Made by a program: the position numbers and the translations under genes | Part shown: piece by piece, positions 1 to 64,000 of the stretch | Layout: every line of letters begins with the position of its first letter | Position numbering within the stretch: position 1 is the stretch's first letter | Notes under the pieces: model-generated | The model's input: the letters and a program-made list of their open reading frames with translations, nothing else | Databases searched by the model: none | What the model was told of the DNA's origin: nothing | Source: a virus | Taxonomy: Duplodnaviria > Caudoviricetes | Length of the DNA stretch: 64,000 nucleotides | IMG/VR virus record: IMGVR_UViG_3300025598_000001 | Span: 2,195-66,194 of that record | Strand: one strand, 5' to 3'

Positions 1-382
1 AGACCCTAATGAAAGAGGAATTAGATTACCAAGCGGATTGTTAATGCGTTACGACAAGTTAGTACAAGTATCAGAGGATGGCAAAACGCAGTATCAGTAC
101 AAAACTCGTTATGGGTGGAATAAGATTTATGGTGGTAAAGTTATAGAGAACGTCTGTCAAGCAATCGCTCGTTGCATTATTGGTGAGCAGATGTTGGAGA
201 TTGCAAAGAGGTATGACGTGGTTCTTACTGTGCATGATGCTATTGCATGTATTGTGCCGGAAGCAGAGGTTAACGAAGCTCAAGCCTATATCGAAAGTTG
301 TATGCGTAATACACCCGATTGGGCGGAAGGCTTGCCAGTAAATTGTGAGTCAGGTTATGGAAAAAGTTACGGAGATTGTTAA
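1..382 (+). CDS. Family A DNA polymerase, C-terminal fragment (gene starts before the window)
   Basis: YGGKVIENVCQAIAR, motif C-like VLTVHDAI and terminal WAEGLPVNCESGYGKSY, typical of APSE-like phage PolA. Confidence 0.88.
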   Translation, partial: DPNERGIRLPSGLLMRYDKLVQVSEDGKTQYQYKTRYGWNKIYGGKVIENVCQAIARCIIGEQMLEIAKRYDVVLTVHDAIACIVPEAEVNEAQAYIESCMRNTPDWAEGLPVNCESGYGKSYGDC

Positions 383-551
383 AGTGGAATATTCAACATA
401 CTATTTAGAAGCAATGAAAAACATTAAAGAAGCACACAATGCCTTGTTAAAAGGTAAGTTTCAAGAAGCATACGAGCATTGCATAGATGCACAAGTAGAA
501 ATGAGATTGATGGGTAACGCAGTTAGAACTTGGGCAGAGACAAATGACTGA
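345..551 (+). CDS. Hypothetical protein
   Basis: ORF coupled to both neighbours; true start may be slightly downstream. Confidence 0.55.
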   Translation: MSQVMEKVTEIVKVEYSTYYLEAMKNIKEAHNALLKGKFQEAYEHCIDAQVEMRLMGNAVRTWAETND

Positions 552-780
552 TAAAGTAATTCCATTTACAGGTGATACTCGGGGTGACATTGATCCCGAT
601 GAATTGTTTGATGGTAACAGAGGCATATATGAATGTGCTATTGTTATTGGATACACTAAAGAAGGGGCTGAACGCTTAGTATCTTCTACAGGTGACTCAG
701 CATTGATGGTATGGTTACTAGAAAGAGCCAAGCGTATTATTCTTGAAAGTGCCGATTTCAACGACGAATGGGAACACTGA
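544..780 (+). CDS. Hypothetical protein
   Basis: ORF overlapping both neighbours in the operon. Confidence 0.6.
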   Translation: MTDKVIPFTGDTRGDIDPDELFDGNRGIYECAIVIGYTKEGAERLVSSTGDSALMVWLLERAKRIILESADFNDEWEH

Positions 781-1445
781 TGAAAATCCCAGCATGGTCA
801 TACTCAAGCATTAAGCTATTCGACCAATGCCCTAAAAAGTTTTACCATTTGCGTGTGGCTAAAGATGTTAAAGAGCCACCAACAGATGCGATTCTTTATG
901 GCAAACAGTTTCACGAAGCGGCTGAGTTATACATCAGAGATGGCATATCTATACCCCCACAGTTTAGTTTTATTCAGCCATCGTTAGATGCCCTCAAAGC
1001 TATAGAAGGTGAGAAGCATTGCGAACTAGAAATGGGACTAACTGAAAACTTAGAGCCATGTGGGTTTAAAGATAAGGATGTTTGGTGGAGAGGGGTAGCT
1101 GACTTAGCCATAATCAATGGCGAAGAAGCACGATGCCTAGATTATAAGACTGGAAAGTCTGCCAAGTATGCCGATACTGACCAGCTAGAACTGATGGCTC
1201 TTGCCATGTTTAAGCATTTTCCTGATATTAAAGTAGTCAAAGGTGCGTTATTCTTCGTTATAAGTAAGAACTTTATAAAGGACTCGTATAACGCTAAAAA
1301 TCAGGATAAAATGTGGGAGAAGTGGCTGGCAGAGTACAACAAGATGAAGTTTGCATACGAGAATGATATATGGAATCCTCGCCCTAGTGGACTTTGCCGA
1401 AAGCACTGTTTGGTGCTAGAGTGCGCCCATAATGGAAGGAACTAA
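780..1445 (+). CDS. Cas4-like PD-(D/E)XK exonuclease
   Basis: WSYSSIKLFDQCP, G..FH, GVADL...DYKTGK, QLELMA and C-terminal CxxxCxxxxC; ATG at 780 overlaps the upstream TGA. Confidence 0.85.
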   Translation: MKIPAWSYSSIKLFDQCPKKFYHLRVAKDVKEPPTDAILYGKQFHEAAELYIRDGISIPPQFSFIQPSLDALKAIEGEKHCELEMGLTENLEPCGFKDKDVWWRGVADLAIINGEEARCLDYKTGKSAKYADTDQLELMALAMFKHFPDIKVVKGALFFVISKNFIKDSYNAKNQDKMWEKWLAEYNKMKFAYENDIWNPRPSGLCRKHCLVLECAHNGRN

Positions 1446-1446
1446 T

Positions 1447-1791
1447 ATGCCGTATGTAAACAAACCAAGACCTTATAAAAAAGAATACGAACAACAAAAA
1501 GCCCGAGGCGAAGAGAAGCGTCGGATGGAACGTCAACGTGCAAGACGTGCGATTGATAAGATGTATCCTGATAAAAATAAAAACAAAGAAGCGGATATCC
1601 GTGAAGGTAAAGATGTAGCCCACGTCAAAGCATTAGACAAGGGTGGTTCAAATAAGCAAGGTGTTTTCATTGAAAGCGCTAGCGGTAATCGTTCTTTTAA
1701 AAGAGATAGTAAAAGCAACTTAGTTAGGGAAACCACTAAGAAAGAAAAAGGCGAGAAGAAGTTAAGCAAGGTTGTAAAGTTAAAGAAGTAG
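1447..1791 (+). CDS. Basic HNH-like protein
   Basis: KDVAHVKALDKGGSN...SASGNRSF resembles the HNH core D-H-x-x-P/A-L-x-x-G-G-x-N...N-R. Confidence 0.6.
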   Translation: MPYVNKPRPYKKEYEQQKARGEEKRRMERQRARRAIDKMYPDKNKNKEADIREGKDVAHVKALDKGGSNKQGVFIESASGNRSFKRDSKSNLVRETTKKEKGEKKLSKVVKLKK

Positions 1792-1818
1792 TAGTAAACT
1801 AGAAGTACAAAATTACAA

Positions 1819-1845
1819 AGGTGAAGTGGGAGACCACTTTCACCT
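1819..1845 (+). promoter_or_regulatory. Hairpin with GNRA (GAGA) loop in the helicase leader
   Basis: AGGTGAAGTGG-GAGA-CCACTTTCACCT, one bulged base, no U-tract. Confidence 0.55.
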
Positions 1846-1868
1846 GATAACGCTTCGCTGGAGAATGT

Positions 1869-3407
1869 GTGGAAATCATAGACAACAAGGCATTGTTGCT
1901 TAATTTGCGTAACCCTAACAAGGTTACAACGGTTATACCCAAGAGTAAACAAGTCGGTAACAATCAAGTGGTTGTTAACTGGGGCTTGGATGAAGCACGA
2001 GTTTTAAGAAACCTACAAATAAAAAACATCCCATCACCTATTATTGGTAAGTACAACTGGCCCGGAATGTACAAGCCGTTTGAACATCAAAAAGATACTG
2101 CGTCATTCCTTACACTAAACCCAAGAGCTTTCTGCCTAAACGAACAGGGAACTGGTAAAACTGGCTCGGTCATTTGGGCGGCTGATTACTTAATGAAAGT
2201 AGGTAGAATCAAGCGTGTATTGGTTATCTGCCCTCTATCTATTATGGATTCGGCATGGAGAGCCGACCTGTTTAAGTTTGCTATGCACCGCCATGTAGAT
2301 ATTGCTCACGGTTCAAAAGAAAAGCGTACAAAAATTATTAACTCCGATGCTGAGTTTGTCATTATCAATTACGATGGTGTTGAAATTGTGCAAGAAGAAA
2401 TAGCTAATGGTGGGTTTGACCTAATCGTTATTGATGAAGCGAACGCTTATAAAAATTCACAGACTACACGTTGGAAAACACTAAACCGAATCCTCAAGCC
2501 TGATACATGGCTATGGATGTTAACAGGTACACCAGCCGCACAATCACCGGTAGACGCATATGGTTTGGCTAAGTTAGTAAACCCACAAGGTGTACCTAAG
2601 TTTTACTCAGCGTTTAAAGATTCTGTGATGTATAAGATTTCTCAGTTTAAATGGGTAGTTAGACCTGATGCGCAGAAGGTAGTATTTGAAGCATTACAAC
2701 CAGCTATTAGGTACACTAAAGAAGAGTGTCTTGATTTGCCTGAACTAATGTATACCACAAGGGAAGTCGAACTTACGCCCCAACAGAAAAAATACTACGA
2801 CCTGCTACGCAGACAACTTGTTATGCAGACTTCAGGCGAGCAAGTTACTGCTGTTAACGCTGCAGTGGGATTAAGCAAGCTACTACAAATATCTTGTGGC
2901 GCAGTGTATTCGGATTCGGGGGAAACCTTGGAATTTGATATTAAGAACCGCTATAAGGTGTTAAGGGAAGTGATTGATGAAACAAAGCAAAAGATATTAA
3001 TATTTGTACCATTTAAAAATACAATTAAAATCCTTGCGGAAAAACTACAAAGCGATGGGTTTACAACTGCTGTTATCAACGGCGACGTAGCCCATAATCA
3101 ACGCACTGAGATTTTCAAGAAATTTCAAGAAACTCCAGACCCACGCATCCTACTTATCCAACCTCTTGCGGCGGCACATGGAGTGACTTTAACGGCGGCT
3201 GATACCGTTGTTTGGTGGGGTCCTACACCAAGCCTAGAAGTATATGCACAAGCTAATGCACGTGCGCATAGAGCCGGACAAAAGCATCCAGTTACAGTAG
3301 TAAGGTTGCAAGGAAGCAACGCTGAAAAACATTTGTATAAAATGCTTGACAACCGTATCACTGATAATACAAAATTAGTTGATCTTTACAAGGATTTACT
3401 TGATTAA
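1869..3407 (+). CDS. SNF2-family (SF2) DNA helicase
   Basis: EQGTGKT Walker A, VICPLS, LIVIDEAN, LTGTP, HGVTLTAA, QANARAHRAGQ. Confidence 0.93.
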   Translation: MEIIDNKALLLNLRNPNKVTTVIPKSKQVGNNQVVVNWGLDEARVLRNLQIKNIPSPIIGKYNWPGMYKPFEHQKDTASFLTLNPRAFCLNEQGTGKTGSVIWAADYLMKVGRIKRVLVICPLSIMDSAWRADLFKFAMHRHVDIAHGSKEKRTKIINSDAEFVIINYDGVEIVQEEIANGGFDLIVIDEANAYKNSQTTRWKTLNRILKPDTWLWMLTGTPAAQSPVDAYGLAKLVNPQGVPKFYSAFKDSVMYKISQFKWVVRPDAQKVVFEALQPAIRYTKEECLDLPELMYTTREVELTPQQKKYYDLLRRQLVMQTSGEQVTAVNAAVGLSKLLQISCGAVYSDSGETLEFDIKNRYKVLREVIDETKQKILIFVPFKNTIKILAEKLQSDGFTTAVINGDVAHNQRTEIFKKFQETPDPRILLIQPLAAAHGVTLTAADTVVWWGPTPSLEVYAQANARAHRAGQKHPVTVVRLQGSNAEKHLYKMLDNRITDNTKLVDLYKDLLD

Positions 3408-3431
3408 GATAAACTTTAACAGGAGAATATT

Positions 3432-3842
3432 ATGGATGAAAAAGTAGAATCACCGCTTGAGAAGTGGACTCGAATCTACATTAAGATGAGAGAAAAGAAG
3501 GCGGAAGTAACGCATGAATTAGAAGAAAAAATTGCCAAGATAGAAGAGGATATGAAGGTTATTAAAACTGCTATCCTTGACCATATGAAAGAGATTGGCG
3601 CTGAAAGTTTAAAGACAAATGCGGGTGTAGTGTATCGTACTGTACGTACCACATATTCAACATCTGATTGGGAATCTATGGGCAAGTTTATTCTTGAACA
3701 TGGTGTGCCTGAATTATTGGAGAAGCGGTTGCACCAAACCAATATGAAGGCATTTTTAGAAGACTACCCCGAGTTGCTTCCTCCGGGGCTTAACGCAAAC
3801 ATGGAGTATTCCGTGACCATAAAAAGGAGTAAAAATGGTTGA
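3432..3842 (+). CDS. Conserved phage replication-module protein (coiled coil plus beta C-terminus)
   Basis: RBS AACAGGAGAAT; SLKTNAGVVYR...DWES...ELLEKR...LPPGL pattern seen in APSE-like replication modules. Confidence 0.7.
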   Translation: MDEKVESPLEKWTRIYIKMREKKAEVTHELEEKIAKIEEDMKVIKTAILDHMKEIGAESLKTNAGVVYRTVRTTYSTSDWESMGKFILEHGVPELLEKRLHQTNMKAFLEDYPELLPPGLNANMEYSVTIKRSKNG

Positions 3843-4107
3843 AGAATCTTTTGTCCCGATAGAAGGGGTAGCCAAGCATTTTTCGGTGTCTATCTCGACT
3901 GTACGTGCATGGATTCGTCAGAGCCTAGTACCCTCACTGAAGATTGGCGGTGTATACCGTTTCAAGATTAGCGAAGTAGAACAAGCCCTACGAAAACTAA
4001 GCGGCGGAGAATTAGTAAGAGAAGAAGTAGATGGGAGTCTAACGGTGCAAGCACCTGCAGGATCAACCCAAATGGTATTAAATTTTAACCCTGACGAAGA
4101 TATTTAA
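3835..4107 (+). CDS. Excisionase/MerR-like helix-turn-helix DNA-binding protein
   Basis: VAKHFSVSISTVRAWIRQSLVPSLKIGGVYRFKISEV matches the HTH_17-type pattern. Confidence 0.85.
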   Translation: MVEESFVPIEGVAKHFSVSISTVRAWIRQSLVPSLKIGGVYRFKISEVEQALRKLSGGELVREEVDGSLTVQAPAGSTQMVLNFNPDEDI

Positions 4108-4118
4108 GGAGAATGACA

Positions 4119-4988
4119 ATGAGTGATTTAGCTCTATTTAAAGGTGGTTTACCTTCCTACTTAAAAGGTACAGATGATGCAACTAACGCACTTGCTGGTA
4201 CAAAAGATGGTGGTGGTTTAGGCGCACGTCGCATTAGTATTAAAGGCGGAGTATTCCGTGAGTTCATTGGCGGTAAAGAATATCGTGTATCTGAAGAACG
4301 TTCAATGAATGTAGTTATTGTTAAAGCTGCACCGAAAGTATCCCGTATTTACTATAGCGGAAGCTACTCCGAAGGTGAAGCCGTATCCCCAACTTGCTGG
4401 TCATCCGACAGCCAAAAACCTGATGAAGCCGTTAAGAATAAGCAGTCAGCCACCTGCTTAAACTGTGCGCAAAACATTAAGGGTTCTGGTCAGGGTGATA
4501 GCCGTGCCTGCCGTTATCAACAGCGCCTCGCAGTCGTGATCGATGGTGAGATTGATAAGGAAGAAGTTTACCAATTAGTACTGCCACCAACTTCCGTATT
4601 CGGTGACGGTGAGAAAGGTAAGCTCCCTCTACAGGCATATGCTCGCCATCTTAAGAACCACGGTACCCCCATTACCGGTGTTGTTACTGAGATGCGGTTT
4701 GACACAGCAAGCCCTACACCAAAGTTGGTATTTAAACCTGTGCGTCCTGTGACCGAAGAAGAGTTCTTAAAGATTCAAGAACTTAAGGATTCTAAAGAAG
4801 CAGTACAGGCTATTACTTTGACTGTAGCGCAGACTGATGGTGTTAAGGAAAAAGCTAAACCTGCACTATCCGCACCTGTAGTTGAAGAAGTTGAAGTTGA
4901 AGAACCTAAGAAAGCAGTTTCCAAGAAAGCTCAAGTATCTAACGAACCTAAGTTAGAGAGTTTGATTGGTGAATGGGATGATGCTTAA
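4119..4988 (+). CDS. Putative ssDNA-binding/annealing protein
   Basis: RRISIKGGVF, Cys cluster PTCWSSD...CLNC...SRACR, acidic aromatic C-tail GEWDDA; lies between helicase and primase. Confidence 0.65.
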   Translation: MSDLALFKGGLPSYLKGTDDATNALAGTKDGGGLGARRISIKGGVFREFIGGKEYRVSEERSMNVVIVKAAPKVSRIYYSGSYSEGEAVSPTCWSSDSQKPDEAVKNKQSATCLNCAQNIKGSGQGDSRACRYQQRLAVVIDGEIDKEEVYQLVLPPTSVFGDGEKGKLPLQAYARHLKNHGTPITGVVTEMRFDTASPTPKLVFKPVRPVTEEEFLKIQELKDSKEAVQAITLTVAQTDGVKEKAKPALSAPVVEEVEVEEPKKAVSKKAQVSNEPKLESLIGEWDDA

Positions 4989-5000
4989 TTAATGTTTTAC

Positions 5001-5092
5001 GGGGGGAAAACGCAGGTCGGCTCGGCGACCTTAAATAGCCTGTATGCAATCATTGTTGATATGATTCTCCTTCACATTGCGTGAGTACCCCC
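5001..5092 (+). ncRNA. Candidate structured RNA with loop-E/sarcin-ricin-type internal loop and an anti-SD segment
   Basis: GGGGG/CCCCC and ACGCA/TGCGT helices flank GAAA/GAGTA; inner hairpins GGTCG/CGACC and AATCAT/ATGATT; contains ATGATTCTCCTT. Confidence 0.6.
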
Positions 5093-5107
5093 ACCTTAAA
5101 GGTGGCT

Positions 5108-7981
5108 ATGAACAATTTAGAATTTTTACAGCAAGTCCTTGGCGACGAAGGATACTACTGCATAGTTGGATTAAAGAAGGATTCGGACAAACCCGTACAG
5201 AAATTCTTTAAAACACTAGAAGATGCTGTGGCAGTTGCAGAGAATTTAAAGAACGAAGGCTACAACGCTTACTATGCGCTAGCCACGTTTGAAGATGGGA
5301 AATCTAGAAAAACTGCTAATGTAAAGCAGTTGCGGTCTTTGTTTATTGATTTGGATTGTGGTCAGGGTAAACCCTATGAAACACAAGAAGAAGCGTTACT
5401 AGACTTAAAACGGTTCTGTCAAGTAACAAAAATGCCGAAACCAACGCTGGTAAACTCCGGCGGGGGTATACACGCATACTGGGCTTTAGAAGAGCCGCTA
5501 AGCCGTGAACAATGGACACCCCTAGCTGAGAAGCTAAAGAAGATGTGCGACGAGCATGACCTCTTTGCTGACCCCGTAGTAACTGCGGATTCGGTGCGTA
5601 TTCTACGAGTCCCCGGAACTTTAAACTTTAAAAATGATGTTGCTAGACCAGTTGATTTAATCGGTAGCTCATCAGGCTCATATAGTTATGACACACTAAA
5701 AGATGTTATAGGTGATCCGGTACTAGAGAGAAAACCATATATCCCACGTGGGGAGATGGACGAAGTAACTAAGGCTATCCTTGGTAACTATACCAATAGG
5801 TTTAAGACAATCCTGATGAAGACCATGAAAGGTGAGGGCTGTCAACAACTTGAGCATATAATTAAAGCGCAAGCCACAATGCCTGAACCGCAGTGGAGAG
5901 CAGGGCTATCTATTGCCAAATTTTGCATAGATGCGGATATTGCAATTAAAAAGATATCTGAACATCACCCCGAATATAGCCCAGAGTTTGCAGACCGCAA
6001 GGTACGTGGTATCAAAGGCGGACCATATACTTGCGCTAAGTTTGAAGAATATAACCCCGGCGGTTGCGATGGTTGTGTAAATAAAGGGGCAATTAAATCC
6101 CCCATCGTGCTGGGTCGTGAAGTATTAGAAGCTAACGATGACGATAACATTGTAGAAGATGTTCCGTTCCAAGTAGAACAAGGGCACACACAGACATACG
6201 TTATACCGAAATACCCTGAGCCATACTTCCGTGGTAAGAACGGAGGAATCTTTAAGCGTGTAATTAAACAAGAAGACGAGATCGAAGTTCAGGTTTATCA
6301 CAACGATATTTATGTATCACGCAGACTACTGGATTCGGATGTGGGTGAGGCTGTAGTCGTTCGATTACATCTACCGCAAGACGGAGTACGGGAGTTTACC
6401 GTGCCATTAACGGCAGTAACTTCCAAGGACGAACTTAGAAAGTATATATCTTCTAAGGGTGTAGCCGTAGTTAAAACTGACGAGCTTATGTCTTACCTGA
6501 CAACGTGGGTAAACCACCTGCAATATAAAGGTAAAGCCGATACCGCTAGACGGCAGTTCGGTTGGGTAGACGACAAATGCGAAGCGTTTGTGCTTGGCGA
6601 TAAAGAGATCAGTGCTGATAGGGTAGACCATAATCCAGCATCCTCGGCTACAACACAAATGTTTAGTGCATTTAAAACTAAAGGCACGATGGAAGCATGG
6701 AAAGAAGCCATGAACTTTTACAACAAGCCTGACATGGAAGTCCACAAGTTTATGATTGGGTTATCGTTTGGTTCTATTTTTACCGAGTTCACTCCAATCA
6801 ATGCGTCGTTATTACATGTGTACAGCCCTGAATCCGGCATTGGTAAAACTACTGCGCTGTTTGCAGGAGCCAGCATTTGGGGCGAACCTACCAAGCTGTT
6901 GCTAAAGGAAACCGATACAGTAAACTCTAAGATGAACCGTGCCGAGGTATATAACAACCTGCCGTTGATGCTGGATGAGTTAACAAACTCTACGGCTAAA
7001 GACGCTAGTGATTTTGTATATCAATACAGTTCCGGTACACAGAAAAACCGTATGTCAGGCGCTTCTAATGCGGAACGGGTAAGGGGTGAACCTTGGAAAC
7101 AAAACGGCATCAGCACCGGAAATAGCTCCCTAATGGAAAAGATTAGCGCATATAAAGCTATTCCTAAAGGTGAAGCCATGCGTATTTTAGAAGTACGTGC
7201 CCGAAAAGTAGAGGGTTTGGATAAGACCGAAACCGACGTATTGAGTGCGGCTTTACAGAATAACTATGGGCATGCTTACCTACCTTACCTGCAGTATGTA
7301 ATGAATGACATTACAGGGATTAAAGAACTATATAAATCTACACAATTAAAGATAGATAAGCGTTGTGAGTTTGGACCTGAAGACCGATTCCATTCGGTGC
7401 TTGTAACTAACGGCATCATGGGGTTGATGGTTGCTAAACGTGTAGGATTAGTTAATTATGATATTAAACCCGTCGTAGATTTTATTGTTGAAATAGCTAA
7501 GAATGCCAAGAGTCAAGTTAAATCTATGGACGTTGATGCGGAAGGTGTATTAACTAATTTTGTGGCAGAGAATTGGAATAGTATGCTACGAATTAAAAGT
7601 ACGGAAGACACCCGTGTAAATAAAAAAGATGAGGTAGACCACTTAGTTATTCCCGATGCTACCCCAAAACTTACTTTTGTTATACGATACGAGTATGATT
7701 TAAAAATGATGTATATATACCCCAATCCTTTACGGGAGTGGTGTGTTAAAAAGCAAATAAATTATGAAGGACTTATTGATTCTTTAAAGCGTGGTAGGAC
7801 CAAAGCTCAAATGGAAAAGAAACGTATGGGCAAAGGCACTAGAATTAACTTACCACCACTAAAGGTACTGTGGGTTAACTGCGATGGGTTTATGGATGAA
7901 GACAGAGAAGAACAAATTGCCTCCGTTGCGCAACACAAGGAAGCCATTGAAAGTGCTGAAGGAGGGGCAAGTGTGTCCTGA
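5108..7981 (+). CDS. Primase-helicase (RepB-like primase N-terminus, DUF927-type region, P-loop helicase)
   Basis: FIDLDC, NSGGGIHAYW, RILRVPGT primase motifs; CAKF...CDGC; FGW; ESGIGKTT Walker A; LMLDE Walker B. Confidence 0.88.
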   Translation: MNNLEFLQQVLGDEGYYCIVGLKKDSDKPVQKFFKTLEDAVAVAENLKNEGYNAYYALATFEDGKSRKTANVKQLRSLFIDLDCGQGKPYETQEEALLDLKRFCQVTKMPKPTLVNSGGGIHAYWALEEPLSREQWTPLAEKLKKMCDEHDLFADPVVTADSVRILRVPGTLNFKNDVARPVDLIGSSSGSYSYDTLKDVIGDPVLERKPYIPRGEMDEVTKAILGNYTNRFKTILMKTMKGEGCQQLEHIIKAQATMPEPQWRAGLSIAKFCIDADIAIKKISEHHPEYSPEFADRKVRGIKGGPYTCAKFEEYNPGGCDGCVNKGAIKSPIVLGREVLEANDDDNIVEDVPFQVEQGHTQTYVIPKYPEPYFRGKNGGIFKRVIKQEDEIEVQVYHNDIYVSRRLLDSDVGEAVVVRLHLPQDGVREFTVPLTAVTSKDELRKYISSKGVAVVKTDELMSYLTTWVNHLQYKGKADTARRQFGWVDDKCEAFVLGDKEISADRVDHNPASSATTQMFSAFKTKGTMEAWKEAMNFYNKPDMEVHKFMIGLSFGSIFTEFTPINASLLHVYSPESGIGKTTALFAGASIWGEPTKLLLKETDTVNSKMNRAEVYNNLPLMLDELTNSTAKDASDFVYQYSSGTQKNRMSGASNAERVRGEPWKQNGISTGNSSLMEKISAYKAIPKGEAMRILEVRARKVEGLDKTETDVLSAALQNNYGHAYLPYLQYVMNDITGIKELYKSTQLKIDKRCEFGPEDRFHSVLVTNGIMGLMVAKRVGLVNYDIKPVVDFIVEIAKNAKSQVKSMDVDAEGVLTNFVAENWNSMLRIKSTEDTRVNKKDEVDHLVIPDATPKLTFVIRYEYDLKMMYIYPNPLREWCVKKQINYEGLIDSLKRGRTKAQMEKKRMGKGTRINLPPLKVLWVNCDGFMDEDREEQIASVAQHKEAIESAEGGASVS

Positions 7982-8168
7982 CGGAGTGGTTATTGATATA
8001 AACTGGGATAATTTTCATGTGGGGATGTCTGTTTTTGTCCCTGCCGTCAACCTATCAATGTTAGACAAACAAATGCAAACTATTGCAAAAGATAAAGGAA
8101 TTGTAATAAAAGGTTTTGACCGAATTGAAAATAAAAAGCTAGGTATGCGCTTTTGGAGAATTGTGTAA
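7884..8168 (+). CDS. Hypothetical protein (start uncertain)
   Basis: Last ORF of the replication operon; ends GMRFWRIV. Confidence 0.6.
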   Translation: MGLWMKTEKNKLPPLRNTRKPLKVLKEGQVCPDGVVIDINWDNFHVGMSVFVPAVNLSMLDKQMQTIAKDKGIVIKGFDRIENKKLGMRFWRIV

Positions 8169-8176
8169 TATACTAT

Positions 8177-8257
8177 ACGTGCAACAACACATTCTCCTGT
8201 TGCATGTTCTCGTGAGGAACTCCTTGATCCCCGGCTCAAAAGGCTGGGGATTTTTTT
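8177..8257 (+). ncRNA. Candidate small RNA with an anti-SD hairpin loop, ending in an intrinsic terminator
   Basis: 10-bp stem 8177-8186/8198-8207 with loop ACACATTCTCC; second CTCCTT at 8220; -10-like TAATAT/TATACT at 8166-8174. Confidence 0.6.
8227..8257 (+). terminator. Rho-independent terminator at the convergent replication/late junction
   Basis: ATCCCCGGC-TCAAAAG-GCTGGGGAT followed by a T-tract. Confidence 0.85.
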
Positions 8258-11200
8258 AATAGTCTTCCATATCTTGTTGGATAACTTTAAGACGCTTCTT
8301 GTTATATCGCACACCAGCAATCATTTCTTTGGTTGCACGATCTTGAGCTTTTATAGATGTAGCCAATATGTCGTTAATGTTACCGCCATTGATACCAATC
8401 TCAGGATGTTTTTGACCTAACTCAAGTAACTTATCACGCATATCTAACATACCATCTACATCGCCTTCACGTCTAGCAATGTAATAACGTTGTTTAAATT
8501 TACTTTGGCGATCAGATATACTCTTATCAATACCTTTTTCACGGTCATTGATTTCCATTTGTTTAATATAATTAGATGGTGCAAACCCTAGGGCTTGTGC
8601 AAGAACATTTCCGGTACTAACATCCCCAGTAATAGGATCACCACGAAGCGTTTCTGTGCCTTGTGTAGCATATCTATACGCTTTAAAAGTATTAGCAATA
8701 GCCGAAGGTAGCAAGTCTTCTACACCACGCTCAAAATGCCCTTGTGCAATCTTACTAAATCCACGTTCAAAGTTTTGCTCAACACCAAGGACAGGACCAC
8801 CTAATGCCTGCATAACTTGTTGAGAGAATGTATTTGTAGATGATGCTGTTGTAGTATCACGAATAAGCAAATCACTTAAACCGATACGGCTGGCAATAGA
8901 TAAGTTAGTCATATACTCAATAGGACCTTTGTAAAGAAGATCACCTATAGTTTTTTCGGTAGCACCTTTTAAGTCATCTTCGTCATTATCACGGAATAAA
9001 TTATAAAGAACTGACAAAGCACCAAACATAGGCAAACCTTGCGCACCAGCCATCAGTGCAGTCATACCCAATACACCACCAAGTTGTCTTAATCCAGCGG
9101 CTCTTATTTCAGGAGATTCTCCTTTAGTTGCATCCCTATATGCTTTAAATAACATGTAGTACATAGAGATTGCATATCGTTTATACATAAACCCTATTTT
9201 TCCTAAAGCACTTTGGGCAATACGTGGCGCAGATGCTGAGGATATATTTCCGTTAGTCATCTCATTTACATCAATAGCTTTATTGGTAGCGTATATTTGT
9301 GTAGCTTCTTCAGTAGAAACAGGTCTATCGTAACGTAATTCTGCTTCTTTACGTGCTTCTTCTATACCTGCAACGTCTTGTGCATTTGGCTTTTTAAGTC
9401 TTTCCATTTCAAGCTTATATGTAGCAATCATAGTTACTTCACGGTTCATACGTTCAGTATGATGAAGCATCCAACCACTCATAGATTTAAACTTTTGCCA
9501 TATGTTTCCGTTAATATCCCCTTGTAAAATCTCACCTAATTGAGAACGATTAAGCTGACCATTTTCATTAAGAGTGCGAACAAAAATTTCATACTCCTTA
9601 CCTATAGCCGAATTTGGTTGGTAATTAGCAATAGACTGTCTTACTTTCATGCCTACAGTTACGGGCTTACCAGTAGTTTCGTCTATGGAACCAAGCACAT
9701 TAGTTTGAGCAGTTGTACCGCTACCCATAAATATCTTAACTGCGTCGCCTATAGTTTTAGTAATATTAGCATTAGGGTAGGCAGCCTTCAACGAAGGCAT
9801 AACAATCATTGGTATGTTAGCTGTTTGAACAATAGCAGAAGATGGGTTAAAGCCCATTGTGTAAATAAACGCCGCCGATTGTAGAACGTTACCAAAATTA
9901 TCACGGCTAGGGTTTTTAATGTAGCCTATGCGTTTTTCAAACTCATCTAAGTAACGAGATTGCTCAACGTTATTTCTGCCTTTGATATCTTCCTTAACTT
10001 GGTTACCAAAAGCGTCTATTTCACCGGCGGCAATACCTTTACCAACTTGGTAAGTATGTAACCTCATTCTATCAAGAATGTTATCAAACTTAGGGGTATA
10101 TACCATGTTAGTAATTTGATGAGCCATACCACGCATCTTTTTTTCAAAGACAGCAATAGAATCTTCCATGTAACCTGCACGACCAGAGCGCCGTTGGAAA
10201 GATTGAGCAAGTGCTGTTTCCGGCAAAGTAGCTACAAACAATCGCATCATCTCTTCGATTGCGTCAGTAGGAACCTTATTAATTTCCATAATACGCAGTG
10301 CGTTATTTATAAAAGAGCTTGGAGGCGCACGGCGATAATCTATATCGGATACTTGTCTATACATATCTGAACGTGCATTTGGATCCATTGCCAGAATTTC
10401 TTTTTGGCGCATTTCTCTTTCCCGTGGGGATTTAAATGCTCTAACTTCAAATTCTTTTTGCCCATTTTTATCAATAAAGTTTGAAGCTAACCAATGCTCC
10501 CCCTCACGACCTAATGAGAAGTATGGCTCAATTACGCCAGACTTAGTTAAGCTTTCCATAATATCTTTATAGACAAGCTCTTTAGTTTCTTTACCAAGTT
10601 CGGTAGCCTCAATACGGGACTTAATAGCTTTTTTAATTTCTTCAAACATTTGCTTATAAGCATCACGCATTACGCTGTATGAGCGTTTCCATGCAGGTGC
10701 AAGCTGGTTGTATTGTTTATTTAGTTCATCCCATACTTCTTGCTTAGATCTATTATCTCGAGTTTCTTGGTTTTTATAATAGTCCCGTGGCTTAGTCGGA
10801 TCAACTTCGGCAATAGTAGAGCTATTAACAAGTTTGTTATATGGGGTTTTTTGTTGCGGGGCAACTTCAAGTGCATGTCTAAGTATTTCTTTAGCACCTT
10901 CTACACCTCTTGTTAGGCTATGCTCAAACCCACTTTTTTGGTCTACAAGCCTGTTAAGCATAGGGGCTAATTTACCAAAAGCATCTTTAGCCATATCAGT
11001 CAAAGCATGTAATGGGGCAAACGATAGTGCGGCAGAACTAGCATTATCTTTAGTATTAGATACAGCAGCACTCCAAGCATTCTTTTGTTCTTCACTTATG
11101 TATGGTACACTTTCAACAAGGTCACCTACGATATTAGCAAAGTCTTTACCTTTCTTAACCGCCATCTGGTATTGAGCTTGCCCTTCATCATCTAGGTTAT

Positions 11201-13856
11201 AGTCCCTAAAAAACTTGTCAAATTCTTCTTGGGTTTTGTACCATTTACCCTTTTGAGGTTCTCGTTTACCTGTATCTATACTTTCAAAAATAGACTCAGC
11301 CGTATTAAATCCACGACCACGTAACGCATTACCCAATGCTTTAAAAAAGTTAATAACTTTATCGATAATGTTTTGTATTGGTTTTTCTTGCCCTGCATAA
11401 TCTGCAAACGCTTCGGCAATAGCTTCTTCCCGCATTTGTTCTTTAGATAGGTTTTGATCTTTATATCGATTTTCAATATCGTATTTTTTAATCCACTCTT
11501 TATCTGCCATTCTTTCAAGCGTACTCCACTCACGAGGAGTAAATACGTTTAGGTTACGGAATGCATGAATAGATTCATGGTTAAGTGTATTTAAAAATTC
11601 TTTCTCATCTCTATTGCCAAGAGACACTTGAATCGACTTTATAAAGTCATTTGTTTTACCTGTGTATTGACCTAGCCCAGTTACGCCTTCTCCAAAATCT
11701 ACCAAACGTAAAGGTATACCACTTAAGCCAATCTGGTTTAAACGTTTTCTTAATGAATTAAATAAAGCATCTTTGTTACCTACAAATTTATCTGTAAGTT
11801 TACCTTGTTGATATTGTTTATTATCAATATCAGATTGGGTAGCTTTTATTTCGTCACGAATAGCTTGTTTAGTTTCAGGGTCTTGTGCAAGTCTAAAGTC
11901 TTCTTTAAGCTGCTCAATATGATCTTGCAGCGTTTTTAAATCTTCAGGGCGATTAGCAAAAGTCTGTGCTGGAACTTCTTTGGCAGGGGCAGTTTCAACA
12001 GGAGCTTCAGTAGGTTCAGTCTTTTCTGTGGTTTCAGTTTCACTTGGGGTTTCCTCTGGTACTAGTGTATCTGGCTGTACTTCTTCTCTAGCTCCAAGCT
12101 CACTAACAGGCTCTGCAGTTGGTGCCATTCCTCGCTGTTCAGGTTCTCCAGCTCCTTCGGTACTTTCAGTTGGTACTTGCTCGACAGGAACTTCAGGGCT
12201 TGTTCTATCTGTTTCAACGTTAGTTCTTGGTTGTACTCTTCCATTATCGGCTCCTTTTAGTACTCCGCCACGTGGTCCAAACATTTCTTGCTGGGTAGCC
12301 AATGCGTTAAACGCATTCATAGCTATGGTTTCAACGGCTTTCTTTGTTTCTGGGGTAAGGTTAGGATTACTTCTTACACGAGCTAATACTTCTCCTATAG
12401 CTTTTTGGTCTTCTGGGTTAGCCATATCTTTGCCAACTAACTGCCTAAAGAATCCTGACTGCGTTTTGAGACCAGTTCCTTTTAAAGTATCAGCATCTAA
12501 AACAGTATTTTGTGCCTGTGCCGGGGTAGTTTCGGCTGGACGTAAATCTAATTCGCCTTGTACTGGAGCGCCTTGCAGGTTAAGTTCACCGGTCGGTGGT
12601 GCAAGCGTAGCTGGGATTTGAGTTTCTTCTTGCCCTACAGGAAACGTATTTGTTGGACGCTGAGGTACTGGCTGACCAAATAAGTCACCATGAATTTGTT
12701 GTGCGGCAGCAAGTTGTTTTTGTTCACGAATCTGCTCTGGGGTAAGCGGAGCTTGTCCAATAGTTGTGGCTGGCGCAGTAGTTTGTTCTTGTTGTATAAG
12801 TTCTTGGTCAGCTCTTAATTGTTTTTGTCTTTCCGCATCTAACTGGGATTGAGCTTTTATGTTGCGGGCTTCCATAGCAGAAGGTAAAGCACCACCAGTA
12901 AAGCCGCCTATAGCACCTTGAACCGATGCCATGATAATGTTATCAATATTCTTAGGATCAAAGAAATCTTTCTTATCACCCGCCATTTGAGATGCGGCTA
13001 CTTGTAATGCTTGTTGAGTACCTTCGGTTAAGCTTTCAAGACCAACGTCTTTAGCTACTTGAGTTGCAAAAGCTTTTTTCCAAGTAGTAGGGACAATCGT
13101 AGATTTCTCTAATAGTTCTGTAGCTAATTGCGCTTTACCTTTGTTACCTAACTGACTGAGAAGACGCTGGGGTAATACGGTATCTAACATAGATACCAAA
13201 GATCCCATAGTTAATGCAATACCGGGGTGTAGTTCTCCAGTATCTTCGTATACGCTTTGCAATACATCTGGCACATTTAAACCAAATGAAGCCCCAGTAA
13301 TACCAATATTTGTACCAACTTTTGCGCCATGTTCAGCTGCGTTTTTAATTACGCTTTGACCGATTGCCCTGCTTTTAAATGCGTCTGCAGCAGTTGTAGC
13401 GGCTTCGCCAGTTAGCCCTTTTTGGGCTGCATAATCAAGAGCATACTTTTCAAGGGCTTTTTCAGCACCTTTTTTAGCTAATAACTTGCCAGCAGTTGTG
13501 CCGATTCCAGCGCCACCAATAAACGATAAAGCATCAGGTGCTAATTGACCAGCAGTTTCAGCAGCAAACGGTAATATGTCACCAATACCTTTAATATCAC
13601 TTAGTTCTTTATATGCTGTAGGATGTGCTTGTTCTACCGCAGCCATACGAGCTTGGTAGTCTTGCATTTGCTGCTTAGCAAATTCGTCATAGCCTAGTGA
13701 AGAAGCAGCTAGTGCCGGAATTAAATCAAATGCGGTTCCTTTAAGGCCTTCTAAACCTCTTTCAAAACCACCTTTAAGAAGTTCACCCGTAGTTAACTTA
13801 CGATAATCTATAGGCGCTACTTCAAACCCTGTTGGGGTTTGATTTTTATCAGCCAT
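8256..13856 (-). CDS. Large internal virion (ejection) / polyvalent protein
   Basis: 1866 aa, last gene of the structural operon; Ala/Gly hydrophobic N-terminus, acidic linker, zincin-like HESIH...EEAIAEAF, helical C-terminus. Confidence 0.75.
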   Translation of the reverse strand: MADKNQTPTGFEVAPIDYRKLTTGELLKGGFERGLEGLKGTAFDLIPALAASSLGYDEFAKQQMQDYQARMAAVEQAHPTAYKELSDIKGIGDILPFAAETAGQLAPDALSFIGGAGIGTTAGKLLAKKGAEKALEKYALDYAAQKGLTGEAATTAADAFKSRAIGQSVIKNAAEHGAKVGTNIGITGASFGLNVPDVLQSVYEDTGELHPGIALTMGSLVSMLDTVLPQRLLSQLGNKGKAQLATELLEKSTIVPTTWKKAFATQVAKDVGLESLTEGTQQALQVAASQMAGDKKDFFDPKNIDNIIMASVQGAIGGFTGGALPSAMEARNIKAQSQLDAERQKQLRADQELIQQEQTTAPATTIGQAPLTPEQIREQKQLAAAQQIHGDLFGQPVPQRPTNTFPVGQEETQIPATLAPPTGELNLQGAPVQGELDLRPAETTPAQAQNTVLDADTLKGTGLKTQSGFFRQLVGKDMANPEDQKAIGEVLARVRSNPNLTPETKKAVETIAMNAFNALATQQEMFGPRGGVLKGADNGRVQPRTNVETDRTSPEVPVEQVPTESTEGAGEPEQRGMAPTAEPVSELGAREEVQPDTLVPEETPSETETTEKTEPTEAPVETAPAKEVPAQTFANRPEDLKTLQDHIEQLKEDFRLAQDPETKQAIRDEIKATQSDIDNKQYQQGKLTDKFVGNKDALFNSLRKRLNQIGLSGIPLRLVDFGEGVTGLGQYTGKTNDFIKSIQVSLGNRDEKEFLNTLNHESIHAFRNLNVFTPREWSTLERMADKEWIKKYDIENRYKDQNLSKEQMREEAIAEAFADYAGQEKPIQNIIDKVINFFKALGNALRGRGFNTAESIFESIDTGKREPQKGKWYKTQEEFDKFFRDYNLDDEGQAQYQMAVKKGKDFANIVGDLVESVPYISEEQKNAWSAAVSNTKDNASSAALSFAPLHALTDMAKDAFGKLAPMLNRLVDQKSGFEHSLTRGVEGAKEILRHALEVAPQQKTPYNKLVNSSTIAEVDPTKPRDYYKNQETRDNRSKQEVWDELNKQYNQLAPAWKRSYSVMRDAYKQMFEEIKKAIKSRIEATELGKETKELVYKDIMESLTKSGVIEPYFSLGREGEHWLASNFIDKNGQKEFEVRAFKSPREREMRQKEILAMDPNARSDMYRQVSDIDYRRAPPSSFINNALRIMEINKVPTDAIEEMMRLFVATLPETALAQSFQRRSGRAGYMEDSIAVFEKKMRGMAHQITNMVYTPKFDNILDRMRLHTYQVGKGIAAGEIDAFGNQVKEDIKGRNNVEQSRYLDEFEKRIGYIKNPSRDNFGNVLQSAAFIYTMGFNPSSAIVQTANIPMIVMPSLKAAYPNANITKTIGDAVKIFMGSGTTAQTNVLGSIDETTGKPVTVGMKVRQSIANYQPNSAIGKEYEIFVRTLNENGQLNRSQLGEILQGDINGNIWQKFKSMSGWMLHHTERMNREVTMIATYKLEMERLKKPNAQDVAGIEEARKEAELRYDRPVSTEEATQIYATNKAIDVNEMTNGNISSASAPRIAQSALGKIGFMYKRYAISMYYMLFKAYRDATKGESPEIRAAGLRQLGGVLGMTALMAGAQGLPMFGALSVLYNLFRDNDEDDLKGATEKTIGDLLYKGPIEYMTNLSIASRIGLSDLLIRDTTTASSTNTFSQQVMQALGGPVLGVEQNFERGFSKIAQGHFERGVEDLLPSAIANTFKAYRYATQGTETLRGDPITGDVSTGNVLAQALGFAPSNYIKQMEINDREKGIDKSISDRQSKFKQRYYIARREGDVDGMLDMRDKLLELGQKHPEIGINGGNINDILATSIKAQDRATKEMIAGVRYNKKRLKVIQQDMEDY

Positions 13857-13858
13857 AT

Positions 13859-16528
13859 TTACTCACCTGTTAATGAACTAACACTAGAAGTAGTCCCTTT
13901 AGAACTATACATTCTAGGCTCTAGTATATAGTTTTGCATTAAAACATTTCTAAATGCACCAGAATTAAGTTCTTGTACACCTTCTTTATAAAGATCACTA
14001 TTAGGTGAAGCAGATAATTTTTGTTGCAAAGCACTACCGTTAGGTAACTGACCTAACTGACGCCATAGTGTAGCATTTGTTTTTGGGCTAGGTGTTTGTA
14101 GCCACGAATCTACTTCGTTACGCATAGCTGCGGCATCTTTACCTGTTAAGTTACCTAATGCACCAATACCACCTTTACCGCTTTTAACATAGCCAGCCAT
14201 AGCGTTTTTGTAGTTAGCATCCGCAATATACATTGGCATTTTAGCTTTAAGGTCAGCAGCATCGATACCCAATTTTTGAGCTTGCATTTGTAACTGCATA
14301 CCACTCATACCCATAGCAATATACTGAGTCATCAGCTTATCTTTTCTAGCTTCAGACATATCTTGAGCTTGTTCAAATCCAGTAGCACCGCCTTGAATAG
14401 CGTTAGCATAAGCTTGTCTACCAACACCAGTAGCCATACCTTTACCCATTCCAAGTAATGTACGGCTTAAAAGTTGATTAGTATCGCTTCTATTATATTG
14501 ATCCATAAGCATCTTAGAATAATTACTAATCATATTAGTAACATCATTAGTAGACTTAGTAACATCAAACTGTGGAATATTTAAGTCTTTTGCTGCATCT
14601 GATGCTTTAGGTGCTGCAGATTGATCTGAAAACTTATGACTGCGATCAACGGTTAAATCCGGCGCAGCAGGTTTATTATCCGCAGGGGTTGGAGTTGCAG
14701 CAACAGGAGTAGCTGGCTGCATATTTGCTGTTAAAGAACTTAAATTAGGAGCTATTTTTTTACTCCAGTAAGTACCGATATCACCAAATCGTGTAGGTAA
14801 ACCTTGTTTATCTGGATCATAGTTAGGATCAGAACCCCAACCAGATTGGGGGGTATTATCTTTTGTTACACTTGGTTCGGTTGCATAACGGGCAACACCA
14901 CCTTTATTAAACGCAGCAATACCTTGTGGGGCTTGAGCCATTTGTTGTGGCTGAGCCTGTGGTTGAGCTTGTTGTGGCATAGCAGCTTCAATACCTTGTG
15001 GAGCAGGAGCTGACATTGGTCCTTGACCTTGTGCAGGTTGCATTTGCATTTGTTCTTGGGCACGTTGAGCCAGCATAGATACTTCTGCAATCTGGGTATC
15101 AATCTTCTTAAGCTCTTCTTTATCGCCTTTTTCTTTAGCAATATCACGTGCAACTTTTAAATCAGCCATAATTGTTGGAAGTTGAGCTAATAGTTTTTGC
15201 TGATCCATGCCTTGCTCTTGCTGAGCCATAGCTTGTTGTTTACCGTTAACATCTTGTATTACAGTAGATGTAGGTGCTTGTGCAGGCATCTGAGCTTGTT
15301 GCTGCTCATTAGTTTTCATTGCTTGAACTAACTGTGCAGGTAAACCTTTAATAGTTCCGTCTTTAAGACTTTGGTCTGGTACAGATGCAGGATCATTAAG
15401 CGCTTTACGATAGATAGAACCAATACCACCACTAGCCATACGCTTAATGCTTGTAATACCACCTTCAGCCGATTTTGCTACGGAACTAGGCGCTCCTGTA
15501 TAGATATTAGTTGTAGGGGCACTATTTGCCGCAGTAGTAAGCCCAGCTGCTGTTAAGCCAGCACTACCAATTAATTGTGCAGTAGAAGGTGCAGCAACTT
15601 GTTGATTCTGTGTTGTATCTGTAACAGGAATGCCAGAAACCAAACTCTTTAAGTTTGTTAATTGCTGGAATGGATATTGTTGACCAGTCTGGTAATTCTG
15701 CATAGCTTGATTAATAATAGCTTGTTGCTGTGCAGTACCTTGCTGACCCAAAGTATTTTGTTGGTTAATAATACCCTGCTGTGCGCCAAGTTGTTGACCA
15801 CCAATATTAGCCAACTGACCAGCATTTTGCATAGCAGCTTGGTTAGCATTTAAAGCAAACTGACCAGACTGGTTGTACTGATTTTGTGCAGCATTAAAAG
15901 CATTATTATATGCATTGCCAATTAACTGATTAGAAGCTAAATTAGCATTTTGAGCATTTAAACCTTGTGCTAAAGCCGCACGTGATCCACCAAAAGCACC
16001 TTGCCCCGTAGCTTGACCAGCTAATTGGGTACCAGCAATACCGTATTGTTGATTAGATAACTGCAGCGCTGGAGCTAAAGCATTTTGAATGTAGGGGTTC
16101 ATATAACCACCTACTTGGTTTTGAAAATCTTGTGGAGTAGCATTTGCCCCCATTTGAAGTGCATTGGCAATACCGTATTGTGTAGCGCCAGTAGCTTGAC
16201 CATATTGACCGGGGGTTTGTAAGCTACCTGCGCCTTGGAAAGATTGCTGTTGTAATGGGCTGAACTGAGCAACAGAAGCATTAGCTGCTGCCAAATCACT
16301 TTGATTCATGCCGTACTGACCACCAGTATTGGGATTATATGAACCATATGCTTGGTATGGGTTCATTCCGGTTATATTGCCGCTAGCATCCGTTTGGAAT
16401 ACTTGTTGTTGCCCAGCGCCAAGCATGGACGTGACATAGGGCGATATCCAAGGTGATAGACTTGAATACGAATTTGATACCGATTGTGTGGTTCCGCCAC
16501 CACCGCCGCTTGATCCACCGCCACCCAT
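13859..16528 (-). CDS. Internal virion / DNA-ejection protein, Gln/Ala/Gly-rich
   Basis: YMNPY...GAFGGSR motif and Q-rich helices typical of podovirus ejection proteins. Confidence 0.7.
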   Translation of the reverse strand: MGGGGSSGGGGGTTQSVSNSYSSLSPWISPYVTSMLGAGQQQVFQTDASGNITGMNPYQAYGSYNPNTGGQYGMNQSDLAAANASVAQFSPLQQQSFQGAGSLQTPGQYGQATGATQYGIANALQMGANATPQDFQNQVGGYMNPYIQNALAPALQLSNQQYGIAGTQLAGQATGQGAFGGSRAALAQGLNAQNANLASNQLIGNAYNNAFNAAQNQYNQSGQFALNANQAAMQNAGQLANIGGQQLGAQQGIINQQNTLGQQGTAQQQAIINQAMQNYQTGQQYPFQQLTNLKSLVSGIPVTDTTQNQQVAAPSTAQLIGSAGLTAAGLTTAANSAPTTNIYTGAPSSVAKSAEGGITSIKRMASGGIGSIYRKALNDPASVPDQSLKDGTIKGLPAQLVQAMKTNEQQQAQMPAQAPTSTVIQDVNGKQQAMAQQEQGMDQQKLLAQLPTIMADLKVARDIAKEKGDKEELKKIDTQIAEVSMLAQRAQEQMQMQPAQGQGPMSAPAPQGIEAAMPQQAQPQAQPQQMAQAPQGIAAFNKGGVARYATEPSVTKDNTPQSGWGSDPNYDPDKQGLPTRFGDIGTYWSKKIAPNLSSLTANMQPATPVAATPTPADNKPAAPDLTVDRSHKFSDQSAAPKASDAAKDLNIPQFDVTKSTNDVTNMISNYSKMLMDQYNRSDTNQLLSRTLLGMGKGMATGVGRQAYANAIQGGATGFEQAQDMSEARKDKLMTQYIAMGMSGMQLQMQAQKLGIDAADLKAKMPMYIADANYKNAMAGYVKSGKGGIGALGNLTGKDAAAMRNEVDSWLQTPSPKTNATLWRQLGQLPNGSALQQKLSASPNSDLYKEGVQELNSGAFRNVLMQNYILEPRMYSSKGTTSSVSSLTGE

Positions 16529-16529
16529 A

Positions 16530-16943
16530 TTAGGCTCCTATTTTTGTTTCTACTAACATAGTACGTTCTTTAAATCCGTACCGTTTCCATAAACGAGCAA
16601 TAGATGGTCTAGCCATTCCTTGAATCTTTGTAGCTCCACCAGCTTTTAAAATATCACTCATCTGCTTAAATGTTTCTTTATTTGTAATTAACTTACCACC
16701 AATACTAGTAATAAAAGCAACCCTATCATTTGGATAATTAATAAAGGTAGATGTTGCCGCACCATGTATTTTTCCTTCTTCGTCTACTGCCACCAATAAA
16801 ATCCAATTACCTGTACATACAAACAACTTAATTTGCTCTAGGGTATAGTCTTCGCTATCATGCACTAAAGCCATTTTTATATAGTTTTCAACTAAAGGCC
16901 ATGCCTGCGCACAGTATTCAGTTTGAATGTGCCTAATAATCAT
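16530..16943 (-). CDS. Putative GNAT-fold protein of the virion module
   Basis: AFITSIGG...IQGMARPSIARLWKRYGF; position among internal protein genes. Confidence 0.55.
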   Translation of the reverse strand: MIIRHIQTEYCAQAWPLVENYIKMALVHDSEDYTLEQIKLFVCTGNWILLVAVDEEGKIHGAATSTFINYPNDRVAFITSIGGKLITNKETFKQMSDILKAGGATKIQGMARPSIARLWKRYGFKERTMLVETKIGA

Positions 16944-18163
16944 TTAGGTAAATACTTATCCGCCTTAATTTGTTTAGCCTGTTTTGGTTTACCAGTACGA
17001 GCTTTACGTACATTATCCATCATCTTATAAAGGTGTTTAGCACCAGCATCAGTACTACCGTTGCCAAGATGGGACACCACATCGGCAGGGACAACAAACT
17101 CGCCTTCTGCCAAACGAGCCGGTTGCTTATGCGCAATGGTTGCTGGAATTTCGTCTGACATTCCATCGCCGGGTCCTTTAAGTAATCGTCCGCCATCGCT
17201 ATAAGATCCTAAACTATATTCGGCTTTGCCTCCATGAGCCATGCCCATAATGCCACCCTCTGCCGCAGTTTTTGTACCACCGATACCTTGACTTTGCAAT
17301 GCAGACAATGCGCTAGTTGCTTGGGTTGGATTAATGCCGTATTGATTTAATAAAGCTTGTGTTTGCGACGATAGTTGATTAGATTGCGCTTGATTTACAT
17401 CTGCTGGGTTATATACAGATTGAGTAACCGAAGGAGTCATACCAGATTCACCTGTTCCACCAGTAGCTAATTTAGCAATACCGCCTTCTTTAGCTTGGAA
17501 ATAAGGTTTATAGTTTGGACTTAATTGCGCACTCATAATACCGGGTACAGGTTTAGACTGACCAACAGTTGCTTGTTGGGTTACTCCGGGGTTATTAACA
17601 TTATTACCAAACATGCCAGTGCTGTAGGCGATCATTGCCGCAGGGATACCGTAACCCAATAAATTTGAATTTGAAACACCCGGAATAAGTGAACTACTAG
17701 GTGGTGGAGGTGGTGGCGTAATCATGGCATTTTTAGCAACGTTAGTAGCCGCATTACTTGTACCAGCAGCCGTACTTGAATTACCAGCTTGGTTGGCAGC
17801 GTTAGCGGCATTAGCAGCAGTAGCAGCAGTAGCGGCACTAGAACTTCCACCAGCGGCGGCGGCGGCATCAGCAGCAGACATACCATAACTAGCTTGTAAC
17901 GTAGAAGCAATTTGAGTAGAACTTAAACCAGCAGCTTGCATAGAAGCAACGTCAGCGGCAACCATATCTGCACCAGCACCGCCCCAAGAAGCGCCAGCTA
18001 TACCTGCTGCACCACCACCAAGCAAAGCGCCGCCAGCGCCACCAATAAGAGCGCCACTAAGTACGTTTTTACCAGTAGCCCCTGCATAGATACCACCCGC
18101 TGCAGCGCCGATTCCGGCACCATACAGCATTGCTGTACCAACTCCAATATCAACGAATGCCAT
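16940..18163 (-). CDS. Internal virion protein
   Basis: Gly/Ala-rich N-terminus; C-terminal GPGDGMSDEIPA...LAEGEFVVPADVVS motif. Confidence 0.65.
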   Translation of the reverse strand: MAFVDIGVGTAMLYGAGIGAAAGGIYAGATGKNVLSGALIGGAGGALLGGGAAGIAGASWGGAGADMVAADVASMQAAGLSSTQIASTLQASYGMSAADAAAAAGGSSSAATAATAANAANAANQAGNSSTAAGTSNAATNVAKNAMITPPPPPPSSSLIPGVSNSNLLGYGIPAAMIAYSTGMFGNNVNNPGVTQQATVGQSKPVPGIMSAQLSPNYKPYFQAKEGGIAKLATGGTGESGMTPSVTQSVYNPADVNQAQSNQLSSQTQALLNQYGINPTQATSALSALQSQGIGGTKTAAEGGIMGMAHGGKAEYSLGSYSDGGRLLKGPGDGMSDEIPATIAHKQPARLAEGEFVVPADVVSHLGNGSTDAGAKHLYKMMDNVRKARTGKPKQAKQIKADKYLPK

Positions 18164-18164
18164 A

Positions 18165-18557
18165 CTAGTTTCCTTCCAATAGCGGATTCTCGACGAACAT
18201 AGCTTCTAGCTTTTCCACATCGGTTTCGTCGGTTGCAAAAATATTCTGAAATACTACAGTTTCGATTATGTGCGCTACTTTACGACCCGGTTTTCCTACA
18301 AAAGTAGTAGGCGCAACTAACTCTACAACGCTGCCGTCTTCTTTTAATAACTGCATACGTCCTTGTAACATTACACACAGATGCTCAGTTTTATGGGGCT
18401 TACCTACAATTACAGACCCAGCTGGCATAGTAACTTCTTTAACGTACATACCCGGACCAAAGTAATGCTTTTCTGTGCATTCTACTTGTGGCAATTCCCG
18501 AAGCTGTGGCAATATAGCTTCTATCTTTTGACGGGTTTGCTCAATTACTTGGCTCAT
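18165..18557 (-). CDS. Cupin-fold protein
   Basis: HYFGPGMYVKEVTMPAGSVIVGKPHKTEH...LQG cupin-like signature. Confidence 0.65.
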   Translation of the reverse strand: MSQVIEQTRQKIEAILPQLRELPQVECTEKHYFGPGMYVKEVTMPAGSVIVGKPHKTEHLCVMLQGRMQLLKEDGSVVELVAPTTFVGKPGRKVAHIIETVVFQNIFATDETDVEKLEAMFVENPLLEGN

Positions 18558-19027
18558 AGCGTAGCCATCATTTTAAACTGTGGGTTATCGGACTGCTGGG
18601 GCTGAACACCAAACTCTTGGGCAGCTTGCATAAATACCGGATCAGCATCTTTATCATAAATAGTATGGATACCTGCTTTACGCATTAAATTAATAAAGTG
18701 TTTAATATCTTCTTTGAGCTGAGCTTCAGTATCAAGGGTAAAGAAATGAATCTGTGCTACACCATTACCTAAGTGCTTGATTGCTAAAATAGAATTTTTA
18801 AACTGTTGAAGTTGCAAACCTTCCCCAATTTCTTTTTGTACAGCAGCCATACCTTGCTGCAATGGAATACCACGGTTTTGAAAGTAATTAGTAAGGATTT
18901 TTACCGCACTTGCGGATGGTTTGTTAGGGGCTTGTGCAGGAACAACGGATGGATTAAGCGCACCGATTCCGGCATTGTTTCCACCCATAGCTGTATGCAT
19001 TAGTAACGCTTCACCGATTCCAGCCAT
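18554..19027 (-). CDS. Hypothetical protein
   Basis: ORF with RBS AAGGAGG. Confidence 0.65.
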   Translation of the reverse strand: MAGIGEALLMHTAMGGNNAGIGALNPSVVPAQAPNKPSASAVKILTNYFQNRGIPLQQGMAAVQKEIGEGLQLQQFKNSILAIKHLGNGVAQIHFFTLDTEAQLKEDIKHFINLMRKAGIHTIYDKDADPVFMQAAQEFGVQPQQSDNPQFKMMATL

Positions 19028-19067
19028 AAACGGCCTCCTTAAAGACGAATTTATAGAAGTTTACCAT

Positions 19068-19370
19068 TTAAACCCCCGTTCCGGAAGCGTTTACCCATTT
19101 TACGCCATTCCACCATATAGGATAGTCTAAGGTCGTATCAAAGAAAAACTGCCCTATTTGTTGATTTGCAGTGGGTCTTTGGGATGTAGTACCGTGACTT
19201 GGCGTAGCCGTTGCTTGGGAATAGTTATTTAACTGGTTAAAATATAGTCGTAAAACGTTTAATATCTGGTTTTCAAAAGACCCACTATAAACATCCGGAG
19301 CCACCGGTAAGTTTGGCGGGGTTGGAACTAACGGAGTGCCGTTATAGTTTTGATAGTTTACTGTAGCCAT
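19068..19370 (-). CDS. Small tail-associated protein
   Basis: GTTSQRP...GQFFFDTTL..PIWWNGVKWV module common in tail proteins. Confidence 0.6.
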   Translation of the reverse strand: MATVNYQNYNGTPLVPTPPNLPVAPDVYSGSFENQILNVLRLYFNQLNNYSQATATPSHGTTSQRPTANQQIGQFFFDTTLDYPIWWNGVKWVNASGTGV

Positions 19371-21499
19371 TATCTACGTCCATCCGGTCTAATATCTATA
19401 CGTGGTGCGCCTAGTTGCCAAGCTACTCCTAAGCCGGTAGATTCAATCCTAAATGCCATTTGACGACCCCTTAATCGGGTATAAACTTGACCTGTAAACT
19501 GGTTGACCGTATAGGCTGGTGCAATAGCAAAATTTTGACTACTTTGAACCGTGGGGTTATCTGCAACTCCGTAAGCCGAACCAGAATACTGGCGGGGTAA
19601 AACCTGCATGGTTACAGATGGCTGATTAGTAGTAGAGCTATTAAAGTTAATATCAGGAATAATGCGCCATACAAACCCAAATTGTTGCCCATCACCAATA
19701 TCAAAATCTGAAGATTGTATGTATGCGTCTATAGGTTTAGATACAGAAGTAGATAAATCATCGTTACCATTTTCATGGTAAAGCAAGCGGCTATTATAAT
19801 CTGCGGCCACTGGATACTGAACAATACCGGTTTGATACCAAGCGCTACGAGCCATACTTCCGTAGTACCAAACATTATCTAAATAGTTATATACAACGTA
19901 TTTGTCAATTTGTGTTCCGTTACTAGAATTGCTAACGTAGAACCACCATACTTCGTTGAATCCTTCATTAGCACCGGCAAATACTTGGTAAGATTGGCTA
20001 GCGTTTAAATCTTCAAAAACATACTGTTTTAGTGAACAAGGTAGGGTTTTTACTGTACCGTCATACATATAGAAACGGTCTCGTCCCATCCAGTAGGTAA
20101 TATTATTTACCGTAATCATGGCATTTGGACCCATAACAGATATGTTATCCATCAAAATCTGGAATCCCCAGACATATGGAGCGCCAATATACTGCATGGA
20201 ATAGAGGGCAGAATCAGTCCAAACGAGAATCTCCTGACGGGTTGAACGTGCGCCAATAATCTGTGATCCGTTTGTTAAAGTATATTCACCTGACTGGTTA
20301 GTTAACTCTGGGATCCATTGATAAGCATTTGCTTGGTCAGACCAACGTACTAACATAGAGTTAAACGTAGTATTAGGATTACCCGGAGAGTATGAATTTG
20401 CACCAAAACAAATAATAAATTCTTGAACTGCGGAAGTAATGACTTGATAAGTTTCTTTGGGAACAAAAGCTCCTGCATAGGAAACGTTATAAGAGCCAGA
20501 ATTAGAAGACGTAGTGCTTTGTGATATTGTAGCTACCCCAGTAACGTTGTTAATAGCTACAATATATGTGTTTGCCGGTATGCCGGAACCCGTAATATAC
20601 ATATAAGGGTAAACATAAGGGGCATTTGCTGATGTTATTGTGATACTCGTTGTGCTAGCACTAAATGTAGTTGCATCAGTTAAAAGAGTAGTAGTATTAG
20701 CTAAAGAGCTTAAATACTGCGCACGAGTACCCAGACCATTAGAGTCTTGCCAATAAAATACTGGACCGCCACGGGGAGCAATAACAAGGTCAGCGCCAAA
20801 GTTATCGTTAGACCAAAGCCTTAATTGTTCACCAATTCCCGTAGATGCGGCAACGCCCCAGCCAGTATTACTAGAACTACCCGTACCATAAAACCCGCTC
20901 CAAGGACCTGCACCCCAACCAGTACCCGTCTGATAAACCGCTAGACCTGTTGGGTATTCATATTGAGCTGTAACCGTGCCACCACCTGTAACAGTAGATG
21001 TAGCTGTGCTAGAAGCCGTAATAGAGTATGCAGTTGAGCCATATACTGCAGTAACTGCATAGTCACCAGATATTAAAATACCGCCAGCAGAACTAGCACC
21101 AGAAAAGACAACGTAATCACCACGGCTAGGGCTATAAGTGCTGTCCGATACAATAACAGTTGAAGAACCCGAAGATGTAGTAAATGGGTTGGTAAGCGTA
21201 CTAGTCTGGACAATAGGCGTAATGTCGCTATAAGTACCACCAAAATAAATGTAGTACTTGGTGTTTGTACCTAAACCAATATAAGTATTACCTGTGCCTA
21301 CGCCAGTATCAGACCAAGCCCAAAGAGACCTGCAGATACCGTTATATTGATTATTGGTAACCTGAGTCCAACCGCCAATTTTTTCTGGTAAGCCAGAACG
21401 AAACCTAATTTTGTCCCCGTCGTACCAGCCACCCTCATTAGAGTAAATAGTACCTTCACGGTTTAAGCCGGGTCTAAATTGTAGTTTCTGTAATGGCAT
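19370..21499 (-). CDS. Tail hub / packaged-DNA stabilisation protein (P22 gp10-like)
   Basis: LVRWSDQ, ILVWTDSALYSM, YWMGRDRFY, FNEVWWFY, terminal RIDIRPDGRR. Confidence 0.78.
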   Translation of the reverse strand: MPLQKLQFRPGLNREGTIYSNEGGWYDGDKIRFRSGLPEKIGGWTQVTNNQYNGICRSLWAWSDTGVGTGNTYIGLGTNTKYYIYFGGTYSDITPIVQTSTLTNPFTTSSGSSTVIVSDSTYSPSRGDYVVFSGASSAGGILISGDYAVTAVYGSTAYSITASSTATSTVTGGGTVTAQYEYPTGLAVYQTGTGWGAGPWSGFYGTGSSSNTGWGVAASTGIGEQLRLWSNDNFGADLVIAPRGGPVFYWQDSNGLGTRAQYLSSLANTTTLLTDATTFSASTTSITITSANAPYVYPYMYITGSGIPANTYIVAINNVTGVATISQSTTSSNSGSYNVSYAGAFVPKETYQVITSAVQEFIICFGANSYSPGNPNTTFNSMLVRWSDQANAYQWIPELTNQSGEYTLTNGSQIIGARSTRQEILVWTDSALYSMQYIGAPYVWGFQILMDNISVMGPNAMITVNNITYWMGRDRFYMYDGTVKTLPCSLKQYVFEDLNASQSYQVFAGANEGFNEVWWFYVSNSSNGTQIDKYVVYNYLDNVWYYGSMARSAWYQTGIVQYPVAADYNSRLLYHENGNDDLSTSVSKPIDAYIQSSDFDIGDGQQFGFVWRIIPDINFNSSTTNQPSVTMQVLPRQYSGSAYGVADNPTVQSSQNFAIAPAYTVNQFTGQVYTRLRGRQMAFRIESTGLGVAWQLGAPRIDIRPDGRR

Positions 21500-21505
21500 A
21501 CGGGT

Positions 21506-22093
21506 TTACCCTAGGATTTGTTTTGCTTTAGTTATTTTAGCAATTCTGTCATCTAAGCCTAGTGTACCGCCGTTAATGCGTTTAGTCATCTGTCCATAAT
21601 CTTGGGCATCAGCCAATTCATTTAAACCGTGTTTATTCCAAAACCAGCCAGCAGATAGTGTTGCACCTTTAGGCATAGCTAAAAGTTCTGGATTAGTAAT
21701 TAATGAAAGACCTAGGGCATCACCACAGTTTTTATAGTTATCACGTCCAGTTAGCTGAATAAGACCTCTGCCATGGTAAGCCCATCCATCGCCATCTTCT
21801 GTGTTGCCCATGCGTCCTGCATAAACTTTGTTAGCGATTTTTTCTGGATTGTTTGCAAATTGTTCAGCCACATCTCGACTAGGAAATCTTGAGGGCCATG
21901 TACGCATAAGTCCATCGGCAGAGTAATGAAGGTTCTCTTCCAAAGTTCTGAAATTGTTTGATTCATGTTGGCATTGTCCTATAAAAGAAGCCTGACGCTG
22001 GGTCGTGCTAATGTTGTATTTAATAAAAGTATCAAGCAAAGGCTGAAGCCATTTCTCATCAATACCTAGTGCTTTTAAATTATCTACGTTCAT
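21506..22093 (-). CDS. Endolysin, glycoside hydrolase family 19
   Basis: FIGQCQHES...LEENL, GRGLIQLTGRDNY, SAGWFW, TKRINGG. Confidence 0.93.
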   Translation of the reverse strand: MNVDNLKALGIDEKWLQPLLDTFIKYNISTTQRQASFIGQCQHESNNFRTLEENLHYSADGLMRTWPSRFPSRDVAEQFANNPEKIANKVYAGRMGNTEDGDGWAYHGRGLIQLTGRDNYKNCGDALGLSLITNPELLAMPKGATLSAGWFWNKHGLNELADAQDYGQMTKRINGGTLGLDDRIAKITKAKQILG

Positions 22094-22508
22094 ATAATCC
22101 GATCTGTTGATTTACCCAGTCTTGCAGGGATATTAGTTGTTGGGTTGTTGCGGCGCATTCTTCGGCAACAGATAAAACGTTATGGGTTTCTCCATTAACT
22201 GTGATGGTGGCGTTGGGGGTTGAGGACACTGCACCGCTACGGGTGTTGAGCATCCTGCCATACATAGTATGGATATTAGCAATCCTAGCTTCATACGCAT
22301 CTTGAACTCCTTTAGTAATTAATTGCGCTTCTTTCTCTTTGGCTGCGGTATCATCTGCTTGCTTTTGCGCCACAATAGTTTGCTCATCCACATAATGAAC
22401 AAAACGCAAATGCTCAACGTAGTAACCGCTAAATACAAGAGCAAGATATAGTGCAATTTTGTAGTAACCACTAAACCCACCTGTAAATAGAGAAATTAAA
22501 AAGCTCAT
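22080..22508 (-). CDS. Putative spanin (Rz-like)
   Basis: N-terminal TM segment, coiled coil, C-terminal C...LQDWV; next to the endolysin. Confidence 0.6.
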   Translation of the reverse strand: MSFLISLFTGGFSGYYKIALYLALVFSGYYVEHLRFVHYVDEQTIVAQKQADDTAAKEKEAQLITKGVQDAYEARIANIHTMYGRMLNTRSGAVSSTPNATITVNGETHNVLSVAEECAATTQQLISLQDWVNQQIGLYERR

Positions 22509-22735
22509 TGTGGATCCGGCTCAGTATCTTTTTTCATCATAACGGCAGCGCCATGCGCACCAGAAATAATACCGATAGCTTGAGCAAATCCCATTAAGTC
22601 CATAGCGCCATTATGAAACGCATTCCATGCAGCACCGGCAATCGTAGCTACTGTTGTAGTTACCCAAGACCAACGACCTATATCGTGTGTTTCGTTATCT
22701 TTACCAGTAACCAAGTGTTTTAAAAAGTCTACCAT
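22505..22735 (-). CDS. Putative holin
   Basis: 76 aa from MVDFLK, two hydrophobic helices, charged C-tail KKDTEP; in the lysis cluster. Confidence 0.6.
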   Translation of the reverse strand: MVDFLKHLVTGKDNETHDIGRWSWVTTTVATIAGAAWNAFHNGAMDLMGFAQAIGIISGAHGAAVMMKKDTEPDPQ

Positions 22736-23178
22736 TTGTAACCCCAAGTTAAATACCATGCAATAACTGCAGCTATTAAAAAACAATAAAACTGCACCCT
22801 ACGTACTTCATTTAAATCATGTTGAAAATCTTCGTTATCTTTTCTTTGAAGGTTCTCAATATCTAATTTAATCTTCAATACTGCTTCCCATTCTTTTGCG
22901 CCATACTTCTTTACAAAATCAATCTTTAGCTTTGCTTCTTCTTCACTAATTTGTTTCTTTTGTTTCCAGTCTTCCAATGCTCTTATTAACGCATTTTGTT
23001 TTCTAAACTCTGCTTCTCTTCTTTCCCTAATCCGCTCTTGTGCTTTCTGGTGAGCTACGGCTGTTCCGTCTTTTTGGATACCTTCTATACTTTTGGTTAA
23101 ACCTTTACCCGCTTCACGACTTGCGTCCAAGCTTTTACTTAGAGTCTTTGCTCCTTCGGTTAAACCAAACGGATCCAT
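22729..23178 (-). CDS. Coiled-coil protein with C-terminal TM helix
   Basis: ORF; hydrophobic end FYCFLIAAVIAWYLTW. Confidence 0.6.
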   Translation of the reverse strand: MDPFGLTEGAKTLSKSLDASREAGKGLTKSIEGIQKDGTAVAHQKAQERIRERREAEFRKQNALIRALEDWKQKKQISEEEAKLKIDFVKKYGAKEWEAVLKIKLDIENLQRKDNEDFQHDLNEVRRVQFYCFLIAAVIAWYLTWGYKW

Positions 23179-23204
23179 ATGCGCTCACTTTTTTGCACCG
23201 TTCC

Positions 23205-24317
23205 TTACGTCTTAATAATGAAGTTGATACCAAGGAATGGGGAAATGGTAGTTGCTGCAGTGCCAGAACCTGTATTAGAAGTTGATATTCCAGTAAAAGC
23301 TGTATTAGTACCGCTGCTTGGGGCACCATAGTTGCTACTAGACCATTGATTTCCCCCTTCGCTAGGTAGCGCTGGTATAGCATAAGTTTGTGTAGTATGT
23401 GCGTGGCCCGGGTCGTTAATCCCGTGATTGTGGGCTGGTAAGTTTGATACACTTAAAGTTGTTGTTTGAGAACCACCAGTTTGACCAATACTAGTAGCGA
23501 TAGTGCCAATACCTAAAGCCATGCGGTCTGTATAGTTTGGTAGGTTAAATGTAGTTGATCCATTACCAGAACCAAATGTTGTACCTATAACACTAAATAA
23601 AGCAGAGTAAGTAGTGCGAGATACGGCACTACCATTACATAATAAGAACCCAGTAGGCGCAGTGGTAGTAGGCCACATTGCAATCGTTCCGCTTGGGAAA
23701 ATAACTAGTGAATTAATAGTATTTTGTACGAATGCCGTAGTAGCTAAATTGGTAGAAGCATCTCCAGTAGATACTGTTATTCCAGTTGCGGTACTATTTG
23801 CAGAAAAGGTTCCATTAACAGTTAAATTACCTGTATCAGTTAATCCTGTAGCAGTTAAAGTTCCATTAACTTTAAAATTACCTGCAGAACCTGTTGCTCC
23901 CGCATAAAACCCTGTAGATCCATCACAATAAACTTCCGTAGTTACTCCGTTAGGAATAAGCAGGGGGCTACCAGTAGGTGTTCCACTAACGATTCCTTGA
24001 ATATAAATTGACTGTCCGCCAGTAGATTGGTTAGAAATAATGTAAGTTTTATTTACATATGGTGCGTAAACATAACGGGTTGCAGATAAAGTGACAGAGC
24101 TAGGAACAACGATAACTTGATTGCGGGCTTCGTCCGATGTGCCGTTAAGGTTTGATAGGGTGTAATTAGAATCACCCATAGCAGTTAAGTAGTCTACCCC
24201 AGTAACGGCTTGTTCAATTAAATTCCAGTTGGTATTAGTTGTGTCGCCCCAAGTACCGGCAAGGTCACCATCCCCAATTAGGGTTATTTTTAACGAGGTT
24301 GAGTACGATTCTGCCAT
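23205..24317 (-). CDS. Tail protein with phage tail-collar domain
   Basis: PSGTIAMW...PTGFLLCNGSAVSRTTYSALFSVIGTTFGSGNGSTTFNLP. Confidence 0.88.
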   Translation of the reverse strand: MAESYSTSLKITLIGDGDLAGTWGDTTNTNWNLIEQAVTGVDYLTAMGDSNYTLSNLNGTSDEARNQVIVVPSSVTLSATRYVYAPYVNKTYIISNQSTGGQSIYIQGIVSGTPTGSPLLIPNGVTTEVYCDGSTGFYAGATGSAGNFKVNGTLTATGLTDTGNLTVNGTFSANSTATGITVSTGDASTNLATTAFVQNTINSLVIFPSGTIAMWPTTTAPTGFLLCNGSAVSRTTYSALFSVIGTTFGSGNGSTTFNLPNYTDRMALGIGTIATSIGQTGGSQTTTLSVSNLPAHNHGINDPGHAHTTQTYAIPALPSEGGNQWSSSNYGAPSSGTNTAFTGISTSNTGSGTAATTISPFLGINFIIKT

Positions 24318-24326
24318 GATATATCC

Positions 24327-25226
24327 TTATTGCGTATTATTAATTACCACCCAGTTGGGCGTCTGTGTATTTCCAATATTAGCCCAAGTTGTTGATTCTG
24401 TGTTGTTTATTGGGTTAAACGTAATAGTATTGCTATCGTTAATTTGGAACCAACCAGTAACGCCATTAATTTCACCAAAAATAACGTTTTCCAAAACATT
24501 TACATTATAGTTGGCTTGGGATGTATTAGCATCAGCAAAATTGACGTTTTCCACTTGAGAATAGAATATGTTAAGAATAGCCGTCTGGGTAGAGGCAAAT
24601 GTTATTGGTTCTGTAACTTTGTCGTAATAAACCGCTTGGGTTACGTTAGAATCGGCAAAATTAACGTTTTCTGTTATTGAGTTAGTAAATGTTGATTGCT
24701 CTGAATTAGAGTCGGCAAAGCTGGCTGTTTCCGTAATGGTTTCTTGAAAAATTACCCCTAGGGAGAATAAATCAGTAAACGTAAAGTTTTCAGTCATGGA
24801 CTCTAACAATGCAGCTGATATGGTATTGGAATCGGCAAAACTAAAATTCTCTGATTGGGATGCAGCAAAGGAGGCGGCTATAGACTCGCTATCAGCAAAG
24901 CTTAGGTTTTGGCTTATTGACTCTGCAAACTGGGCTGTTATTGCTGGGGTGTCGTTAAAACTAAATGGTTCGGAAATGCTTAATGAAAATTGACCCGCAA
25001 TAGTTGGGGTATCTACAAGGTTAAAGTTTTCGCTTATTGAGCTAGCAAACGCCGCCGATATAGATGGGGTATCAGCAAAGTTAACGTTTTCAGTTACAGA
25101 CCCAGCAAACCCGCCAGAAATAGCTAATACATCAGCAAAACTAACATTTTCAGATACAGAAAGATTAAAGGCGTTACCGCCTAACGCAGCAAAAGGAGAT
25201 TGAGCAAAAGCTGCGTATCCAAACAT
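24327..25226 (-). CDS. Tail-associated protein with ~19-aa tandem repeats
   Basis: MFGYAAFAQSPFAAL start; repeated (S/T)ENxxFAD units; WANI..TQTPNW end. Confidence 0.7.
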   Translation of the reverse strand: MFGYAAFAQSPFAALGGNAFNLSVSENVSFADVLAISGGFAGSVTENVNFADTPSISAAFASSISENFNLVDTPTIAGQFSLSISEPFSFNDTPAITAQFAESISQNLSFADSESIAASFAASQSENFSFADSNTISAALLESMTENFTFTDLFSLGVIFQETITETASFADSNSEQSTFTNSITENVNFADSNVTQAVYYDKVTEPITFASTQTAILNIFYSQVENVNFADANTSQANYNVNVLENVIFGEINGVTGWFQINDSNTITFNPINNTESTTWANIGNTQTPNWVVINNTQ

Positions 25227-25474
25227 TATCCGACTAAAGCCTTAATTTCATCTGCAGTTAAACCAAGCGCAGTTAATTTAGCTAGTGCAGATGCCTTTGC
25301 AGCGATAGTATCTTGTTCGGCTTTTTCTTCAGCAGCTTGTAATTCGGCTAATTTAGCTTGTGCCTGCGCCATGTCATAAGCGACTTCTTGTTCGTCTTTA
25401 TCGTAAGCTATATCGCCACGAATGGTAACTACAGAAGGATTAAGTGCAAAAATTGCATCGTGTAAATTCATCAT
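25226..25474 (-). CDS. Small tail-fibre-associated (chaperone-like) protein
   Basis: ASALAKLTALGLTADEIKAL C-terminus; follows a fibre gene. Confidence 0.55.
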   Translation of the reverse strand: MMNLHDAIFALNPSVVTIRGDIAYDKDEQEVAYDMAQAQAKLAELQAAEEKAEQDTIAAKASALAKLTALGLTADEIKALVG

Positions 25475-25920
25475 TGTGCAATCTCCATAAGAGTAATAGT
25501 TGATGGATTTTGATTAATACAAAAATATGCAGTTCCAGCATTAAAACTAGCAAAATATACTGTATATGTTGTTAATGATGTAGAAGCTGGAGAATCTAAA
25601 TATGTTTGTGCAATTTGTTCATTTAATTGATTTACAGTTGGGCCATTTAAATATGTGCTTGTTGGATTTATAGAAAAAATTGAAGAACCACCTCTCCATA
25701 ATTGAAGAACAACACCATTTCCGTTTGCAATAATTCCAGTTGAACAACTAACCATTACAAGAATTTTACTTGTAGAAAATAAAGGTGTAATTGAAGCAGT
25801 TAAACTTGTTGCTACTGGGCTTGTAGATGTTGTAGTTGTTTGAGTGTTATAAGTAGCATTAACTACTTGCAACACTGCTCCAGCGCCCATCATTCCTGTT
25901 TGAACTTTAGTTAGTGCCAT
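25471..25920 (-). CDS. Short tail fibre/receptor-binding domain protein
   Basis: GAVLQVV...ASITP..STSKILV...YLDSPAST...TY...STITLMEIA; start at MALTKV. Confidence 0.7.
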   Translation of the reverse strand: MALTKVQTGMMGAGAVLQVVNATYNTQTTTTSTSPVATSLTASITPLFSTSKILVMVSCSTGIIANGNGVVLQLWRGGSSIFSINPTSTYLNGPTVNQLNEQIAQTYLDSPASTSLTTYTVYFASFNAGTAYFCINQNPSTITLMEIAQ

Positions 25921-26086
25921 CTGCAGCCTCCGGTGTGTTACCTTCTGCAAGCCAAGCTAGGTATTGCTGGTAATCGGTATTGTCTGGGTCGAATGGGATG
26001 CCTACTGGATTGGGGTCTAATCTTGTAACAAAATTAGGGGTAACCAAAGTATTACCTAATAGAATTTGATTTGGTAATTTATACAT
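25907..26086 (-). CDS. Small tail-fibre assembly-type protein
   Basis: IPFDPDNTDYQQYLAWLAEGNTPEAAD motif; start at MYKL. Confidence 0.65.
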   Translation of the reverse strand: MYKLPNQILLGNTLVTPNFVTRLDPNPVGIPFDPDNTDYQQYLAWLAEGNTPEAADGTN

Positions 26087-26087
26087 T

Positions 26088-27137
26088 TTATAACTCCGCA
26101 GATGCAGTAAAGTTTCCTGCATTAAAAATTACATAACAACGAGTGCCAAGCCCAACATTAAAAGAACCATTTATTAATAATACAGATGCGTTTGGAATTA
26201 CAGTAACCGTTGGAGAACCAATACTTGCACCAGATGAAGAGTTTACACTTGGTCCGGTGACAGAAGGTATTACTCGCATTGGAGGAATACTAGCAATAGG
26301 TTGAGTTAAAGGTGCTCCTGAAGTTGTAGAAACAGCTTCTATTACTTGTGATGCAGTAACCGCAGATGACCAAAAATAACGCTGACATAAAGCCAACTCT
26401 GTACCAATACTACGCACTTCAAAGTTTGTTGCTGTAGTGCCGACTTCAAGTTGAACGCCAGTAATGTAGAAGGTTGCAGAACTTGTGTTAGATAGTTTTG
26501 TTCCGCCTGTTAATCCTAAATAATTACCTGTTTGCCAACCGAGGCCTGCATTACTGGACTGAGTTGTTCCAACGCCTAAGTCCCAATAAACAGATATGCC
26601 AATTCCATTAGTTGTTAACCATGTTCCGCTAGTATCTCCAGCAATAGTTATGGTTTTATATTCCCATGTGTTTGCAGAATTGATTGTGTAAGATGTAATG
26701 TAACTTCTGCTATTTGCAGAATTTTGCAAAGCAATTCCGTATGTTCCAGTAACAGAACAGTTAACCCAAAACGATAACGTCAATGTTTTTGCTGTAGATA
26801 AACCAAAATCTAAATCAGCGCAATTTAATCCTTCAATAGACTGATAGAAAGTAGAGTAGTTTGTTGTTCCTGGCGCACCACTTGTTCCAACTGAAATTAA
26901 AACACTATTTTTAAAATTTGCTGGAACAACTGATGATTGCGTAACATTAAACACAGGATTTGAACTAAAATTTCCACGCAACAAATACCATCTATCTACT
27001 GTATATCCGTTTGCATTACTTACAGTTGCACCAGCATTTCTTTGGTCAATAACCATAGCACCATTGATGATGCGGTTCTTAAACCCTGTGCTAACTCCGG
27101 GTGAGCCTAGCTGAGAAAGGATATTTGATGTTGTCAT
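26088..27137 (-). CDS. Tail fibre protein with carbohydrate-binding-like domain
   Basis: FKNRIINGAMVIDQR...DRW...TLSFW...GVQLEVG...ELALCQRYF. Confidence 0.8.
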   Translation of the reverse strand: MTTSNILSQLGSPGVSTGFKNRIINGAMVIDQRNAGATVSNANGYTVDRWYLLRGNFSSNPVFNVTQSSVVPANFKNSVLISVGTSGAPGTTNYSTFYQSIEGLNCADLDFGLSTAKTLTLSFWVNCSVTGTYGIALQNSANSRSYITSYTINSANTWEYKTITIAGDTSGTWLTTNGIGISVYWDLGVGTTQSSNAGLGWQTGNYLGLTGGTKLSNTSSATFYITGVQLEVGTTATNFEVRSIGTELALCQRYFWSSAVTASQVIEAVSTTSGAPLTQPIASIPPMRVIPSVTGPSVNSSSGASIGSPTVTVIPNASVLLINGSFNVGLGTRCYVIFNAGNFTASAEL

Positions 27138-27292
27138 TTAAGTTGGTCTTCCGTAGGTCTAGCAAGAGTTGGGTGATTCCATGACTTAATATAGTCGCCA
27201 GCACCATTAGAATCATTCTGTAATGTAATTACAGTCAAAAAGTCCTGTTGTGTAAGACTTGGATATAAAGCTATGATTTTTTCGTATAACAT
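27134..27292 (-). CDS. XkdW-like small tail-fibre partner, 52 aa (not in ORF track)
   Basis: Hand translation MLYEKIIALYPSLTQQDFLTVITLQNDSNGAGDYIKSWNHPTLARPTEDQLK; overlaps both neighbours. Confidence 0.72.
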   Translation of the reverse strand: MLYEKIIALYPSLTQQDFLTVITLQNDSNGAGDYIKSWNHPTLARPTEDQLK

Positions 27293-28329
27293 TATGCTGT
27301 CCTCACCATTGCTGCTTGAAAATATGTTTGAGTTTGACTGCCATAAAAAGATGGTAAAGATACAGCAGTTAAATATCCATATAATTCAAGATAATCCGTT
27401 GTGCCATTCATATAAATTAAAGCACTAGCGTTAGTAATTGTTGTTGCTGGTGCTGCTGCTGGATAACTGTAGTTTCCGTATTTAAAACCTGTACCATTTT
27501 TGTAAATTCCAACAACTACAGTCACATTTCCAGAAGATGAATAAAAATAAATATTACCTGTTACTTGATAATAACCAGCCACATTAGGAGTAAACCGATA
27601 ATTAGTGGTGTTGTCATAGCAATTTGCTGTATCAAACTCTTTAGTATTGCATTGCACTTTAGTAAAAACGCTATTAGATATACTTTGTGTTGAACTTAAA
27701 TAAGCACTAAACGCTGGCATATTACCGCTAACCATTACTGTGCCAGTAGCGCTGGGGAATGTGGCTGTATTGCTACCCGGTGTATTTAAAGTAGTAATTG
27801 TGCTAAGATATGAATTGGCTACAGAATTTGCCGTTGCAGGGATAGCGTTTAATACTGAAGATACATAAAAGCTCTGCGTAGTAATAAGGTCGCCAGCAGT
27901 TGCGCCAGTAGTCAAAACCACAGTAGTACCGTTAGTCGCAGTATAGTCGGCAGAGCCTAGCAAAACACCATTGCGGTAGACACTAATAAATCCTACTGTA
28001 TAGCTTGGTGGGGTAAATGTAGTCTGTCCTGCGGTTGCAGTAAATTCGGTCTGGGTGCGGTATGCTGTGGTCGTTACGCCAGATGCAGGGATACCAAGAT
28101 AGCGGGCTGAGATATTTCCTGTACCAGTTGGGGGCGCAGCCGAGAATGTTAGGGTTGTACCGGATACTGAGTAGGTAGATGGGTCTTGAACTACACCAGA
28201 TATTGCTACGAGAACAGATGCCGTATTAGCTGGCGCTACACTCATTGTAAAAGATGTAGCTGTTCCCGTTCCACTGAACGTATCTGTTAAAAATGCTACC
28301 TGATAAGGTGAAGAACCGATATATGGCAT
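27292..28329 (-). CDS. Tail fibre protein with C1q/TNF-like C-terminal domain
   Basis: N-terminal FSGTGTATSFT...SGTTLTF module; C-terminal PAFSAY...FTPNVAGYYQV...NGTTDYLELY. Confidence 0.75.
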   Translation of the reverse strand: MPYIGSSPYQVAFLTDTFSGTGTATSFTMSVAPANTASVLVAISGVVQDPSTYSVSGTTLTFSAAPPTGTGNISARYLGIPASGVTTTAYRTQTEFTATAGQTTFTPPSYTVGFISVYRNGVLLGSADYTATNGTTVVLTTGATAGDLITTQSFYVSSVLNAIPATANSVANSYLSTITTLNTPGSNTATFPSATGTVMVSGNMPAFSAYLSSTQSISNSVFTKVQCNTKEFDTANCYDNTTNYRFTPNVAGYYQVTGNIYFYSSSGNVTVVVGIYKNGTGFKYGNYSYPAAAPATTITNASALIYMNGTTDYLELYGYLTAVSLPSFYGSQTQTYFQAAMVRTA

Positions 28330-28490
28330 TACGCTAATTGCTCCGCAGTTGGTTTAGCTAGTGTAGGGTGTTCCCACTTGGCTATATAGTCGCCTTTGCC
28401 GTCGCTATCGTTTTGCAAATGGATAGTGGTTAAAAAATCGTTATCCGTTAATTGGGGATAAATTGTTTTAATTTTGTCGTATAAACTCAT
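28329..28490 (-). CDS. XkdW-like small tail-fibre partner, 53 aa (not in ORF track)
   Basis: Hand translation MSLYDKIKTIYPQLTDNDFLTTIHLQNDSDGKGDYIAKWEHPTLAKPTAEQLA; paralog of 27134-27292. Confidence 0.72.
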   Translation of the reverse strand: MSLYDKIKTIYPQLTDNDFLTTIHLQNDSDGKGDYIAKWEHPTLAKPTAEQLA

Positions 28491-28972
28491 TATGCTGCCC
28501 TCACTAAAGTAGCTTGAAAATAAGTTTCATTTACAGGGCCGTAATCAATATTTTGAGAAGAACCTGAATTTTGAAAAGCATAAACTTCTACATAGTCTGT
28601 AGAACCATTTAGATATACTAAACAAGAACCAGTTAAAAATGTATATTGACCACTTGTTTGCATCCTGTTGCCAACTTTGTATGCAGAACCATTTTTATAA
28701 AATTGAAAATAAGCAGCATTAGCACTAAATCCAGTAAAAGAAATATTGGCATTTAATTGGTAATAACCAGCAACAGTAGGGGTATAAGTAGTATTACTTG
28801 TAAAAGATGAAGTGGTATCCCATTCTTTTGTTTGAAATAAAACTTTAGTATTGGTGCTATTAGATACAGATTGTGACGATGTATTGTATGCACTAAAAGT
28901 AGGCATATTACCGCTAACCATTAAAGTACCCGTAGACCCTGTAGAAGTTGCATCTATTACGCTAACTGACAT
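28490..28972 (-). CDS. Stand-alone C1q/TNF-like fibre-tip protein
   Basis: Paralogous to the C-terminus of 27292-28329 (MVSGNMPxFSAY, PxVAGYYQ, NGxTDYxE). Confidence 0.72.
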   Translation of the reverse strand: MSVSVIDATSTGSTGTLMVSGNMPTFSAYNTSSQSVSNSTNTKVLFQTKEWDTTSSFTSNTTYTPTVAGYYQLNANISFTGFSANAAYFQFYKNGSAYKVGNRMQTSGQYTFLTGSCLVYLNGSTDYVEVYAFQNSGSSQNIDYGPVNETYFQATLVRAA

Positions 28973-30111
28973 TACACACCTACCTTTGCTTGTAATGCAG
29001 TAATAGTAGCTGCTTGTGCATCTACTTTAGCGTTTAGTTCTTTGATTGAAGCTACCAACAATGGAATAATGTCGGTATATTGAAGTCCCAATACACCATC
29101 TTTTTCATTAACTGCTTCAGGTAATACTTTTTGCACATCTTGGGCAATTAAAAATGGATGATTTATTTTTTCAGGGTCATCAATATAGTTGCCAATTACT
29201 GAACGCAAAGAAACAACTTTAGTTAACGCATCGAAAATTGGAATTAAATTTTCTTTTTTTGTTTCATCTGATGTTGCTGACCAAGAAGTTGCTCCATCAG
29301 CCACATAAACACCAACGTTTGATTGATTGTAAACGTTCCAACTATTTCCAGCATCAACTCCACTTCTCCAAAACTTTCCAGCAGAAGTAGCAGTATTTCT
29401 TTGATACATAGTTGCATAATTAGAACCACCACCTACCACATTTAATACTGGTGCTGGATTAGATGCAACTAACACACTTGTAGTTCCAACCAACAAATTA
29501 CCACTAGTATCAATGCGCATTTTTTCTGATGTGCCTTGAGAAAAACTTAATGCCCCAGCTCCGCTACCGCCTGATGTAAATAAAGAAAACCCATCACCCT
29601 GATGCCCTAACAGTAATTCTGATGAAGAACCACTATTGTTTGTTCCTATTTGAAGGTTATAAACCCTTCCATTTGGTGCAGAAATAGTTGTAGTACCAAT
29701 ACCCACATTCTGTGATGTATCAACATATACAGCAGTAGTAGGAGTAGAGCCTGTCTGCAAAGACAAAGCTGAGTTACCGCTTTGTATATTTGTAATTGTT
29801 CCAAGCTGCGCTGTATTTACCGTCCCCGCTGCTGGCTGGATTAAATTAGTCTGTAAACTCGTATACTCAACCCAAATGTTATTAGGGGTTGTTGAGTTAG
29901 CTGGAGGAGCTGATGTAAAAGTTAATGTTGTACCGGATACGGTATAAGCGTACTGTGGATTTTGAACTACGTTATTGACGCTAACAATAATCTGTGCCGC
30001 AGATACTACAGCGCTAGGTAAGGTAAATGACGTAGCTGTGCCGTTGCCTGAAAAATAAGCAACTTGTGGGGCGTATTGCTGGACGGAGAGCGAATTGCCG
30101 AGATATGCCAT
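28972..30111 (-). CDS. Tail fibre with peptidase S74 intramolecular chaperone domain
   Basis: TSDETKKENL...LIAQDVQKVLPEAV...LLVASIKEL; NVGIGTT and MRIDTSGNLLVGTT; start at MAYLGN. Confidence 0.85.
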   Translation of the reverse strand: MAYLGNSLSVQQYAPQVAYFSGNGTATSFTLPSAVVSAAQIIVSVNNVVQNPQYAYTVSGTTLTFTSAPPANSTTPNNIWVEYTSLQTNLIQPAAGTVNTAQLGTITNIQSGNSALSLQTGSTPTTAVYVDTSQNVGIGTTTISAPNGRVYNLQIGTNNSGSSSELLLGHQGDGFSLFTSGGSGAGALSFSQGTSEKMRIDTSGNLLVGTTSVLVASNPAPVLNVVGGGSNYATMYQRNTATSAGKFWRSGVDAGNSWNVYNQSNVGVYVADGATSWSATSDETKKENLIPIFDALTKVVSLRSVIGNYIDDPEKINHPFLIAQDVQKVLPEAVNEKDGVLGLQYTDIIPLLVASIKELNAKVDAQAATITALQAKVGV

Positions 30112-30437
30112 TATTGTGCCGTTAAGACTGATACCCAACAATCCCCAGAACTAGCGGCGCTATTTTGCACACTAAGCGAGTCTGAGGTATTCATAACTAC
30201 TCTGTTACCTTGAATACATTCTATAGTACCGCCGACTGGAACTGTGGCTTGATATACCAGATAGTAGTTTACTGCACTACGAGTAATGTATACAGAGGTT
30301 GTAATCGGTGAAGAAGTCGTATTAGATACTAAAGCACTAGCAATCGCAATCGTTCCTGCTGTTACGCTAGAAATTACGGTAGATGCCGCAGTACCTACGT
30401 TCTTTGCTGCATACGAGGTATTTGAATAAGTAGTCAT
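30111..30437 (-). CDS. Virion structural protein
   Basis: Ser/Thr-rich beta protein, translationally coupled. Confidence 0.65.
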   Translation of the reverse strand: MTTYSNTSYAAKNVGTAASTVISSVTAGTIAIASALVSNTTSSPITTSVYITRSAVNYYLVYQATVPVGGTIECIQGNRVVMNTSDSLSVQNSAASSGDCWVSVLTAQ

Positions 30438-30438
30438 G

Positions 30439-31320
30439 TTAGCCCATCATAAATGATAAAAAGTACGCAACGTCATTAGAAGCGCCGGCAGCCCAAACTG
30501 GGGGTGTGCTTGAACCTTGCGAAGTTAAAACCTGTCCAGTCGAACCATATTGTCCGTTAAACGCCACTGCACTAGCAGCGTTGATTGTCATTGCATCAGT
30601 AGTTAAATTGTTAATTACAAAGTGAATAGCATTAGAAGTATTAGTACCAATTGCTAAGTCTGTGCTTTGTGAATATAAATATACTACTCCGGGTGAATTG
30701 AATACGCTTCCTGATGCCGAAAACGTTGAGCTATTAATACCAAAGTCGCCGTAGTTGGTAGTAGCTGTACCACCGTTTGAGCTAACAATAATATCAGTTG
30801 ATGCGCTTGTGCCGTTGTTAGTGTTTTGGTAAATAACTTGAGCATAACTATTGACGTTAGCTGAATAAGAAGCCCAAATACCCGTATCAGAATAATTGAT
30901 AGTTCCGTAAGAATAAACGCCAGAAGAAGCGGTAGCCGTAGGAAACGCCGTAGATGTTGCAGTTACCGTATTTAATGACGCATTAGATCCTGTATAAATA
31001 GCTTGTTCTGCAGGGTAGGTAACAAAAACCGTTAAAGTATTTGAGGTGCTAAAACTAACTTTAGAAGGTTGTGTGCCAGCGCTATTAGATAAAACCGTAG
31101 TTCTTTGTAGAGCATTTGGAGTTCCAGCAATAACTGTACCAATGCCTACTTCCCATGTAAATGCAGTAGGGTCATAAATTGTGTAATACGTTGTATTGTT
31201 ATTACCAATGCCAGAAACAAAAGACTGATAGCCGTTTACCGCACCAGCCAGACTAACTGAGCCAGTACCGGTACTAACGGTTCCAGTTTCTTGGACACGA
31301 TCTGCAACGATGAAGGTCAT
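30439..31320 (-). CDS. Tail protein
   Basis: ADRVQET...WEVGIGT...RTTVLSNS...VFVTYPA N-terminal module; GQVLTSQG..PVW. Confidence 0.7.
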   Translation of the reverse strand: MTFIVADRVQETGTVSTGTGSVSLAGAVNGYQSFVSGIGNNNTTYYTIYDPTAFTWEVGIGTVIAGTPNALQRTTVLSNSAGTQPSKVSFSTSNTLTVFVTYPAEQAIYTGSNASLNTVTATSTAFPTATASSGVYSYGTINYSDTGIWASYSANVNSYAQVIYQNTNNGTSASTDIIVSSNGGTATTNYGDFGINSSTFSASGSVFNSPGVVYLYSQSTDLAIGTNTSNAIHFVINNLTTDAMTINAASAVAFNGQYGSTGQVLTSQGSSTPPVWAAGASNDVAYFLSFMMG

Positions 31321-31329
31321 TTAAGCCCC

Positions 31330-31938
31330 TTAGCTTGTTGCAGTAGTCGTGTACGTTACAGTGACGGTATCTCCAGCGGTAGTAGTCTTAGCTACAGAGA
31401 ACGCACCAGCGCTCCATAAAGTTCCACTTGAAGTATTAGTAAACGCTGCAGTAGCACCTGTACCAGTCAACAAGAAACAACCAGCTACCGTACCACCAGC
31501 GCCCGCAATCGTATACGTTACAGCAGTAGCAGCGCTAGAAACAATATTAGTACCAGCAGCAGTTGCGTTGTTTCCAGTTGCAGTTGTAAATACGGCTGTA
31601 CCACGTTGGGCTGTACCGGATACGGTATAAGCAGTAAACTCAGTCCAGTCAGAGTGTGATGCCCAAGTGTCTGTAGGGCTAAATCCGGTATAAGTACCGA
31701 TCAATCCTAAGTATGGACCAACGATAGCAGTAGCGCTAAAGAAGGTATTGTTCATTGCAAGGATTTTGCCTTGTTGAACAACTTGGTTTTCAATACTGTC
31801 TTCCCACTTAACGTTACCGTCTTTATCGTGGCAAATTACATGGTAGTAACCATCAGCCGCTACGTTTTCTAAATTGGCAGCATTAGCTTGTAGTGTCGCT
31901 ACAGCGTAATCGCCAGATCCTGTAAATTCTTTATGCAT
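31330..31938 (-). CDS. Virion structural protein
   Basis: G.YHVIC.DKDGNVKWED...N.V...G, W.EFT.Y, GTLWSAG.F, GDTVTVTY. Confidence 0.65.
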   Translation of the reverse strand: MHKEFTGSGDYAVATLQANAANLENVAADGYYHVICHDKDGNVKWEDSIENQVVQQGKILAMNNTFFSATAIVGPYLGLIGTYTGFSPTDTWASHSDWTEFTAYTVSGTAQRGTAVFTTATGNNATAAGTNIVSSAATAVTYTIAGAGGTVAGCFLLTGTGATAAFTNTSSGTLWSAGAFSVAKTTTAGDTVTVTYTTTATS

Positions 31939-31946
31939 AATTACTC

Positions 31947-32402
31947 CTAGTCTGGACTACTATAGTTGATACTACTACTAGTAGTACCGAGGGTTAAAAT
32001 TGCGGACGAATAATTCGCTGCCGGAAATTGTATGGTAAAGCTAGTTGTACAAGTCTTGTCTGACCCAAAATTTAATACAAAACACGCTGCACCTGTAGTT
32101 GCATTGTATACTAATGCCCCCCTAGCGGTAAAGGATGCTGGGTTCCAAACCGCATTTTGGAAAGATACGTAGGTGATGTTATATTGGTTGTTTTGAGTGG
32201 GTGGTACAGAAATAGTCAAAGGTAACCCACCAGCCGTATATCCTGTGCCAACAACTTCATTTACAGTTGTATAAGCTGTAGTTTGCTGACCTAAGTTTGC
32301 TAGCCCAGTATATAAAGCAATTTTATAGTTGCCAGTAGTGAAATTTTCATTCCCATTTAGCAAATTTTGCTGAAAAATCGTGCAGGATGTTTGGGTAATC
32401 AT
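31947..32402 (-). CDS. Virion structural protein
   Basis: YKIALYT...EVVGTGYTAGG...TARGALVYN...VLNFGSDKT. Confidence 0.7.
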   Translation of the reverse strand: MITQTSCTIFQQNLLNGNENFTTGNYKIALYTGLANLGQQTTAYTTVNEVVGTGYTAGGLPLTISVPPTQNNQYNITYVSFQNAVWNPASFTARGALVYNATTGAACFVLNFGSDKTCTTSFTIQFPAANYSSAILTLGTTSSSINYSSPD

Positions 32403-33373
32403 GAGACCACATTACCTTTAAGATTAATATTAAGCTTGGTTTGACCATCTCTGTAGGCATCACCACGATCAAGACCGTCACAGAAGCGTCTAAACTCTAA
32501 TAGGGCTTCTTGATATTTAGCCTCGTAATTTCCAACAATATCAGCTTCACCCTTCATAAATAACTGGGCTTCACGCATAGCACCATAGAACAGCACAGGG
32601 TCATAATTATCGCCAAGCCAGCTAGTTCCAGTTGTATTAGATACGCTGGAAACGTTTACAGTAAATCCTGAACCAGTACCTGAACCAATAGAAGAAGAGC
32701 TAAAACTAAGCGTATCCCCCATAACATAAAAGACACCGCCATCATTAAGAGTAATATTGGTTACTGCGCCAGAAGACCCTACTGTAATTGTAGCTGTAGC
32801 ATTTGAGCCATTTCCACCGGTTAAGGGTACTTCTGGATATACGCCGGGAGTGTAGAGCGATCCAGCATTAGTAATTGAACTAAACCCATTAATAATACCC
32901 TGCACAATAGTAGGTGGGTAGTAGTAATAATGCATCTCAATAGGGTAAGCTTGGTCGGGTGCGGGTGCAACCATAATAGTCATTTCATTGACATTACCAT
33001 ATTGGGAACCAAAAAGAGCGTAGTATTTAGGAGTTCCAGTTGGCGTTCCTTGGTATGCAACACCGTTATTGGCGGCGTATGGATACGCTTGGCGCATGAA
33101 GTTAACATCTTTATTAATCAGATAGTTATACATCCCCGTAGTTGGATCTATAACTGCAAAAGAGTAATTTGCCAGCCAGTCAATAGGGAGAGCCACATAT
33201 TGGTTACCTGATGTCATAGTACCAACTACGTTCTTACGCAGTGATGGTACGTTTACTGAATTGTATATACGAGTTTCAGCCTGTTGGACAAACTGAGGAA
33301 TGTCCTTAACAAATAACGCCTCAGTGTTCTCGGCGTAGTCTTGTATCAGTTGCTGAAGCTGTACGTAATTCAT
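32399..33373 (-). CDS. Head-tail adaptor / tail tubular protein
   Basis: FVQQAETRIY, GTPKYYA, APAPD, TSWLGDN...LFYG; contains an inserted beta domain. Confidence 0.7.
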   Translation of the reverse strand: MNYVQLQQLIQDYAENTEALFVKDIPQFVQQAETRIYNSVNVPSLRKNVVGTMTSGNQYVALPIDWLANYSFAVIDPTTGMYNYLINKDVNFMRQAYPYAANNGVAYQGTPTGTPKYYALFGSQYGNVNEMTIMVAPAPDQAYPIEMHYYYYPPTIVQGIINGFSSITNAGSLYTPGVYPEVPLTGGNGSNATATITVGSSGAVTNITLNDGGVFYVMGDTLSFSSSSIGSGTGSGFTVNVSSVSNTTGTSWLGDNYDPVLFYGAMREAQLFMKGEADIVGNYEAKYQEALLEFRRFCDGLDRGDAYRDGQTKLNINLKGNVVS

Positions 33374-33639
33374 TATGCCATTGGACCTCTAGACATACGA
33401 CCTTTAGTTGCAGCGCCAGCGCCACGCATTTCAATACCATCAGTCTTAGGACCACGAGTATTATTACCAATAGAAACACGCATAGCAGGCATGCCACCCG
33501 GCGTTACTTCGTCTGCTTTTAAAGTATTAGGATCAGTTGCATAGCAAACACCTAACTCTACATCAGAAGTACCAATTTCTTTTCCTGACATTTTATGTGG
33601 CTTAGCGTACTCGCTAGCCGGTTTAACGTTTTTAGCCAT
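33373..33639 (-). CDS. Small basic virion-module protein
   Basis: KTDGIEMRGAGAATKG...RGPMA. Confidence 0.65.
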   Translation of the reverse strand: MAKNVKPASEYAKPHKMSGKEIGTSDVELGVCYATDPNTLKADEVTPGGMPAMRVSIGNNTRGPKTDGIEMRGAGAATKGRMSRGPMA

Positions 33640-33640
33640 A

Positions 33641-33895
33641 TTAACGACCTCTTGAGCTTGACTTCTGGTTCATAGCACGAGCCATATTACGACCCATAGC
33701 TTTTTCTTGGGCGCTAGTTACACCGCCTTTAGCCATTTTATTAACCATTTTTTTAGCCATGCCGCCTTTTTTGAGCTTGTCTAAGTTAGTACCTTTGCCG
33801 CCCTTATGCTCTTGAGCATCATGCATTTTAAATGCTTTCTTAACGATAGCTTTATCTTGCTTGATATCTTCTTTCATGCTTTCCATCTTTGCCAT
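33641..33895 (-). CDS. Small basic virion-module protein
   Basis: Lys/Met-rich; KKGG and AKGG motifs; MGRNMARAMNQ. Confidence 0.65.
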   Translation of the reverse strand: MAKMESMKEDIKQDKAIVKKAFKMHDAQEHKGGKGTNLDKLKKGGMAKKMVNKMAKGGVTSAQEKAMGRNMARAMNQKSSSRGR

Positions 33896-33906
33896 GTTAC
33901 TACTCC

Positions 33907-34338
33907 TTAAGTTGTTACTACGGTTACTGTGCCTATTGTAATGGCTAAATTCAAATCATTGGGGCTAAATGCATCTGCAAAACCCTGTGCCCCGCCTACA
34001 GGATTCCAACCCCACTGGGTCTGTCTACTACCATCGCTAGGATACCCAGCATTAGTTACACTGTTACTAGCGTTAGGGTTTACATATAACCCTGTATTTC
34101 CTGACGAATAATAGCTTACATCCGGTCTTGGGTCACGCACTCCTTGTGGGTCATTTACAGGGTATAGACCAAGTTGTAACTGTGGTTGATCTGGATCCCA
34201 GCAAGTAGGGCAAACCTTAATGTTAAATGGGTGTGTCTTAATAATCTCAGTTTTTAACTGATGCAACTTATACCTTTGCCCACACCGGTCACATTCGGCT
34301 ATCGAGTGCTTGCCAGAAGCAAACTTAGATGCGGTCAT
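33907..34338 (-). CDS. Zn-ribbon conserved phage protein
   Basis: CDRCG...VCPTCWDPDQPQ...DPRPD. Confidence 0.7.
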   Translation of the reverse strand: MTASKFASGKHSIAECDRCGQRYKLHQLKTEIIKTHPFNIKVCPTCWDPDQPQLQLGLYPVNDPQGVRDPRPDVSYYSSGNTGLYVNPNASNSVTNAGYPSDGSRQTQWGWNPVGGAQGFADAFSPNDLNLAITIGTVTVVTT

Positions 34339-34340
34339 AA

Positions 34341-35294
34341 TTACCTAGAGTAAAACAAATTACGTGGAACCATACGCCAAGACGCTTTTTCCCTGTCCTC
34401 GTCGGCGGCTAATTGGAACTGCTGCTCATAGTCTGCTTTTAATAAAGGGATACGGTTCATATCAATATTAGGTAATTTCATAGCTAAATAATAAGCTAAT
34501 CCTGCAGCCATACAAGGAATAAACCGGAATGGGATATCCTCGGTATTAACTCCCGTGCCAGAGTCCTGTATGCGACGCATACGCCAGTAAATAAACTGAT
34601 ACTGAGTTCCCGGAACCCCTGTAGGCCAAATATTGATATTGGGTAGGTAGTTGTTATATACCAAAGCCCCAGCTGAATGAGACGCAGCGGTAGTGCCGTT
34701 CATCCCACGGTAGCAATTTAAAAGCTGATTAGCCTGCCCATTTACAGCAGTGCCTAAGTTTTGGTACAGAATAGTTTCGCCGTCAATATTAATATAGCCT
34801 TGGCTACGCATATTGGCAGTTGACGTTACGTTAATAGTTGTATCCGTAGACGCTATAGGGTATCCGCTTGCTACGGTGGTCACTGGTGTCGAGTCAACGT
34901 TTCCTGATTGGCGGTCAATCCAAACTTGAATAGGACGTCCATAAGCATTTTTAGTTGGTAAATCAAGGTAATCATCTGCAGAAATACGGGTGATGTTAAT
35001 ATCAATTTGATTTTGTCCTGAACCTTGACGAATAACGTGGTCGTATAAATCGATTGTATCTACAGGAATTGGATAGCTAATCTGACCTGCATTGATATTG
35101 ATAGGAATTTGCCCCTGCTCAATAGTCCAAAGATTTATGCCACGATTCGCCCACTCAATAGTGAGCATATTAAAACTACGCTGTGCCGTTCTAAAATCGT
35201 AACCAGAACGGGACTGTGAACCACAACGCTCAAAAGCTTCCTCAATGAGGTCGCCCATGTCTAAATTGAACGATGTAGTTCCTGAAGTAGCCAT
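34341..35294 (-). CDS. Head-tail adaptor / tail tubular protein A-like
   Basis: IEEAFERCG, EWANRGINLWT, IPFRFIPCMAAGLAYYL, AADEDRE. Confidence 0.72.
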   Translation of the reverse strand: MATSGTTSFNLDMGDLIEEAFERCGSQSRSGYDFRTAQRSFNMLTIEWANRGINLWTIEQGQIPININAGQISYPIPVDTIDLYDHVIRQGSGQNQIDINITRISADDYLDLPTKNAYGRPIQVWIDRQSGNVDSTPVTTVASGYPIASTDTTINVTSTANMRSQGYINIDGETILYQNLGTAVNGQANQLLNCYRGMNGTTAASHSAGALVYNNYLPNINIWPTGVPGTQYQFIYWRMRRIQDSGTGVNTEDIPFRFIPCMAAGLAYYLAMKLPNIDMNRIPLLKADYEQQFQLAADEDREKASWRMVPRNLFYSR

Positions 35295-35491
35295 TACTTA
35301 GCTTTCTTTTTAGCAACAGTTTTTTTAGCAACCGTCCGTGTGGTGGCTTTCTTTAACGAAGGGGCTTTCTTCTTTGGGCGTGGCTCAAAGTCCTCGCTTG
35401 GAACAGGAAAAGGCCAAGCCGCTATTTCAGCTGGATCTGGTTCAAACTTACTTAGTGCCCACTGTAAAGCTTTTTTAATATGTTTTTTCAT
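35294..35491 (-). CDS. Small basic protein
   Basis: WPFP motif and Lys-rich tail; coupled ORF. Confidence 0.6.
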   Translation of the reverse strand: MKKHIKKALQWALSKFEPDPAEIAAWPFPVPSEDFEPRPKKKAPSLKKATTRTVAKKTVAKKKAK

Positions 35492-35667
35492 TTCTTTAGC
35501 CCTTTCAGGGTTTCCGCCAGCCTAGCCCGCTTACCCACCTTGCCGGGTTTCTTTGCAGCTGCAGCTAATTTGGCTGCCGGAATAGGTTTACCGGGTTTAG
35601 CGCCTAATTGAGAACGCAACGCACCGGGTTTTTTAATAGCATCTTTAATCCAATTTTTAGTAGCCAT
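35488..35667 (-). CDS. Small basic protein, 59 aa (not in ORF track)
   Basis: Hand translation MATKNWIKDAIKKPGALRSQLG...GKRARLAETLKGLKK; fills the gap with overlapping start and stop. Confidence 0.75.
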   Translation of the reverse strand: MATKNWIKDAIKKPGALRSQLGAKPGKPIPAAKLAAAAKKPGKVGKRARLAETLKGLKK

Positions 35668-36032
35668 TATTTTTTCCTTGCTGTTTTAGCAGACTTGATA
35701 AAGTCTTCTTTTGTAGGTGCGCCTTTAGATCCAACTTTACGCATTTTTTCACCAGAGCCAGCTTTAATACGTGCCTGCTTTGCATGAATATTGGCATAAA
35801 GCCCAACCTTACCACCTTTTTTAGAGCCTTTTGTTTCTTGTTGCATTAGCGCTGTTTGGTCTTGGTAATTAAGTACTGGGTCACCTATAGTTGCTCCACC
35901 AGCGTCATAGCCTTTAACTTTGCCACCTTTTTTATACATAGTGACATCGTTCGGATTGTCTTTCCGAACAATAGTTTTAGCCTTTGGCATCTTAGATGGG
36001 TTAATATCGCCCATCCCACGAGAAGCTCGCAT
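35667..36032 (-). CDS. Small basic protein
   Basis: MRASRGMGDINPSKMP; GLYANIHAK...GSGEKMRK.GSKGAPT. Confidence 0.7.
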   Translation of the reverse strand: MRASRGMGDINPSKMPKAKTIVRKDNPNDVTMYKKGGKVKGYDAGGATIGDPVLNYQDQTALMQQETKGSKKGGKVGLYANIHAKQARIKAGSGEKMRKVGSKGAPTKEDFIKSAKTARKK

Positions 36033-36373
36033 TACTTAGCCTTAGACATTCCGCCACCACACATGGCTTTTACATGATCGTGGTGCATTTTGTGAGGAGT
36101 TTCACCGTACATCTTAGAAACTTTCTCTTGCTCATGCATGTGATCATGGCCTTTGCCATAGTGATGCTTAACGTGTTCTACATTGTGCTTGTGTTCCATA
36201 GTTTTACCACCTTTCTTATAGGCATTGCCCATTGCGTCCATACGACCTTCTTCCATGCCCTTACGAGCAGCATCACCACGAGATCCAAAAACCTCGTAGT
36301 CCTGTTTAGCTTCAGCAGCTTTACCCTTTGCTGCGTTATCAGCGTAATACTTCTTTTGCTGTTCTGGGGTCAT
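36032..36373 (-). CDS. Small His-rich protein
   Basis: His-dense C-terminal half. Confidence 0.65.
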   Translation of the reverse strand: MTPEQQKKYYADNAAKGKAAEAKQDYEVFGSRGDAARKGMEEGRMDAMGNAYKKGGKTMEHKHNVEHVKHHYGKGHDHMHEQEKVSKMYGETPHKMHHDHVKAMCGGGMSKAK

Positions 36374-36375
36374 GA

Positions 36376-36549
36376 TTATTTGCAGTTAACTAGTGGACCG
36401 TTACCGATGGTGTTACCACTCATCTTTGGGTACTTGGTCTTAGTTTTACCACGCTCAGCGATACCATCAATACTAGGAGCGCCAGTTTTAACTTTGCCCA
36501 TAGTTTCGCTACCCATAGTCTCTTTTTGAGAAAATTTCTTAGTTGCCAT
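36376..36549 (-). CDS. Small basic protein, 57 aa (not in ORF track)
   Basis: Hand translation MATKKFSQKETMGSETMGKVKTGAPSIDGIAERGKTK...NCK. Confidence 0.7.
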   Translation of the reverse strand: MATKKFSQKETMGSETMGKVKTGAPSIDGIAERGKTKTKYPKMSGNTIGNGPLVNCK

Positions 36550-36842
36550 CATTTTTTCTTCACCTTTCCGCCAGTTTTTTTACCGACGTATTTGTTTAAA
36601 TTAACATCTGGTGCATTCTTTTGCTGCCCTAGAATACTACCAAACCTTGTTTCTTGGCGGTTAATTTGGTTCTTGCCGCCTCGAGTAACACCAACACCAC
36701 CACCTAGACCAAATTTCTTACCTTTATCAGCCTTGGCAAACTCTTTACCGACTGATTGTTTAATTCCTACCTTCTTAGCAAAAGCCTTATTGTGTGCTAC
36801 GGCTTCCATTAAGTTATGTTGTTTTTTGCTTACGCTTGGCAT
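36549..36842 (-). CDS. Small basic protein
   Basis: MPSVSKKQHNLMEAVAHNKAFAKKVGI.QSVGKEF.KADKG. Confidence 0.7.
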   Translation of the reverse strand: MPSVSKKQHNLMEAVAHNKAFAKKVGIKQSVGKEFAKADKGKKFGLGGGVGVTRGGKNQINRQETRFGSILGQQKNAPDVNLNKYVGKKTGGKVKKK

Positions 36843-37090
36843 TATTTTAAATAATCCTTAAATCCAGACCAAAGCAAAGTAGCTACGCCAACTACTGCCA
36901 TCCAAACTAAACCAGTTAAAGTTTTTTCAATTATAGCTTTACGTAGTGCAGCACGTTCAGCTTCTGCTTTAATTGCCATTCTAACCCATTGAATTTCTTC
37001 ATCGGATAAAGGGTGGTGTTCTACTGCTTCTGCAACTGCTGTTTTTAGCAGCTCCATTAACTCTGACTTAGTTTGATCATCTAGTTGCAT
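36842..37090 (-). CDS. Small membrane protein
   Basis: C-terminal TM helix. Confidence 0.6.
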   Translation of the reverse strand: MQLDDQTKSELMELLKTAVAEAVEHHPLSDEEIQWVRMAIKAEAERAALRKAIIEKTLTGLVWMAVVGVATLLWSGFKDYLK

Positions 37091-37091
37091 C

Positions 37092-37352
37092 TTAACATTT
37101 CCATCGTTTTAAGCTAGCTGCCTTACGAGTCGGACGACCTTTTTCGTCTTTCATAGGACCCGGCATTCCAGACATTCTTGCACAAAAAGACTTCTTACGT
37201 GCGCCACCTTCAGGTTGCGGAGCCTTTAAATGCGACCCCGTTTCCCGATTATATTTTGCACGACCTTTGGCAGTAAGACCAGCACCTTTAGATACTGGAA
37301 GCTTCTCACCTCTACCAACTGCAAGTGATGGGCCTTTTTTCTTAGTTGCCAT
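37092..37352 (-). CDS. Small basic conserved phage protein (DUF6321-like)
   Basis: GLTAKGRAKYN...LKAP...RKKSFCARM...SLKRWKC. Confidence 0.7.
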   Translation of the reverse strand: MATKKKGPSLAVGRGEKLPVSKGAGLTAKGRAKYNRETGSHLKAPQPEGGARKKSFCARMSGMPGPMKDEKGRPTRKAASLKRWKC

Positions 37353-37353
37353 G

Positions 37354-38142
37354 TTAGCTTCCGTTAGAAATTAATTTACCAGTCACAATAATACCTACTG
37401 GAACAGTTCCAGTGCTTGTGTATAACTGCCATTGAATGTCTGTTTTTTCGGTATACGCAAACGGATCTGCTACACGACTTGCTGTGTAAATAGATACAAA
37501 TGGTTGTTGCAACACGTTCAAAGTTACGCCATTAATATTATTTTTAGCTTGTACTTTATAAGTTACGATAGTAGAACCAGTATAGCTATTACCAGTATTA
37601 GCCTCTACCCAATCTAAATAAAAAGTGTAGCCGGCTGGGACTGTATAAACTGTGCTTTGTGATTTACCAATACCAGCGTTAATTTGCGCCAGAGTATTAG
37701 TACTTTGTTTAGCAGTAATAATACCAGCATTAGATGTTTGACCGGAAGCAACACCAACCATACTTAGCGAATTTACACGTAAGTAACTACCAATAGTTGT
37801 AGAAGTTGCAGTGCCGTTTAAAACAACAGTTTCTGAAATAGGGTTAAAGTTTGCATCTAAACCGCTAATAAAAACAGCAGCTGGGGCAACGTCGGCAGTG
37901 TTATTACTTGAAATAAGCAAGGTTGAAGCCGTTGTTGGGTATACATAAACAGCTGCATTTTCCCAAATAGCAATATTGGTAGCTGTACCAACAGATGCTT
38001 GATAAGCAAAAAGACTTACAGTTTGATGACCAGTAATTTGACCACGGGCTACTTGTAAATCAAAAGGCTCGGTTCTACCCGAACGGGTAATTGACATTAC
38101 CGAATTATTAGTGCTCGGTATTCCACTTGGGCTTTGTGCCAT
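37354..38142 (-). CDS. Virion structural protein
   Basis: EPFDLQVARGQI.GH; GLDANF..ISETV.LNG; YTVPAGYTFY. Confidence 0.65.
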   Translation of the reverse strand: MAQSPSGIPSTNNSVMSITRSGRTEPFDLQVARGQITGHQTVSLFAYQASVGTATNIAIWENAAVYVYPTTASTLLISSNNTADVAPAAVFISGLDANFNPISETVVLNGTATSTTIGSYLRVNSLSMVGVASGQTSNAGIITAKQSTNTLAQINAGIGKSQSTVYTVPAGYTFYLDWVEANTGNSYTGSTIVTYKVQAKNNINGVTLNVLQQPFVSIYTASRVADPFAYTEKTDIQWQLYTSTGTVPVGIIVTGKLISNGS

Positions 38143-38234
38143 ATTAATCTCCTAAAGTTGTAAAAAGGGGCGGTGTTAAGGACACTCGTTTAAGCGCAAC
38201 GACCTTCAGCTGTGCGCCCCATTTATTCGATTAA

Positions 38235-38936
38235 TTAGTCAAAGTTACCGTATGGGTAGGTTGTCGCATTACCAATGTTCATGTCTTGTTGAGCATACTT
38301 TAATGTAACTGCAATTTGACCTGATGTTGGCGCTGTAATTGAACCTGCAGTAATTTTCAAAGTAACAACAACTTGGCTAAACCATGAAGGTTGTTGACCG
38401 GGTTGAATATTCTGAACATCTTGCAAAGTACCAAATGCATAATCCAACTGTGTGCCTACAAAAGTTGCAGTTCCACGAGTTGCTGAAGTGATAGCAGACA
38501 TAGTTGCATATACACCAGTAGAGGTTGCAAATGCATTAGAAACATATGGCTGAATAGAAGTTGCTGTCACGCCACCGCCAACTGGCAATGTACCAACATC
38601 AACAATAACGTCAGTAATGTTTGAGCCTTGTGGGATCAAGAATGATACACCACGATAAATTGTGCCTGAAGTATCAGCAGTTGGGGCTGAAGCAACAGTA
38701 GGGCCGTTAGTGCTGTAAGAACCATTCTGTGCAGTCCAAATAGTAGCTGCATTATTGGGGATGTTTCCAGAAGTAACAAATACGCCAGAACCACCACCAT
38801 AGTTAGCAGTGTTTGGTGTTGTTACAGAAAAATCTAAAAATGCTTGTTGAGCTAACAAGACTGGGCCAACGTCACGTTGTGGGCCAAAACGATTATCGCC
38901 AGATAGAACTGGACCTTCAAATGTACTACGTCCCAT
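38235..38936 (-). CDS. Capsid-associated/decoration protein
   Basis: Start MGRSTFEGPV after RBS AAGGAG; IPQGSNITDV motif; Ser/Thr-rich. Confidence 0.65.
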   Translation of the reverse strand: MGRSTFEGPVLSGDNRFGPQRDVGPVLLAQQAFLDFSVTTPNTANYGGGSGVFVTSGNIPNNAATIWTAQNGSYSTNGPTVASAPTADTSGTIYRGVSFLIPQGSNITDVIVDVGTLPVGGGVTATSIQPYVSNAFATSTGVYATMSAITSATRGTATFVGTQLDYAFGTLQDVQNIQPGQQPSWFSQVVVTLKITAGSITAPTSGQIAVTLKYAQQDMNIGNATTYPYGNFD

Positions 38937-38942
38937 AATGGA

Positions 38943-39016
38943 CTCCTTATGCAAAAGTTACTATCCCGATCATTGCATTGTCTGCTGGGGCAGTGGTGGA
39001 ATAGTTAATCACCCAG
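38943..39016 (-). promoter_or_regulatory. Candidate structured (pseudoknotted) 5' leader
   Basis: Helices ACUAUUCC/GGGAUAGU, CUGC/GCAG, AUGCAA/UUGCAU next to the SD, and loop CCCA complementary to upstream UGGG. Confidence 0.45.
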
Positions 39017-39039
39017 ATGTTGTTATTTTACACACAAAA

Positions 39040-39068
39040 TTGTTTTTGGGAAGTCTTTTATATACAAT
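39040..39068 (+). promoter_or_regulatory. Putative sigma70 promoter for the glycosyltransferase cassette
   Basis: TTGTTT-17-TACAAT, with 7 nt between the -10 and ATG 39076. Confidence 0.45.
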
Positions 39069-39075
39069 CGGACAA

Positions 39076-40623
39076 ATGAACAAAAACCTCACGAATCAGG
39101 TTCAAGTCCTTTACAACCGAGCTTTAGCGCTAAAAAACCAAGGACACATACAAGCAGCGTTAGTTGAGTGTGACAAAATACTAACTACTGTTCCAAAACA
39201 ATTTGATGCCTTGATATTAAAGGGTATCATTCTTAGCGAAAACGGGCGCCAAATAGATGCATTAGGCCTATTTAATGAAGCTTTAAGTGTTAAAAAAGAC
39301 CCTGCAATTTACAATAATCGGGCTAATATTTACCAGCAAATGAAGCAATTTGAGCTGGCTATGGACGATTATGATGCCGCAATTAAGCTAAACCCACGGT
39401 TTTTAGAGGCTCATTACAACAAAGCCAACTGTTACAAAGAAACAAACCAATACCATGAAGCCATTAAATGGTATAAAAAGTCTTTGAAAATTAACCCTAA
39501 ATACTTCCATGCTTGGAATAACATGGGGCTTTGTTATCAGTCTGTGCAGGATTTTGAAGGCGCTTTAGAAGCTTGTAAAGAGGGGGCTAAAATTGAGCCT
39601 AATAACTACGTTATATATAACAACATGGGGTTTGCCCTACATGTTTTAATGCGCTTAGACGAGTCCATAGCGGCTTTTAATAAATCTATAGAGCTTAACC
39701 CAGACCAGACTGATTCTAAATTTAACATTGGGTTTGTACATCTTTTAAAGGGCGACTTAGAAAAAGGCTGGGTCGGGCACGAAGAACGGTTTAAAAATAA
39801 ATACCGCCCTACAAACTTACCTAACATGTGGCAAGGTGAGGACTTAAAAGGTAAGACTATATACATAATCCACGAACAAGGGCTTGGAGATACTATTCAA
39901 TTCATTCGTTATGCCAAGCAACTAAAGGCTATGGGGGCTAGAGTAATTGTGGGGGTTAAGCCAGAAATAGTAAAGTTAGTCAGTTCTATGCCAGAAATAG
40001 ACATGATTAACACCGATCCTAAGTTTATTCCAGAGTATGACTATCAATGCCCCATGATGAGCTTACCCTACATATTTAAAACTAGGGTAGACAATATTCC
40101 GTATCACAGATACTTCTTTGCAGATCCTAAAAAAGTTCAAGAATTTTCAAGAAAAATGGGGCCAAAGACCCGACTAAGAGTAGGGTTAGTATGGTCAGGA
40201 GGCTTTCGTGCAGACCAGCCTGAGATATGGGCAGTTAACGAAAGGCGCAATATTAAACCGGAAAAGATTGCAGAAATATATAACCCTAACGTAGAGTTTT
40301 TTAACTTACAGTTTGGCGCTAAAGAGTTGCCTTTTCCTATGGTTGATCTGATGAGTGAGGTTAAAGACTTCTCAGACACAGCGGCTATTATTGAAAATCT
40401 GGACCTAGTCATTAGTGTGGATACTTCTACTGCGCACGTAGCGGGCGCTATGGGTAAGCCTGTATGGATGTTAAATCGGTTTGACACTTGCTGGCGTTGG
40501 TTAGAAGACCGTAAAGATACGCCTTGGTATCCAAGCTTTACCATTTACCGCCAAGAAAAATTTAACAACTGGGACAACGTAGTTGCTGACATTAAAAAGG
40601 ACTTAGATGCAAAATCCAAATAA
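39076..40623 (+). CDS. TPR-repeat protein with C-terminal GT-B (GT9-like) glycosyltransferase domain
   Basis: Tandem TPRs (YNNRAN, HYNKAN, WNNMG, YNNMG); EQGLGDTIQFIRY, VGLVWSG, DLVISVDTSTAHVAGAMGKPVW, WYPS. Confidence 0.88.
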   Translation: MNKNLTNQVQVLYNRALALKNQGHIQAALVECDKILTTVPKQFDALILKGIILSENGRQIDALGLFNEALSVKKDPAIYNNRANIYQQMKQFELAMDDYDAAIKLNPRFLEAHYNKANCYKETNQYHEAIKWYKKSLKINPKYFHAWNNMGLCYQSVQDFEGALEACKEGAKIEPNNYVIYNNMGFALHVLMRLDESIAAFNKSIELNPDQTDSKFNIGFVHLLKGDLEKGWVGHEERFKNKYRPTNLPNMWQGEDLKGKTIYIIHEQGLGDTIQFIRYAKQLKAMGARVIVGVKPEIVKLVSSMPEIDMINTDPKFIPEYDYQCPMMSLPYIFKTRVDNIPYHRYFFADPKKVQEFSRKMGPKTRLRVGLVWSGGFRADQPEIWAVNERRNIKPEKIAEIYNPNVEFFNLQFGAKELPFPMVDLMSEVKDFSDTAAIIENLDLVISVDTSTAHVAGAMGKPVWMLNRFDTCWRWLEDRKDTPWYPSFTIYRQEKFNNWDNVVADIKKDLDAKSK

Positions 40624-41374
40624 CTTGCCATATATTCTTGAAGGTGGTTTAGGAGACTTTTTACAGTTCTTGCCTTTTGTTCAAGTATATCCAGAAAACA
40701 AGTACATACTTTTGTGCCACTTTAAAGGTGCTAAAGAGTTATGTAAAGCATTAAAAATAAAACCTATTCAAATTGAATATTACGCAACGGAAGAAGAAAA
40801 ACCCTTAGCTGTTGGACGGTTAAAACAAAAAGGATTACCTTGCCCACGGATTAGGTACTTTGATAAAAATCCTTTTCCGCCCGCTAAACCTTTATTTACT
40901 GACGAAAGGCCAGTAGTTGGTATACACCTTCACGCCAGTAAAATTGCGCAGTTTTGGCTTAAGAAACTAAACCTACAGCCTAAAAATTTACCGATACCAA
41001 TCGTAGAAGAACTAGCAAAAGACTACAACATTATTTTATTTGGATTACCTGATGACTTAATGGCAACCAAAATTAAACAGTCTGACCGAATTAAGTTTGT
41101 TTGTTTTTTAGATATTGCTAAAAGTTTTTCATATGTGTCGCAGTGTAATGCTTTAGTAGGAAGCGATAGTTGTTTTAAAACTCTAAGTGTTATGCAGGGT
41201 ATCCCAACTTTTGTTTGGATCGGTGACCATGAAGACGGATTTAGAGACCAATATTTTGTCGATCCTTATATAAAAGATGGCACTATGGGTCAGTATCGGT
41301 TTCATATTTTAGCAAATGAGTATGAACCAGCTTTGGCTGCAACTAAAGAATATCTAAAAGGAGTATTGAAATGA
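40607..41374 (+). CDS. GT9 (heptosyltransferase)-like glycosyltransferase
   Basis: GGLGDFLQ N-terminus, VGIH, LVGSDSCFKTL...GIPT. Confidence 0.65.
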   Translation: MQNPNNLPYILEGGLGDFLQFLPFVQVYPENKYILLCHFKGAKELCKALKIKPIQIEYYATEEEKPLAVGRLKQKGLPCPRIRYFDKNPFPPAKPLFTDERPVVGIHLHASKIAQFWLKKLNLQPKNLPIPIVEELAKDYNIILFGLPDDLMATKIKQSDRIKFVCFLDIAKSFSYVSQCNALVGSDSCFKTLSVMQGIPTFVWIGDHEDGFRDQYFVDPYIKDGTMGQYRFHILANEYEPALAATKEYLKGVLK

Positions 41375-41955
41375 AATTTTATGGAGATGTGCGTGACCAA
41401 CTAGGCAAACGAGCAACTGGGTTTGACTTTATTTTTAATTACCTTAAAGATATCCGTAACCCATTTATTGCAGAGACAGGCTGCGCTAGGCAAGAGAATA
41501 ACTATGAAGGTGATGGCTTAAGTACTTTGTTATTTGACAAATACATAAATGAGTATGGCGGATACTTAGCAGCTGTAGACATCTCGCCCGTAAGCGTACA
41601 GTTTGCCCTTAGTCACATGGTTTGTCCTAGAACCAAGATTGTTCAATCGGATAGCGTTGATTTTTTAAAAATGCTTAATACTGATTTGCAACATGATAAA
41701 GTAAAGATTGATTTTTTATACCTAGATAGTTTTGACTGGACTGAACAACTACAAGTAGAAAGTGCTACACATCATCTTAAAGAGTTAGAAGCAATTATGC
41801 CTAGCCTAAAACCCGGTGCTTTAATTGGCGTAGATGATAACTGGAAAATAGGTAATACTAGAGTAGGTAAAGGTTGGATGGTGCTAGATTATTTAGCTAG
41901 TTTAGGTATGCAACCTGTATTTGACGAATACCAAATATTCTGGATTTATAAATAA
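41371..41955 (+). CDS. Class I SAM-dependent methyltransferase
   Basis: IAETGCAR, AVDIS, DSVDFL, IDFLYLDSFD, LKPGALIGVDD, GKG. Confidence 0.82.
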   Translation: MKFYGDVRDQLGKRATGFDFIFNYLKDIRNPFIAETGCARQENNYEGDGLSTLLFDKYINEYGGYLAAVDISPVSVQFALSHMVCPRTKIVQSDSVDFLKMLNTDLQHDKVKIDFLYLDSFDWTEQLQVESATHHLKELEAIMPSLKPGALIGVDDNWKIGNTRVGKGWMVLDYLASLGMQPVFDEYQIFWIYK

Positions 41956-41985
41956 AAAACCCCCGAGCCTTTTGAGCCGGGGGTT
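41954..41985 (-). terminator. Rho-independent terminator after the major capsid gene (convergent junction)
   Basis: Minus strand CCCCCGGCTCAAAAGGCTCGGGGG followed by TTTTTT. Confidence 0.8.
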
Positions 41986-42020
41986 ACATCAACAGTCAAA
42001 AACCGTTGAGGGGGTAGTTC

Positions 42021-42923
42021 TTAGTAAGAACCGTAGATTCCCAATGGGTCAGAAACACCGAAGGAATAACGCTCACGAGACTTGTAACGTACGTTACCAG
42101 TATCAAAGTCGCCGTCCATGCTGTTCTGCAATGGGATACGAACAAAGTGCTTCAAACCGTTTGGAACATCAGTGGTCAAGAACCATGCGTTGGTTGCGGT
42201 CAAGAAGTGGTTAATTGTGTAACCTTCTGGAACAGAACCGTTGTTCTTAATTGCATTGATGTCGTTGTTGTTTGTACCAACACGGAGTTCAGTATCGAGC
42301 AAACGAGTTGCAACGAACTGAAGTGCAGGAGGAACAACCAACTTCTTAGGTTTAGCAGCGATCAAGAGACCACGCTCATCAGTCCAAGCAGCAATTTGAA
42401 TAACAGCATTTTCTAATGCAGTTTCGTTCAAGTCAGCAGGAGTAGATGGAGTGTTGGCGTTAACACCACCAGAAATCAAAGGATGTGCTGTTGAGAACAA
42501 TGCTTGTCCGTCACCGTATGTTACTTGGGTGTTGAAACCGTTGTTCAAAACTGCAGCAGCTTTAACCTGTTTGGTGTAAGCCATAGCACGAGCTAAGCCT
42601 TTGGTGTAGCGAGCTGATAAAGAATCGTAGAGGTTATCTTCGATTGCTTCTTCGGTCAAGCTAAAGCCAAGAGCGATAGTTTCGTGGTTGTAACGAGCTG
42701 TCCATGCTTCTTGCGCATTGTCGTAAGCGATGGCTTGGCCTTCGTTCTTGACTGGTGCAGCGCTAAAGCCTGACAGTTTTGTTTCTTCTTCAAAAGAACG
42801 CTCAGAGGTCTCTGTTTCGTAGATCTCTTTGTGTTCTTCACCATAGCGAGCGTACTCCAAACCGAACAAAGCGTTCAATCCGGGGAGCAACTCTTTTAGT
42901 AGTTGGGCACGAGAAATAGCCAT
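42021..42923 (-). CDS. Major capsid protein
   Basis: MAISRAQLLKELLPGLNALFG, SERSFEE, ALGFSLTEEAIEDNLY, DFDTGNVRYKSRERYSFG; followed by a terminator. Confidence 0.93.
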   Translation of the reverse strand: MAISRAQLLKELLPGLNALFGLEYARYGEEHKEIYETETSERSFEEETKLSGFSAAPVKNEGQAIAYDNAQEAWTARYNHETIALGFSLTEEAIEDNLYDSLSARYTKGLARAMAYTKQVKAAAVLNNGFNTQVTYGDGQALFSTAHPLISGGVNANTPSTPADLNETALENAVIQIAAWTDERGLLIAAKPKKLVVPPALQFVATRLLDTELRVGTNNNDINAIKNNGSVPEGYTINHFLTATNAWFLTTDVPNGLKHFVRIPLQNSMDGDFDTGNVRYKSRERYSFGVSDPLGIYGSY

Positions 42924-42938
42924 TTAAATGCTCCTTAA

Positions 42939-43814
42939 TTAAATACCAGTAGCATTCATGTAACTCTGATAACCAAAGTTCCATGTTACTAATGCTTCTG
43001 GATAGCCGGTGAATGAAAACTGTGCAGCGGTTGATTGTGCAGTAGTAACTGCGGCGCTCAACGTAACAGCAGTGCCGTTTACTTGGGTAACCCAAGTGTT
43101 AGAACCAGCATTAATGCCGGGGCCTGAAACTGCCATGCCGGGCTGAATAGCTGAGTTAGCAGCAGACAAAGTCAAGGTTGTGCTTGAAGTTGTAGCGTTA
43201 CCGGTAACAGTAACAGCAGATGCTGTAACGAGCTGAACAATACGGAATGGAGCAGCAGCAACGTTTGGACTTAAAACGCCAGTACCAATAGCGGTAGTAG
43301 CAATAGCAATACCAGCAGCAGAATCGCCAGTAGTTGTAGAGCCAGTGTTGCTATTGAGTGCGCCTAAATAGTAAGCATTAGAACCAACAAAAGCTGGGTT
43401 AATGTACTGAATAGTGCTGGAGTTAGAAGTACCGTTTGCCAATACTACAGTTTGGAAAACTGCTTGAGGATCATCAACAACATAGCCGATAGCATCAGGA
43501 GCGCTTGTAGAAGCATTCCAGTACTGATAGCGGTTTTTGCCGTAGATTGGGCCACCGGTTGTGGAATATTCACAACCAACAAAAATACCAATAGAACCAC
43601 CAGTTGCAGTACCCGTTGTTGGGTTGAGGGTAGAAGCAATCAGTGTACCTTGTGTTGCACCAGAAGCACCTAATTGAACAACGTCACCGTTGTAAAGGCT
43701 GGTTGAATAGCCGTTAGTGATAGGGAACATGCGGGTAGAACCAGCAAATACACGACCACCAATTAGGTTAACTGGCTTTAGCCCGTAAGGGGCTGATACT
43801 GTAGGATAAGCCAT
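42939..43814 (-). CDS. Capsid-associated structural (decoration/cement) protein
   Basis: APYGLKPV..IGG, GIFVGCEY, YVVDDP; immediately upstream of MCP. Confidence 0.7.
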   Translation of the reverse strand: MAYPTVSAPYGLKPVNLIGGRVFAGSTRMFPITNGYSTSLYNGDVVQLGASGATQGTLIASTLNPTTGTATGGSIGIFVGCEYSTTGGPIYGKNRYQYWNASTSAPDAIGYVVDDPQAVFQTVVLANGTSNSSTIQYINPAFVGSNAYYLGALNSNTGSTTTGDSAAGIAIATTAIGTGVLSPNVAAAPFRIVQLVTASAVTVTGNATTSSTTLTLSAANSAIQPGMAVSGPGINAGSNTWVTQVNGTAVTLSAAVTTAQSTAAQFSFTGYPEALVTWNFGYQSYMNATGI

Positions 43815-43830
43815 TTAAATCTCCTAAAAT

Positions 43831-44286
43831 TTAATTACCAGATCCAAAGCTTACTGTTGATTTCCGTTCCATAAAGATCGGCATTCTAGAGTCACTTTGG
43901 CGCATTAAGTTATTGTCTACAGCATCTGCTTGAGCTTGTGTTTGATCTTCAAAATACTTGCGTTGTTGTTGATCCATCTCAATAGGACGTTTGCAAAGTA
44001 ATAACCCGCCAATTTCAATATTGTCTTTAAAACGACTACCGTCATCGACTAACAGTTTAAATTTGGGTTGTTCTTCAAGTAGAACAGGCTCATAACCTTC
44101 CCGGAAACGCACACTAATATTGCGTGGATCTGGGCTGTTCAACATTGAAACACGAATCCATTTGTAACCGTACCCCGGTTGCTTGTCTGGCTCTGGGAGT
44201 AGCTCTGGTGGCATCCACTGCTTAGGACGTTCACTAAATTCACGGTTATCTGCCTCACGGCTTAATTTGTTCTGGGCCATTGTCAT
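43831..44286 (-). CDS. Conserved head-module protein
   Basis: WMPPELLP, YKWIRVS, REGYEPV, IGGLLLCK. Confidence 0.7.
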   Translation of the reverse strand: MTMAQNKLSREADNREFSERPKQWMPPELLPEPDKQPGYGYKWIRVSMLNSPDPRNISVRFREGYEPVLLEEQPKFKLLVDDGSRFKDNIEIGGLLLCKRPIEMDQQQRKYFEDQTQAQADAVDNNLMRQSDSRMPIFMERKSTVSFGSGN

Positions 44287-45254
44287 GCCTCCACTTTAAT
44301 AAGTTCTTTAACGTACTGCTCTGGGGTAAGTCCAAGTTTTTTAGCAAGCGCTACTTGCGATTGCGTTAACCGAACTCTCTTAGGTGCCGTCGACCTAGTT
44401 GCCGGAGCAACTACCGTTGCTGGTTTAGCTTTTGGCGTGTCTGCCTTTGGCTTTACTTCTACTTCTACTTCTGGTTCTGAGTCTTCCTCAAAATTCTCTG
44501 GGAACCGTTTACGCATCGTCTTGTCCAACGTTGCATAGTATTCTTCAGATCCAACCTGCACCCCTTGACGTTTTAGCTTCTCATGAAGTCCTAGAGCCGC
44601 TGCAGTCATCTCTTCGTCCTGTCCGAACCAAGGATTATCCGCTTGCCATTCCACGACCCGATCGTCAGGTCTTGGTGCATTTTGATACTGTTGTGGTGAT
44701 TGTACAACATATTCTTCTTTTGGCAAGTCTGGCAGCTTAAATTTCTTGACTTTGTCAAGTTCCATCTGCGCCCTAGTCATTTCTTCTTGGGCTTCCATGA
44801 TCTTGTCAGCATCACCAGCTTCATAAGCTTCTTTATAAGCCTGTTTAGCAGCTTTAAGTTGCGCTTTTGCCGTATCTTTCTTAGCTTCCTTATACTCTTT
44901 TTCACCTTCTTCAAGCATTAATTTCATGCGTTGATTCTCGGTAAGCAAGCGTTGGGCAGCATCTACTGCAGCTTGGCGCTCTCTTTCAGCAGCTTCAGCA
45001 CGGCGACGCTCGTCATTCCAGACACGCTTCATCTTAATGAGCTTGTCTTTAGCTTCCTTGCTGTACTTGTCTAGATCGTCAACTTCTACTTCTAATTGTT
45101 TGACTTTCTCAGGATCTGCTGGTTTGCGACCACGATCTTCTTCGGGGGTATCGTCCTCGATCTCAATCTCAATCTGATCTTCTACGGGTTTACCCTTAGT
45201 TTCAGCTTCGATCTCATCAGGGAACTTATATTCTTGATTCTCTAAATCTGCCAT
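44283..45254 (-). CDS. Capsid scaffolding protein
   Basis: Acidic N-terminus, long coiled coil, NPWFG...MT, C-terminal LTQSQVALAKKLGLTPEQY. Confidence 0.78.
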   Translation of the reverse strand: MADLENQEYKFPDEIEAETKGKPVEDQIEIEIEDDTPEEDRGRKPADPEKVKQLEVEVDDLDKYSKEAKDKLIKMKRVWNDERRRAEAAERERQAAVDAAQRLLTENQRMKLMLEEGEKEYKEAKKDTAKAQLKAAKQAYKEAYEAGDADKIMEAQEEMTRAQMELDKVKKFKLPDLPKEEYVVQSPQQYQNAPRPDDRVVEWQADNPWFGQDEEMTAAALGLHEKLKRQGVQVGSEEYYATLDKTMRKRFPENFEEDSEPEVEVEVKPKADTPKAKPATVVAPATRSTAPKRVRLTQSQVALAKKLGLTPEQYVKELIKVEA

Positions 45255-45265
45255 AGTCCGGCTCC

Positions 45266-45673
45266 TTAAATGAATTTACGCTTGATGCCACGTGGATCTT
45301 GCACTACGGCTTCCACAGAGTCATCGTTAATAATCCGGAACTCACGGTCGTGAATTACCAGTCTAGTGCCTGCATTTGGGCGTACAAGGACAAAGTCACC
45401 CTTCTTACACCAAGGTCCGTTAGGAAAACGATCCTTATCGGCATAGCAATCTGGGCCTAAATCGACCACAAAAAGTACCGTTGTGAGCAGCTCATCGTGC
45501 CGACGGGTCTCGTCAGACTTGATAATCCCACTTTCAAATGCTTCTTCTGCTTCTGGAATCGCACATAGGATGCGATATCCTTGCGGTTGTGGAAGCTGTT
45601 TAGCTCTTTCTTCCGCTGTTCTAGCCATAACTGCAGCTAAGTCTACTGCTTGGCTAAGGTTTAGTTCACTCAT
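45266..45673 (-). CDS. GroES-like co-chaperonin
   Basis: PQGYRIL...SGII...VVDLGPDCY...WCKKGDFVL...G...RIINDDSVEAVV; start at MSELNL. Confidence 0.82.
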   Translation of the reverse strand: MSELNLSQAVDLAAVMARTAEERAKQLPQPQGYRILCAIPEAEEAFESGIIKSDETRRHDELLTTVLFVVDLGPDCYADKDRFPNGPWCKKGDFVLVRPNAGTRLVIHDREFRIINDDSVEAVVQDPRGIKRKFI

Positions 45674-45860
45674 TGTCCGAGTTCTCCAATCGTTGTTTGA
45701 GGTCTTTAATAATGGCACATGCAGCTTCAAGACCTCGAACTTGTCCACATGTGTATTTGTACTCATCAAAATCCTTAGCTTGTCCGTATGTCAGGGCATC
45801 ACCAAGCATCTGTATTCTCTCCTGATACTGTCCGATCAGGTAATCGAGATGGTCGCTCAT
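45666..45860 (-). CDS. Small conserved protein between portal and GroES-like gene
   Basis: G.AKDFDEYK..CGQVRGL motif. Confidence 0.7.
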   Translation of the reverse strand: MSDHLDYLIGQYQERIQMLGDALTYGQAKDFDEYKYTCGQVRGLEAACAIIKDLKQRLENSDNE

Positions 45861-48379
45861 TCTTTAGTTTTCTCCTTAGGTTGCTGTTTAGCTTGTGCTT
45901 CTAACTGCTGGTCAGCTAGGTGCCTAGCATGTCCATGGTCAGCTAATGTCTTAGCTGCTTCAAACTGATGTTCCATCTGACGTCCACGTTGTTGATTGTG
46001 GATATCAGCTGCCTTAGACATTGCGTTCAAATCGGCTGTCTTCATAGCAGTTTGTGCTTGCAACTGCATTTTTTCACGCTCTAACTGCAACTGTTGTTGC
46101 TTGAGCTGCATCTCTGCTTGGTCTTTCTGTTGCTGAGCTTGCTGAGCTTGTTGCTTTAATTGCAACTCTTGTTGCTGCATTTGAATCAGAGGATCTTGTG
46201 CTTGCTGTTGTGCCTGTTGTTGCTGGACTTGCGCTTGGTTATTCTGCAATAACTTAACTGCGGCTTGTGCCAACAACGGAGCGAGCTGAGCTTCTACTTG
46301 TGGATCTAAATGTATATCATCGCCACTTTCGTCTGTCTGAGCAGGCAATGTAGAACCAAGTTGTTTTTCAATCTCGACACGATACTGGAAGCCTAAGTGC
46401 TCGTTAATATGCGCCATCATAGCTGCTTGAATCTGCTGCGCCATTGGATTGTTTTGCAACAACTGAGCAATCTTAGGATCCTGCATTGCACTCATGTGCA
46501 CAGTAATATGTGCTTGGTGGTCTTGGTATGCAAAAGCTTTTGACGGTTTAAGCATCAATATGTTTTGATTTTCCGTAACTGGATCTGTCGGTTTCTGGTC
46601 TTCGTCCATCGGAACGAGTTTGTGTGCATTCTTAATCCCCAATACATCGAGCATCTGGCGATAGAGGAGAGGCATGTTGAAAAGCTGGGGCGAGCCTTGA
46701 GCCAACTGAAATACCGCTTGGTACTGTACGATCTTTTGCGCCATCGTACTTGCATTAGGATCGCTGACTGGAATGACATCGACGTTATCGTAGTCGCTTT
46801 TCTTCGCCTTACGATCGCCTTCGACTGGGTCATAGTTATAGTCCTCTGGTGCGTACTCAGCAATAATATGCTTGAGCAGTTTGAGTTCTTGTTTTAATGA
46901 GAAGTGAATACGTGCCTGAACAGCAGACATCACTTTTAATGTGCGCTCTAAGATTGCCAGCGTTGTACCAACTGGGGCGTTGGCTGACATATCTGATAGG
47001 TTCAAATCGGCAGTATTCGCAAAGCGACGTCCTTCCTCAATGATCTTATCCATCAATCCTGCTAGGACTTGGCTTGGCTCCTTGTATGGGAGGGGCATGA
47101 TGTTGTCACGCATTGCGCCAGACGGAACATCAACATCTCTCCATTCTCCGGGGGCAATTGGAGTATCGTCCCCTTTGACACGCAACCCACGGGTCTTAAA
47201 GCCGCCCGGCAAATTGGATAGTGTCCCTGCATCGACCAACTGACGAATAATGGAAGTGCCACTTTTAGCATAAGCGCCAATAAGGTGGATGAGACCAAAA
47301 CAATAAAAACCAAAACCGGGAATATACCCGTAGTGTACGAAGTGTTGTCTTTTCTTTTTAAGTTCATCATCTGGTTCCCAGTTTCTGCGGATAGATAGAA
47401 CGGTCATTGTGCCCTTCTCGATTGTCACTACATATGGCAGTGCAATACCGGTGGGTTCACCGTTGTCATCCTTATCTTCAAAGCCCGGCAAGTCGAGGTC
47501 GACGTGCATCTCAAGAACTTTATATCTACTATCTGTTGTGGCTCTAAAGCCCAACTTCTCAGCAATCTTCTTCTCAACTTCATCTAGTGAGCTATGTGGG
47601 TCGCCCAAGTCAACGTCACGATATAAGCCATTAACCTGTAGGATCCTAAGCTCATTCTCTGTTTTGCGCATCACGTGCGTTACACGTGGCGAGCTAGCTA
47701 AGTCAGACGCACCATAAGGTACTACCATGTCTTCAGCTGGAACATACATTGCAACCTGACGACCTAATGCTGCATCGTAGTAAATCTTTTTGAACGCATT
47801 ACCAGCAAGACCTAAACCCCATAACATACGCTCCATCTCTGGGCGATATTCAGGCATCTCTTCGGTCAACTGATAGTTCATGTCATCTTGGACACGCTCA
47901 GCTGCTTCTTTCTTGTCTTGGGTTTCTTTACCAACGATAAGTGTCTTAACTGGACCCATTGCTGGGAAAATAGACATCATAGTTTCTGCTTGGAACTTAA
48001 CCAATGCTTCTGCAAGGAGTGGATGGTAGACTCCACAAGCGCCTTCCCACGGCTCAGCTCGTTCTTCAATTTTAAGGCCCAAGAGTTCTAAGCCATCCAC
48101 GTAGGTTTGAATCCAATCTTTACGTGAGCCGACGTCTTCGTCAAAGTCACCAATCAGATCACCAGCAAGTTGTGTAAGATCACCCTCGCTAATATATTCG
48201 GCTAGGTTATCGTTAAACCCTTCTTCGCCATCATGTTCTTTTTCTAAAACAACTTCTAATCCATCCATGCCAATTCTGACTGACTCTGGATCCTCAATCT
48301 CAATCTCTAATGGTGATTCTTGTTGCGCTAATTCCTCGATACCTTGAGGTGCTGCATACATTGCCTTATCTATTGCCAT
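45857..48379 (-). CDS. Portal protein
   Basis: 840 aa after terminase; PWEGA...HPLLAEA, GNAFKK.YYD, FYCFGLIHLIG, PVSDPN; Q-rich C-terminal coil. Confidence 0.9.
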   Translation of the reverse strand: MAIDKAMYAAPQGIEELAQQESPLEIEIEDPESVRIGMDGLEVVLEKEHDGEEGFNDNLAEYISEGDLTQLAGDLIGDFDEDVGSRKDWIQTYVDGLELLGLKIEERAEPWEGACGVYHPLLAEALVKFQAETMMSIFPAMGPVKTLIVGKETQDKKEAAERVQDDMNYQLTEEMPEYRPEMERMLWGLGLAGNAFKKIYYDAALGRQVAMYVPAEDMVVPYGASDLASSPRVTHVMRKTENELRILQVNGLYRDVDLGDPHSSLDEVEKKIAEKLGFRATTDSRYKVLEMHVDLDLPGFEDKDDNGEPTGIALPYVVTIEKGTMTVLSIRRNWEPDDELKKKRQHFVHYGYIPGFGFYCFGLIHLIGAYAKSGTSIIRQLVDAGTLSNLPGGFKTRGLRVKGDDTPIAPGEWRDVDVPSGAMRDNIMPLPYKEPSQVLAGLMDKIIEEGRRFANTADLNLSDMSANAPVGTTLAILERTLKVMSAVQARIHFSLKQELKLLKHIIAEYAPEDYNYDPVEGDRKAKKSDYDNVDVIPVSDPNASTMAQKIVQYQAVFQLAQGSPQLFNMPLLYRQMLDVLGIKNAHKLVPMDEDQKPTDPVTENQNILMLKPSKAFAYQDHQAHITVHMSAMQDPKIAQLLQNNPMAQQIQAAMMAHINEHLGFQYRVEIEKQLGSTLPAQTDESGDDIHLDPQVEAQLAPLLAQAAVKLLQNNQAQVQQQQAQQQAQDPLIQMQQQELQLKQQAQQAQQQKDQAEMQLKQQQLQLEREKMQLQAQTAMKTADLNAMSKAADIHNQQRGRQMEHQFEAAKTLADHGHARHLADQQLEAQAKQQPKEKTKE

Positions 48380-48388
48380 AATTTATCC

Positions 48389-49954
48389 TTAGTAGTACGC
48401 TTTTCTAGCGCTCTTAAAATACCTAATCTCATCCGGCTCATCGCTTGGCAAGCGGATAAAGCCACCATTTCTAAACCGCATTAGTGCCATGACCGTGGAG
48501 TCCACTAAGTCATCATGACTCATAAATGGGAATCCTGCAATCTCCTCCACCAACTCTTCAGCCCAACGAGTTTCCGGAACCCAAACTAAACTGGAACGGA
48601 TAATATCTGCTACGCTGTTAAGTCTTGCTAGTTTATCACCGGAACCCCTATGTGGGGTATATTCCTGCACGGCTAACCCAGTTCTACGCAATTCTTGATA
48701 TAACGCAGTGCCCGCTGACTTTTTCTCCACTATAAATACATCTGGTGCCCACTCTCTGTATTCATTTAGTGCCAAGTCTTTTAACTCTGGAAACTCTAAA
48801 CGCTTCTTAATACTGTTTAATAAGATGATGTTGTAGGCGCCGTTCTCGTCATTCATGAACACGCCCCACGTTGTTAGCGCAGTAAAGTCGGCCCGGTTGT
48901 GGGTTTCTGCTGCAGCGTCAAGGGACATGATGATGTATTCACACTGAGGTGGTCTTTCGCTTTTCCACCATTGCCACCATTCCCTTTTGACGACGGAGGC
49001 TTCTTCGGCGGTTGGATTCTGTTGGTATTGAGCGTTCCATTGGAACACAGGCATAGAGGCCTTAGTTTGACGCAAAGCGGGTAAAGGCATCCACTCAGGC
49101 CATAAAGCACGTTCTTCTGGGGTGTTCTCGTTAAAGATTGCAGGGAACTCAACAACTTCATACTGGTCAGCTTCCTCGTTTTGAACCATGTCACGCTTAA
49201 CTCTACCACTCAAATCATCTTGGTGCCAACGAGTTTGAACAATCGCAACACGGCCTCCCGGCATAAGACGAGTACGAGCACCGTAAGTGAACCACTCATA
49301 AGCCTTCTCGAAAACATCGAAGTTTCCGTTAATAATATCTTGTTCGTTATGTGGATCGTCAACCAAGAGTAAATCGGCACCACGACCTGCCAAAGCAGAA
49401 CCCACACCACAAGCGTAATACTCGCCGCCAGCATTAGTATTCCAGCGCCCAGCAGACTTGTTATCCTGTGCCAAATTGACTGTTGGAAATACCGTTTTAT
49501 AAAGGGGGTTGTCAATTATGTTCCTCACTTTTCGTCCAAAGTCCACCGCTAAATCGGTGGTGTGTGACACCATTAGTACCTTTTTATCTGGGTATTTACC
49601 CAAAAACCATGCCGGAAAATAGATAGAAACAAGCTGGGATTTACCATGACGAGGTGGAATATTGACGCAAACACGGTGCTTATTACCTTCTGCAATGTCC
49701 ATTAGCAGGTCTGCAAGGCGTCTATGATGCTTGCCAACCTTGTAATCTGGTTGCATTTTCTTACAAAATTCTATCAAATCTAGCCTACAAGCCCTAGAAC
49801 TTTTGCGTTTTGCTAGTTCATCGACTACTAATTCTAGCTCTTCTGCTTCATTTTCATCAAATTTGTCAAGATTTTTAGCTAAAAACTCTAGCTCGGCATC
49901 AGTTAACGAAGAAAGTGCGTCAGTTTCCAGTATTTCCATCTGACTTTTCCTCAT
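48389..49954 (-). CDS. terL: Terminase large subunit
   Basis: IPPRHGKS Walker A, GRGADLLLVDDP, QTRWH.DDL, YQQNP, SLDAA, IVEKK.AG, HDDLVDS. Confidence 0.95.
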   Translation of the reverse strand: MRKSQMEILETDALSSLTDAELEFLAKNLDKFDENEAEELELVVDELAKRKSSRACRLDLIEFCKKMQPDYKVGKHHRRLADLLMDIAEGNKHRVCVNIPPRHGKSQLVSIYFPAWFLGKYPDKKVLMVSHTTDLAVDFGRKVRNIIDNPLYKTVFPTVNLAQDNKSAGRWNTNAGGEYYACGVGSALAGRGADLLLVDDPHNEQDIINGNFDVFEKAYEWFTYGARTRLMPGGRVAIVQTRWHQDDLSGRVKRDMVQNEEADQYEVVEFPAIFNENTPEERALWPEWMPLPALRQTKASMPVFQWNAQYQQNPTAEEASVVKREWWQWWKSERPPQCEYIIMSLDAAAETHNRADFTALTTWGVFMNDENGAYNIILLNSIKKRLEFPELKDLALNEYREWAPDVFIVEKKSAGTALYQELRRTGLAVQEYTPHRGSGDKLARLNSVADIIRSSLVWVPETRWAEELVEEIAGFPFMSHDDLVDSTVMALMRFRNGGFIRLPSDEPDEIRYFKSARKAYY

Positions 49955-50534
49955 CTGGGCCTAGTTCTGCGTCTAAATCTATGGTTTCGCCGTTGACTTT
50001 GACCTCTTTTACGTCTTCTACATCAACAGGGTGCATCAAACGTTGTATTTTCGCACGTACAGACTCTAAAAGATCTTGTGTTGAGCGGTTATTAATAGTG
50101 ACTTCGCTCTTCTCAGTAAACAAACCAACGTCTGTGATCTTACCAAGTAGTTCTAAAGCACGTAAACGGGTGCGATCGTCTGGTGAATCGCTATCTAGAA
50201 TGAGTTTATTAGTAACAAGGAGCCGAATCTGCATGGCATTTTCAACAACACGGGTGCTGTACTCGTCCAAAACCTTTTTAACCTCACCATAAGCTGCAGG
50301 TTTAAGGTCTTTCTTGACTAATTTTTTGTTTGCTTTTTCTTCGTTAGAAGCAATAGCGTATGTAGTTTGCTCAGCTACTTCTTTATCTTTTTCAGTCGGC
50401 GTCATATCCAGCCCCAGTAGTTCCGCAGAATTACAGGCTGCTTGTGCCTTCTCAATAAAGTTTGCTAACACCGGATTGTCTTCCGGGAATGCTATTGCCA
50501 AGTCCGGCTCTACGTGTAATTGCATCAAAGTCAA
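49920..50534 (-). CDS. Putative terminase small subunit
   Basis: Directly upstream of terL; RLRALELLGK...VGLF motif. Confidence 0.6.
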   Translation of the reverse strand: MTLMQLHVEPDLAIAFPEDNPVLANFIEKAQAACNSAELLGLDMTPTEKDKEVAEQTTYAIASNEEKANKKLVKKDLKPAAYGEVKKVLDEYSTRVVENAMQIRLLVTNKLILDSDSPDDRTRLRALELLGKITDVGLFTEKSEVTINNRSTQDLLESVRAKIQRLMHPVDVEDVKEVKVNGETIDLDAELGPDEEKSDGNTGN

Positions 50535-50564
50535 GTCCGACGTGATTGCGATGTTGCAAGTGTA

Positions 50565-50936
50565 CTACACTTTTTTCTTTCTGCGTCTCTTTTTTGCAAC
50601 AGTTCGTTCTTCGTGGTGGTGGATCCTGTGACAATTTGCACATAAGGGGATACATTTTTTGATTTCTTCCTTGGCCGCCTTATAGTTACCAAGCTGGGCT
50701 AGACGGTTTACAGAACGGTGGTCTGTTCTATCTACGTGGTGAAAGTCGATTGCAGCGGGATGGTCGAATCCGCAATTCGTACACTTAAATGTACTTTTAA
50801 ATGCATACCACTCTTCACGCTTCTGGCGTTTTAGAGCGGCTGCTTTCTTCTTTACTTCTTCTGTATTTGCTTCGTAATGCTTACGGGAGTACTCTTTGTG
50901 TTTGCTTTTTCTTACGCTCGGATCTTTGTACGGCAT
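50565..50936 (-). CDS. HNH endonuclease
   Basis: CTNCG...DFHH...KCIPLCANCHRIHH; start at MPYKD. Confidence 0.85.
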   Translation of the reverse strand: MPYKDPSVRKSKHKEYSRKHYEANTEEVKKKAAALKRQKREEWYAFKSTFKCTNCGFDHPAAIDFHHVDRTDHRSVNRLAQLGNYKAAKEEIKKCIPLCANCHRIHHHEERTVAKKRRRKKKV

Positions 50937-51369
50937 CAGGATGCACCTTATATTTCCAATATATTGCGTTTCTAAAAGACCACGGATTACCGGGTTTATA
51001 AATCTTGAAACCACATGATATAAGAGAATTGGCACTTGCGGGATTATTTGTTGTATCTGTGATAACCCAACTCCAACCTAACTTCTTAGCTTGAGCTAAC
51101 CGAGCTTTAATAAGACGCTTTTGTAACCCTTTACCTGTGTATTCATACAACACACCTGCTCTACATAAGTAGCCTGTATCGCTCCATTGAATCGATCTCA
51201 CTAGACCTGCAAAGCCCACGGGCTTGCCATCCTCTGTGTATGCAATCCACCAATGCCCACGTGTCGGTTGATAAACCGAATCCGACGGAAGAATTTTTTT
51301 CTGCAGGAAAACTAGGAGGCTTTGAACTGACGAGTTCCTTATGTCTACTTTTCTTACTATGAAATTCAT
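50881..51369 (-). CDS. GNAT acetyltransferase
   Basis: VGFAG, YLCRAGV..EYTGKGLQKRLI, NPASANSL..CGF. Confidence 0.88.
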   Translation of the reverse strand: MNFIVRKVDIRNSSVQSLLVFLQKKILPSDSVYQPTRGHWWIAYTEDGKPVGFAGLVRSIQWSDTGYLCRAGVLYEYTGKGLQKRLIKARLAQAKKLGWSWVITDTTNNPASANSLISCGFKIYKPGNPWSFRNAIYWKYKVHPDAVQRSERKKKQTQRVLP

Positions 51370-51622
51370 GCAGCTTCTCCTTGGGGGTCATTCTCAAATT
51401 TTACATATAAAAAATTTTGGGGGTATGGCATTTTTATGACAAGGGGGGCCTTCGCTATATTAGGGTAAACCCTGTAGCCCAATACTGCGGGCCGAAACCG
51501 AAAAGTTGGGTTTGTCTCGTGCGAATTAGTAGTCCTACAGAGTGTAACAATCCTTTTTTTAAAAAGTGGGGGGTGGGGGTGCTATATAGGGCTAGAATCG
51601 GCGTGGTTTAAAAGAGCCATTC

Positions 51623-51640
51623 AGATGTAAAGTTACATCT
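51623..51640. promoter_or_regulatory. 18-bp palindromic operator, copy 1
   Basis: AGATGTAA-AG-TTACATCT just upstream of a -35. Confidence 0.75.
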
Positions 51641-51644
51641 AAAC

Positions 51645-51673
51645 TTGCAAACGATATCAAACTCTGTTAAAGT
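51645..51673 (+). promoter_or_regulatory. Putative sigma70 promoter
   Basis: TTGCAA-17-TAAAGT with extended -10 TG. Confidence 0.6.
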
Positions 51674-51724
51674 ATTACTTATGGATCGGGGCATATTGCT
51701 TACGACATACTGAAGGAGAATCAA

Positions 51725-52309
51725 ATGAAACAAGTAAACGCAATCGAAGCTCAAGTAAAAGCATTAGCTAATACTAAGCCCGTAGAGAAAGCAGTAAGCA
51801 TTAACGATAGTGAGAAAGCTCTGATTATTGAGTTCGTGCAAGTAGCGAATCAGGCTACAAACAAGAACCAACAACTGGCTGAATTGCTATATGCCAATGG
51901 CAAGCGTAGCTATCACTTTGTAGGTGCTAACGACGAAGATAAATCGTTAGTGGCTTTCCGTAATCAAGTGATCGGTTACATTGTGCAGGGTTTTGATAAA
52001 GATGCTCAAAAGCTCTATAGTGCAGAACCAAAGTCTTTAAATATGACTAAGCAAGTGGAAAGGACTGTATTAACTACTAAAACCATTCCTACCTTGTTTG
52101 GCAATATTAAAAAGGCAATGGTCAAACTTGAAGGCAATATCGCATCAGGTAAAACCGAAAAGGCAAAACCTAAAACTCAAGAACAAATGGCTCGCTATTA
52201 TGTTAAGAAAGCCCTTGAGTCAATAGGCAAGTGCAAGAATGGTTGGGAAGGTATGCTCAAGGATAAGCAAGCCCTTGAAGCCCTTGCAGTATTGAAACAA
52301 GTTAAGTAA
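51725..52309 (+). CDS. Hypothetical early protein, own transcription unit
   Basis: RBS GAAGGAGAATC, upstream promoter and downstream terminator. Confidence 0.8.
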   Translation: MKQVNAIEAQVKALANTKPVEKAVSINDSEKALIIEFVQVANQATNKNQQLAELLYANGKRSYHFVGANDEDKSLVAFRNQVIGYIVQGFDKDAQKLYSAEPKSLNMTKQVERTVLTTKTIPTLFGNIKKAMVKLEGNIASGKTEKAKPKTQEQMARYYVKKALESIGKCKNGWEGMLKDKQALEALAVLKQVK

Positions 52310-52330
52310 TACATCTAGTAGTAACTTAAC

Positions 52331-52355
52331 AGCCACCCTTCGGGGTGGCTTTTTT
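52331..52355 (+). terminator. Rho-independent terminator
   Basis: AGCCACCC-TTCG-GGGTGGCT plus T-tract. Confidence 0.92.
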
Positions 52356-52369
52356 GCGTCCTAATTTTT

Positions 52370-52570
52370 GGCTGTAACCTTACAGCCATATTGATACCAG
52401 TGACTTGAAGCAGCGTTAAGCATAGGGTCATCAGGGTCGTTTGGTCATGTGTTTAGGTGTTAACCTGTGCACAGGTTAACAGTATTTTTTGGCTTTGTCA
52501 ATAGGGTAGATGTAAGGTTACATCTAAGATACCAGTGACTTTAAGCAGCATAAAGCATAGGGTTAACCCT
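52370..52570. repeat. Two operator-plus-36-bp direct-repeat units flanking a perfect 24-bp palindrome
   Basis: GATACCAGTGACTT(G/T)AAGCAGC..AAGCATAGGGT at 52393-52428 and 52528-52563; TGTTAACCTGTGCACAGGTTAACA at 52458-52481. Confidence 0.85.
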
Positions 52571-52572
52571 TA

Positions 52573-52764
52573 TATTGTTCCAGTTGTTCCTGATAAAGTT
52601 CCTGAAAAAACCCTTATAAATCAATAAAGTGCCTAAAGTTCCAAAAGTTCCAGCACTTTTTGGGTTTGGGCAAAATCAAACCTGAAAGAAGCACTCTTTT
52701 TACTCAGACCTTTTTGGAACCAAAGCCTATTTACCTTGGAACTTTTGGAACATATGGAACAATA
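52573..52764. repeat. Inverted GTTCC/GGAAC array, candidate replication origin
   Basis: GTTCC at 52577, 52586, 52598, 52638, 52647; GGAAC at 52716, 52738, 52747, 52756; mostly 9-bp spacing. Confidence 0.65.
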
Positions 52765-52825
52765 TTAGAAATCATATACTTAGCTGGCTACAACCAAAGC
52801 ACTAATAGGGACAAATACTGTTTAA

Positions 52826-52854
52826 TTGACCTTGATAGACTTTGACAGTATAAT
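52826..52854 (+). promoter_or_regulatory. Sigma70 promoter
   Basis: TTGACC-17-TATAAT; operator copy at 52892-52909 downstream. Confidence 0.8.
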
Positions 52855-52948
52855 ATTTATATGGATTGGGAATTGTCAGCTCGACCATTGCAGATGTAAC
52901 TTTACATCTAAGTTATTAACTGACAAACAACTTAACAGGAGAATCACT

Positions 52949-53158
52949 ATGTCAAAAGTAAATCATCTATGTAGACAATGTGGCGACAGTATCGACACTC
53001 GCCGTTGGGCATTAGGTTATAAACATTGTCTTTTTTGTGGTGAGGAGTTAGCCAAGCAAAAGAAGTTCACCATTGCACCGATGAACAAGAGCAACTACTT
53101 CTGTATCACAGACCCCGAATTGCTAAAGCAGTTAAATCCTAAACGCACAGGAGAATAA
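52949..53158 (+). CDS. C4 zinc-finger protein (DksA/TraR-like spacing)
   Basis: CRQCGDSIDTRR...CLFC; RBS AACAGGAGAAT before MSKV. Confidence 0.65.
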   Translation: MSKVNHLCRQCGDSIDTRRWALGYKHCLFCGEELAKQKKFTIAPMNKSNYFCITDPELLKQLNPKRTGE

Positions 53159-53159
53159 C

Positions 53160-53378
53160 ATGAGCCTACACGCAACCAAAGCATCACGCAAACGCTTATC
53201 TTTAATCGAGGAAGCCAACGCTAACGCATTGAGTAACAGAATCAAAGAGTTAGAAACCGAGGAAGCCAAGCGCAGACTCATTGCCGAATCTAACCCATTG
53301 CTTTATCTGTTTGGCTATGCACTTAACCCAAAGACCTATTTAGAAACCTACACAGGAGAAGAAGATGAGAGTAACTAA
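53160..53378 (+). CDS. Hypothetical protein
   Basis: RBS ACAGGAGAAT. Confidence 0.65.
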   Translation: MSLHATKASRKRLSLIEEANANALSNRIKELETEEAKRRLIAESNPLLYLFGYALNPKTYLETYTGEEDESN

Positions 53379-53649
53379 AGTAAAACCTGTATCACTAAGT
53401 AAGCCAGTAACAAGGCGCACTAAGTTCGTGTATCAGTCGGACATTGATCCCGCAGTCATAATCCATTCGAACAAAACGCACCGAACTGTTGACGAAGCAT
53501 TTAGAACGGCTGACTATGCCACACCAATATGGCGGTGTGAAACCGATTGGGATAAGTTATTACCTATTTTGAAATGGGTAGCGATTTGGTTCGGCACTTT
53601 GTGGCTATTGTATGAATTGGCAGTATGGTTTGAAAGGGTAATCAAATGA
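53365..53649 (+). CDS. Hypothetical protein with C-terminal TM helix
   Basis: RBS ACAGGAGAA; RTVDEAFR.ADYA; hydrophobic end. Confidence 0.65.
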   Translation: MRVTKVKPVSLSKPVTRRTKFVYQSDIDPAVIIHSNKTHRTVDEAFRTADYATPIWRCETDWDKLLPILKWVAIWFGTLWLLYELAVWFERVIK

Positions 53650-53798
53650 GGACAGGAGATATCAAGCGTATCAATGGTCGGATTTATTGCATCATTGGTT
53701 GGAGTGATGGATTAGTGCATCTTCAATCAATGGATGAGGAGAAGTATTTCCTGACGATACCCCGCACCCATTTCGGTGGGCTGAAAACTGGACAGTAG
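53646..53798 (+). CDS. Hypothetical protein, 50 aa (not in ORF track)
   Basis: ATGA overlap; MRTGDIKRINGRIYCIIGWSDGLVHLQSMDEEK... Confidence 0.55.
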   Translation: MRTGDIKRINGRIYCIIGWSDGLVHLQSMDEEKYFLTIPRTHFGGLKTGQ

Positions 53799-53817
53799 TG
53801 TCAAAGTCTTCTATAAT
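53789..53817 (+). promoter_or_regulatory. Sigma70 promoter
   Basis: TGGACA-17-TATAAT. Confidence 0.7.
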
Positions 53818-53870
53818 ATATTATAGAGTGGTAAAGCGTAGTAAATATTATTAACAACAGGAGAATCATC

Positions 53871-54824
53871 ATGAGTATAAGTCATTACAATGCGGCTGGA
53901 GTAAACACACGCAACAGTTTCAATACACCGCCAAGCAATAACGGAAGTAACCTTACATCTGAAGTAGAGGTTGGGTCGATACCATCAATCAGTAGTAGCG
54001 CAATGCTGGTCGAGCTAAACCTTAGCGTATGGACAGGGCGCAAGTTTGATAAACAAGTTAGTGCCGAGATCGATACACAGAAGCACACATCAACTCGGGC
54101 TGGTAACTATAACAAGAAGCTATTTGCTGATGAGCCAGTCTTTGATGCAATCGGTAAACACGCTGGCAATACACGAACCTATCACTATCATGCGACTATG
54201 CCATGGTCAGATAGCGGACTGCGCCTACTAACTACTAGTATGTTCTTTGATTATCAGAAGCAGATCACCCAGTATGAAGCCGATTTCAACGGCAAGGTGG
54301 CAGACTTCTTGAACCAATATGACAAGCTGGTATTGCAAGCGCAGATGAAGCTAGGCAGTCTATTCAATCCCGAGGACTATCCCGACGCTGAATCAATCCG
54401 AGATAAGTTTAAGTTCTCGGTGAAGTATTGCCCTGTGCCTGAGGTCGGCGATTGGCGCATTGATGTTGGCAATGAAGCACAAGCACTGCTAAAGACAAGC
54501 TATGCCAACTACTATCAAGCCAACCTAGAACAAGCATACAAAGATGTATGGGATAGAACACATGAAGCACTTACTAATATGAGTAGCAAGCTGGCTGGTA
54601 ATAAGAAGCAGATATTCAGAGATACATTAGTGTCGAATGTAACCGAGATGATCGGGCTATTGGATAAGTTCAATGTAACTGGCGACACAAAAATGAAGCT
54701 AGCTAAAGCCAAGCTCGAATCTGTAATGCTCGGCATTACACCTGATGCACTGAGAGAAGATGACTACTTGCGCCTAGATACAAAGACGAAAGTAGATTCA
54801 TTATTAAAAGAGTTTTCGTGGTAA
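53871..54824 (+). CDS. DUF3150-like protein
   Basis: SSAMLVELNLSVWTGRK.D, TMPWSDSG.RLL, LGSLFN.EDYP; upstream of the AAA/vWA pair. Confidence 0.7.
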   Translation: MSISHYNAAGVNTRNSFNTPPSNNGSNLTSEVEVGSIPSISSSAMLVELNLSVWTGRKFDKQVSAEIDTQKHTSTRAGNYNKKLFADEPVFDAIGKHAGNTRTYHYHATMPWSDSGLRLLTTSMFFDYQKQITQYEADFNGKVADFLNQYDKLVLQAQMKLGSLFNPEDYPDAESIRDKFKFSVKYCPVPEVGDWRIDVGNEAQALLKTSYANYYQANLEQAYKDVWDRTHEALTNMSSKLAGNKKQIFRDTLVSNVTEMIGLLDKFNVTGDTKMKLAKAKLESVMLGITPDALREDDYLRLDTKTKVDSLLKEFSW

Positions 54825-54875
54825 CCGCAGTTCCTCACAATCGTAGCACCTATTAACAACATAAGGAGAATCATC

Positions 54876-56000
54876 ATGGCTAAAGCCATCGCAACAGCAG
54901 ACCGCATTTATGCACAATCCCTCGACGAGTGTGTCGATTCAATCCTAGCAACTGGAAGTAAACTTACTACCTTAGTTCAAGGTCATATGGGGACAGGCAA
55001 ATCATCTATCCTAAAGATGTTAGCCAGCAAGCTACCCGATCATGTGCCTTGTTACTTTGACTGCACCACGAAAGACTTGGGTGATCTGATGTTACCGAAG
55101 ATACTGCGTGACGATAGTGCAGATGACTTTGTTCGGTTCGTGCCTAACGAGGAGATGGGACTACATCATGGTAAGCCAATCATTCTAATGATTGACGAGT
55201 TCGGTAAGGCTAACCCAATGGTTAAGAACGGCATGATGCGTGTGATGTTAGAACGCACAATGGGTAGTAAGAAGTTACCTGATGGATCGATTATCTTTGC
55301 AACTACTAACCTCGGCACAGAAGGTGTCGGTGACTTACTCATGCCACATCATAGAAATCGTATCACCACAATACGCATGAAGAAGCCGACTGCAACGGAA
55401 TGGATCGAAGGGTTTGCTTTCAATGCTGGTATTCACCCATCAATGATCTTATGGGTTAAAGAACATGGTGAGCAACTGTTCCAATCGTTTGAAGATGTAG
55501 AGAAACCTGATGATGAAGTCGGTGGTAATCCATACATCTATCACCCACAAGCGCAACGACCATCTTTCGTTACTCCAAGATCGCTGGAACTGGCATCACA
55601 TTGGCTATGGGCTAAGGATAGAATCAGCGAGAACGCATTGAAGTCGAATCTAATCGGCACTATCGGTGATCGTGCTGGCTCTGACCTCGGTGCATACATC
55701 AAGCTGGTAGATGAGTTGCCTCGCCAAGAAGATATCAAGAACGATCCGATGAACGCTAAAGTTCCTAGCAATAGTTCAGCAGTCGTGATGGTTGTCTATC
55801 GTGCATTGGCTACCATGAACAAGGAATGGATCGATCCATTCATGGACTATCTTGGTCGGTTAGATATGGAAGCGCAATCATTGTTTGCTATGCAAGTTCG
55901 TAACCCTAAATACCAGAAGCAAGGACTTGTCATGACCAATAAGAAGTTTACTGCATGGTGCATGGCTAACAACTTTATGTTTACCGCAGATAAGAAGTAA
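54876..56000 (+). CDS. MoxR/dynein-related AAA+ ATPase
   Basis: GHMGTGKS Walker A, LMIDE Walker B, ATTN sensor, NR finger, TPRS. Confidence 0.88.
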   Translation: MAKAIATADRIYAQSLDECVDSILATGSKLTTLVQGHMGTGKSSILKMLASKLPDHVPCYFDCTTKDLGDLMLPKILRDDSADDFVRFVPNEEMGLHHGKPIILMIDEFGKANPMVKNGMMRVMLERTMGSKKLPDGSIIFATTNLGTEGVGDLLMPHHRNRITTIRMKKPTATEWIEGFAFNAGIHPSMILWVKEHGEQLFQSFEDVEKPDDEVGGNPYIYHPQAQRPSFVTPRSLELASHWLWAKDRISENALKSNLIGTIGDRAGSDLGAYIKLVDELPRQEDIKNDPMNAKVPSNSSAVVMVVYRALATMNKEWIDPFMDYLGRLDMEAQSLFAMQVRNPKYQKQGLVMTNKKFTAWCMANNFMFTADKK

Positions 56001-56024
56001 CTTTACATCTAACAGGAGAATGAT

Positions 56025-56180
56025 ATGGATAAATTGCTGATTGGTTCTAAGTTAAGGTCATTGATTGAACACTACGCAGAAGTTACGACGGAAGAACACA
56101 TGACTGGAAAACTAAACAAAGAAGCAGATAAAACATGGAATGAAATAACGCAGTTAATCAATAAATTAACAGGAGAATAA
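56025..56180 (+). CDS. Hypothetical protein, 51 aa (not in ORF track)
   Basis: RBS AACAGGAGAATG; MDKLLIGSKLRSLIEHY...KLTGE. Confidence 0.65.
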   Translation: MDKLLIGSKLRSLIEHYAEVTTEEHMTGKLNKEADKTWNEITQLINKLTGE

Positions 56181-56182
56181 CA

Positions 56183-57352
56183 ATGCTAGCCATTGGTAAA
56201 GAACTAACCGCCGAGCAACGGCTATGGAAAGCAACGACTGATATATTGGGTCGTGATGAGTTCGTAGCGCTTGCTGGTGTGTTGATGATTGGTAGTAAGA
56301 AGATATCAGATGATTGCCCAACTGCCGCAACGAACGGGCGAGATGAGATATATGGTCGTAGGTTCGTCGATAGTTTGAATGATGCCGAATTTAGATTCCT
56401 AATACTACATGAGTGCTATCACAAAATGTATCGGCATCTAACAACTTGGAAGAACTTGCATGACATAGATCATATGCGGGCGAACATGGCTTGTGACTAT
56501 GTTATCAATCAGAAGTTATTGGATATGAACTTGGGTAAGTGGATTAGTATGCCGAAGGGCGGTTGTGCTGATGAGAAGTATCGCAACATGAACGCTAAAC
56601 AAGTCTTTGACCAACTACCCCCGCAAGATAATGATGGTGAAGGTGGTGGCGGTGGTGGTGGGTTCGATGACCATGACTGGGACGGCGCACAAGATATGTC
56701 AGCCGAGGAAGCCGAAGCATTGGCTAAGGAGATTGACGAAGCCGTAAGGCAAGGTGCAGTTCTAGCTGGTAAAGCTGGCTCGGGTGGCAATCGTGATATC
56801 ACAGAGTTATTGCAGACCAAGAAGGATTGGAAAGAGTTACTGCGTGACTTTGTGACAACAACTTGTGCTGGTAAAGATTACTCGACATGGAAGAAACCTA
56901 ATCGTAGATACATAGGCATGGACATACTGATGCCCTCGTCTATCAGCGAAACAATGGGTGAGATCGTGATCGGTGTCGATACCTCGGGTTCGATTGGTCA
57001 GCATGAACTTAACAAGTTCTTAACCGAGATCAAGGGCATATGCGATCAGGTTAAACCTAGCAAGATTCGTTTGATGTATTGGGACACCTTAGTATGTAAA
57101 GAGGAAGTGTATGACGAACAATCCCGGGAGAACTTAGTTAGATCAACGAAGCCAGCTGGCGGTGGTGGAACTGATCCCGAGTGTGTGCCGAGATACATGG
57201 CAGAACATAATATCAAGCCCGAAGCCGTAGTGATGTTGACCGATGGCTATGTGGGTTCGTGGGGTCAATGGTCTGTGCCTGTGGTTTGGTGTATTCAGGG
57301 TAACAGTTCAGCGAAAGCAGATGTGGGTGTAACTTTACATATAGAGGACTGA
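56183..57352 (+). CDS. DUF2201-type metallopeptidase plus vWA domain protein
   Basis: TAATNG, HECYH, N.ACDY.IN; MIDAS DTSGS, GGGGTD, MLTDGY. Confidence 0.9.
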   Translation: MLAIGKELTAEQRLWKATTDILGRDEFVALAGVLMIGSKKISDDCPTAATNGRDEIYGRRFVDSLNDAEFRFLILHECYHKMYRHLTTWKNLHDIDHMRANMACDYVINQKLLDMNLGKWISMPKGGCADEKYRNMNAKQVFDQLPPQDNDGEGGGGGGGFDDHDWDGAQDMSAEEAEALAKEIDEAVRQGAVLAGKAGSGGNRDITELLQTKKDWKELLRDFVTTTCAGKDYSTWKKPNRRYIGMDILMPSSISETMGEIVIGVDTSGSIGQHELNKFLTEIKGICDQVKPSKIRLMYWDTLVCKEEVYDEQSRENLVRSTKPAGGGGTDPECVPRYMAEHNIKPEAVVMLTDGYVGSWGQWSVPVVWCIQGNSSAKADVGVTLHIED

Positions 57353-57353
57353 T

Positions 57354-57482
57354 ATGCAGATCGTACTTGAAATCAATAATTGGATGGTAGGTTTGGCTTT
57401 ATGTGCATTAGCAATGTTGTTGGTATTTGGTGTAGGTTTTGTAATTGGTAGATTCATTAACTTAATCGAAGGAGATAAATGA
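57354..57482 (+). CDS. Small membrane protein, 42 aa (not in ORF track)
   Basis: MQIVLEINNWMVGLALCALAMLLVFGVGFVIGRF...; fills the gap. Confidence 0.55.
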   Translation: MQIVLEINNWMVGLALCALAMLLVFGVGFVIGRFINLIEGDK

Positions 57483-58363
57483 TGGGAATGTTGAATAGCT
57501 TTGATGCCGTAGCTAAGTGCTATGCAGAAACGAAACCGATTCAAGGTGCAAGGAAAGCGCAAGACTTGCGACCACTAGCCGAACGCAGATATTGGTGGAA
57601 TCGTGTCATGAAAGTAAGTGATACAAAATACTTATTATTAGATGGTCATTGGTCATTCAATATGTATGTGAATGATCCAGTAATGGTTGAGCAGACTGCA
57701 CCGATTATGTGGGAACGCAAGGGAGATGGTGATTACCTGACAATCCATAACCATTCAGATGGTGGTATGTCCGTATCTCGCTATACATTTTTAGATAGAT
57801 ACTTGCCTAGTGGTATGCGGTTTGACTGGACTGGTAATGGTAAACACTTTGTCAGGTACGAAGGCAAGGAGTATTACCTACCTAAGTTTAAGTCTAAGAT
57901 AGATTGGAACAACAAGACCTTTACCATGATTGAAGATCACAAACTTGTATTCAAGGTTGATGGAACTGGCTTCAAGCGTGTCGGCGATCTGTTGCCCATG
58001 CCTACAAGACGAGTGGATAAAGAGGTAGATGCACACTTCAAAGAACCTATCAAGATCATGTGGGAATGGATGCAGATTGTGTTACCTGTAATGGGCGATA
58101 CATTGGGTGATAGTAAGCAAGCCTATGCCGAATCGTTAGGTGCGACTAGCTATTGGTACTGGGTAAAACAAATAGATAAGAACTTAGCAAGAGAAATCCT
58201 TGAAAACCCTGAGCATGACAAGCGTATGGCACTTGCTGGACTATCGGTTTATGACATTGGTGCTATCGATAATGGTAGGTTTGAACCGACTAAAGAATCA
58301 TGGGCAAAGTTTAGATCGCTGATGCGCAGAATTGGCGGTATGTATGCAACAGAAATGCAGTAG
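57479..58363 (+). CDS. Hypothetical protein
   Basis: 294-aa ORF with RBS AAGGAG. Confidence 0.75.
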   Translation: MMGMLNSFDAVAKCYAETKPIQGARKAQDLRPLAERRYWWNRVMKVSDTKYLLLDGHWSFNMYVNDPVMVEQTAPIMWERKGDGDYLTIHNHSDGGMSVSRYTFLDRYLPSGMRFDWTGNGKHFVRYEGKEYYLPKFKSKIDWNNKTFTMIEDHKLVFKVDGTGFKRVGDLLPMPTRRVDKEVDAHFKEPIKIMWEWMQIVLPVMGDTLGDSKQAYAESLGATSYWYWVKQIDKNLAREILENPEHDKRMALAGLSVYDIGAIDNGRFEPTKESWAKFRSLMRRIGGMYATEMQ

Positions 58364-58387
58364 TAACTTTACATATAGGAGAATGAT

Positions 58388-59347
58388 ATGGCTACAAAAC
58401 TAATTAACATCAAGAAGTTGATGGCTGATGAGCATATGCAAACTAAAATTAAGATGGCTATGGGATCAAAAGATAAATCTTTTGCATCTTTCCATGACTA
58501 TCCTGTAAGGGAAGAACTTAAGAACTTTGCCCAAGCGGTTGAAAGTGCAATGCCGAATCTAAAGTTTTACCCAAAAGATATTACGAGGATAGTTGCACCT
58601 GACCATCAGTATTATCAGGTCGAGGAGTTTGCCGTATACATGGACGAATATCCGTTTGCATTAGGGCAGATTAACTTTTGCAGTAACGGAGTTAAAGATA
58701 GTGGTAAAGATACCTATGGTGTATATAGTCGCAAGATACAGAACGCTAAGTATGCAACGCATCGGGATCAACATCGTATGCAGATGACTGTGGATATAAA
58801 GAAGGCAGTCAAGCTGGCTCTTACTTATCTTGTGCCGTTTACGCACAGGGAGTTGGCTACGGCTTACTACGAGGATATGCACTGCAATGTGGTAAGGGTT
58901 AACGAAACAGCCGAAAGAAACTTGGCATTGGTAGCTAGGTCAATACACAATAACAACATGGCTTTGGTTGCTGAGATTCAAGCGTTGATGAAACAAGGTA
59001 TAGAGTTCAAGACCCCTGAGTTCAGAGAGGTTGCTAGCAAGATTGATGAAGTAGTGGATAACTATAACAAGGAGAAGATGCGTAAAGTATCAGCACAGTT
59101 TATCCGATTCCGTCAAGTAGGGGAAGATACCTATGCCGATGTGCAAGAAGTCCAAGGTGTACGAGATAACAGATGGGCAGAGAGGGCGCACTTTACCAGC
59201 GATGTGCCGACTACCTATCATATGAACGAGTTGCCGGCCGACATAGCGGGTCAAGTATCTGTCCTTAACATCTTAGCAGATGAGCAGTATGTGCCGTATG
59301 TGGGTCAGAAGGTAGACGATAGAACATTTTGGATTGAGAGAGGTTAA
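58388..59347 (+). CDS. Hypothetical protein
   Basis: 319-aa ORF, RBS AGGAGAATG; C-terminal ELPADIAGQVSVL...VGQKV...FW module. Confidence 0.75.
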   Translation: MATKLINIKKLMADEHMQTKIKMAMGSKDKSFASFHDYPVREELKNFAQAVESAMPNLKFYPKDITRIVAPDHQYYQVEEFAVYMDEYPFALGQINFCSNGVKDSGKDTYGVYSRKIQNAKYATHRDQHRMQMTVDIKKAVKLALTYLVPFTHRELATAYYEDMHCNVVRVNETAERNLALVARSIHNNNMALVAEIQALMKQGIEFKTPEFREVASKIDEVVDNYNKEKMRKVSAQFIRFRQVGEDTYADVQEVQGVRDNRWAERAHFTSDVPTTYHMNELPADIAGQVSVLNILADEQYVPYVGQKVDDRTFWIERG

Positions 59348-59349
59348 AC

Positions 59350-59793
59350 ATGGGGGTAATAACAATGTTGTCATCAGACATGATGAGAAAAGAGAAAGGG
59401 ATATACATAGATATATTCTACGATCTAGGCTTTTGCGCAAACTGGAAAGATGTGAATGGGCAGAAGATGATTTCAGCCCCCGAGGAAGTATTGCTTGCGT
59501 ACCTAGAAATGATGAAAACCATACCGATTTATAGGGTACAGATTCATGAAGATAACACTGTCGGAACAACATGTTACGAGATGATTGATGCTTTTAAACC
59601 ACAGCTAAAAAATTCTTACGAAAGTGTTGACGAATTGCCAAAATGGGTGCAAGATAAACTCTCTGTGCTTATGCTACTCGACCCTAGCAAACAGAACGAA
59701 GAAGTCGAGGGTGTGGGCAGACGAATTAGAGAAGATATATTTTGGGTTTTTCACGGAGAATTTGATGGCGACGACCCCCGAGGGGAAAGTTAA
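59350..59793 (+). CDS. Hypothetical protein
   Basis: Shares the C-terminal ELP.W...LSVL...GVGRR...FW module with the upstream gene. Confidence 0.7.
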   Translation: MGVITMLSSDMMRKEKGIYIDIFYDLGFCANWKDVNGQKMISAPEEVLLAYLEMMKTIPIYRVQIHEDNTVGTTCYEMIDAFKPQLKNSYESVDELPKWVQDKLSVLMLLDPSKQNEEVEGVGRRIREDIFWVFHGEFDGDDPRGES

Positions 59794-60091
59794 GAAGGCG
59801 GTTCGCCAAGTCCTAGATGGGCTTGGCGCTTACTATGTGATGCCAGTTACAGGCGGTTATGGTAGGCAAGGCGCACCTGACTTTTTAGTTTGTCATCAAG
59901 GTAAATTCTACGGCATTGAAACCAAAGCGGGAAAAGGGAAACTCACAGCACTGCAAGAATTGAATCTCAAAAAGATCATAGACTGCGGTGGAGTTGCCCT
60001 TGTAATACGAGAAGCAGATGTAAAGTTTTTACCAAGTTTATTAACCACAGGAGAAGAAGATGTTAAAGAAAAAGAAACCAAGCGTAACTAA
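59765..60091 (+). CDS. VRR-NUC nuclease (putative Holliday-junction resolvase)
   Basis: TPEGKVK, GAPDFLVC..G.F.GIETKAG...TALQ; start at MATTPE. Confidence 0.88.
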   Translation: MATTPEGKVKKAVRQVLDGLGAYYVMPVTGGYGRQGAPDFLVCHQGKFYGIETKAGKGKLTALQELNLKKIIDCGGVALVIREADVKFLPSLLTTGEEDVKEKETKRN

Positions 60092-60245
60092 ATCCGTGCT
60101 TGAATTATTAAAAGAAGCCGAGCCGGAACCAACCCCTGAAGTAAATGTTCAACACTTGCAAGACGAAGTGATTAGACTGCGCCATTTATACATGGATGCT
60201 AAAGCCGTAATCCGTTACCTAGAAACCAAGATAGATGTGTTGTGA
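60060..60245 (+). CDS. Hypothetical protein
   Basis: RBS ACAGGAGAA; AVIRYLE end. Confidence 0.6.
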   Translation: MLKKKKPSVTKSVLELLKEAEPEPTPEVNVQHLQDEVIRLRHLYMDAKAVIRYLETKIDVL

Positions 60246-60709
60246 GCAAGAAAAAGCACGAGTCTAAAAAGGTACAGAAATGGCATGCCAAAACACTAAC
60301 CGACATATTTGCCGACATAAAGCGTGGGCAAGGATATGTCACAGTCGTAATGCAACGATCCACTTGGGAAGAGTTACAATGGGCAATCAGCGTAGCTCTC
60401 AGAGAGGAAGATAAACATATGGCAACAAAGGAAAAAATCGTAGCCCCTGCGGTCAAGGATAAGAAAACAGGGGTAATCATCGAAGCACCTAGCAAGAAGT
60501 GGGCGCACGATCAGATCGAAGCTAAAGAGCATATCAAAGACAAGAACGCAAAGCGTGGATTCGTCACAAGCGAAGACAAGTTTGTTAAGCGTAAGAAAGC
60601 GGCTAAGATTGCTAAAGAAGCTGGTCAGATCAAAGATAAAGATGTTAAGAAGTTACACTCATCTGATCTGCGTAAAGCTGGCGGACTAGCAAAGAAGAAG
60701 ATCAAATGA
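60242..60709 (+). CDS. Hypothetical protein; possible in-frame second start at 60419
   Basis: C-terminal GFVTSEDKFVKRK.AAKIA..AGQ...LHSSDL module. Confidence 0.6.
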   Translation: MSKKKHESKKVQKWHAKTLTDIFADIKRGQGYVTVVMQRSTWEELQWAISVALREEDKHMATKEKIVAPAVKDKKTGVIIEAPSKKWAHDQIEAKEHIKDKNAKRGFVTSEDKFVKRKKAAKIAKEAGQIKDKDVKKLHSSDLRKAGGLAKKKIK

Positions 60710-60909
60710 ACGAGAACGATTTACGAGATTGCTTTGCGATGTTTGCTTTGAACGGACTTTTAGTTGCGGAAAGAAACACACTTAAAAAAGAAATTATTAG
60801 TAAGTGGTCTTACGAAATAGCAGATGCAATGCTAGAAGCCCGAAACGAAATCGAATCCGATGATGGAATAGTCGCAATCAAAAAGAGAAAGTATGTCCGT
60901 AAAAATTGA
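60706..60909 (+). CDS. Hypothetical protein
   Basis: LRDCFA..AL.GL...YEIADAMLEAR, a common small phage family. Confidence 0.7.
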   Translation: MNENDLRDCFAMFALNGLLVAERNTLKKEIISKWSYEIADAMLEARNEIESDDGIVAIKKRKYVRKN

Positions 60910-61099
60910 TATTAGAAAAGCGGCTCGTGAAGCCGAAATAGGTTTAACAGGTAAGAGGTTCTGTTCAAGTTGTCAGTCAATGCAACCAGCTATGACAGGT
61001 ATGATAGTCGAAGGCAAGCGCAATCGGTGGCAATGCTATAACTGCACAGAAAGACGAAGTGCAAGGAAGTATTCAACCAAGGAGAATGGTAATGATTAG
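60893..61099 (+). CDS. Zn-ribbon protein
   Basis: FCSSCQ...RWQCYNC. Confidence 0.65.
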   Translation: MSVKIDIRKAAREAEIGLTGKRFCSSCQSMQPAMTGMIVEGKRNRWQCYNCTERRSARKYSTKENGND

Positions 61100-61208
61100 T
61101 TTGTTAACAGCTTTCTTTATGTATCATGGCAGTGCAGATTGGTGGTGGTGGGTATTGTGGTGTGTGTTTTCTATTGGTGAACTCGTTAAGTTTGTGAGGA
61201 ACTCATGA
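61092..61208 (+). CDS. Small Trp-rich membrane peptide, 38 aa (not in ORF track)
   Basis: RBS AAGGAGAAT; MISLLTAFFMYHGSADWWWWVLWCVFSIGELVKFVRNS. Confidence 0.55.
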   Translation: MISLLTAFFMYHGSADWWWWVLWCVFSIGELVKFVRNS

Positions 61209-61402
61209 CGACATTTACTACTGAAGATCGCCTTAAAGCACAGACTGATGATGACGATTATTACGGCATACCTTTTGCTGGTTGGGTGAAGATCAACGAC
61301 AACGAAGATACTATAAGAATGTTGCGTGAACAGTTGCATATTGTTCAAGCAGAGTGCCAACGACTACGCAAGATACTCATGGAGCATGGACTAAATGACT
61401 AA
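61205..61402 (+). CDS. Hypothetical protein
   Basis: MTTFTTEDR start; ATGA overlap. Confidence 0.65.
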   Translation: MTTFTTEDRLKAQTDDDDYYGIPFAGWVKINDNEDTIRMLREQLHIVQAECQRLRKILMEHGLND

Positions 61403-61724
61403 CATATTAAAAGAAGCGCACGGCATTATTTATGGTGATCGTGAAAAAACTTACGGACATCCAAGCAAGAACTTAAAAACGATTGCTAATATGTGGAACG
61501 CATATTTAATGGCGGCTGGTGGGGCTATTCATGATGAAAATGGCGGTGATGTAGTAGCAGAATTAAATGCTAAAGATGTTGCTGCAATGATGATGTTAGT
61601 TAAAGTGGCCCGGTTCGCTAATAACCCCAATCACAGAGATAACTTAGTAGATATATGCGGATATGCTGCTCTGGTAGAACGCTGTGACGAAACCGAATCT
61701 AAAGAGAATATAGATGAGAGTTGA
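61395..61724 (+). CDS. DUF6378-like (nucleotide-hydrolase-like helical) protein
   Basis: IYGDREKTYGHP...IA.MW.AYL...VA.MM..VK.AR...H.DN.VDICGYA. Confidence 0.78.
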   Translation: MTNILKEAHGIIYGDREKTYGHPSKNLKTIANMWNAYLMAAGGAIHDENGGDVVAELNAKDVAAMMMLVKVARFANNPNHRDNLVDICGYAALVERCDETESKENIDES

Positions 61725-62202
61725 TCTGAACGCTGGTGAGATGCATGTTTGTCGGCTGATTGGTTTTCTCAGGCGCAGTATCAACCTAAATAAAACTAAA
61801 GATCAACAAGTTGGTAAGCAAGACCCTTGGGATATTGACATGGATGGTGTCATCGGTGAGTTCTGTGTTGCAAAAGTATTAAATGTTTGTCCTGATTTTA
61901 GTATTCATGCTCGTAGTGGTGGGGACGATTTGATTTTGACAGGCGGTAAAACAGTTGATGTTAAAACTACAAGGCACCAACAAGGTAACTTACTCGCTAC
62001 TTTAAGTAAGATCAATTCTCCATCGGATATTTATATGCTGGCTATCGTAGATGATAGAGGGTGCGAGATAGAGGGGTGGATATCAAAAGAAGATTTATTT
62101 AAAAAAGAAAACATAAAAAATCTTGGGCATGGTTCGACTTATTTCGTAGCAAAAGAGCAGTTAAACAAAAACTTGGAAACCTTGAGGTATCAAAATGATT
62201 GA
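61714..62202 (+). CDS. Putative PD-(D/E)XK-fold nuclease
   Basis: GVIGEFCVAK...DDL...TVDVKTT...GW. Confidence 0.55.
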   Translation: MRVDLNAGEMHVCRLIGFLRRSINLNKTKDQQVGKQDPWDIDMDGVIGEFCVAKVLNVCPDFSIHARSGGDDLILTGGKTVDVKTTRHQQGNLLATLSKINSPSDIYMLAIVDDRGCEIEGWISKEDLFKKENIKNLGHGSTYFVAKEQLNKNLETLRYQND

Positions 62203-62341
62203 GTCTTTAGTAAAACCCCAACCATTAGACAATGATGTTGCAGTGATAAAGATCATACAGTTGCTAGGGCAGTTGAGTCCTAACGATATTAACTATGTGT
62301 TAGAAATAGTTACACAAGTTGCAAAGGCGGTGGAAGCATGA
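62195..62341 (+). CDS. Hypothetical protein, 48 aa (not in ORF track)
   Basis: MIESLVKPQPLDNDVAVIKIIQLLGQL...; coupled to neighbours. Confidence 0.55.
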   Translation: MIESLVKPQPLDNDVAVIKIIQLLGQLSPNDINYVLEIVTQVAKAVEA

Positions 62342-62514
62342 AAATACAAGTAACTAAAGTAAAAGAAAACAAAGATGGTAGTGCCAATGCCCATGTTGAA
62401 TTTGACAAAGAGGGATTGAAGTTGCTATTGGAATGGGGTTTAAATGCTATGTTGTTAAAGGGATTTAAGGCGCAACAAGAAGCGGAAGAACTTGACATGG
62501 ATGGGCGGTGCTAA
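62338..62514 (+). CDS. Hypothetical protein, 58 aa (not in ORF track)
   Basis: MKIQVTKVKENKDGSANAHVEFDKEG..LLLEWG; ATGA overlap. Confidence 0.6.
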   Translation: MKIQVTKVKENKDGSANAHVEFDKEGLKLLLEWGLNAMLLKGFKAQQEAEELDMDGRC

Positions 62515-62711
62515 TGAACGCAAATGAACTAGCTGATTTGTTGATGGAGTTTGATAGCGGTCAGGTTTACAACCATGCAACTGAAATAGCAACCATGCTA
62601 CGCCAGCAACAAGCTGAAATAGAGTCGTTAAAAGCAGGAAAAATTAGGGCTTATGACAATGGATATGAAGATGGTAGAAAACCTAATACAAATAAGGCAC
62701 AAGAGAAATGA
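62514..62711 (+). CDS. Modular small protein (MNANELAD, LRQQQAEIE and KAQEK modules)
   Basis: Modules shared with neighbours. Confidence 0.7.
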   Translation: MNANELADLLMEFDSGQVYNHATEIATMLRQQQAEIESLKAGKIRAYDNGYEDGRKPNTNKAQEK

Positions 62712-62968
62712 ACGCAAATGAACTAGCCGATTGGTGCGATGAAGCATCACAGGAATATGGTAATAGACCGCTTGTGCAAATAGCCACCATGCTACGCCAG
62801 CAACAAGAAAAGCTGACCAAGTACGAACTGCGCCATGTTGCACAGCGTGACAGAATTGCGATATTAGAAATGCAACATAAACAGCAACAAGCTGAAATAG
62901 AGGCGTTGAAAGCGAAGTTAAACTACATGTTTGAGCAGGAAATTAAAAGTGCGAGGGTAAACAGATGA
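62708..62968 (+). CDS. Modular small protein (MNANELAD and QQQAEIEALK modules)
   Basis: Shared modules; ATGA overlap. Confidence 0.7.
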   Translation: MNANELADWCDEASQEYGNRPLVQIATMLRQQQEKLTKYELRHVAQRDRIAILEMQHKQQQAEIEALKAKLNYMFEQEIKSARVNR

Positions 62969-63294
62969 ACTGGAAAGCATACGAAGAGATTAACTTTGGC
63001 AACGACATAATCTATAGATGGGTGCGTGAAGGTGAGGAGTATGTAAGCCGCATGACATTGGAACAGATGGATGAATTTGAATCAAAAATACGCCAGCAAC
63101 AAGCCGAAATTGAGGCGTTGAAAAAGGAAGCTGCATTACAAAGGCTATCTGACTTTACGCAAGAAGCTGAAAAGACACTAACAGATGCAGAAATACGCAC
63201 TATTCAGGATATGTGCCATTTGAAAAATGTTGGGTATAACAACTTTATTATGCGGTTTGCTAGAGCAATACTAAAAAAGGCACAAGAGAAATGA
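62965..63294 (+). CDS. Modular small protein (QQQAEIEALK, KTLTDAEI and FARAILKKAQEK modules)
   Basis: Shared modules; ATGA overlap. Confidence 0.7.
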   Translation: MNWKAYEEINFGNDIIYRWVREGEEYVSRMTLEQMDEFESKIRQQQAEIEALKKEAALQRLSDFTQEAEKTLTDAEIRTIQDMCHLKNVGYNNFIMRFARAILKKAQEK

Positions 63295-63506
63295 AAAATA
63301 AACCTGTAGTTTGGACTGCGTGTTTAAGTTGTGGGCAAAAAGTTACAGGCGATTCTATTCACACTTGCTCACCACAATTAAAGACACTAACAGATGAGGA
63401 AATAAAATCTGAAGCTAAGTATTTTTGCCATAGCTACCATAGTGAAAATCCTGAAAGATTGGTTTTATTTGCTAGAGCAATACTAAGAAAGGCACAAGAG
63501 CAATGA
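63291..63506 (+). CDS. Modular small protein (Cys/His N-terminus, KTLTDEEI and FARAILRKAQEQ modules)
   Basis: Shared modules; ATGA overlap. Confidence 0.7.
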   Translation: MKNKPVVWTACLSCGQKVTGDSIHTCSPQLKTLTDEEIKSEAKYFCHSYHSENPERLVLFARAILRKAQEQ

Positions 63507-63619
63507 CCTGTTTAAGTTATTCAGAAATAGCTAGTGCATTGCTTGGAGGAATCATTGGTGCATTTCTTTGCGGATTCATTCAGGCTTGGTTTGAAGATAG
63601 AAAGGCACAAGAGAAATGA
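63503..63619 (+). CDS. Modular TM peptide, 38 aa, ending RKAQEK (not in ORF track)
   Basis: MTCLSYSEIASALLGGIIGAFLCGFIQAWFEDRKAQEK. Confidence 0.65.
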   Translation: MTCLSYSEIASALLGGIIGAFLCGFIQAWFEDRKAQEK

Positions 63620-63780
63620 ATGTAATTTCAATTAACCCAAAGCCGACACTTGTGGAGTTACAAGAAAAGCTATTGGATGTTATTGCTTCAGAACCTTTTG
63701 CCAACATTAGTATTGCCGAAACATTAGGTGTATTGGAAATGGTGAAATACAGTCTTTTGATGAACACGGAGGAAGTATGA
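63616..63780 (+). CDS. Hypothetical protein, 54 aa (not in ORF track)
   Basis: MNVISINPKPTLVELQEKLLDVI...AETLGVLEMVK; ATGA overlaps. Confidence 0.6.
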   Translation: MNVISINPKPTLVELQEKLLDVIASEPFANISIAETLGVLEMVKYSLLMNTEEV

Positions 63781-64000
63781 GTTACCACGGAAAACTACAA
63801 GCGCTAAAAAATGGCACAGCCGATGTAGAAATACAGCAATGGGCTTACCAACAATTAGAAAAAGAAAAGACACTAACAGATGAGGAAATAGAGGAAGTGT
63901 TTAGAACTGTGGAGCAAGACTTTGCTTTAACAGAATCTAAAAAATCCGATGGTGGTTGGAGAAACTTTCCTGTTGAATTGGGCAGAGCAATACTAAGAAA
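63777..64000 (+). CDS. Modular small protein, truncated by the window end
   Basis: KTLTDEEI...GRAILRK modules. Confidence 0.65.
   Translation, partial: MSYHGKLQALKNGTADVEIQQWAYQQLEKEKTLTDEEIEEVFRTVEQDFALTESKKSDGGWRNFPVELGRAILR

Follow-up and report, generated by a model that had tools for sequence, protein, structure and literature searches.

Location, parts and fold of the element

The window, meaning the whole 64,000-nt stretch of DNA that was analysed, belongs to a 66,194-bp IMG/VR virus record that has direct terminal repeats, and the source runs listed for window positions 4300-5900 are DNA runs from freshwater metagenomes. The element occupies positions 5001-5095 on the + strand, between a gene for a 291-aa protein and a gene for a 957-aa primase/helicase. 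It begins 12 nt after the stop codon of the upstream gene, and its last paired base lies 15 nt from the primase AUG. The 291-aa product gave no Pfam match, a DNA search of phage records with the 4.1-kb region gave no match, and ARAGORN called no tRNA or tmRNA gene in the window. A scan of 4700-5300 found no promoter-like or terminator-like sites, and it was deduced from this that the element is probably transcribed by read-through from the upstream gene. An intrinsic terminator would have a U-tract directly after its G+C-rich hairpin, and none follows the stem of the element, the tail being ACCUUAAAGG. The features of the locus are as follows.

4113..4988, + strand: upstream gene, 291 aa, with the acidic C-terminus ...EWDDA* (from the ORF list and its translation; phrog_27714, function unassigned)
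5001..5005, + strand: 5' strand of P1a, the G-run GGGGG, which pairs with 5088-5092; a sixth G is at 5006
5006..5009, + strand: GAA plus A, the 5' half of a loop-E/sarcin-ricin-like internal loop, with GAA (5006-5008) opposite AGUA (5084-5087)
5010..5014, + strand: 5' strand of P1b, ACGCA, which pairs with UGCGU at 5078-5082
5015..5030, + strand: P2 hairpin GGUCG-GCUCGG-CGACC, the family core, similar to Pistol P1 (stem 5015-5019/5026-5030, loop GCUCGG)
5031..5044, + strand: conserved linker UUAAAUAGCCUGUA
5048..5066, + strand: P3, a variable hairpin, AAUCAU-UGUUGAU-AUGAUU, taken from the folds (stem 5048-5053/5061-5066)
5067..5077, + strand: single-stranded CUCC-UUCACAU, kept in the window subtype; together with 5061-5066 it forms the segment that had been read as an anti-Shine-Dalgarno (anti-SD) sequence
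5078..5082, + strand: 3' strand of P1b, UGCGU
5083..5087, + strand: G plus AGUA, the 3' half of the loop-E-like internal loop
5088..5095, + strand: 3' strand of P1a, CCCCC, with the ACC tail
5091..5105, + strand: hairpin CCACCU-UAA-AGGUGG containing the primase Shine-Dalgarno (SD) sequence, taken from the folds; 5091-5092 are common to it and P1a
5108..7981, + strand: primase/helicase gene, 957 aa, DUF927

The helices, the GAA/AGUA loop and the two inner hairpins had been proposed in a sequence-only reading of this DNA, and a check of the sequence placed each of them where that reading had put it. The same arrangement, with the GAA/AGUA loop between P1a and P1b and two hairpins inside, was also recovered in the minimum-energy folds of 5001-5092 and 4995-5115; in the minimum-energy fold of 4990-5120 it was not recovered. 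The fold energies were unremarkable compared with those of shuffled sequences, with z = -1.19 for 5001-5092 (24 of 200 shuffles folded as well) and z = -0.49 for 4990-5120 (52 of 200). The case for structure beyond chance was therefore taken from covariation, as the energy gives no such support.

Conservation of the closing stem and of the core

A primase search yielded 27 loci, and the use of an alignment of ten primases as query, from which the L011 primase was left out owing to an in-frame stop, yielded 80. The 80 alignment-derived loci, three from the first set and the window made up 84 sequences, and the 170 nt before the start codon gave 60 distinct regions. The closing-stem frame, a G-run followed by GAA and, on the other side, AGUA followed by a C-run, was present in 30 of the 60, and the inner core in 12. 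The loop-E signature that had been recognized in the window is thus kept in half of these primase-upstream regions. A CCRCC...GGYGG hairpin around the SD, within 40 nt of the start, was found in 38 of the 60 relatives, with A-to-G changes that preserve pairing as G-U. At its smallest (L024) the interior of the frame is a GCGA tetraloop, and at its largest it exceeds 100 nt.

Forty-eight distinct frames were collected with a regular expression that fixed GAA, AGUA, at least four outer pairs and a C-run followed by NCC, so that the recurrence of GAA and AGUA is informative and their invariance is not. The positions flanking GAA/AGUA were paired in 47, 47, 43 and 39 of the 48 frames, with G-C, G-U, A-U, C-G and U-A as alternatives. 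P1b was paired in 206 of 240 cells (86%) in register, compared with 38-110 of 240 (16-46%) in shifted registers. The position directly beside GAA/AGUA (x1:y1) behaved differently from these pairs, being non-Watson-Crick in 38 of the 48 frames (A.G in 16, A.A in 11, C.U in 7, C.A in 2, and others) and A-U in 10. At x2-x5 of the same frames there were 20 G-U cells versus a single A-C cell, which argues for an RNA, or at least for the top strand, rather than for a DNA cruciform.

The most direct evidence was obtained from 33 aligned elements that have both frame and core. In these, 98.4% of cells pair, compared with 87.7% in shuffles and 37-60% with slid partners. Both partners vary at nine of the 14 pairs. 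The covariation score was 0.345 (0.147 for the shuffles), a value reached in none of 500 shuffles. Double-sided changes were observed at all four counted pairs of P1b, and the inner helix and the fourth pair of P2 covary although neither was a selection criterion. Compensatory A-U replacements were also seen in P1a, as GGGAG/CUCCC in L002 and L198 and GAGGG/CCUC in L099. The slot of P3 holds a hairpin of different sequence in L067, L064, L112, L158 and L160, and elsewhere in the family UUCACAU reappears as a hairpin loop. It was concluded, in agreement with the sequence-only reading, that 5001-5095 is a genuine, independently folding + strand RNA. The element is modular, with a loop-E-like closing stem and ACC tail, a near-invariant core, a variable hairpin and the CUCC-UUCACAU strand.

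The core was then considered apart from the primase gene. Its consensus, GUCG-GCNNGG-CGAC followed by UAAAUAGCCYGUA, is near-invariant. At least 115 viral stretches matched the pattern GGCNNGGC-N6-AAAYAGCCNGTA, and among the matches listed 107 distinct hairpin-bearing instances were retained after duplicates and chance matches had been removed, all of them with a 4-bp stem around the loop. The outermost (fourth) P2 pair, which was not used for selection, was A-U in 54, C-G in 41 and G-C in 11 of these listed instances. A looser pattern revealed that the linker variants AAAUAACC, AAAUAUCC and AAAUAUCU are tolerated; its new matches were mostly due to chance in GC-rich coding DNA, true variants numbering about nine. 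The sequence of the hairpin loop is conserved, and no covarying partner for it was found in the motif instances among the matches listed. Loop and linker were associated with each other, with the combinations (loop/linker) U/U in 53, G/C in 52 and U/C in 3 of the listed instances.

In a 596-Gb genome collection, 93 of 120 listed matches were without the hairpin and were attributed to chance, as expected for 17 fixed bases, and four more listed matches with three flanking pairs were also chance-like. The real matches among those listed came from Paraburkholderia, Pandoraea and Burkholderia prophages and a few metagenome bins. A copy is carried by the cultured Burkholderia phage Bcep176, in the unannotated gap between gp27 and gp28 (record positions about 11380-11495), and was found with a class D copy as query. 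Against phage records, the 47-nt core gave only chance matches of 21-22 nt and a class C copy gave no match.

Wherever the flanking genes were callable, the element was located between genes and on the gene strand, mostly no more than about 130 nt upstream of a same-strand start codon. In some copies the gene 5' of it is the acidic-tailed one of ~300 aa and the gene 3' of it encodes a primase, an 88-aa protein or a 76-aa protein. In other copies it separates a ParB-like gene from a helicase gene or precedes a different primase-like gene, and in GC-rich prophages it is located in the leaders of small genes. Class B copies are in a long non-coding region, ~120 nt before a weakly TerS-like protein of ~200 aa and preceded by a repeated promoter-like unit. 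Among the matches listed, a tRNA gene follows immediately 3' on the same strand in three distinct instances (six loci), and this gene and the closing stem overlap in the copies from Pandoraea prophages. In 105 motif loci ARAGORN called five tRNA genes in total, two of them without placement relative to the motif; all its calls were neighbouring true tRNAs, and no tRNA-like fold was called in the motif itself. In class B to D copies the closing stem is continuous and without the loop-E module, which is therefore optional in the family. The length of the interior differs among members by non-multiples of three. By eye, a terminator-like hairpin was seen 3' of the core in L119 and in L123, the one in L119 having been left unflagged by the scan.

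Together these data define a widespread, modular phage RNA family with a near-invariant core, oriented with the gene strand and outside Rfam. At the gathering threshold, Rfam 15 gave no match in the window, and at 13 motif loci it gave only an unrelated RT-15 RNA, a Betaproteobacteria-1 RNA and a tRNA. The view that the element belongs to no known family, on which its novelty had been made to depend, was upheld by this comparison, with Pistol appearing below threshold only. A literature search found no description of the motif consensus, the supplementary tables of PMC10690425 being outside its coverage. That study, in the part available, describes an IMG/VR catalogue of 8,495 candidate structured RNAs (PMC10690425), which may list the consensus without a name, and the term undescribed is for this reason provisional. 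On the present record, with no family in Rfam, the Bcep176 site unannotated and no description found, the family is provisionally regarded as apparently undescribed. If truly so, it would be a widespread addition to the short list of conserved structured phage RNAs. It has strongly conserved unpaired nucleotides and more than 100 distinct copies, and its cultured carrier Bcep176 and its carriers among Burkholderiaceae prophages make it testable.

Proposed function at the primase start and alternative readings

The interpretation that we favor, tentatively and at somewhat short of an even chance, is that the element acts in cis, as an RNA module adjoining the primase ribosome-binding site and contributing to its masking. 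Control of primase translation in cis had been offered earlier as one of two options. It fits the anatomy better than the trans-acting option does, and the part of it that concerns expression is one that we infer. P1a and the hairpin CCACCU-UAA-AGGUGG abut and share two cytosines, and the states with 5+4, 4+5 and 3+6 bp (P1a and SD hairpin, respectively) were nearly equal at -31.0, -31.1 and -30.2 kcal/mol, a balance that is approximate because nearest-neighbour energies ignore the loop-E module. It was deduced that the primase SD is always at least partly paired and stacked on a large folded domain. In relatives with short hairpins, the same C-rich strand has two possible partners, the upstream G-run and the SD. 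In other relatives, the same intergenic slot contains a G+C-rich hairpin with a U-rich tail alone, flagged as terminator-like in L105 and L097. The partly paired SD, taken with the terminators in the slot of these relatives, suggests a cis device that would keep primase output below that of the upstream gene.

The proposed sequence of events is as follows. The acidic-tailed 291-aa gene and the primase gene would be joined on one transcript, with the element inside it. Through the C-run on its 3' side and the ACC tail, the element would stack on the hairpin in which the primase SD is buried and exchange base pairs with it, and the folded module and this hairpin would jointly hold primase translation below that of the upstream gene. 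The element may possibly also mark a point of RNA processing or stability, and in relatives plain intrinsic terminators would give a similar effect at the same place. For the window phage, this would hint at how primase output is set relative to an abundant upstream protein.

Primase control is not the common function of the family, since the core is also found where masking of an SD cannot apply, in TerS-like, terminator-like and tRNA contexts. Similarly, the ACC tail persists in contexts without a GGUGG SD. As the core occurs without a following SD hairpin, it was reasoned that the invariant nucleotides must bind or do something else; they may serve in cleavage, in recognition by RNase P, or in the binding of a ligand or a host factor.

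The first two of these roles correspond to an alternative in which the element is an RNA-processing module, either a self-cleaving ribozyme related to Pistol or convergent with it, or an RNase P substrate resembling a tRNA acceptor or 4.5S RNA and cut at the first G of the G-run. Such processing would release a structured RNA or leave the primase mRNA with a protected 5' end. We consider this unlikely as the main function, while giving it appreciable weight. In a permissive Rfam search, Pistol (RF02679) was the best match in all six regions searched, at 18.7 bits for the window, 19.8 for L176, 22.8 for L328, 21.3 for L343, 20.8 for L208 and 19.7 for L235, and the alignment covers model positions 1-27 with high posterior probability, that is, the P1 hairpin, the A-rich linker and the first strand of P2. 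Invariant unpaired nucleotides, variable stems and scattered phage intergenic sites are typical of small ribozymes, and Pistol ribozymes are reported near phage genes in the accessible part of PMC6154101. All six scores are nevertheless below the gathering score of 34.5 bits, with E values of 0.1-2.2, and the remainder of the model is deleted.

According to the same partial source (PMC6154101), Pistol has a pseudoknot of six bp from the P1 loop to the P2-P3 junction, and a G-U cleavage junction links P2 and P3. The pseudoknot is absent from the element. In 106 instances among the matches listed, the longest helix between the loop and the downstream sequence was 4 bp in 41, 5 bp in 38, 6 bp in 16, 7 bp in 10 and 8 bp in 1, which was no better than with the downstream sequence of the 106 shuffled (3 bp in 1, 4 bp in 25, 5 bp in 31, 6 bp in 22, 7 bp in 22 and 8 bp in 5). 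The model deletes the positions of the P2-P3 junction in every alignment, and a conserved G-U could not be placed there; any cleavage is putative. The conserved loop, for which the linker association was the only one seen, likewise counts against this alternative.

The RNase P form of this alternative draws on the ends of the closing stem. Precursors of tRNA and 4.5S RNA have a stem that starts with G and ends with C followed by ACC, and the stem of the element has the same end in 45 of 48 frames, the other three having GCC (NCC was required by the regular expression). The tRNA genes directly 3' of the element in three distinct listed instances also fit this form, and some copies resemble free-standing RNA genes (class B, and L119 by eye). 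A broader and rather improbable proposal, which we raise as speculation, is that the hairpin-linker core is a new catalytic or ligand-sensing RNA class of Betaproteobacteria phages, an offshoot of Pistol minus its pseudoknot and plus an enclosing stem, that would cut transcripts or switch them in response to a signal near replication, packaging and tRNA genes.

The sequence-only reading had placed its emphasis on a trans-acting RNA with an anti-SD segment. In this reading, exposed (AUGAU)UCUCCUUCA of a processed antisense RNA would, like C4 and CI, pair with early ribosome-binding sites and silence the early genes when expression of the replication genes has begun. We consider this quite unlikely, with weak support from the window itself. 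The complements to four early ribosome-binding sites, 10-13 nt in length, are present where they had been reported.

51711..51723, + strand: early-gene ribosome-binding site with 13 nt complementary to 5062-5074 (the longest match)
52937-52946, 53859-53869 and 54863-54874, + strand: further complementary early sites

The 10-mer AGGAGAATCA occurs four times on the + strand (51714, 52937, 53859 and 54864), with an ATG following 1-2 nt later in each case; its single - strand occurrence is within the element. Its chance expectation is 0.10 per window, and five matches were obtained in none of 100 shuffles. When the 33-34 nt interior was shuffled with its dinucleotide composition kept, matches of at least 13 nt arose in 8 of 500 and, in a second set, in 14 of 500 cases. 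The four targets are not independent, however, because they are copies of one repeated leader, and one half of the complement, AUGAUU, is taken up by pairing within P3. The conserved UUCACAU block, which recurs in unrelated contexts, includes the 'UUCA' end of the complement, and outside the nearest subgroup (the window, L029 and L067/L068) the extended complement AUGAUUCUCC is not kept.

G001, the closest of the complete relatives, retains GAUUCUCC, and three of its start sites have AGGAGAAUC, so that AGGAGAAUC ribosome-binding sites are found in the two related genomes (the window and G001) whose element carries GAUUCUCC. Five relatives without GAUUCUCC in the element have 0, 1, 0, 0 and 0 copies of AGGAGAAUC, three of the five records being 64-76% complete. 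The window and G001 do not count as independent, because the stem of P3 is common to them by descent. In the complete genomes G001-G005, the complementarity between interior and genome was at chance level, being equaled in 105, 499, 486, 192 and 390 of 500 shuffles, respectively. As for the anti-SD segment, which had been expected to be conserved, CUCC is enriched (38 of 74 non-redundant interiors versus 18 expected; GGAG was not, with 5 versus 6.2 expected) but is wholly missing from several members, namely L190, L089, L123 and L187. The topology of a closing stem with two hairpins is that of C4, and the element lies just upstream of a P4-alpha-like primase, but no match to C4 (RF01695) was obtained at the gathering threshold or, on 4900-5200, at E up to 10. 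It was concluded that the trans anti-SD idea is weakly supported in the window (p about 0.02-0.03) and fails in four of the five other complete genomes. Such pairing was rated as possible for the clade of the window and not as a property of the family.

A slimmer chance was assigned to a ligand- or factor-sensing, riboswitch-like RNA, in which the core and the junction would form the pocket and the closing stem would set the SD hairpin here or the terminator-like hairpin in L119/L123. Invariant core nucleotides between variable stems, the overlap of the 3' strand of the closing stem with the anti-SD, and the usual position within about 130 nt of a start codon are consistent with such a sensor. 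In addition, interior UUCUCC at 5065-5070 could pair with GGGGAA at 5003-5008, but this alternative state, at -18.4 kcal/mol, is far less stable than the -31 kcal/mol of the native one. The downstream genes are also heterogeneous (primase, helicase, 88-aa protein, TerS-like protein and tRNAs), no ligand is suggested by the evidence, and any binding is putative.

Finally, a DNA-level element (origin, primase-recognition hairpin or packaging site) or a small coding sequence was judged very improbable: the replication module with its adjoining primase or helicase genes, the class B copies in a long non-coding region before a TerS-like gene, and the 30-codon + frame (4992-5084) and 18-codon - frame readable through the element would suit it, but the 20-to-1 excess of G-U over A-C, the orientation along the gene strand, the loss of the + frame (L067 stops in the linker), the interior lengths varying by non-multiples of three and the stem covariation, which coding does not explain, all oppose it. 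Small ORFs through the element on either strand were rejected as not conserved.

Comparison with known RNAs

The cis-acting module favored here has partial counterparts among known RNAs. The likeness to Pistol lies in a 4-bp hairpin, UCG...CGA, whose loop is G..GGC, and in what comes 3' of it, an (A/U)UAAAUA linker that leads into the first strand of the next helix. The element differs in having an enclosing outer stem, a sub-threshold score and neither a pseudoknot partner nor a placeable P3 with its G-U junction, and its named hosts are Betaproteobacteria and not Firmicutes. Since half of the Pistol model matches and the pseudoknot is missing, it was concluded that the element has a Pistol-like module and is not a member of the Pistol family. 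This half-resemblance makes two ideas testable, the diversification of a ribozyme fold by loss and gain of modules, and self-cutting.

The defining signature of the sarcin-ricin/loop E motif is GAA opposite AGUA. The element has this G-bulged arrangement between two helices and with the correct polarity, and the neighbouring position is mostly non-Watson-Crick; the likeness rests on the sequence signature, and the S-turn geometry is predicted at most.

The C4 and CI antisense RNAs are processed by RNase P. With C4 of P1/P7 and CI of P4, the element has in common an end-to-end closing stem, two inner hairpins and a complement to ribosome-binding regions, and as CI is located upstream of the P4 alpha primase, so the element is located upstream of an alpha-like primase with DUF927. 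It differs from both in having no Rfam match and in a target complementarity that is not family-wide. HK022 putRNA was considered and rejected because its architecture differs, consisting, in the portion of PMC9378689 available, of two side-by-side stem-loops without an enclosing stem (PMC9378689).

The remaining counterparts are similar in position. In relatives, int-alpA RNA (RF02996) and plain terminators are present in this slot, immediately 5' of the homologous primase gene, int-alpA RNA being found in L101 at 37.4 bits, the sole Rfam match at the gathering threshold among 18 primase loci. They are unrelated to the element in sequence and fold, and the window element has no U-tract. One intergenic slot in related phages therefore appears to accommodate interchangeable RNA devices, namely the module described here, int-alpA RNA or a plain terminator.

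Motif copies and their surroundings

Core matches and neighbouring RNAs were located in four of the loci carrying the motif.

L172:1321-1346 and 2732-2757, minus strand: two matches to the strict core pattern in a prophage fragment
L141:2715-2733 and 3166-3184: two hits with the looser core pattern, in a second fragment
L153:2909-3032: Betaproteobacteria-1 RNA (86 bits), 1.2 kb upstream of the motif
L111:6593-6775: RT-15 RNA (143 bits), in a prophage fragment shared with a class C copy

In L172, two complete core copies are separated by 1.4 kb within one fragment. Of the two looser matches in the L141 fragment, only one conforms to the stricter pattern. The RNAs in L153 and L111 support betaproteobacterial hosts.

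The motif is immediately followed by a same-strand tRNA gene (Leu-like or Met) at L202, L287, L297, L124, L146, and L162. The first three are Pandoraea prophages, in which the 5' end of the tRNA and the 3' strand of the closing stem have approximately 6 nt in common. Separately, a further small conserved hairpin was observed 10 to 30 nt 3' of the element at loci where helicase genes follow (L158, L160, L127, L153, L169, L171, L185, L196, and L138). Its stem is CWRG/CYWG and its loop CGG(A/U)U(N), as in CAAGCGGAUACUUGG, and it precedes the helicase ribosome-binding site.

Early-gene leaders and the region downstream of the primase

At least four early genes in the window (51650-54900, plus strand) have a repeated leader in common, with a 3' end of the form ...(TT)AACAAC..AGGAGAATCA(N1-2)ATG. 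A leader of the same kind, aatcgtagca...AGGAGAATC, was found in G001, the nearest complete relative genome. The leader looks like a repeated promoter/leader cassette.

The region at 8140-8255, where the sequence-only reading had proposed another RNA (the "8177 RNA"), lies between the convergent genes for the primase and an 1866-aa product. It contains ACATTCTCCTGTTGCATG, followed by a clear hairpin (CCCCGGC...GCTGGGG) and then seven T residues, and probably includes a terminator.

The primase gene and the RNAs preceding it

Two features bear on the primase neighbourhood.

L101:1420-1486, plus strand: int-alpA RNA motif (RF02996), 37.4 bits versus a threshold of 35.8 bits
Window 3835-4107, plus strand: 90-aa HTH_17 (AlpA/excisionase-like) protein, the product of the second gene 5' of the primase gene

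The int-alpA RNA motif lies directly 5' of the homologous primase gene of L101, the same slot that the pistol-like element occupies in the window. Different RNA devices seem to be exchanged ahead of the primase gene between related phages. The primase homologue at L011:3001-5874 contains an in-frame stop (a sequencing error, or else the sign of a pseudogene) and was excluded from the primase alignment. In combining the HTH_17 gene with a DUF927 primase, the window is reminiscent of the P4-type alpA-primase arrangement.

What the first reader, a model, noticed from the sequence alone, without database searches (positions are those of the whole stretch)
8166..8257. Candidate anti-Shine-Dalgarno sRNA able to pair with the shared RBS of early/replication genes
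Seen: this gap folds into a 10-bp stem (8177-8186/8198-8207) with an 11-nt loop ACACAUUCUCC, followed by a second CUCCUU and a terminator, with -10-like hexamers just upstream. The loop is the exact complement of the helicase RBS region GGAGAATGTGT (1860-1870). Loop plus 3' strand (ATTCTCCTGTT) is the exact complement of AACAGGAGAAT before genes at 3418, 52934, 53856, 56011 and 56168, with 9-10 nt matches at 53147, 53352, 58377, 60047, 61079 and 4106. Late-gene RBSs I inspected (AAGGAGCA, AGGAGATT, AAGGAGCC, AAGGAGTC, AAGGAGTA) lack the GAAT extension. Established: loop-displayed anti-SD seeds are used by trans-acting sRNAs. Inference: one RNA could shut off a whole temporal gene class, acting as an early-to-late switch. 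I know of no description of this in such phages. Caveat: any anti-SD matches SD cores, so the argument depends on the flanking bases.
Basis: partly seen in the sequence, partly recalled or inferred. Interest (0 to 1): 0.85.

Follow-up and report, generated by a model that had tools for sequence, protein, structure and literature searches.

The report
Phage small RNA mirroring early ribosome sites
An uncultured freshwater phage and its many relatives carry a small RNA gene of about 77 bases whose exposed, most conserved stretch mirrors the unusual ribosome-binding site shared by the phage's own early genes, so it probably switches their translation off, although nobody has yet seen the RNA.

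Summary
Window 8166-8257 is a convergent gap. Its + strand folds into a hairpin with an open ACAUUCUCC-containing loop, then a strong intrinsic terminator (z = -5.5). The loop plus 3' arm is the exact complement of AACAGGAGAAT, found 5 times on the + strand, each before a gene, and nowhere else. GGAGAAT follows the SD in 11 of 19 +-strand sites and 0 of 19 late sites.

New evidence comes from 88 distinct versions of the gap in related uncultured phages. 82 begin with a TAnnnT (-10-like) hexamer. Hairpin 1 starts 5-7 nt after it in 66 of 82. CTCCTGTT is invariant in 33 aligned versions, and the stem varies only through G-U pairs that fit the + strand. Across 18 genomes, 97 of 300 early-strand sites against 6 of 201 late-strand sites have 8 or more contiguous complementary bases. 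Seed flanks and early-RBS flanks change together between clades (13 of 362,880 permutations).

Best reading (about 0.55): a trans-acting anti-RBS small RNA that represses the early gene class. No transcript data exist, and no RNA run holds this phage. The proposed cis sequestrator and the second CUCCUU are not conserved.

This scan has noted the same kind of element in other phages. I found no paper describing it.

The parts
7971..8168 (+). Small conserved gene (about 65 aa from GTG 7971; core CPDG...KLGMRFWRIV*). It overlaps the end of the 966-aa primase/helicase-like gene. Its last codons and stop codon abut the -10-like box of the RNA element.
   Evidence: ORF and sequence. The 64-aa core is conserved in 12 aligned relatives, mean column identity 75%. 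No PHROG or Pfam family.
8169..8174 (+). TATACT, a -10-like hexamer (TAnnnT) directly after the stop codon TAA 8166-8168. Proposed promoter of the small RNA. No -35 match.
   Evidence: 82 of 88 distinct gaps start with TAnnnT. In alignment A2 the only invariant columns before the hairpin are T1, T4, A5 and T9, of which T4, A5 and T9 are hexamer positions 1, 2 and 6 and T1 is the first base of the stop codon. Two relatives whose hexamer is uncoupled from the stop codon keep it 6 nt before the hairpin. The two-hexamer scan finds no site here.
8181..8257 (+). Predicted small RNA of about 77 nt, from the inferred start about 7 nt after the hexamer to the end of the terminator U-run.
   Evidence: The start is inferred from -10 spacing. 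Hairpin 1 begins 5-7 nt after the hexamer in 66 of 82 distinct elements. Fold of 8181-8257. No transcript data.
8177..8207 (+). Hairpin 1: stem 8177-8186/8198-8207, of which the conserved core is 8181-8186/8198-8203 (GCAACA/UGUUGC). The loop is 8187-8197, ACACAUUCUCC.
   Evidence: Fold. Consensus structure of 33 distinct relatives has 6 pairs, 14 G-U cells, no A-C cell, and 2 pairs with compensatory double changes. Loop unpaired probability is about 0.9.
8190..8202 (+). Seed: AUUCUCCUGUU (8191-8201) is the exact complement of AACAGGAGAAU. CUCCUGUU is invariant in relatives.
   Evidence: exact complement. (invariant columns C29-T36, CTCCTGTT, in 33 distinct sequences whose flanks vary).
8206..8225 (+). 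Weak hairpin 2 (GUUCU/GGAAC, 8206-8210/8216-8220) and the second CUCCUU (8220-8225). The GTTC...GAA frame is conserved. The CUCC is not.
   Evidence: Folds. Alignment A2.
8226..8257 (+). Intrinsic terminator: stem-loop 8226-8252, then a U-run to 8257. It is oriented for the + strand only.
   Evidence: 11 pairs, 6 G-C. A terminator is present in relatives. The - strand reading has no T-run after the stem.
1860..1870 (+). Predicted target: the helicase RBS and GTG start, GGAGAATGTGT, the 11-nt complement of the loop.
   Evidence: Best duplex energy of all 96 translation initiation regions, -27.4 kcal/mol.
3418..3428 (+). Predicted target: AACAGGAGAAT before the gene at 3432.
52934..52944 (+). 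Predicted target: AACAGGAGAAT before the gene at 52949.
53856..53866 (+). Predicted target: AACAGGAGAAT before the gene at 53871.
56011..56021 (+). Predicted target: AACAGGAGAAT before the gene at 56025.
56168..56178 (+). Predicted target: AACAGGAGAAT before the gene at 56183. Further 8-10-nt matches lie at 4107, 51714, 53147, 53352, 54864, 58377 and 60047.

Best explanation
Window 8169-8257 is a small RNA gene of the phage.

Anatomy: a -10-type promoter element (TATACT) abuts the stop codon of the last gene of the replication block. Transcription would start about 7 nt later, right at the foot of a 5' hairpin. It ends at a strong intrinsic terminator, giving an RNA of about 77 nt.

Proposed action: the hairpin loop and its 3' arm display AUUCUCCUGUU. 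This seed pairs with the private, extended ribosome-binding site (A)ACAGGAGAAU carried by the early and replication genes on the + strand. It does not pair that way with the (U)AAGGAG-type sites of the late virion genes. Pairing over the Shine-Dalgarno sequence, and at the helicase gene over the start codon too, should block 30S binding. The duplex may also invite RNase attack. The early gene class would then be turned down as the RNA accumulates.

Shown:
- the structure;
- its conservation, single copy and strand;
- the class-specific complementarity;
- the matched change of seed and RBS flanks between clades.

Inferred:
- the transcription start;
- that the RNA exists as a discrete species;
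- the direction of regulation (repression);
- the timing.
For: Structure:
- z = -5.54, and 0 of 200 shuffles fold as well.
- + strand terminator.
- Loop unpaired probability about 0.9.

Conservation:
- Relatives were fetched by the neighbouring proteins: 27 loci, 80 of 169 and 80 of 138. They give 88 distinct gap sequences.
- 82 of 88 begin with TAnnnT.
- Hairpin 1 starts 5-7 nt after the hexamer in 66 of 82. CTCC/CCTC lies in its loop in 55 (plus 3 at the loop/3'-stem edge) and in the single-stranded stretch just after it in 17.
- In 33 aligned distinct versions CTCCTGTT is invariant while the flanks vary.

Strand:
- The stem varies through 14 G-U cells and no A-C cell, with 2 compensatory pairs.
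- The terminator T-run is on the + strand only.

Promoter: in two relatives where the hexamer is no longer at the stop codon, it still lies 6 nt before the hairpin.

Single copy: the covariance model finds the expected gap in all 19 genomes (14 hits with E <= 3e-4, 5 weak), plus 7 weak hits elsewhere with E 0.018-0.96.

Class specificity:
- In the window, 11 of 19 + against 0 of 19 - GGAG-RBSs carry GGAGAAT.
- Duplex energies are -13.54 for + and -11.70 kcal/mol for - initiation regions. 0 of 100 CTCC-preserving shuffles reach either the + value or the difference.
- Across 18 genomes, 97 of 300 + against 6 of 201 - sites have 8 or more contiguous complementary nt.
- Mean extension beyond GGAG is 3.0 against 1.34. 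+ exceeds - in all 17 genomes compared, one of which has a single - site.

Covariation:
- Loops with AUUCUCCUGU go with RBS ACAGGAGAAU. Loops with UCCAUUCUCC go with GGAGAAUGGA. Loops with CUCUCUCC go with GGAGAGAG. Seeds with UCUCCUCC go with GGAGGA.
- With 9 clade representatives, 13 of 362,880 permutations reach the cognate score. The late-RBS control gives 37,089 of 40,320.
Against: - No transcript evidence: no RNA run holds this phage. The host is unknown and there is no cultured close relative.
- The promoter is a -10 hexamer alone. There is no -35 match, and the TG of an extended -10 is present only where the stop codon is TGA. The motif TAATATACT occurs nowhere else in the window.
- In the window itself the predicted stem starts 2 nt after the hexamer. 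Either the outer 4 bp lie outside the RNA or the RNA starts further upstream.
- Covariation is not universal. The cognate rank was 9-10 of 17 for G001, G010 and G016. The sites counted across related genomes are not independent.
- Whole-gap folding energy does not favour either strand, 41 against 41. For hairpin 1 alone + is more stable in 29 and - in 20 of 55, and the hairpins were defined on the + strand.
- Late RBSs are not better matched to the canonical 16S tail than early ones (5.40 against 5.23 nt). Discrimination would therefore rest on the small RNA alone.
- No Hfq, RegB or CsrA gene in the phage. Any chaperone would have to be the host's.
Confidence: 0.55

Rival explanations
1. The element is not a separate gene. 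The anti-RBS hairpin works as the 3' UTR of the long early/replication mRNA that ends at this terminator, or as a fragment cut from it. It pairs with RBSs of the same or other early mRNAs, as the icaR 3' UTR pairs with its own SD in Staphylococcus aureus.
For: The element lies directly after the last gene of a + strand block and shares its terminator. The promoter evidence is a -10 hexamer only. In the window the stem starts 2 nt after the hexamer. The precedent is icaR, where a 3'-UTR UCCCCUG motif pairs with the SD, blocks initiation and creates an RNase III substrate (PMC3868564, abstract read).
Against: The TAnnnT hexamer keeps its distance to the hairpin, not to the stop codon. That is what a promoter predicts, and a 3' UTR has no need of it. 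The nearest cis partner (GGAGAAU in the W-R-I codons) is not conserved. This rival shares the pairing mechanism with the best explanation and differs only in how the RNA is made.
Confidence: 0.17
2. The RNA targets host mRNAs, for host shut-off or takeover. Its resemblance to the complement of phage early RBSs arises because those RBSs copy a host RBS type.
For: Known phage small RNAs such as VpdS and PreS act on host RNAs (review PMC12197685, passages read). Any CU-rich seed will pair with many SD regions.
Against: The seed flanks follow the phage's own early-RBS flanks between clades, and late RBSs in the same genomes show no such signal. The host is unknown, so host targets cannot be examined. 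A 16-mer scan of bacterial genomes gave only hits scattered across unrelated phyla, as chance would.
Confidence: 0.1
3. The element is only a structural 3' end: a terminator plus an upstream hairpin that stabilises the early mRNA. The complementarity to RBSs is a by-product, for example an old inverted copy of a leader.
For: Hairpin-plus-terminator ends are common. The sub-threshold Rfam matches are generic small-RNA shapes.
Against: The invariant part is the loop and 3'-arm sequence CTCCTGTT, not the pairing. The 5' arm drifts through G-U. The flanks co-vary with early RBSs. A neutral relic would not stay invariant while the Arg codon 30 nt upstream runs through six synonymous forms.
Confidence: 0.08
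4. The functional strand is the - strand. Late transcripts that read through from the 1866-aa gene would carry a hairpin displaying an early-type RBS (ACAGGAGAAU). This would act as a decoy or operator for a protein that recognises early RBSs, a RegA-, RegB- or CsrA-like factor.
For: There is no - strand terminator in the gap, so read-through is plausible. Covariation cannot tell the two strands apart. T4 RegB recognises GGAGRAYARAA at early RBSs, which resembles GGAGAAU (PMC3014915, passages read).
Against: All 14 single-sided stem changes are G-U on the + strand, which are C-A mismatches on the - strand. The -10 box and the terminator are oriented for the + strand. The - strand folds less well, z = -2.33. 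The genome has no RegB, CsrA or Hfq homologue. No conserved - strand ORF follows the RBS-like motif (read from the sequences).
Confidence: 0.06

Closest known systems
c4 antisense RNA of phages P1 and P7 (immI region)
   Same: A phage-encoded small structured RNA whose loop-displayed sequences pair with complementary sites around a ribosome-binding site of the phage's own mRNA and block translation (review PMC12197685, passages read).
   Different: c4 controls one operon (antirepressor) for immunity in temperate phages. By my recollection it is processed out of the same transcript as its target. The element here has a -10 box of its own, sits in an apparently virulent freshwater phage, and matches the shared RBS of a dozen or more dispersed early genes. 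No sequence or Rfam relationship.
Bacterial anti-SD (C-rich loop) small RNAs: cuckoo/CcsR family, Mycobacterium 6C, S. aureus RNAIII/RsaE type
   Same: Hairpin loops carry a CU-rich anti-Shine-Dalgarno motif that is the only conserved sequence while the stems drift by compensatory change. One RNA is thought to occlude the RBS of many mRNAs (PMC4615179, passages read; PMC6486639, search listing and start of abstract only).
   Different: Those are cellular RNAs with generic C-rich motifs (CCUCCUCCC, UCCC), and cuckoo RNAs have 2-4 repeated hairpins. Here there is one hairpin, and the seed extends into flanks (AUU...UGUU) that match a private RBS extension of one temporal gene class of the same phage. 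No Rfam family reaches its threshold.
T4 RegB endoribonuclease and RegA repressor (protein-based early-gene shut-off at the RBS)
   Same: Early mRNAs as a class are inactivated at their ribosome-binding sites. The discriminating signal is an extension of the SD: strong RegB sites have the consensus GGAGRAYARAA, which resembles the GGAGAAU of this phage's early genes. Middle and late mRNAs are spared (PMC3014915, passages read).
   Different: RegB and RegA are proteins. This genome has no RegB homologue, and the class-specific reader proposed here is an RNA.
icaR 3' UTR-5' UTR interaction, Staphylococcus aureus
   Same: An anti-SD motif in the 3' end region of an mRNA pairs with the SD, blocks initiation complex formation and creates an RNase III substrate (PMC3868564, abstract read).
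   Different: It acts on a single mRNA. Here there are many targets, and the promoter-like hexamer points to a separate transcript.
Betaproteobacteria toxic small RNA (Rfam RF02278), anti-hemB (RF02837) and Ref84 (RF02846)
   Same: These are among the best sub-threshold Rfam matches (Ref84 scores highest). They have the same general shape: a short RNA of one or two hairpins with a terminator.
   Different: Scores are 18.3, 19.1 and 30.6 bits against gathering scores of 50, 49.5 and 52, so the element is not a member.

Membership tests
Any Rfam 15 family | Covariance-model score at or above the family's gathering score | tested here: not met
   0 matches in the whole window at gathering thresholds. 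With lax thresholds on 8100-8320 the best are Ref84 at 30.6/52, anti-hemB at 19.1/49.5 and RF02278 at 18.3/50 bits.
Cuckoo / CcsR (ar14) anti-SD small RNAs | 2-4 adjacent hairpins, each with the loop motif CCUCCUCCC (PMC4615179) | tested here: not met
   There is one seed hairpin. Its loop is ACACAUUCUCC in the window and UUCUCC in most relatives. No CCUCCUCCC.
Trans-acting base-pairing small RNA (general class) | Intrinsic terminator at the 3' end | tested here: met
   8226-8252 plus a U-run, and present in relatives.
Trans-acting base-pairing small RNA (general class) | Own promoter, or a defined processing site giving a discrete 5' end | tested here: inconclusive
   A TAnnnT hexamer is present in 82 of 88 distinct gaps and lies 5-7 nt before the hairpin in 66 of 82. 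There is no -35 and no 5'-end data.
Trans-acting base-pairing small RNA (general class) | Conserved, accessible single-stranded seed | tested here: met
   CTCCTGTT is invariant in 33 distinct sequences. Loop unpaired probability is about 0.9.
Trans-acting base-pairing small RNA (general class) | Complementarity to target translation initiation regions beyond chance, and co-variation with them | tested here: met
   0 of 100 CTCC-preserving shuffles reach the observed values. 97 of 300 against 6 of 201 sites. Permutation test: 13 of 362,880. The sites counted are not phylogenetically independent.
Trans-acting base-pairing small RNA (general class) | Discrete transcript detected, and regulation of targets demonstrated | not testable with these tools
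   No RNA holder among the 24 runs listed. The host is uncultured.
P1/P7 c4 antisense RNA | Homology to c4 and the immI operon context (antirepressor ant/icd downstream) | tested here: not met
   No Rfam hit. The context is a primase/helicase-like gene plus a small gene, convergent with a DarB-like virion gene.
T4 RegB-type early mRNA inactivation | A RegB endoribonuclease gene (PF10715) | tested here: not met
   No match at E <= 1 in the 66,194-bp genome. 20 of 44 + strand proteins scanned against Pfam showed none.

The most novel reading that the evidence does not exclude
Phages of several unrelated lineages tag their early genes with a private extension of the Shine-Dalgarno sequence. Each encodes a small RNA that reads that tag. 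A single RNA then acts as a class-wide translational off-switch, an RNA counterpart of T4 RegB/RegA, and sets the early-to-late transition.
Probability: 0.45. Interest if true: 0.85.

Novelty: new variant of a known kind. Interest (0 to 1): 0.72.

Why it matters
Temporal control in virulent phages is known mainly at the level of transcription, plus a few proteins such as RegA and RegB. Consider an RNA that recognises a private RBS tag on a whole temporal class. It would be a new layer of phage developmental control. It would explain why early genes in these genomes share an 11-nt RBS that pairs with 16S rRNA no better than an ordinary SD. It would also offer a compact, orthogonal pair of tag and reader for multiplex translational control in synthetic biology. 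The family is large: about 300 related loci were seen in lake metagenomes, and 88 distinct versions of the element were read here. Seed and tag vary naturally, so specificity rules could be read from the covariation. The prediction is directly testable with reporters in a laboratory host even though the natural host is unknown.

Tried and rejected
- Cis sequestrator (GGAGAAU 8155-8161 pairing with the loop): rejected. The Arg codon of W-R-I is AGA 34, CGG 20, CGA 17, AGG 7, CGC 2 and CGT 2 in 82 distinct elements. 44 of the 74 elements with UCUCC have no upstream GGAGA.
- Second anti-SD element at 5001-5092 (note e1-6245509): the ATGATTCTCCTTCA stretch is shared only by the window and its 96%-identical relative L003. 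The other relatives keep the outer GGGGG...CCCCC frame with a variable insert. Its fold is not better than shuffles, z = -0.22.
- A - strand small ORF after the RBS-like motif: an open 17-codon frame exists in some genomes and is closed after 4 codons in L005/G002. It is antisense to the conserved gene end, so I do not take it as a gene (read).
- Whole-gap MFE, + against - strand: 41 against 41, uninformative.
- Late RBSs better matched to 16S than early ones: not found, 5.40 against 5.23 nt.
- Repeated phage-specific promoter motif: TAATATACT occurs only here.
- RegB, Hfq and CsrA homologues: none.
- blastn of 7600-8700 against cultured phages: no match.
- 16-mer scan of bacterial genomes: 120 or more hits scattered over unrelated phyla, about what chance gives in 596 Gb. 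No host clue.
- Sequencing runs: no RNA holder listed. All 24 are DNA contigs of freshwater or other metagenomes.
- Literature: four full-text searches and the 2025 review of phage small RNAs gave no description of a phage RNA aimed at the shared RBS of a temporal class. The review's Supplementary Table S1 could not be opened (supplements are closed) and might list a case I did not see.
Full report
WHERE IT IS. The window is bases 2195-66194 of a 66,194-bp virus record with direct terminal repeats. It has no close cultured relative. blastn of the region against 50,697 phage records finds nothing. The large terminase is 43-48% identical to those of Pelagibacter phage HTVC027P, phage DSL-LC04 and Planktothrix phages. 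DNA runs that hold the sequence are freshwater metagenomes.

Genes on the + strand at 1-8168 and 51725-64000 are early or replication genes: a PD-(D/E)XK nuclease, a helicase, a 966-aa primase/helicase-like protein, an AAA ATPase and many small ORFs. Genes on the - strand at 8256-38936 and 42021-51369 are virion genes: portal, terminase, tail fibre and a 1866-aa DarB-like protein. The finding lies in the convergent gap between the last + gene, a small conserved ORF ending RFWRIV* at 8168, and the stop of the 1866-aa gene at 8256.

THE OBSERVATION. It is correct.
- The + strand of 8166-8262 folds into the stem 8177-8186/8198-8207 with the loop ACACAUUCUCC, a weak 4-bp hairpin and a terminator. 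MFE is -32.8 kcal/mol, z = -5.54, and 0 of 200 shuffles fold as well. The terminator is 8226-8252 plus a T-run. The - strand folds less well (-25.0 kcal/mol, z = -2.33).
- AACAGGAGAAT occurs five times on the + strand, each just before a gene start, and once on the - strand, which is 8191-8201. GGAGAATGTGT, the helicase RBS and GTG start, occurs once on each strand, the - copy being 8187-8197.
- Among GGAG-type RBSs followed by an ATG that opens at least 45 codons, 11 of 19 on the + strand and 0 of 19 on the - strand read GGAGAAT.
- No Rfam family and no tRNA lies here.

IS THE COMPLEMENTARITY MORE THAN AN ANTI-SD MEETING SD CORES? Yes. I paired 8181-8225 with the -22..+6 regions of 96 predicted genes.
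- Mean duplex energy is -13.54 kcal/mol for 44 + genes and -11.70 for 52 - genes. 11 + genes against 3 - genes reach -17 or below.
- In 100 shuffles that keep both CTCC cores in place, the + mean was -11.05 +/- 0.64 and the +/- difference was +0.51 +/- 0.64. None reached the observed + mean or the observed difference. The same held for 100 full shuffles.
- With -30..+12 windows the means are -16.93 and -14.09 (Mann-Whitney p = 3e-4). The best targets are the helicase (1869), 4113, 59762 and 56025.

RELATIVES. The neighbouring proteins recover many uncultured relatives:
- 27 loci by the 966-aa protein, 50-96% identity;
- the best 80 of 169 metagenome loci by an alignment of the small protein;
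- the best 80 of 138 viral loci by the same alignment.

Together they give 88 distinct gap sequences. One architecture recurs.
(i) Directly after the stop codon there is a TAnnnT hexamer in 82 of 88 (TATACT 32, TACACT 6, TATTAT 5, TATATT 5, TACGAT 5 and others).
(ii) After a variable spacer comes a hairpin. Its first paired base lies 5-7 nt after the hexamer in 66 of 82.
(iii) A CU-rich motif follows. CTCC/CCTC lies in the hairpin loop in 55 (plus 3 at the loop/3'-stem edge), in the single-stranded stretch 2-13 nt after the hairpin in 17, elsewhere in 5, and is absent in 2.
(iv) A G+C-rich terminator with a T-run closes the element.

Of the six gaps that do not begin with TAnnnT, five were folded.
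- One, L174, has lost the gap altogether; a similar gap in L072 was not examined separately.
- L180 has its stop codon 52 nt upstream. It keeps a remnant of the old gene end followed by TATAGT, and the hairpin begins 6 nt later.
- L084 has TAATCT 5 nt after its stop, and again the hairpin begins 6 nt later.
So the hexamer keeps its distance to the hairpin, not to the stop codon. That is what a -10 element positioned before a transcription start predicts.

CONSERVATION AND STRAND. In an alignment of 33 distinct versions, the only invariant columns before the hairpin are the first T of the stop codon and hexamer positions 1, 2 and 6. The longest invariant run of the whole element is CTCCTGTT. 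The consensus fold has six pairs for hairpin 1. Single-sided changes give 14 G-U cells and no A-C cell. Two pairs show compensatory double changes, G-C to A-U and C-G to U-A.
- G-U on the + strand is a C-A mismatch on the - strand, so the + strand is the folded RNA. This agrees with the direction of the terminator and the hexamer.
- The 3' arm (UGUU) never changes while the 5' arm drifts. The 3' arm is therefore constrained by more than pairing within the hairpin, as expected if it is part of a seed.
- Weaker tests: hairpin 1 alone is more stable on + in 29 and on - in 20 of 55 distinct sequences (Wilcoxon p = 0.008, with the hairpin defined on +). The whole gap shows no strand preference, 41 against 41.
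- A covariance model built from the alignment finds the expected gap in all 19 genomes searched. 14 hits have E <= 3e-4 and 5 divergent ones have E 0.012-0.37. Seven other weak hits (E 0.018-0.96) were not examined. Several of the strong hits were in the training alignment, so the value of this search is to show that the element is single-copy.

EARLY AGAINST LATE, AND COVARIATION. I fetched 18 larger related records. I collected GGAG-type RBSs on both strands and measured contiguous identity between each RBS and the reverse complement of the cognate gap's CTCC context.
- Mean extension beyond GGAG is 3.0 nt for + sites and 1.34 for - sites (p = 1e-14). + exceeds - in all 17 genomes compared, one of which has a single - site.
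- 97 of 300 + sites against 6 of 201 - sites have 8 or more contiguous complementary bases. In the window it is 12 of 19 against 1 of 19. These sites are not independent across related genomes.
- The flanks differ between clades in a matched way:
  - loop AUUCUCCUGUU with RBS aACAGGAGAAU (window, G002, G005-G008);
  - loop (A/U)UCCAUUCUCC with RBS GGAGAAUGGA (G001, G004);
  - loop CUCUCUCUCC with RBS GGAGAGAG (G009, G017);
  - seed UUUCUCCUCC with RBS GGAGGAA (G014).
- It fails for the CAACUCUCCUGUUG clade (G010, G016), where the cognate ranks are 9 and 10 of 17, and it is weak for G001.
- With nine clade representatives and a double-centred score matrix, 13 of 362,880 permutations reach the cognate score. 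The same test on late RBSs gives 37,089 of 40,320.

HOW IT MOST LIKELY WORKS. Early promoters in the window look sigma-70-like: TTGACC-17-TATAAT at 52826-52854 and TGGACA-17-TATAAT at 53789-53817, both 11 of 12. The host polymerase therefore reads TAnnnT elements.
- I infer that a -10-only promoter (an extended -10 where the stop codon is TGA) starts an RNA at about 8181, at the foot of hairpin 1, and that the RNA ends at 8257.
- Its loop is open, with unpaired probability about 0.9.
- The seed pairs with 8-14 nt centred on the SD of early mRNAs. At the helicase gene it also covers the start codon.
- Early RBSs match the RNA better than they match the canonical 16S tail (7.0 against 5.2 nt; 8.3 against 5.3 in the window). 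Late RBSs match both about equally (5.35 against 5.40).
- The expected outcome, by analogy with known anti-SD small RNAs, is occlusion of the 30S site and perhaps cleavage of the duplex.
- Timing, dose and the sign of regulation are all inferred.
- Because the gap has no - strand terminator, late read-through transcripts would be fully complementary to the RNA. This is an untested possibility for a further layer of control.

RIVALS. There are four; each is set out with its evidence in the Rival explanations section.
1. A 3'-UTR or processed form of the same pairing device, with icaR as the precedent.
2. Host targets.
3. A purely structural 3' end.
4. A - strand RBS-mimic decoy for a protein.
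For the last, it is notable that strong T4 RegB sites read GGAGRAYARAA, close to GGAGAAU. But the genome has no RegB, CsrA or Hfq homologue, and the strand evidence is against it.

The companion idea of a cis sequestrator is rejected. The second anti-SD element at 5001-5092 is not conserved.

COMPARISON WITH WHAT IS KNOWN.
- Loop-displayed anti-SD motifs that hit many mRNAs are established for cellular small RNAs. Examples are the cuckoo/CcsR family, whose loop motif CCUCCUCCC is the only conserved sequence, and the 6C RNA (search listing).
- Phage RNAs that block a phage RBS are known for single operons: c4 of P1/P7 and sar of P22 (review passages).
- Class-wide inactivation of early mRNAs at the RBS is known for T4, by proteins.
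- A phage RNA that reads a private RBS tag of a temporal gene class appears in none of the four full-text searches nor in the passages I read of the 2025 review. Its supplementary table could not be opened.
- The element belongs to no Rfam family.
I therefore rate it a new variant of a known kind.

EARLIER NOTES OF THIS SCAN. The same type of element has been noted and followed up in other phage genomes: giant lake phages, marine phages, Arthrobacter phages and other freshwater phages. One unfollowed note, e1-6226967, describes what looks like a member of this very family, with a TACAAT box and TTATTCTCCTGTTG. These are AI notes, not evidence. They gave me the icaR and cuckoo references, which I then read myself. 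They also show that the phenomenon may be general.

VERDICT. Confidence in the trans-acting anti-RBS reading is 0.55. Interest is 0.72.

Noticed in passing
window 51623-51645, 52508-52530, 52892-52912 (also before the RBSs at 56025 and 58388): An 18-bp palindrome of the form AGATGTAA-nn-TTACATCT lies downstream of sigma-70-like promoters and directly upstream of several early RBSs. In places it runs straight into AACAGGAGAAT. It could be a 5'-UTR hairpin or an operator.
   Followed up: no
window 41953-41982 (- strand): A 30-nt copy, 90% identical, of the terminator hairpin 8229-8258 sits in the other convergent gap, between 41955 (+) and 42021 (-).
   Followed up: no
window 7947-8168 (+): A small ORF overlaps the end of the 966-aa primase/helicase-like gene in another frame. 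Its 64-aa core (CPDG...NWD...FIPA.N...RIE..KLGMRFWRIL) is conserved down to 46% identity in about 300 metagenomic loci, yet it matches no PHROG or Pfam family.
   Followed up: partly
window 5001-5092 (+): The leader of the primase/helicase-like gene keeps a conserved outer frame (GGGGG-GAAA...GAGUA-CCCCC, then ACCUU..AAGGUGG before the ATG) around an insert that differs completely between relatives. The anti-SD-like ATGATTCTCCTTCA is present only in the window and its closest relative.
   Followed up: partly
window + strand early RBSs (for example 3422, 52938, 53860, 56172): The early RBS extension GGAGAAU(a/c/g)a resembles the consensus of strong T4 RegB/S1 cleavage sites, GGAGRAYARAA (PMC3014915). 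The genome has no RegB homologue.
   Followed up: partly
L174 (and a similar gap in L072); L180 (and a similar gap in L080): Natural variants of the element. L174 has lost the whole gap, so its two convergent genes abut. L180 has a new C-terminus for the small protein and 52 nt of extra sequence, yet keeps the hexamer-hairpin-terminator unit intact. L072 and L080 show similar gap sequences; I did not check that they are the same contigs.
   Followed up: partly
window 52826-52854 and 53789-53817 (+): Near-consensus sigma-70 promoters (11 of 12 matches) lie in the early region. This suggests that early transcription uses the host polymerase.
   Followed up: no
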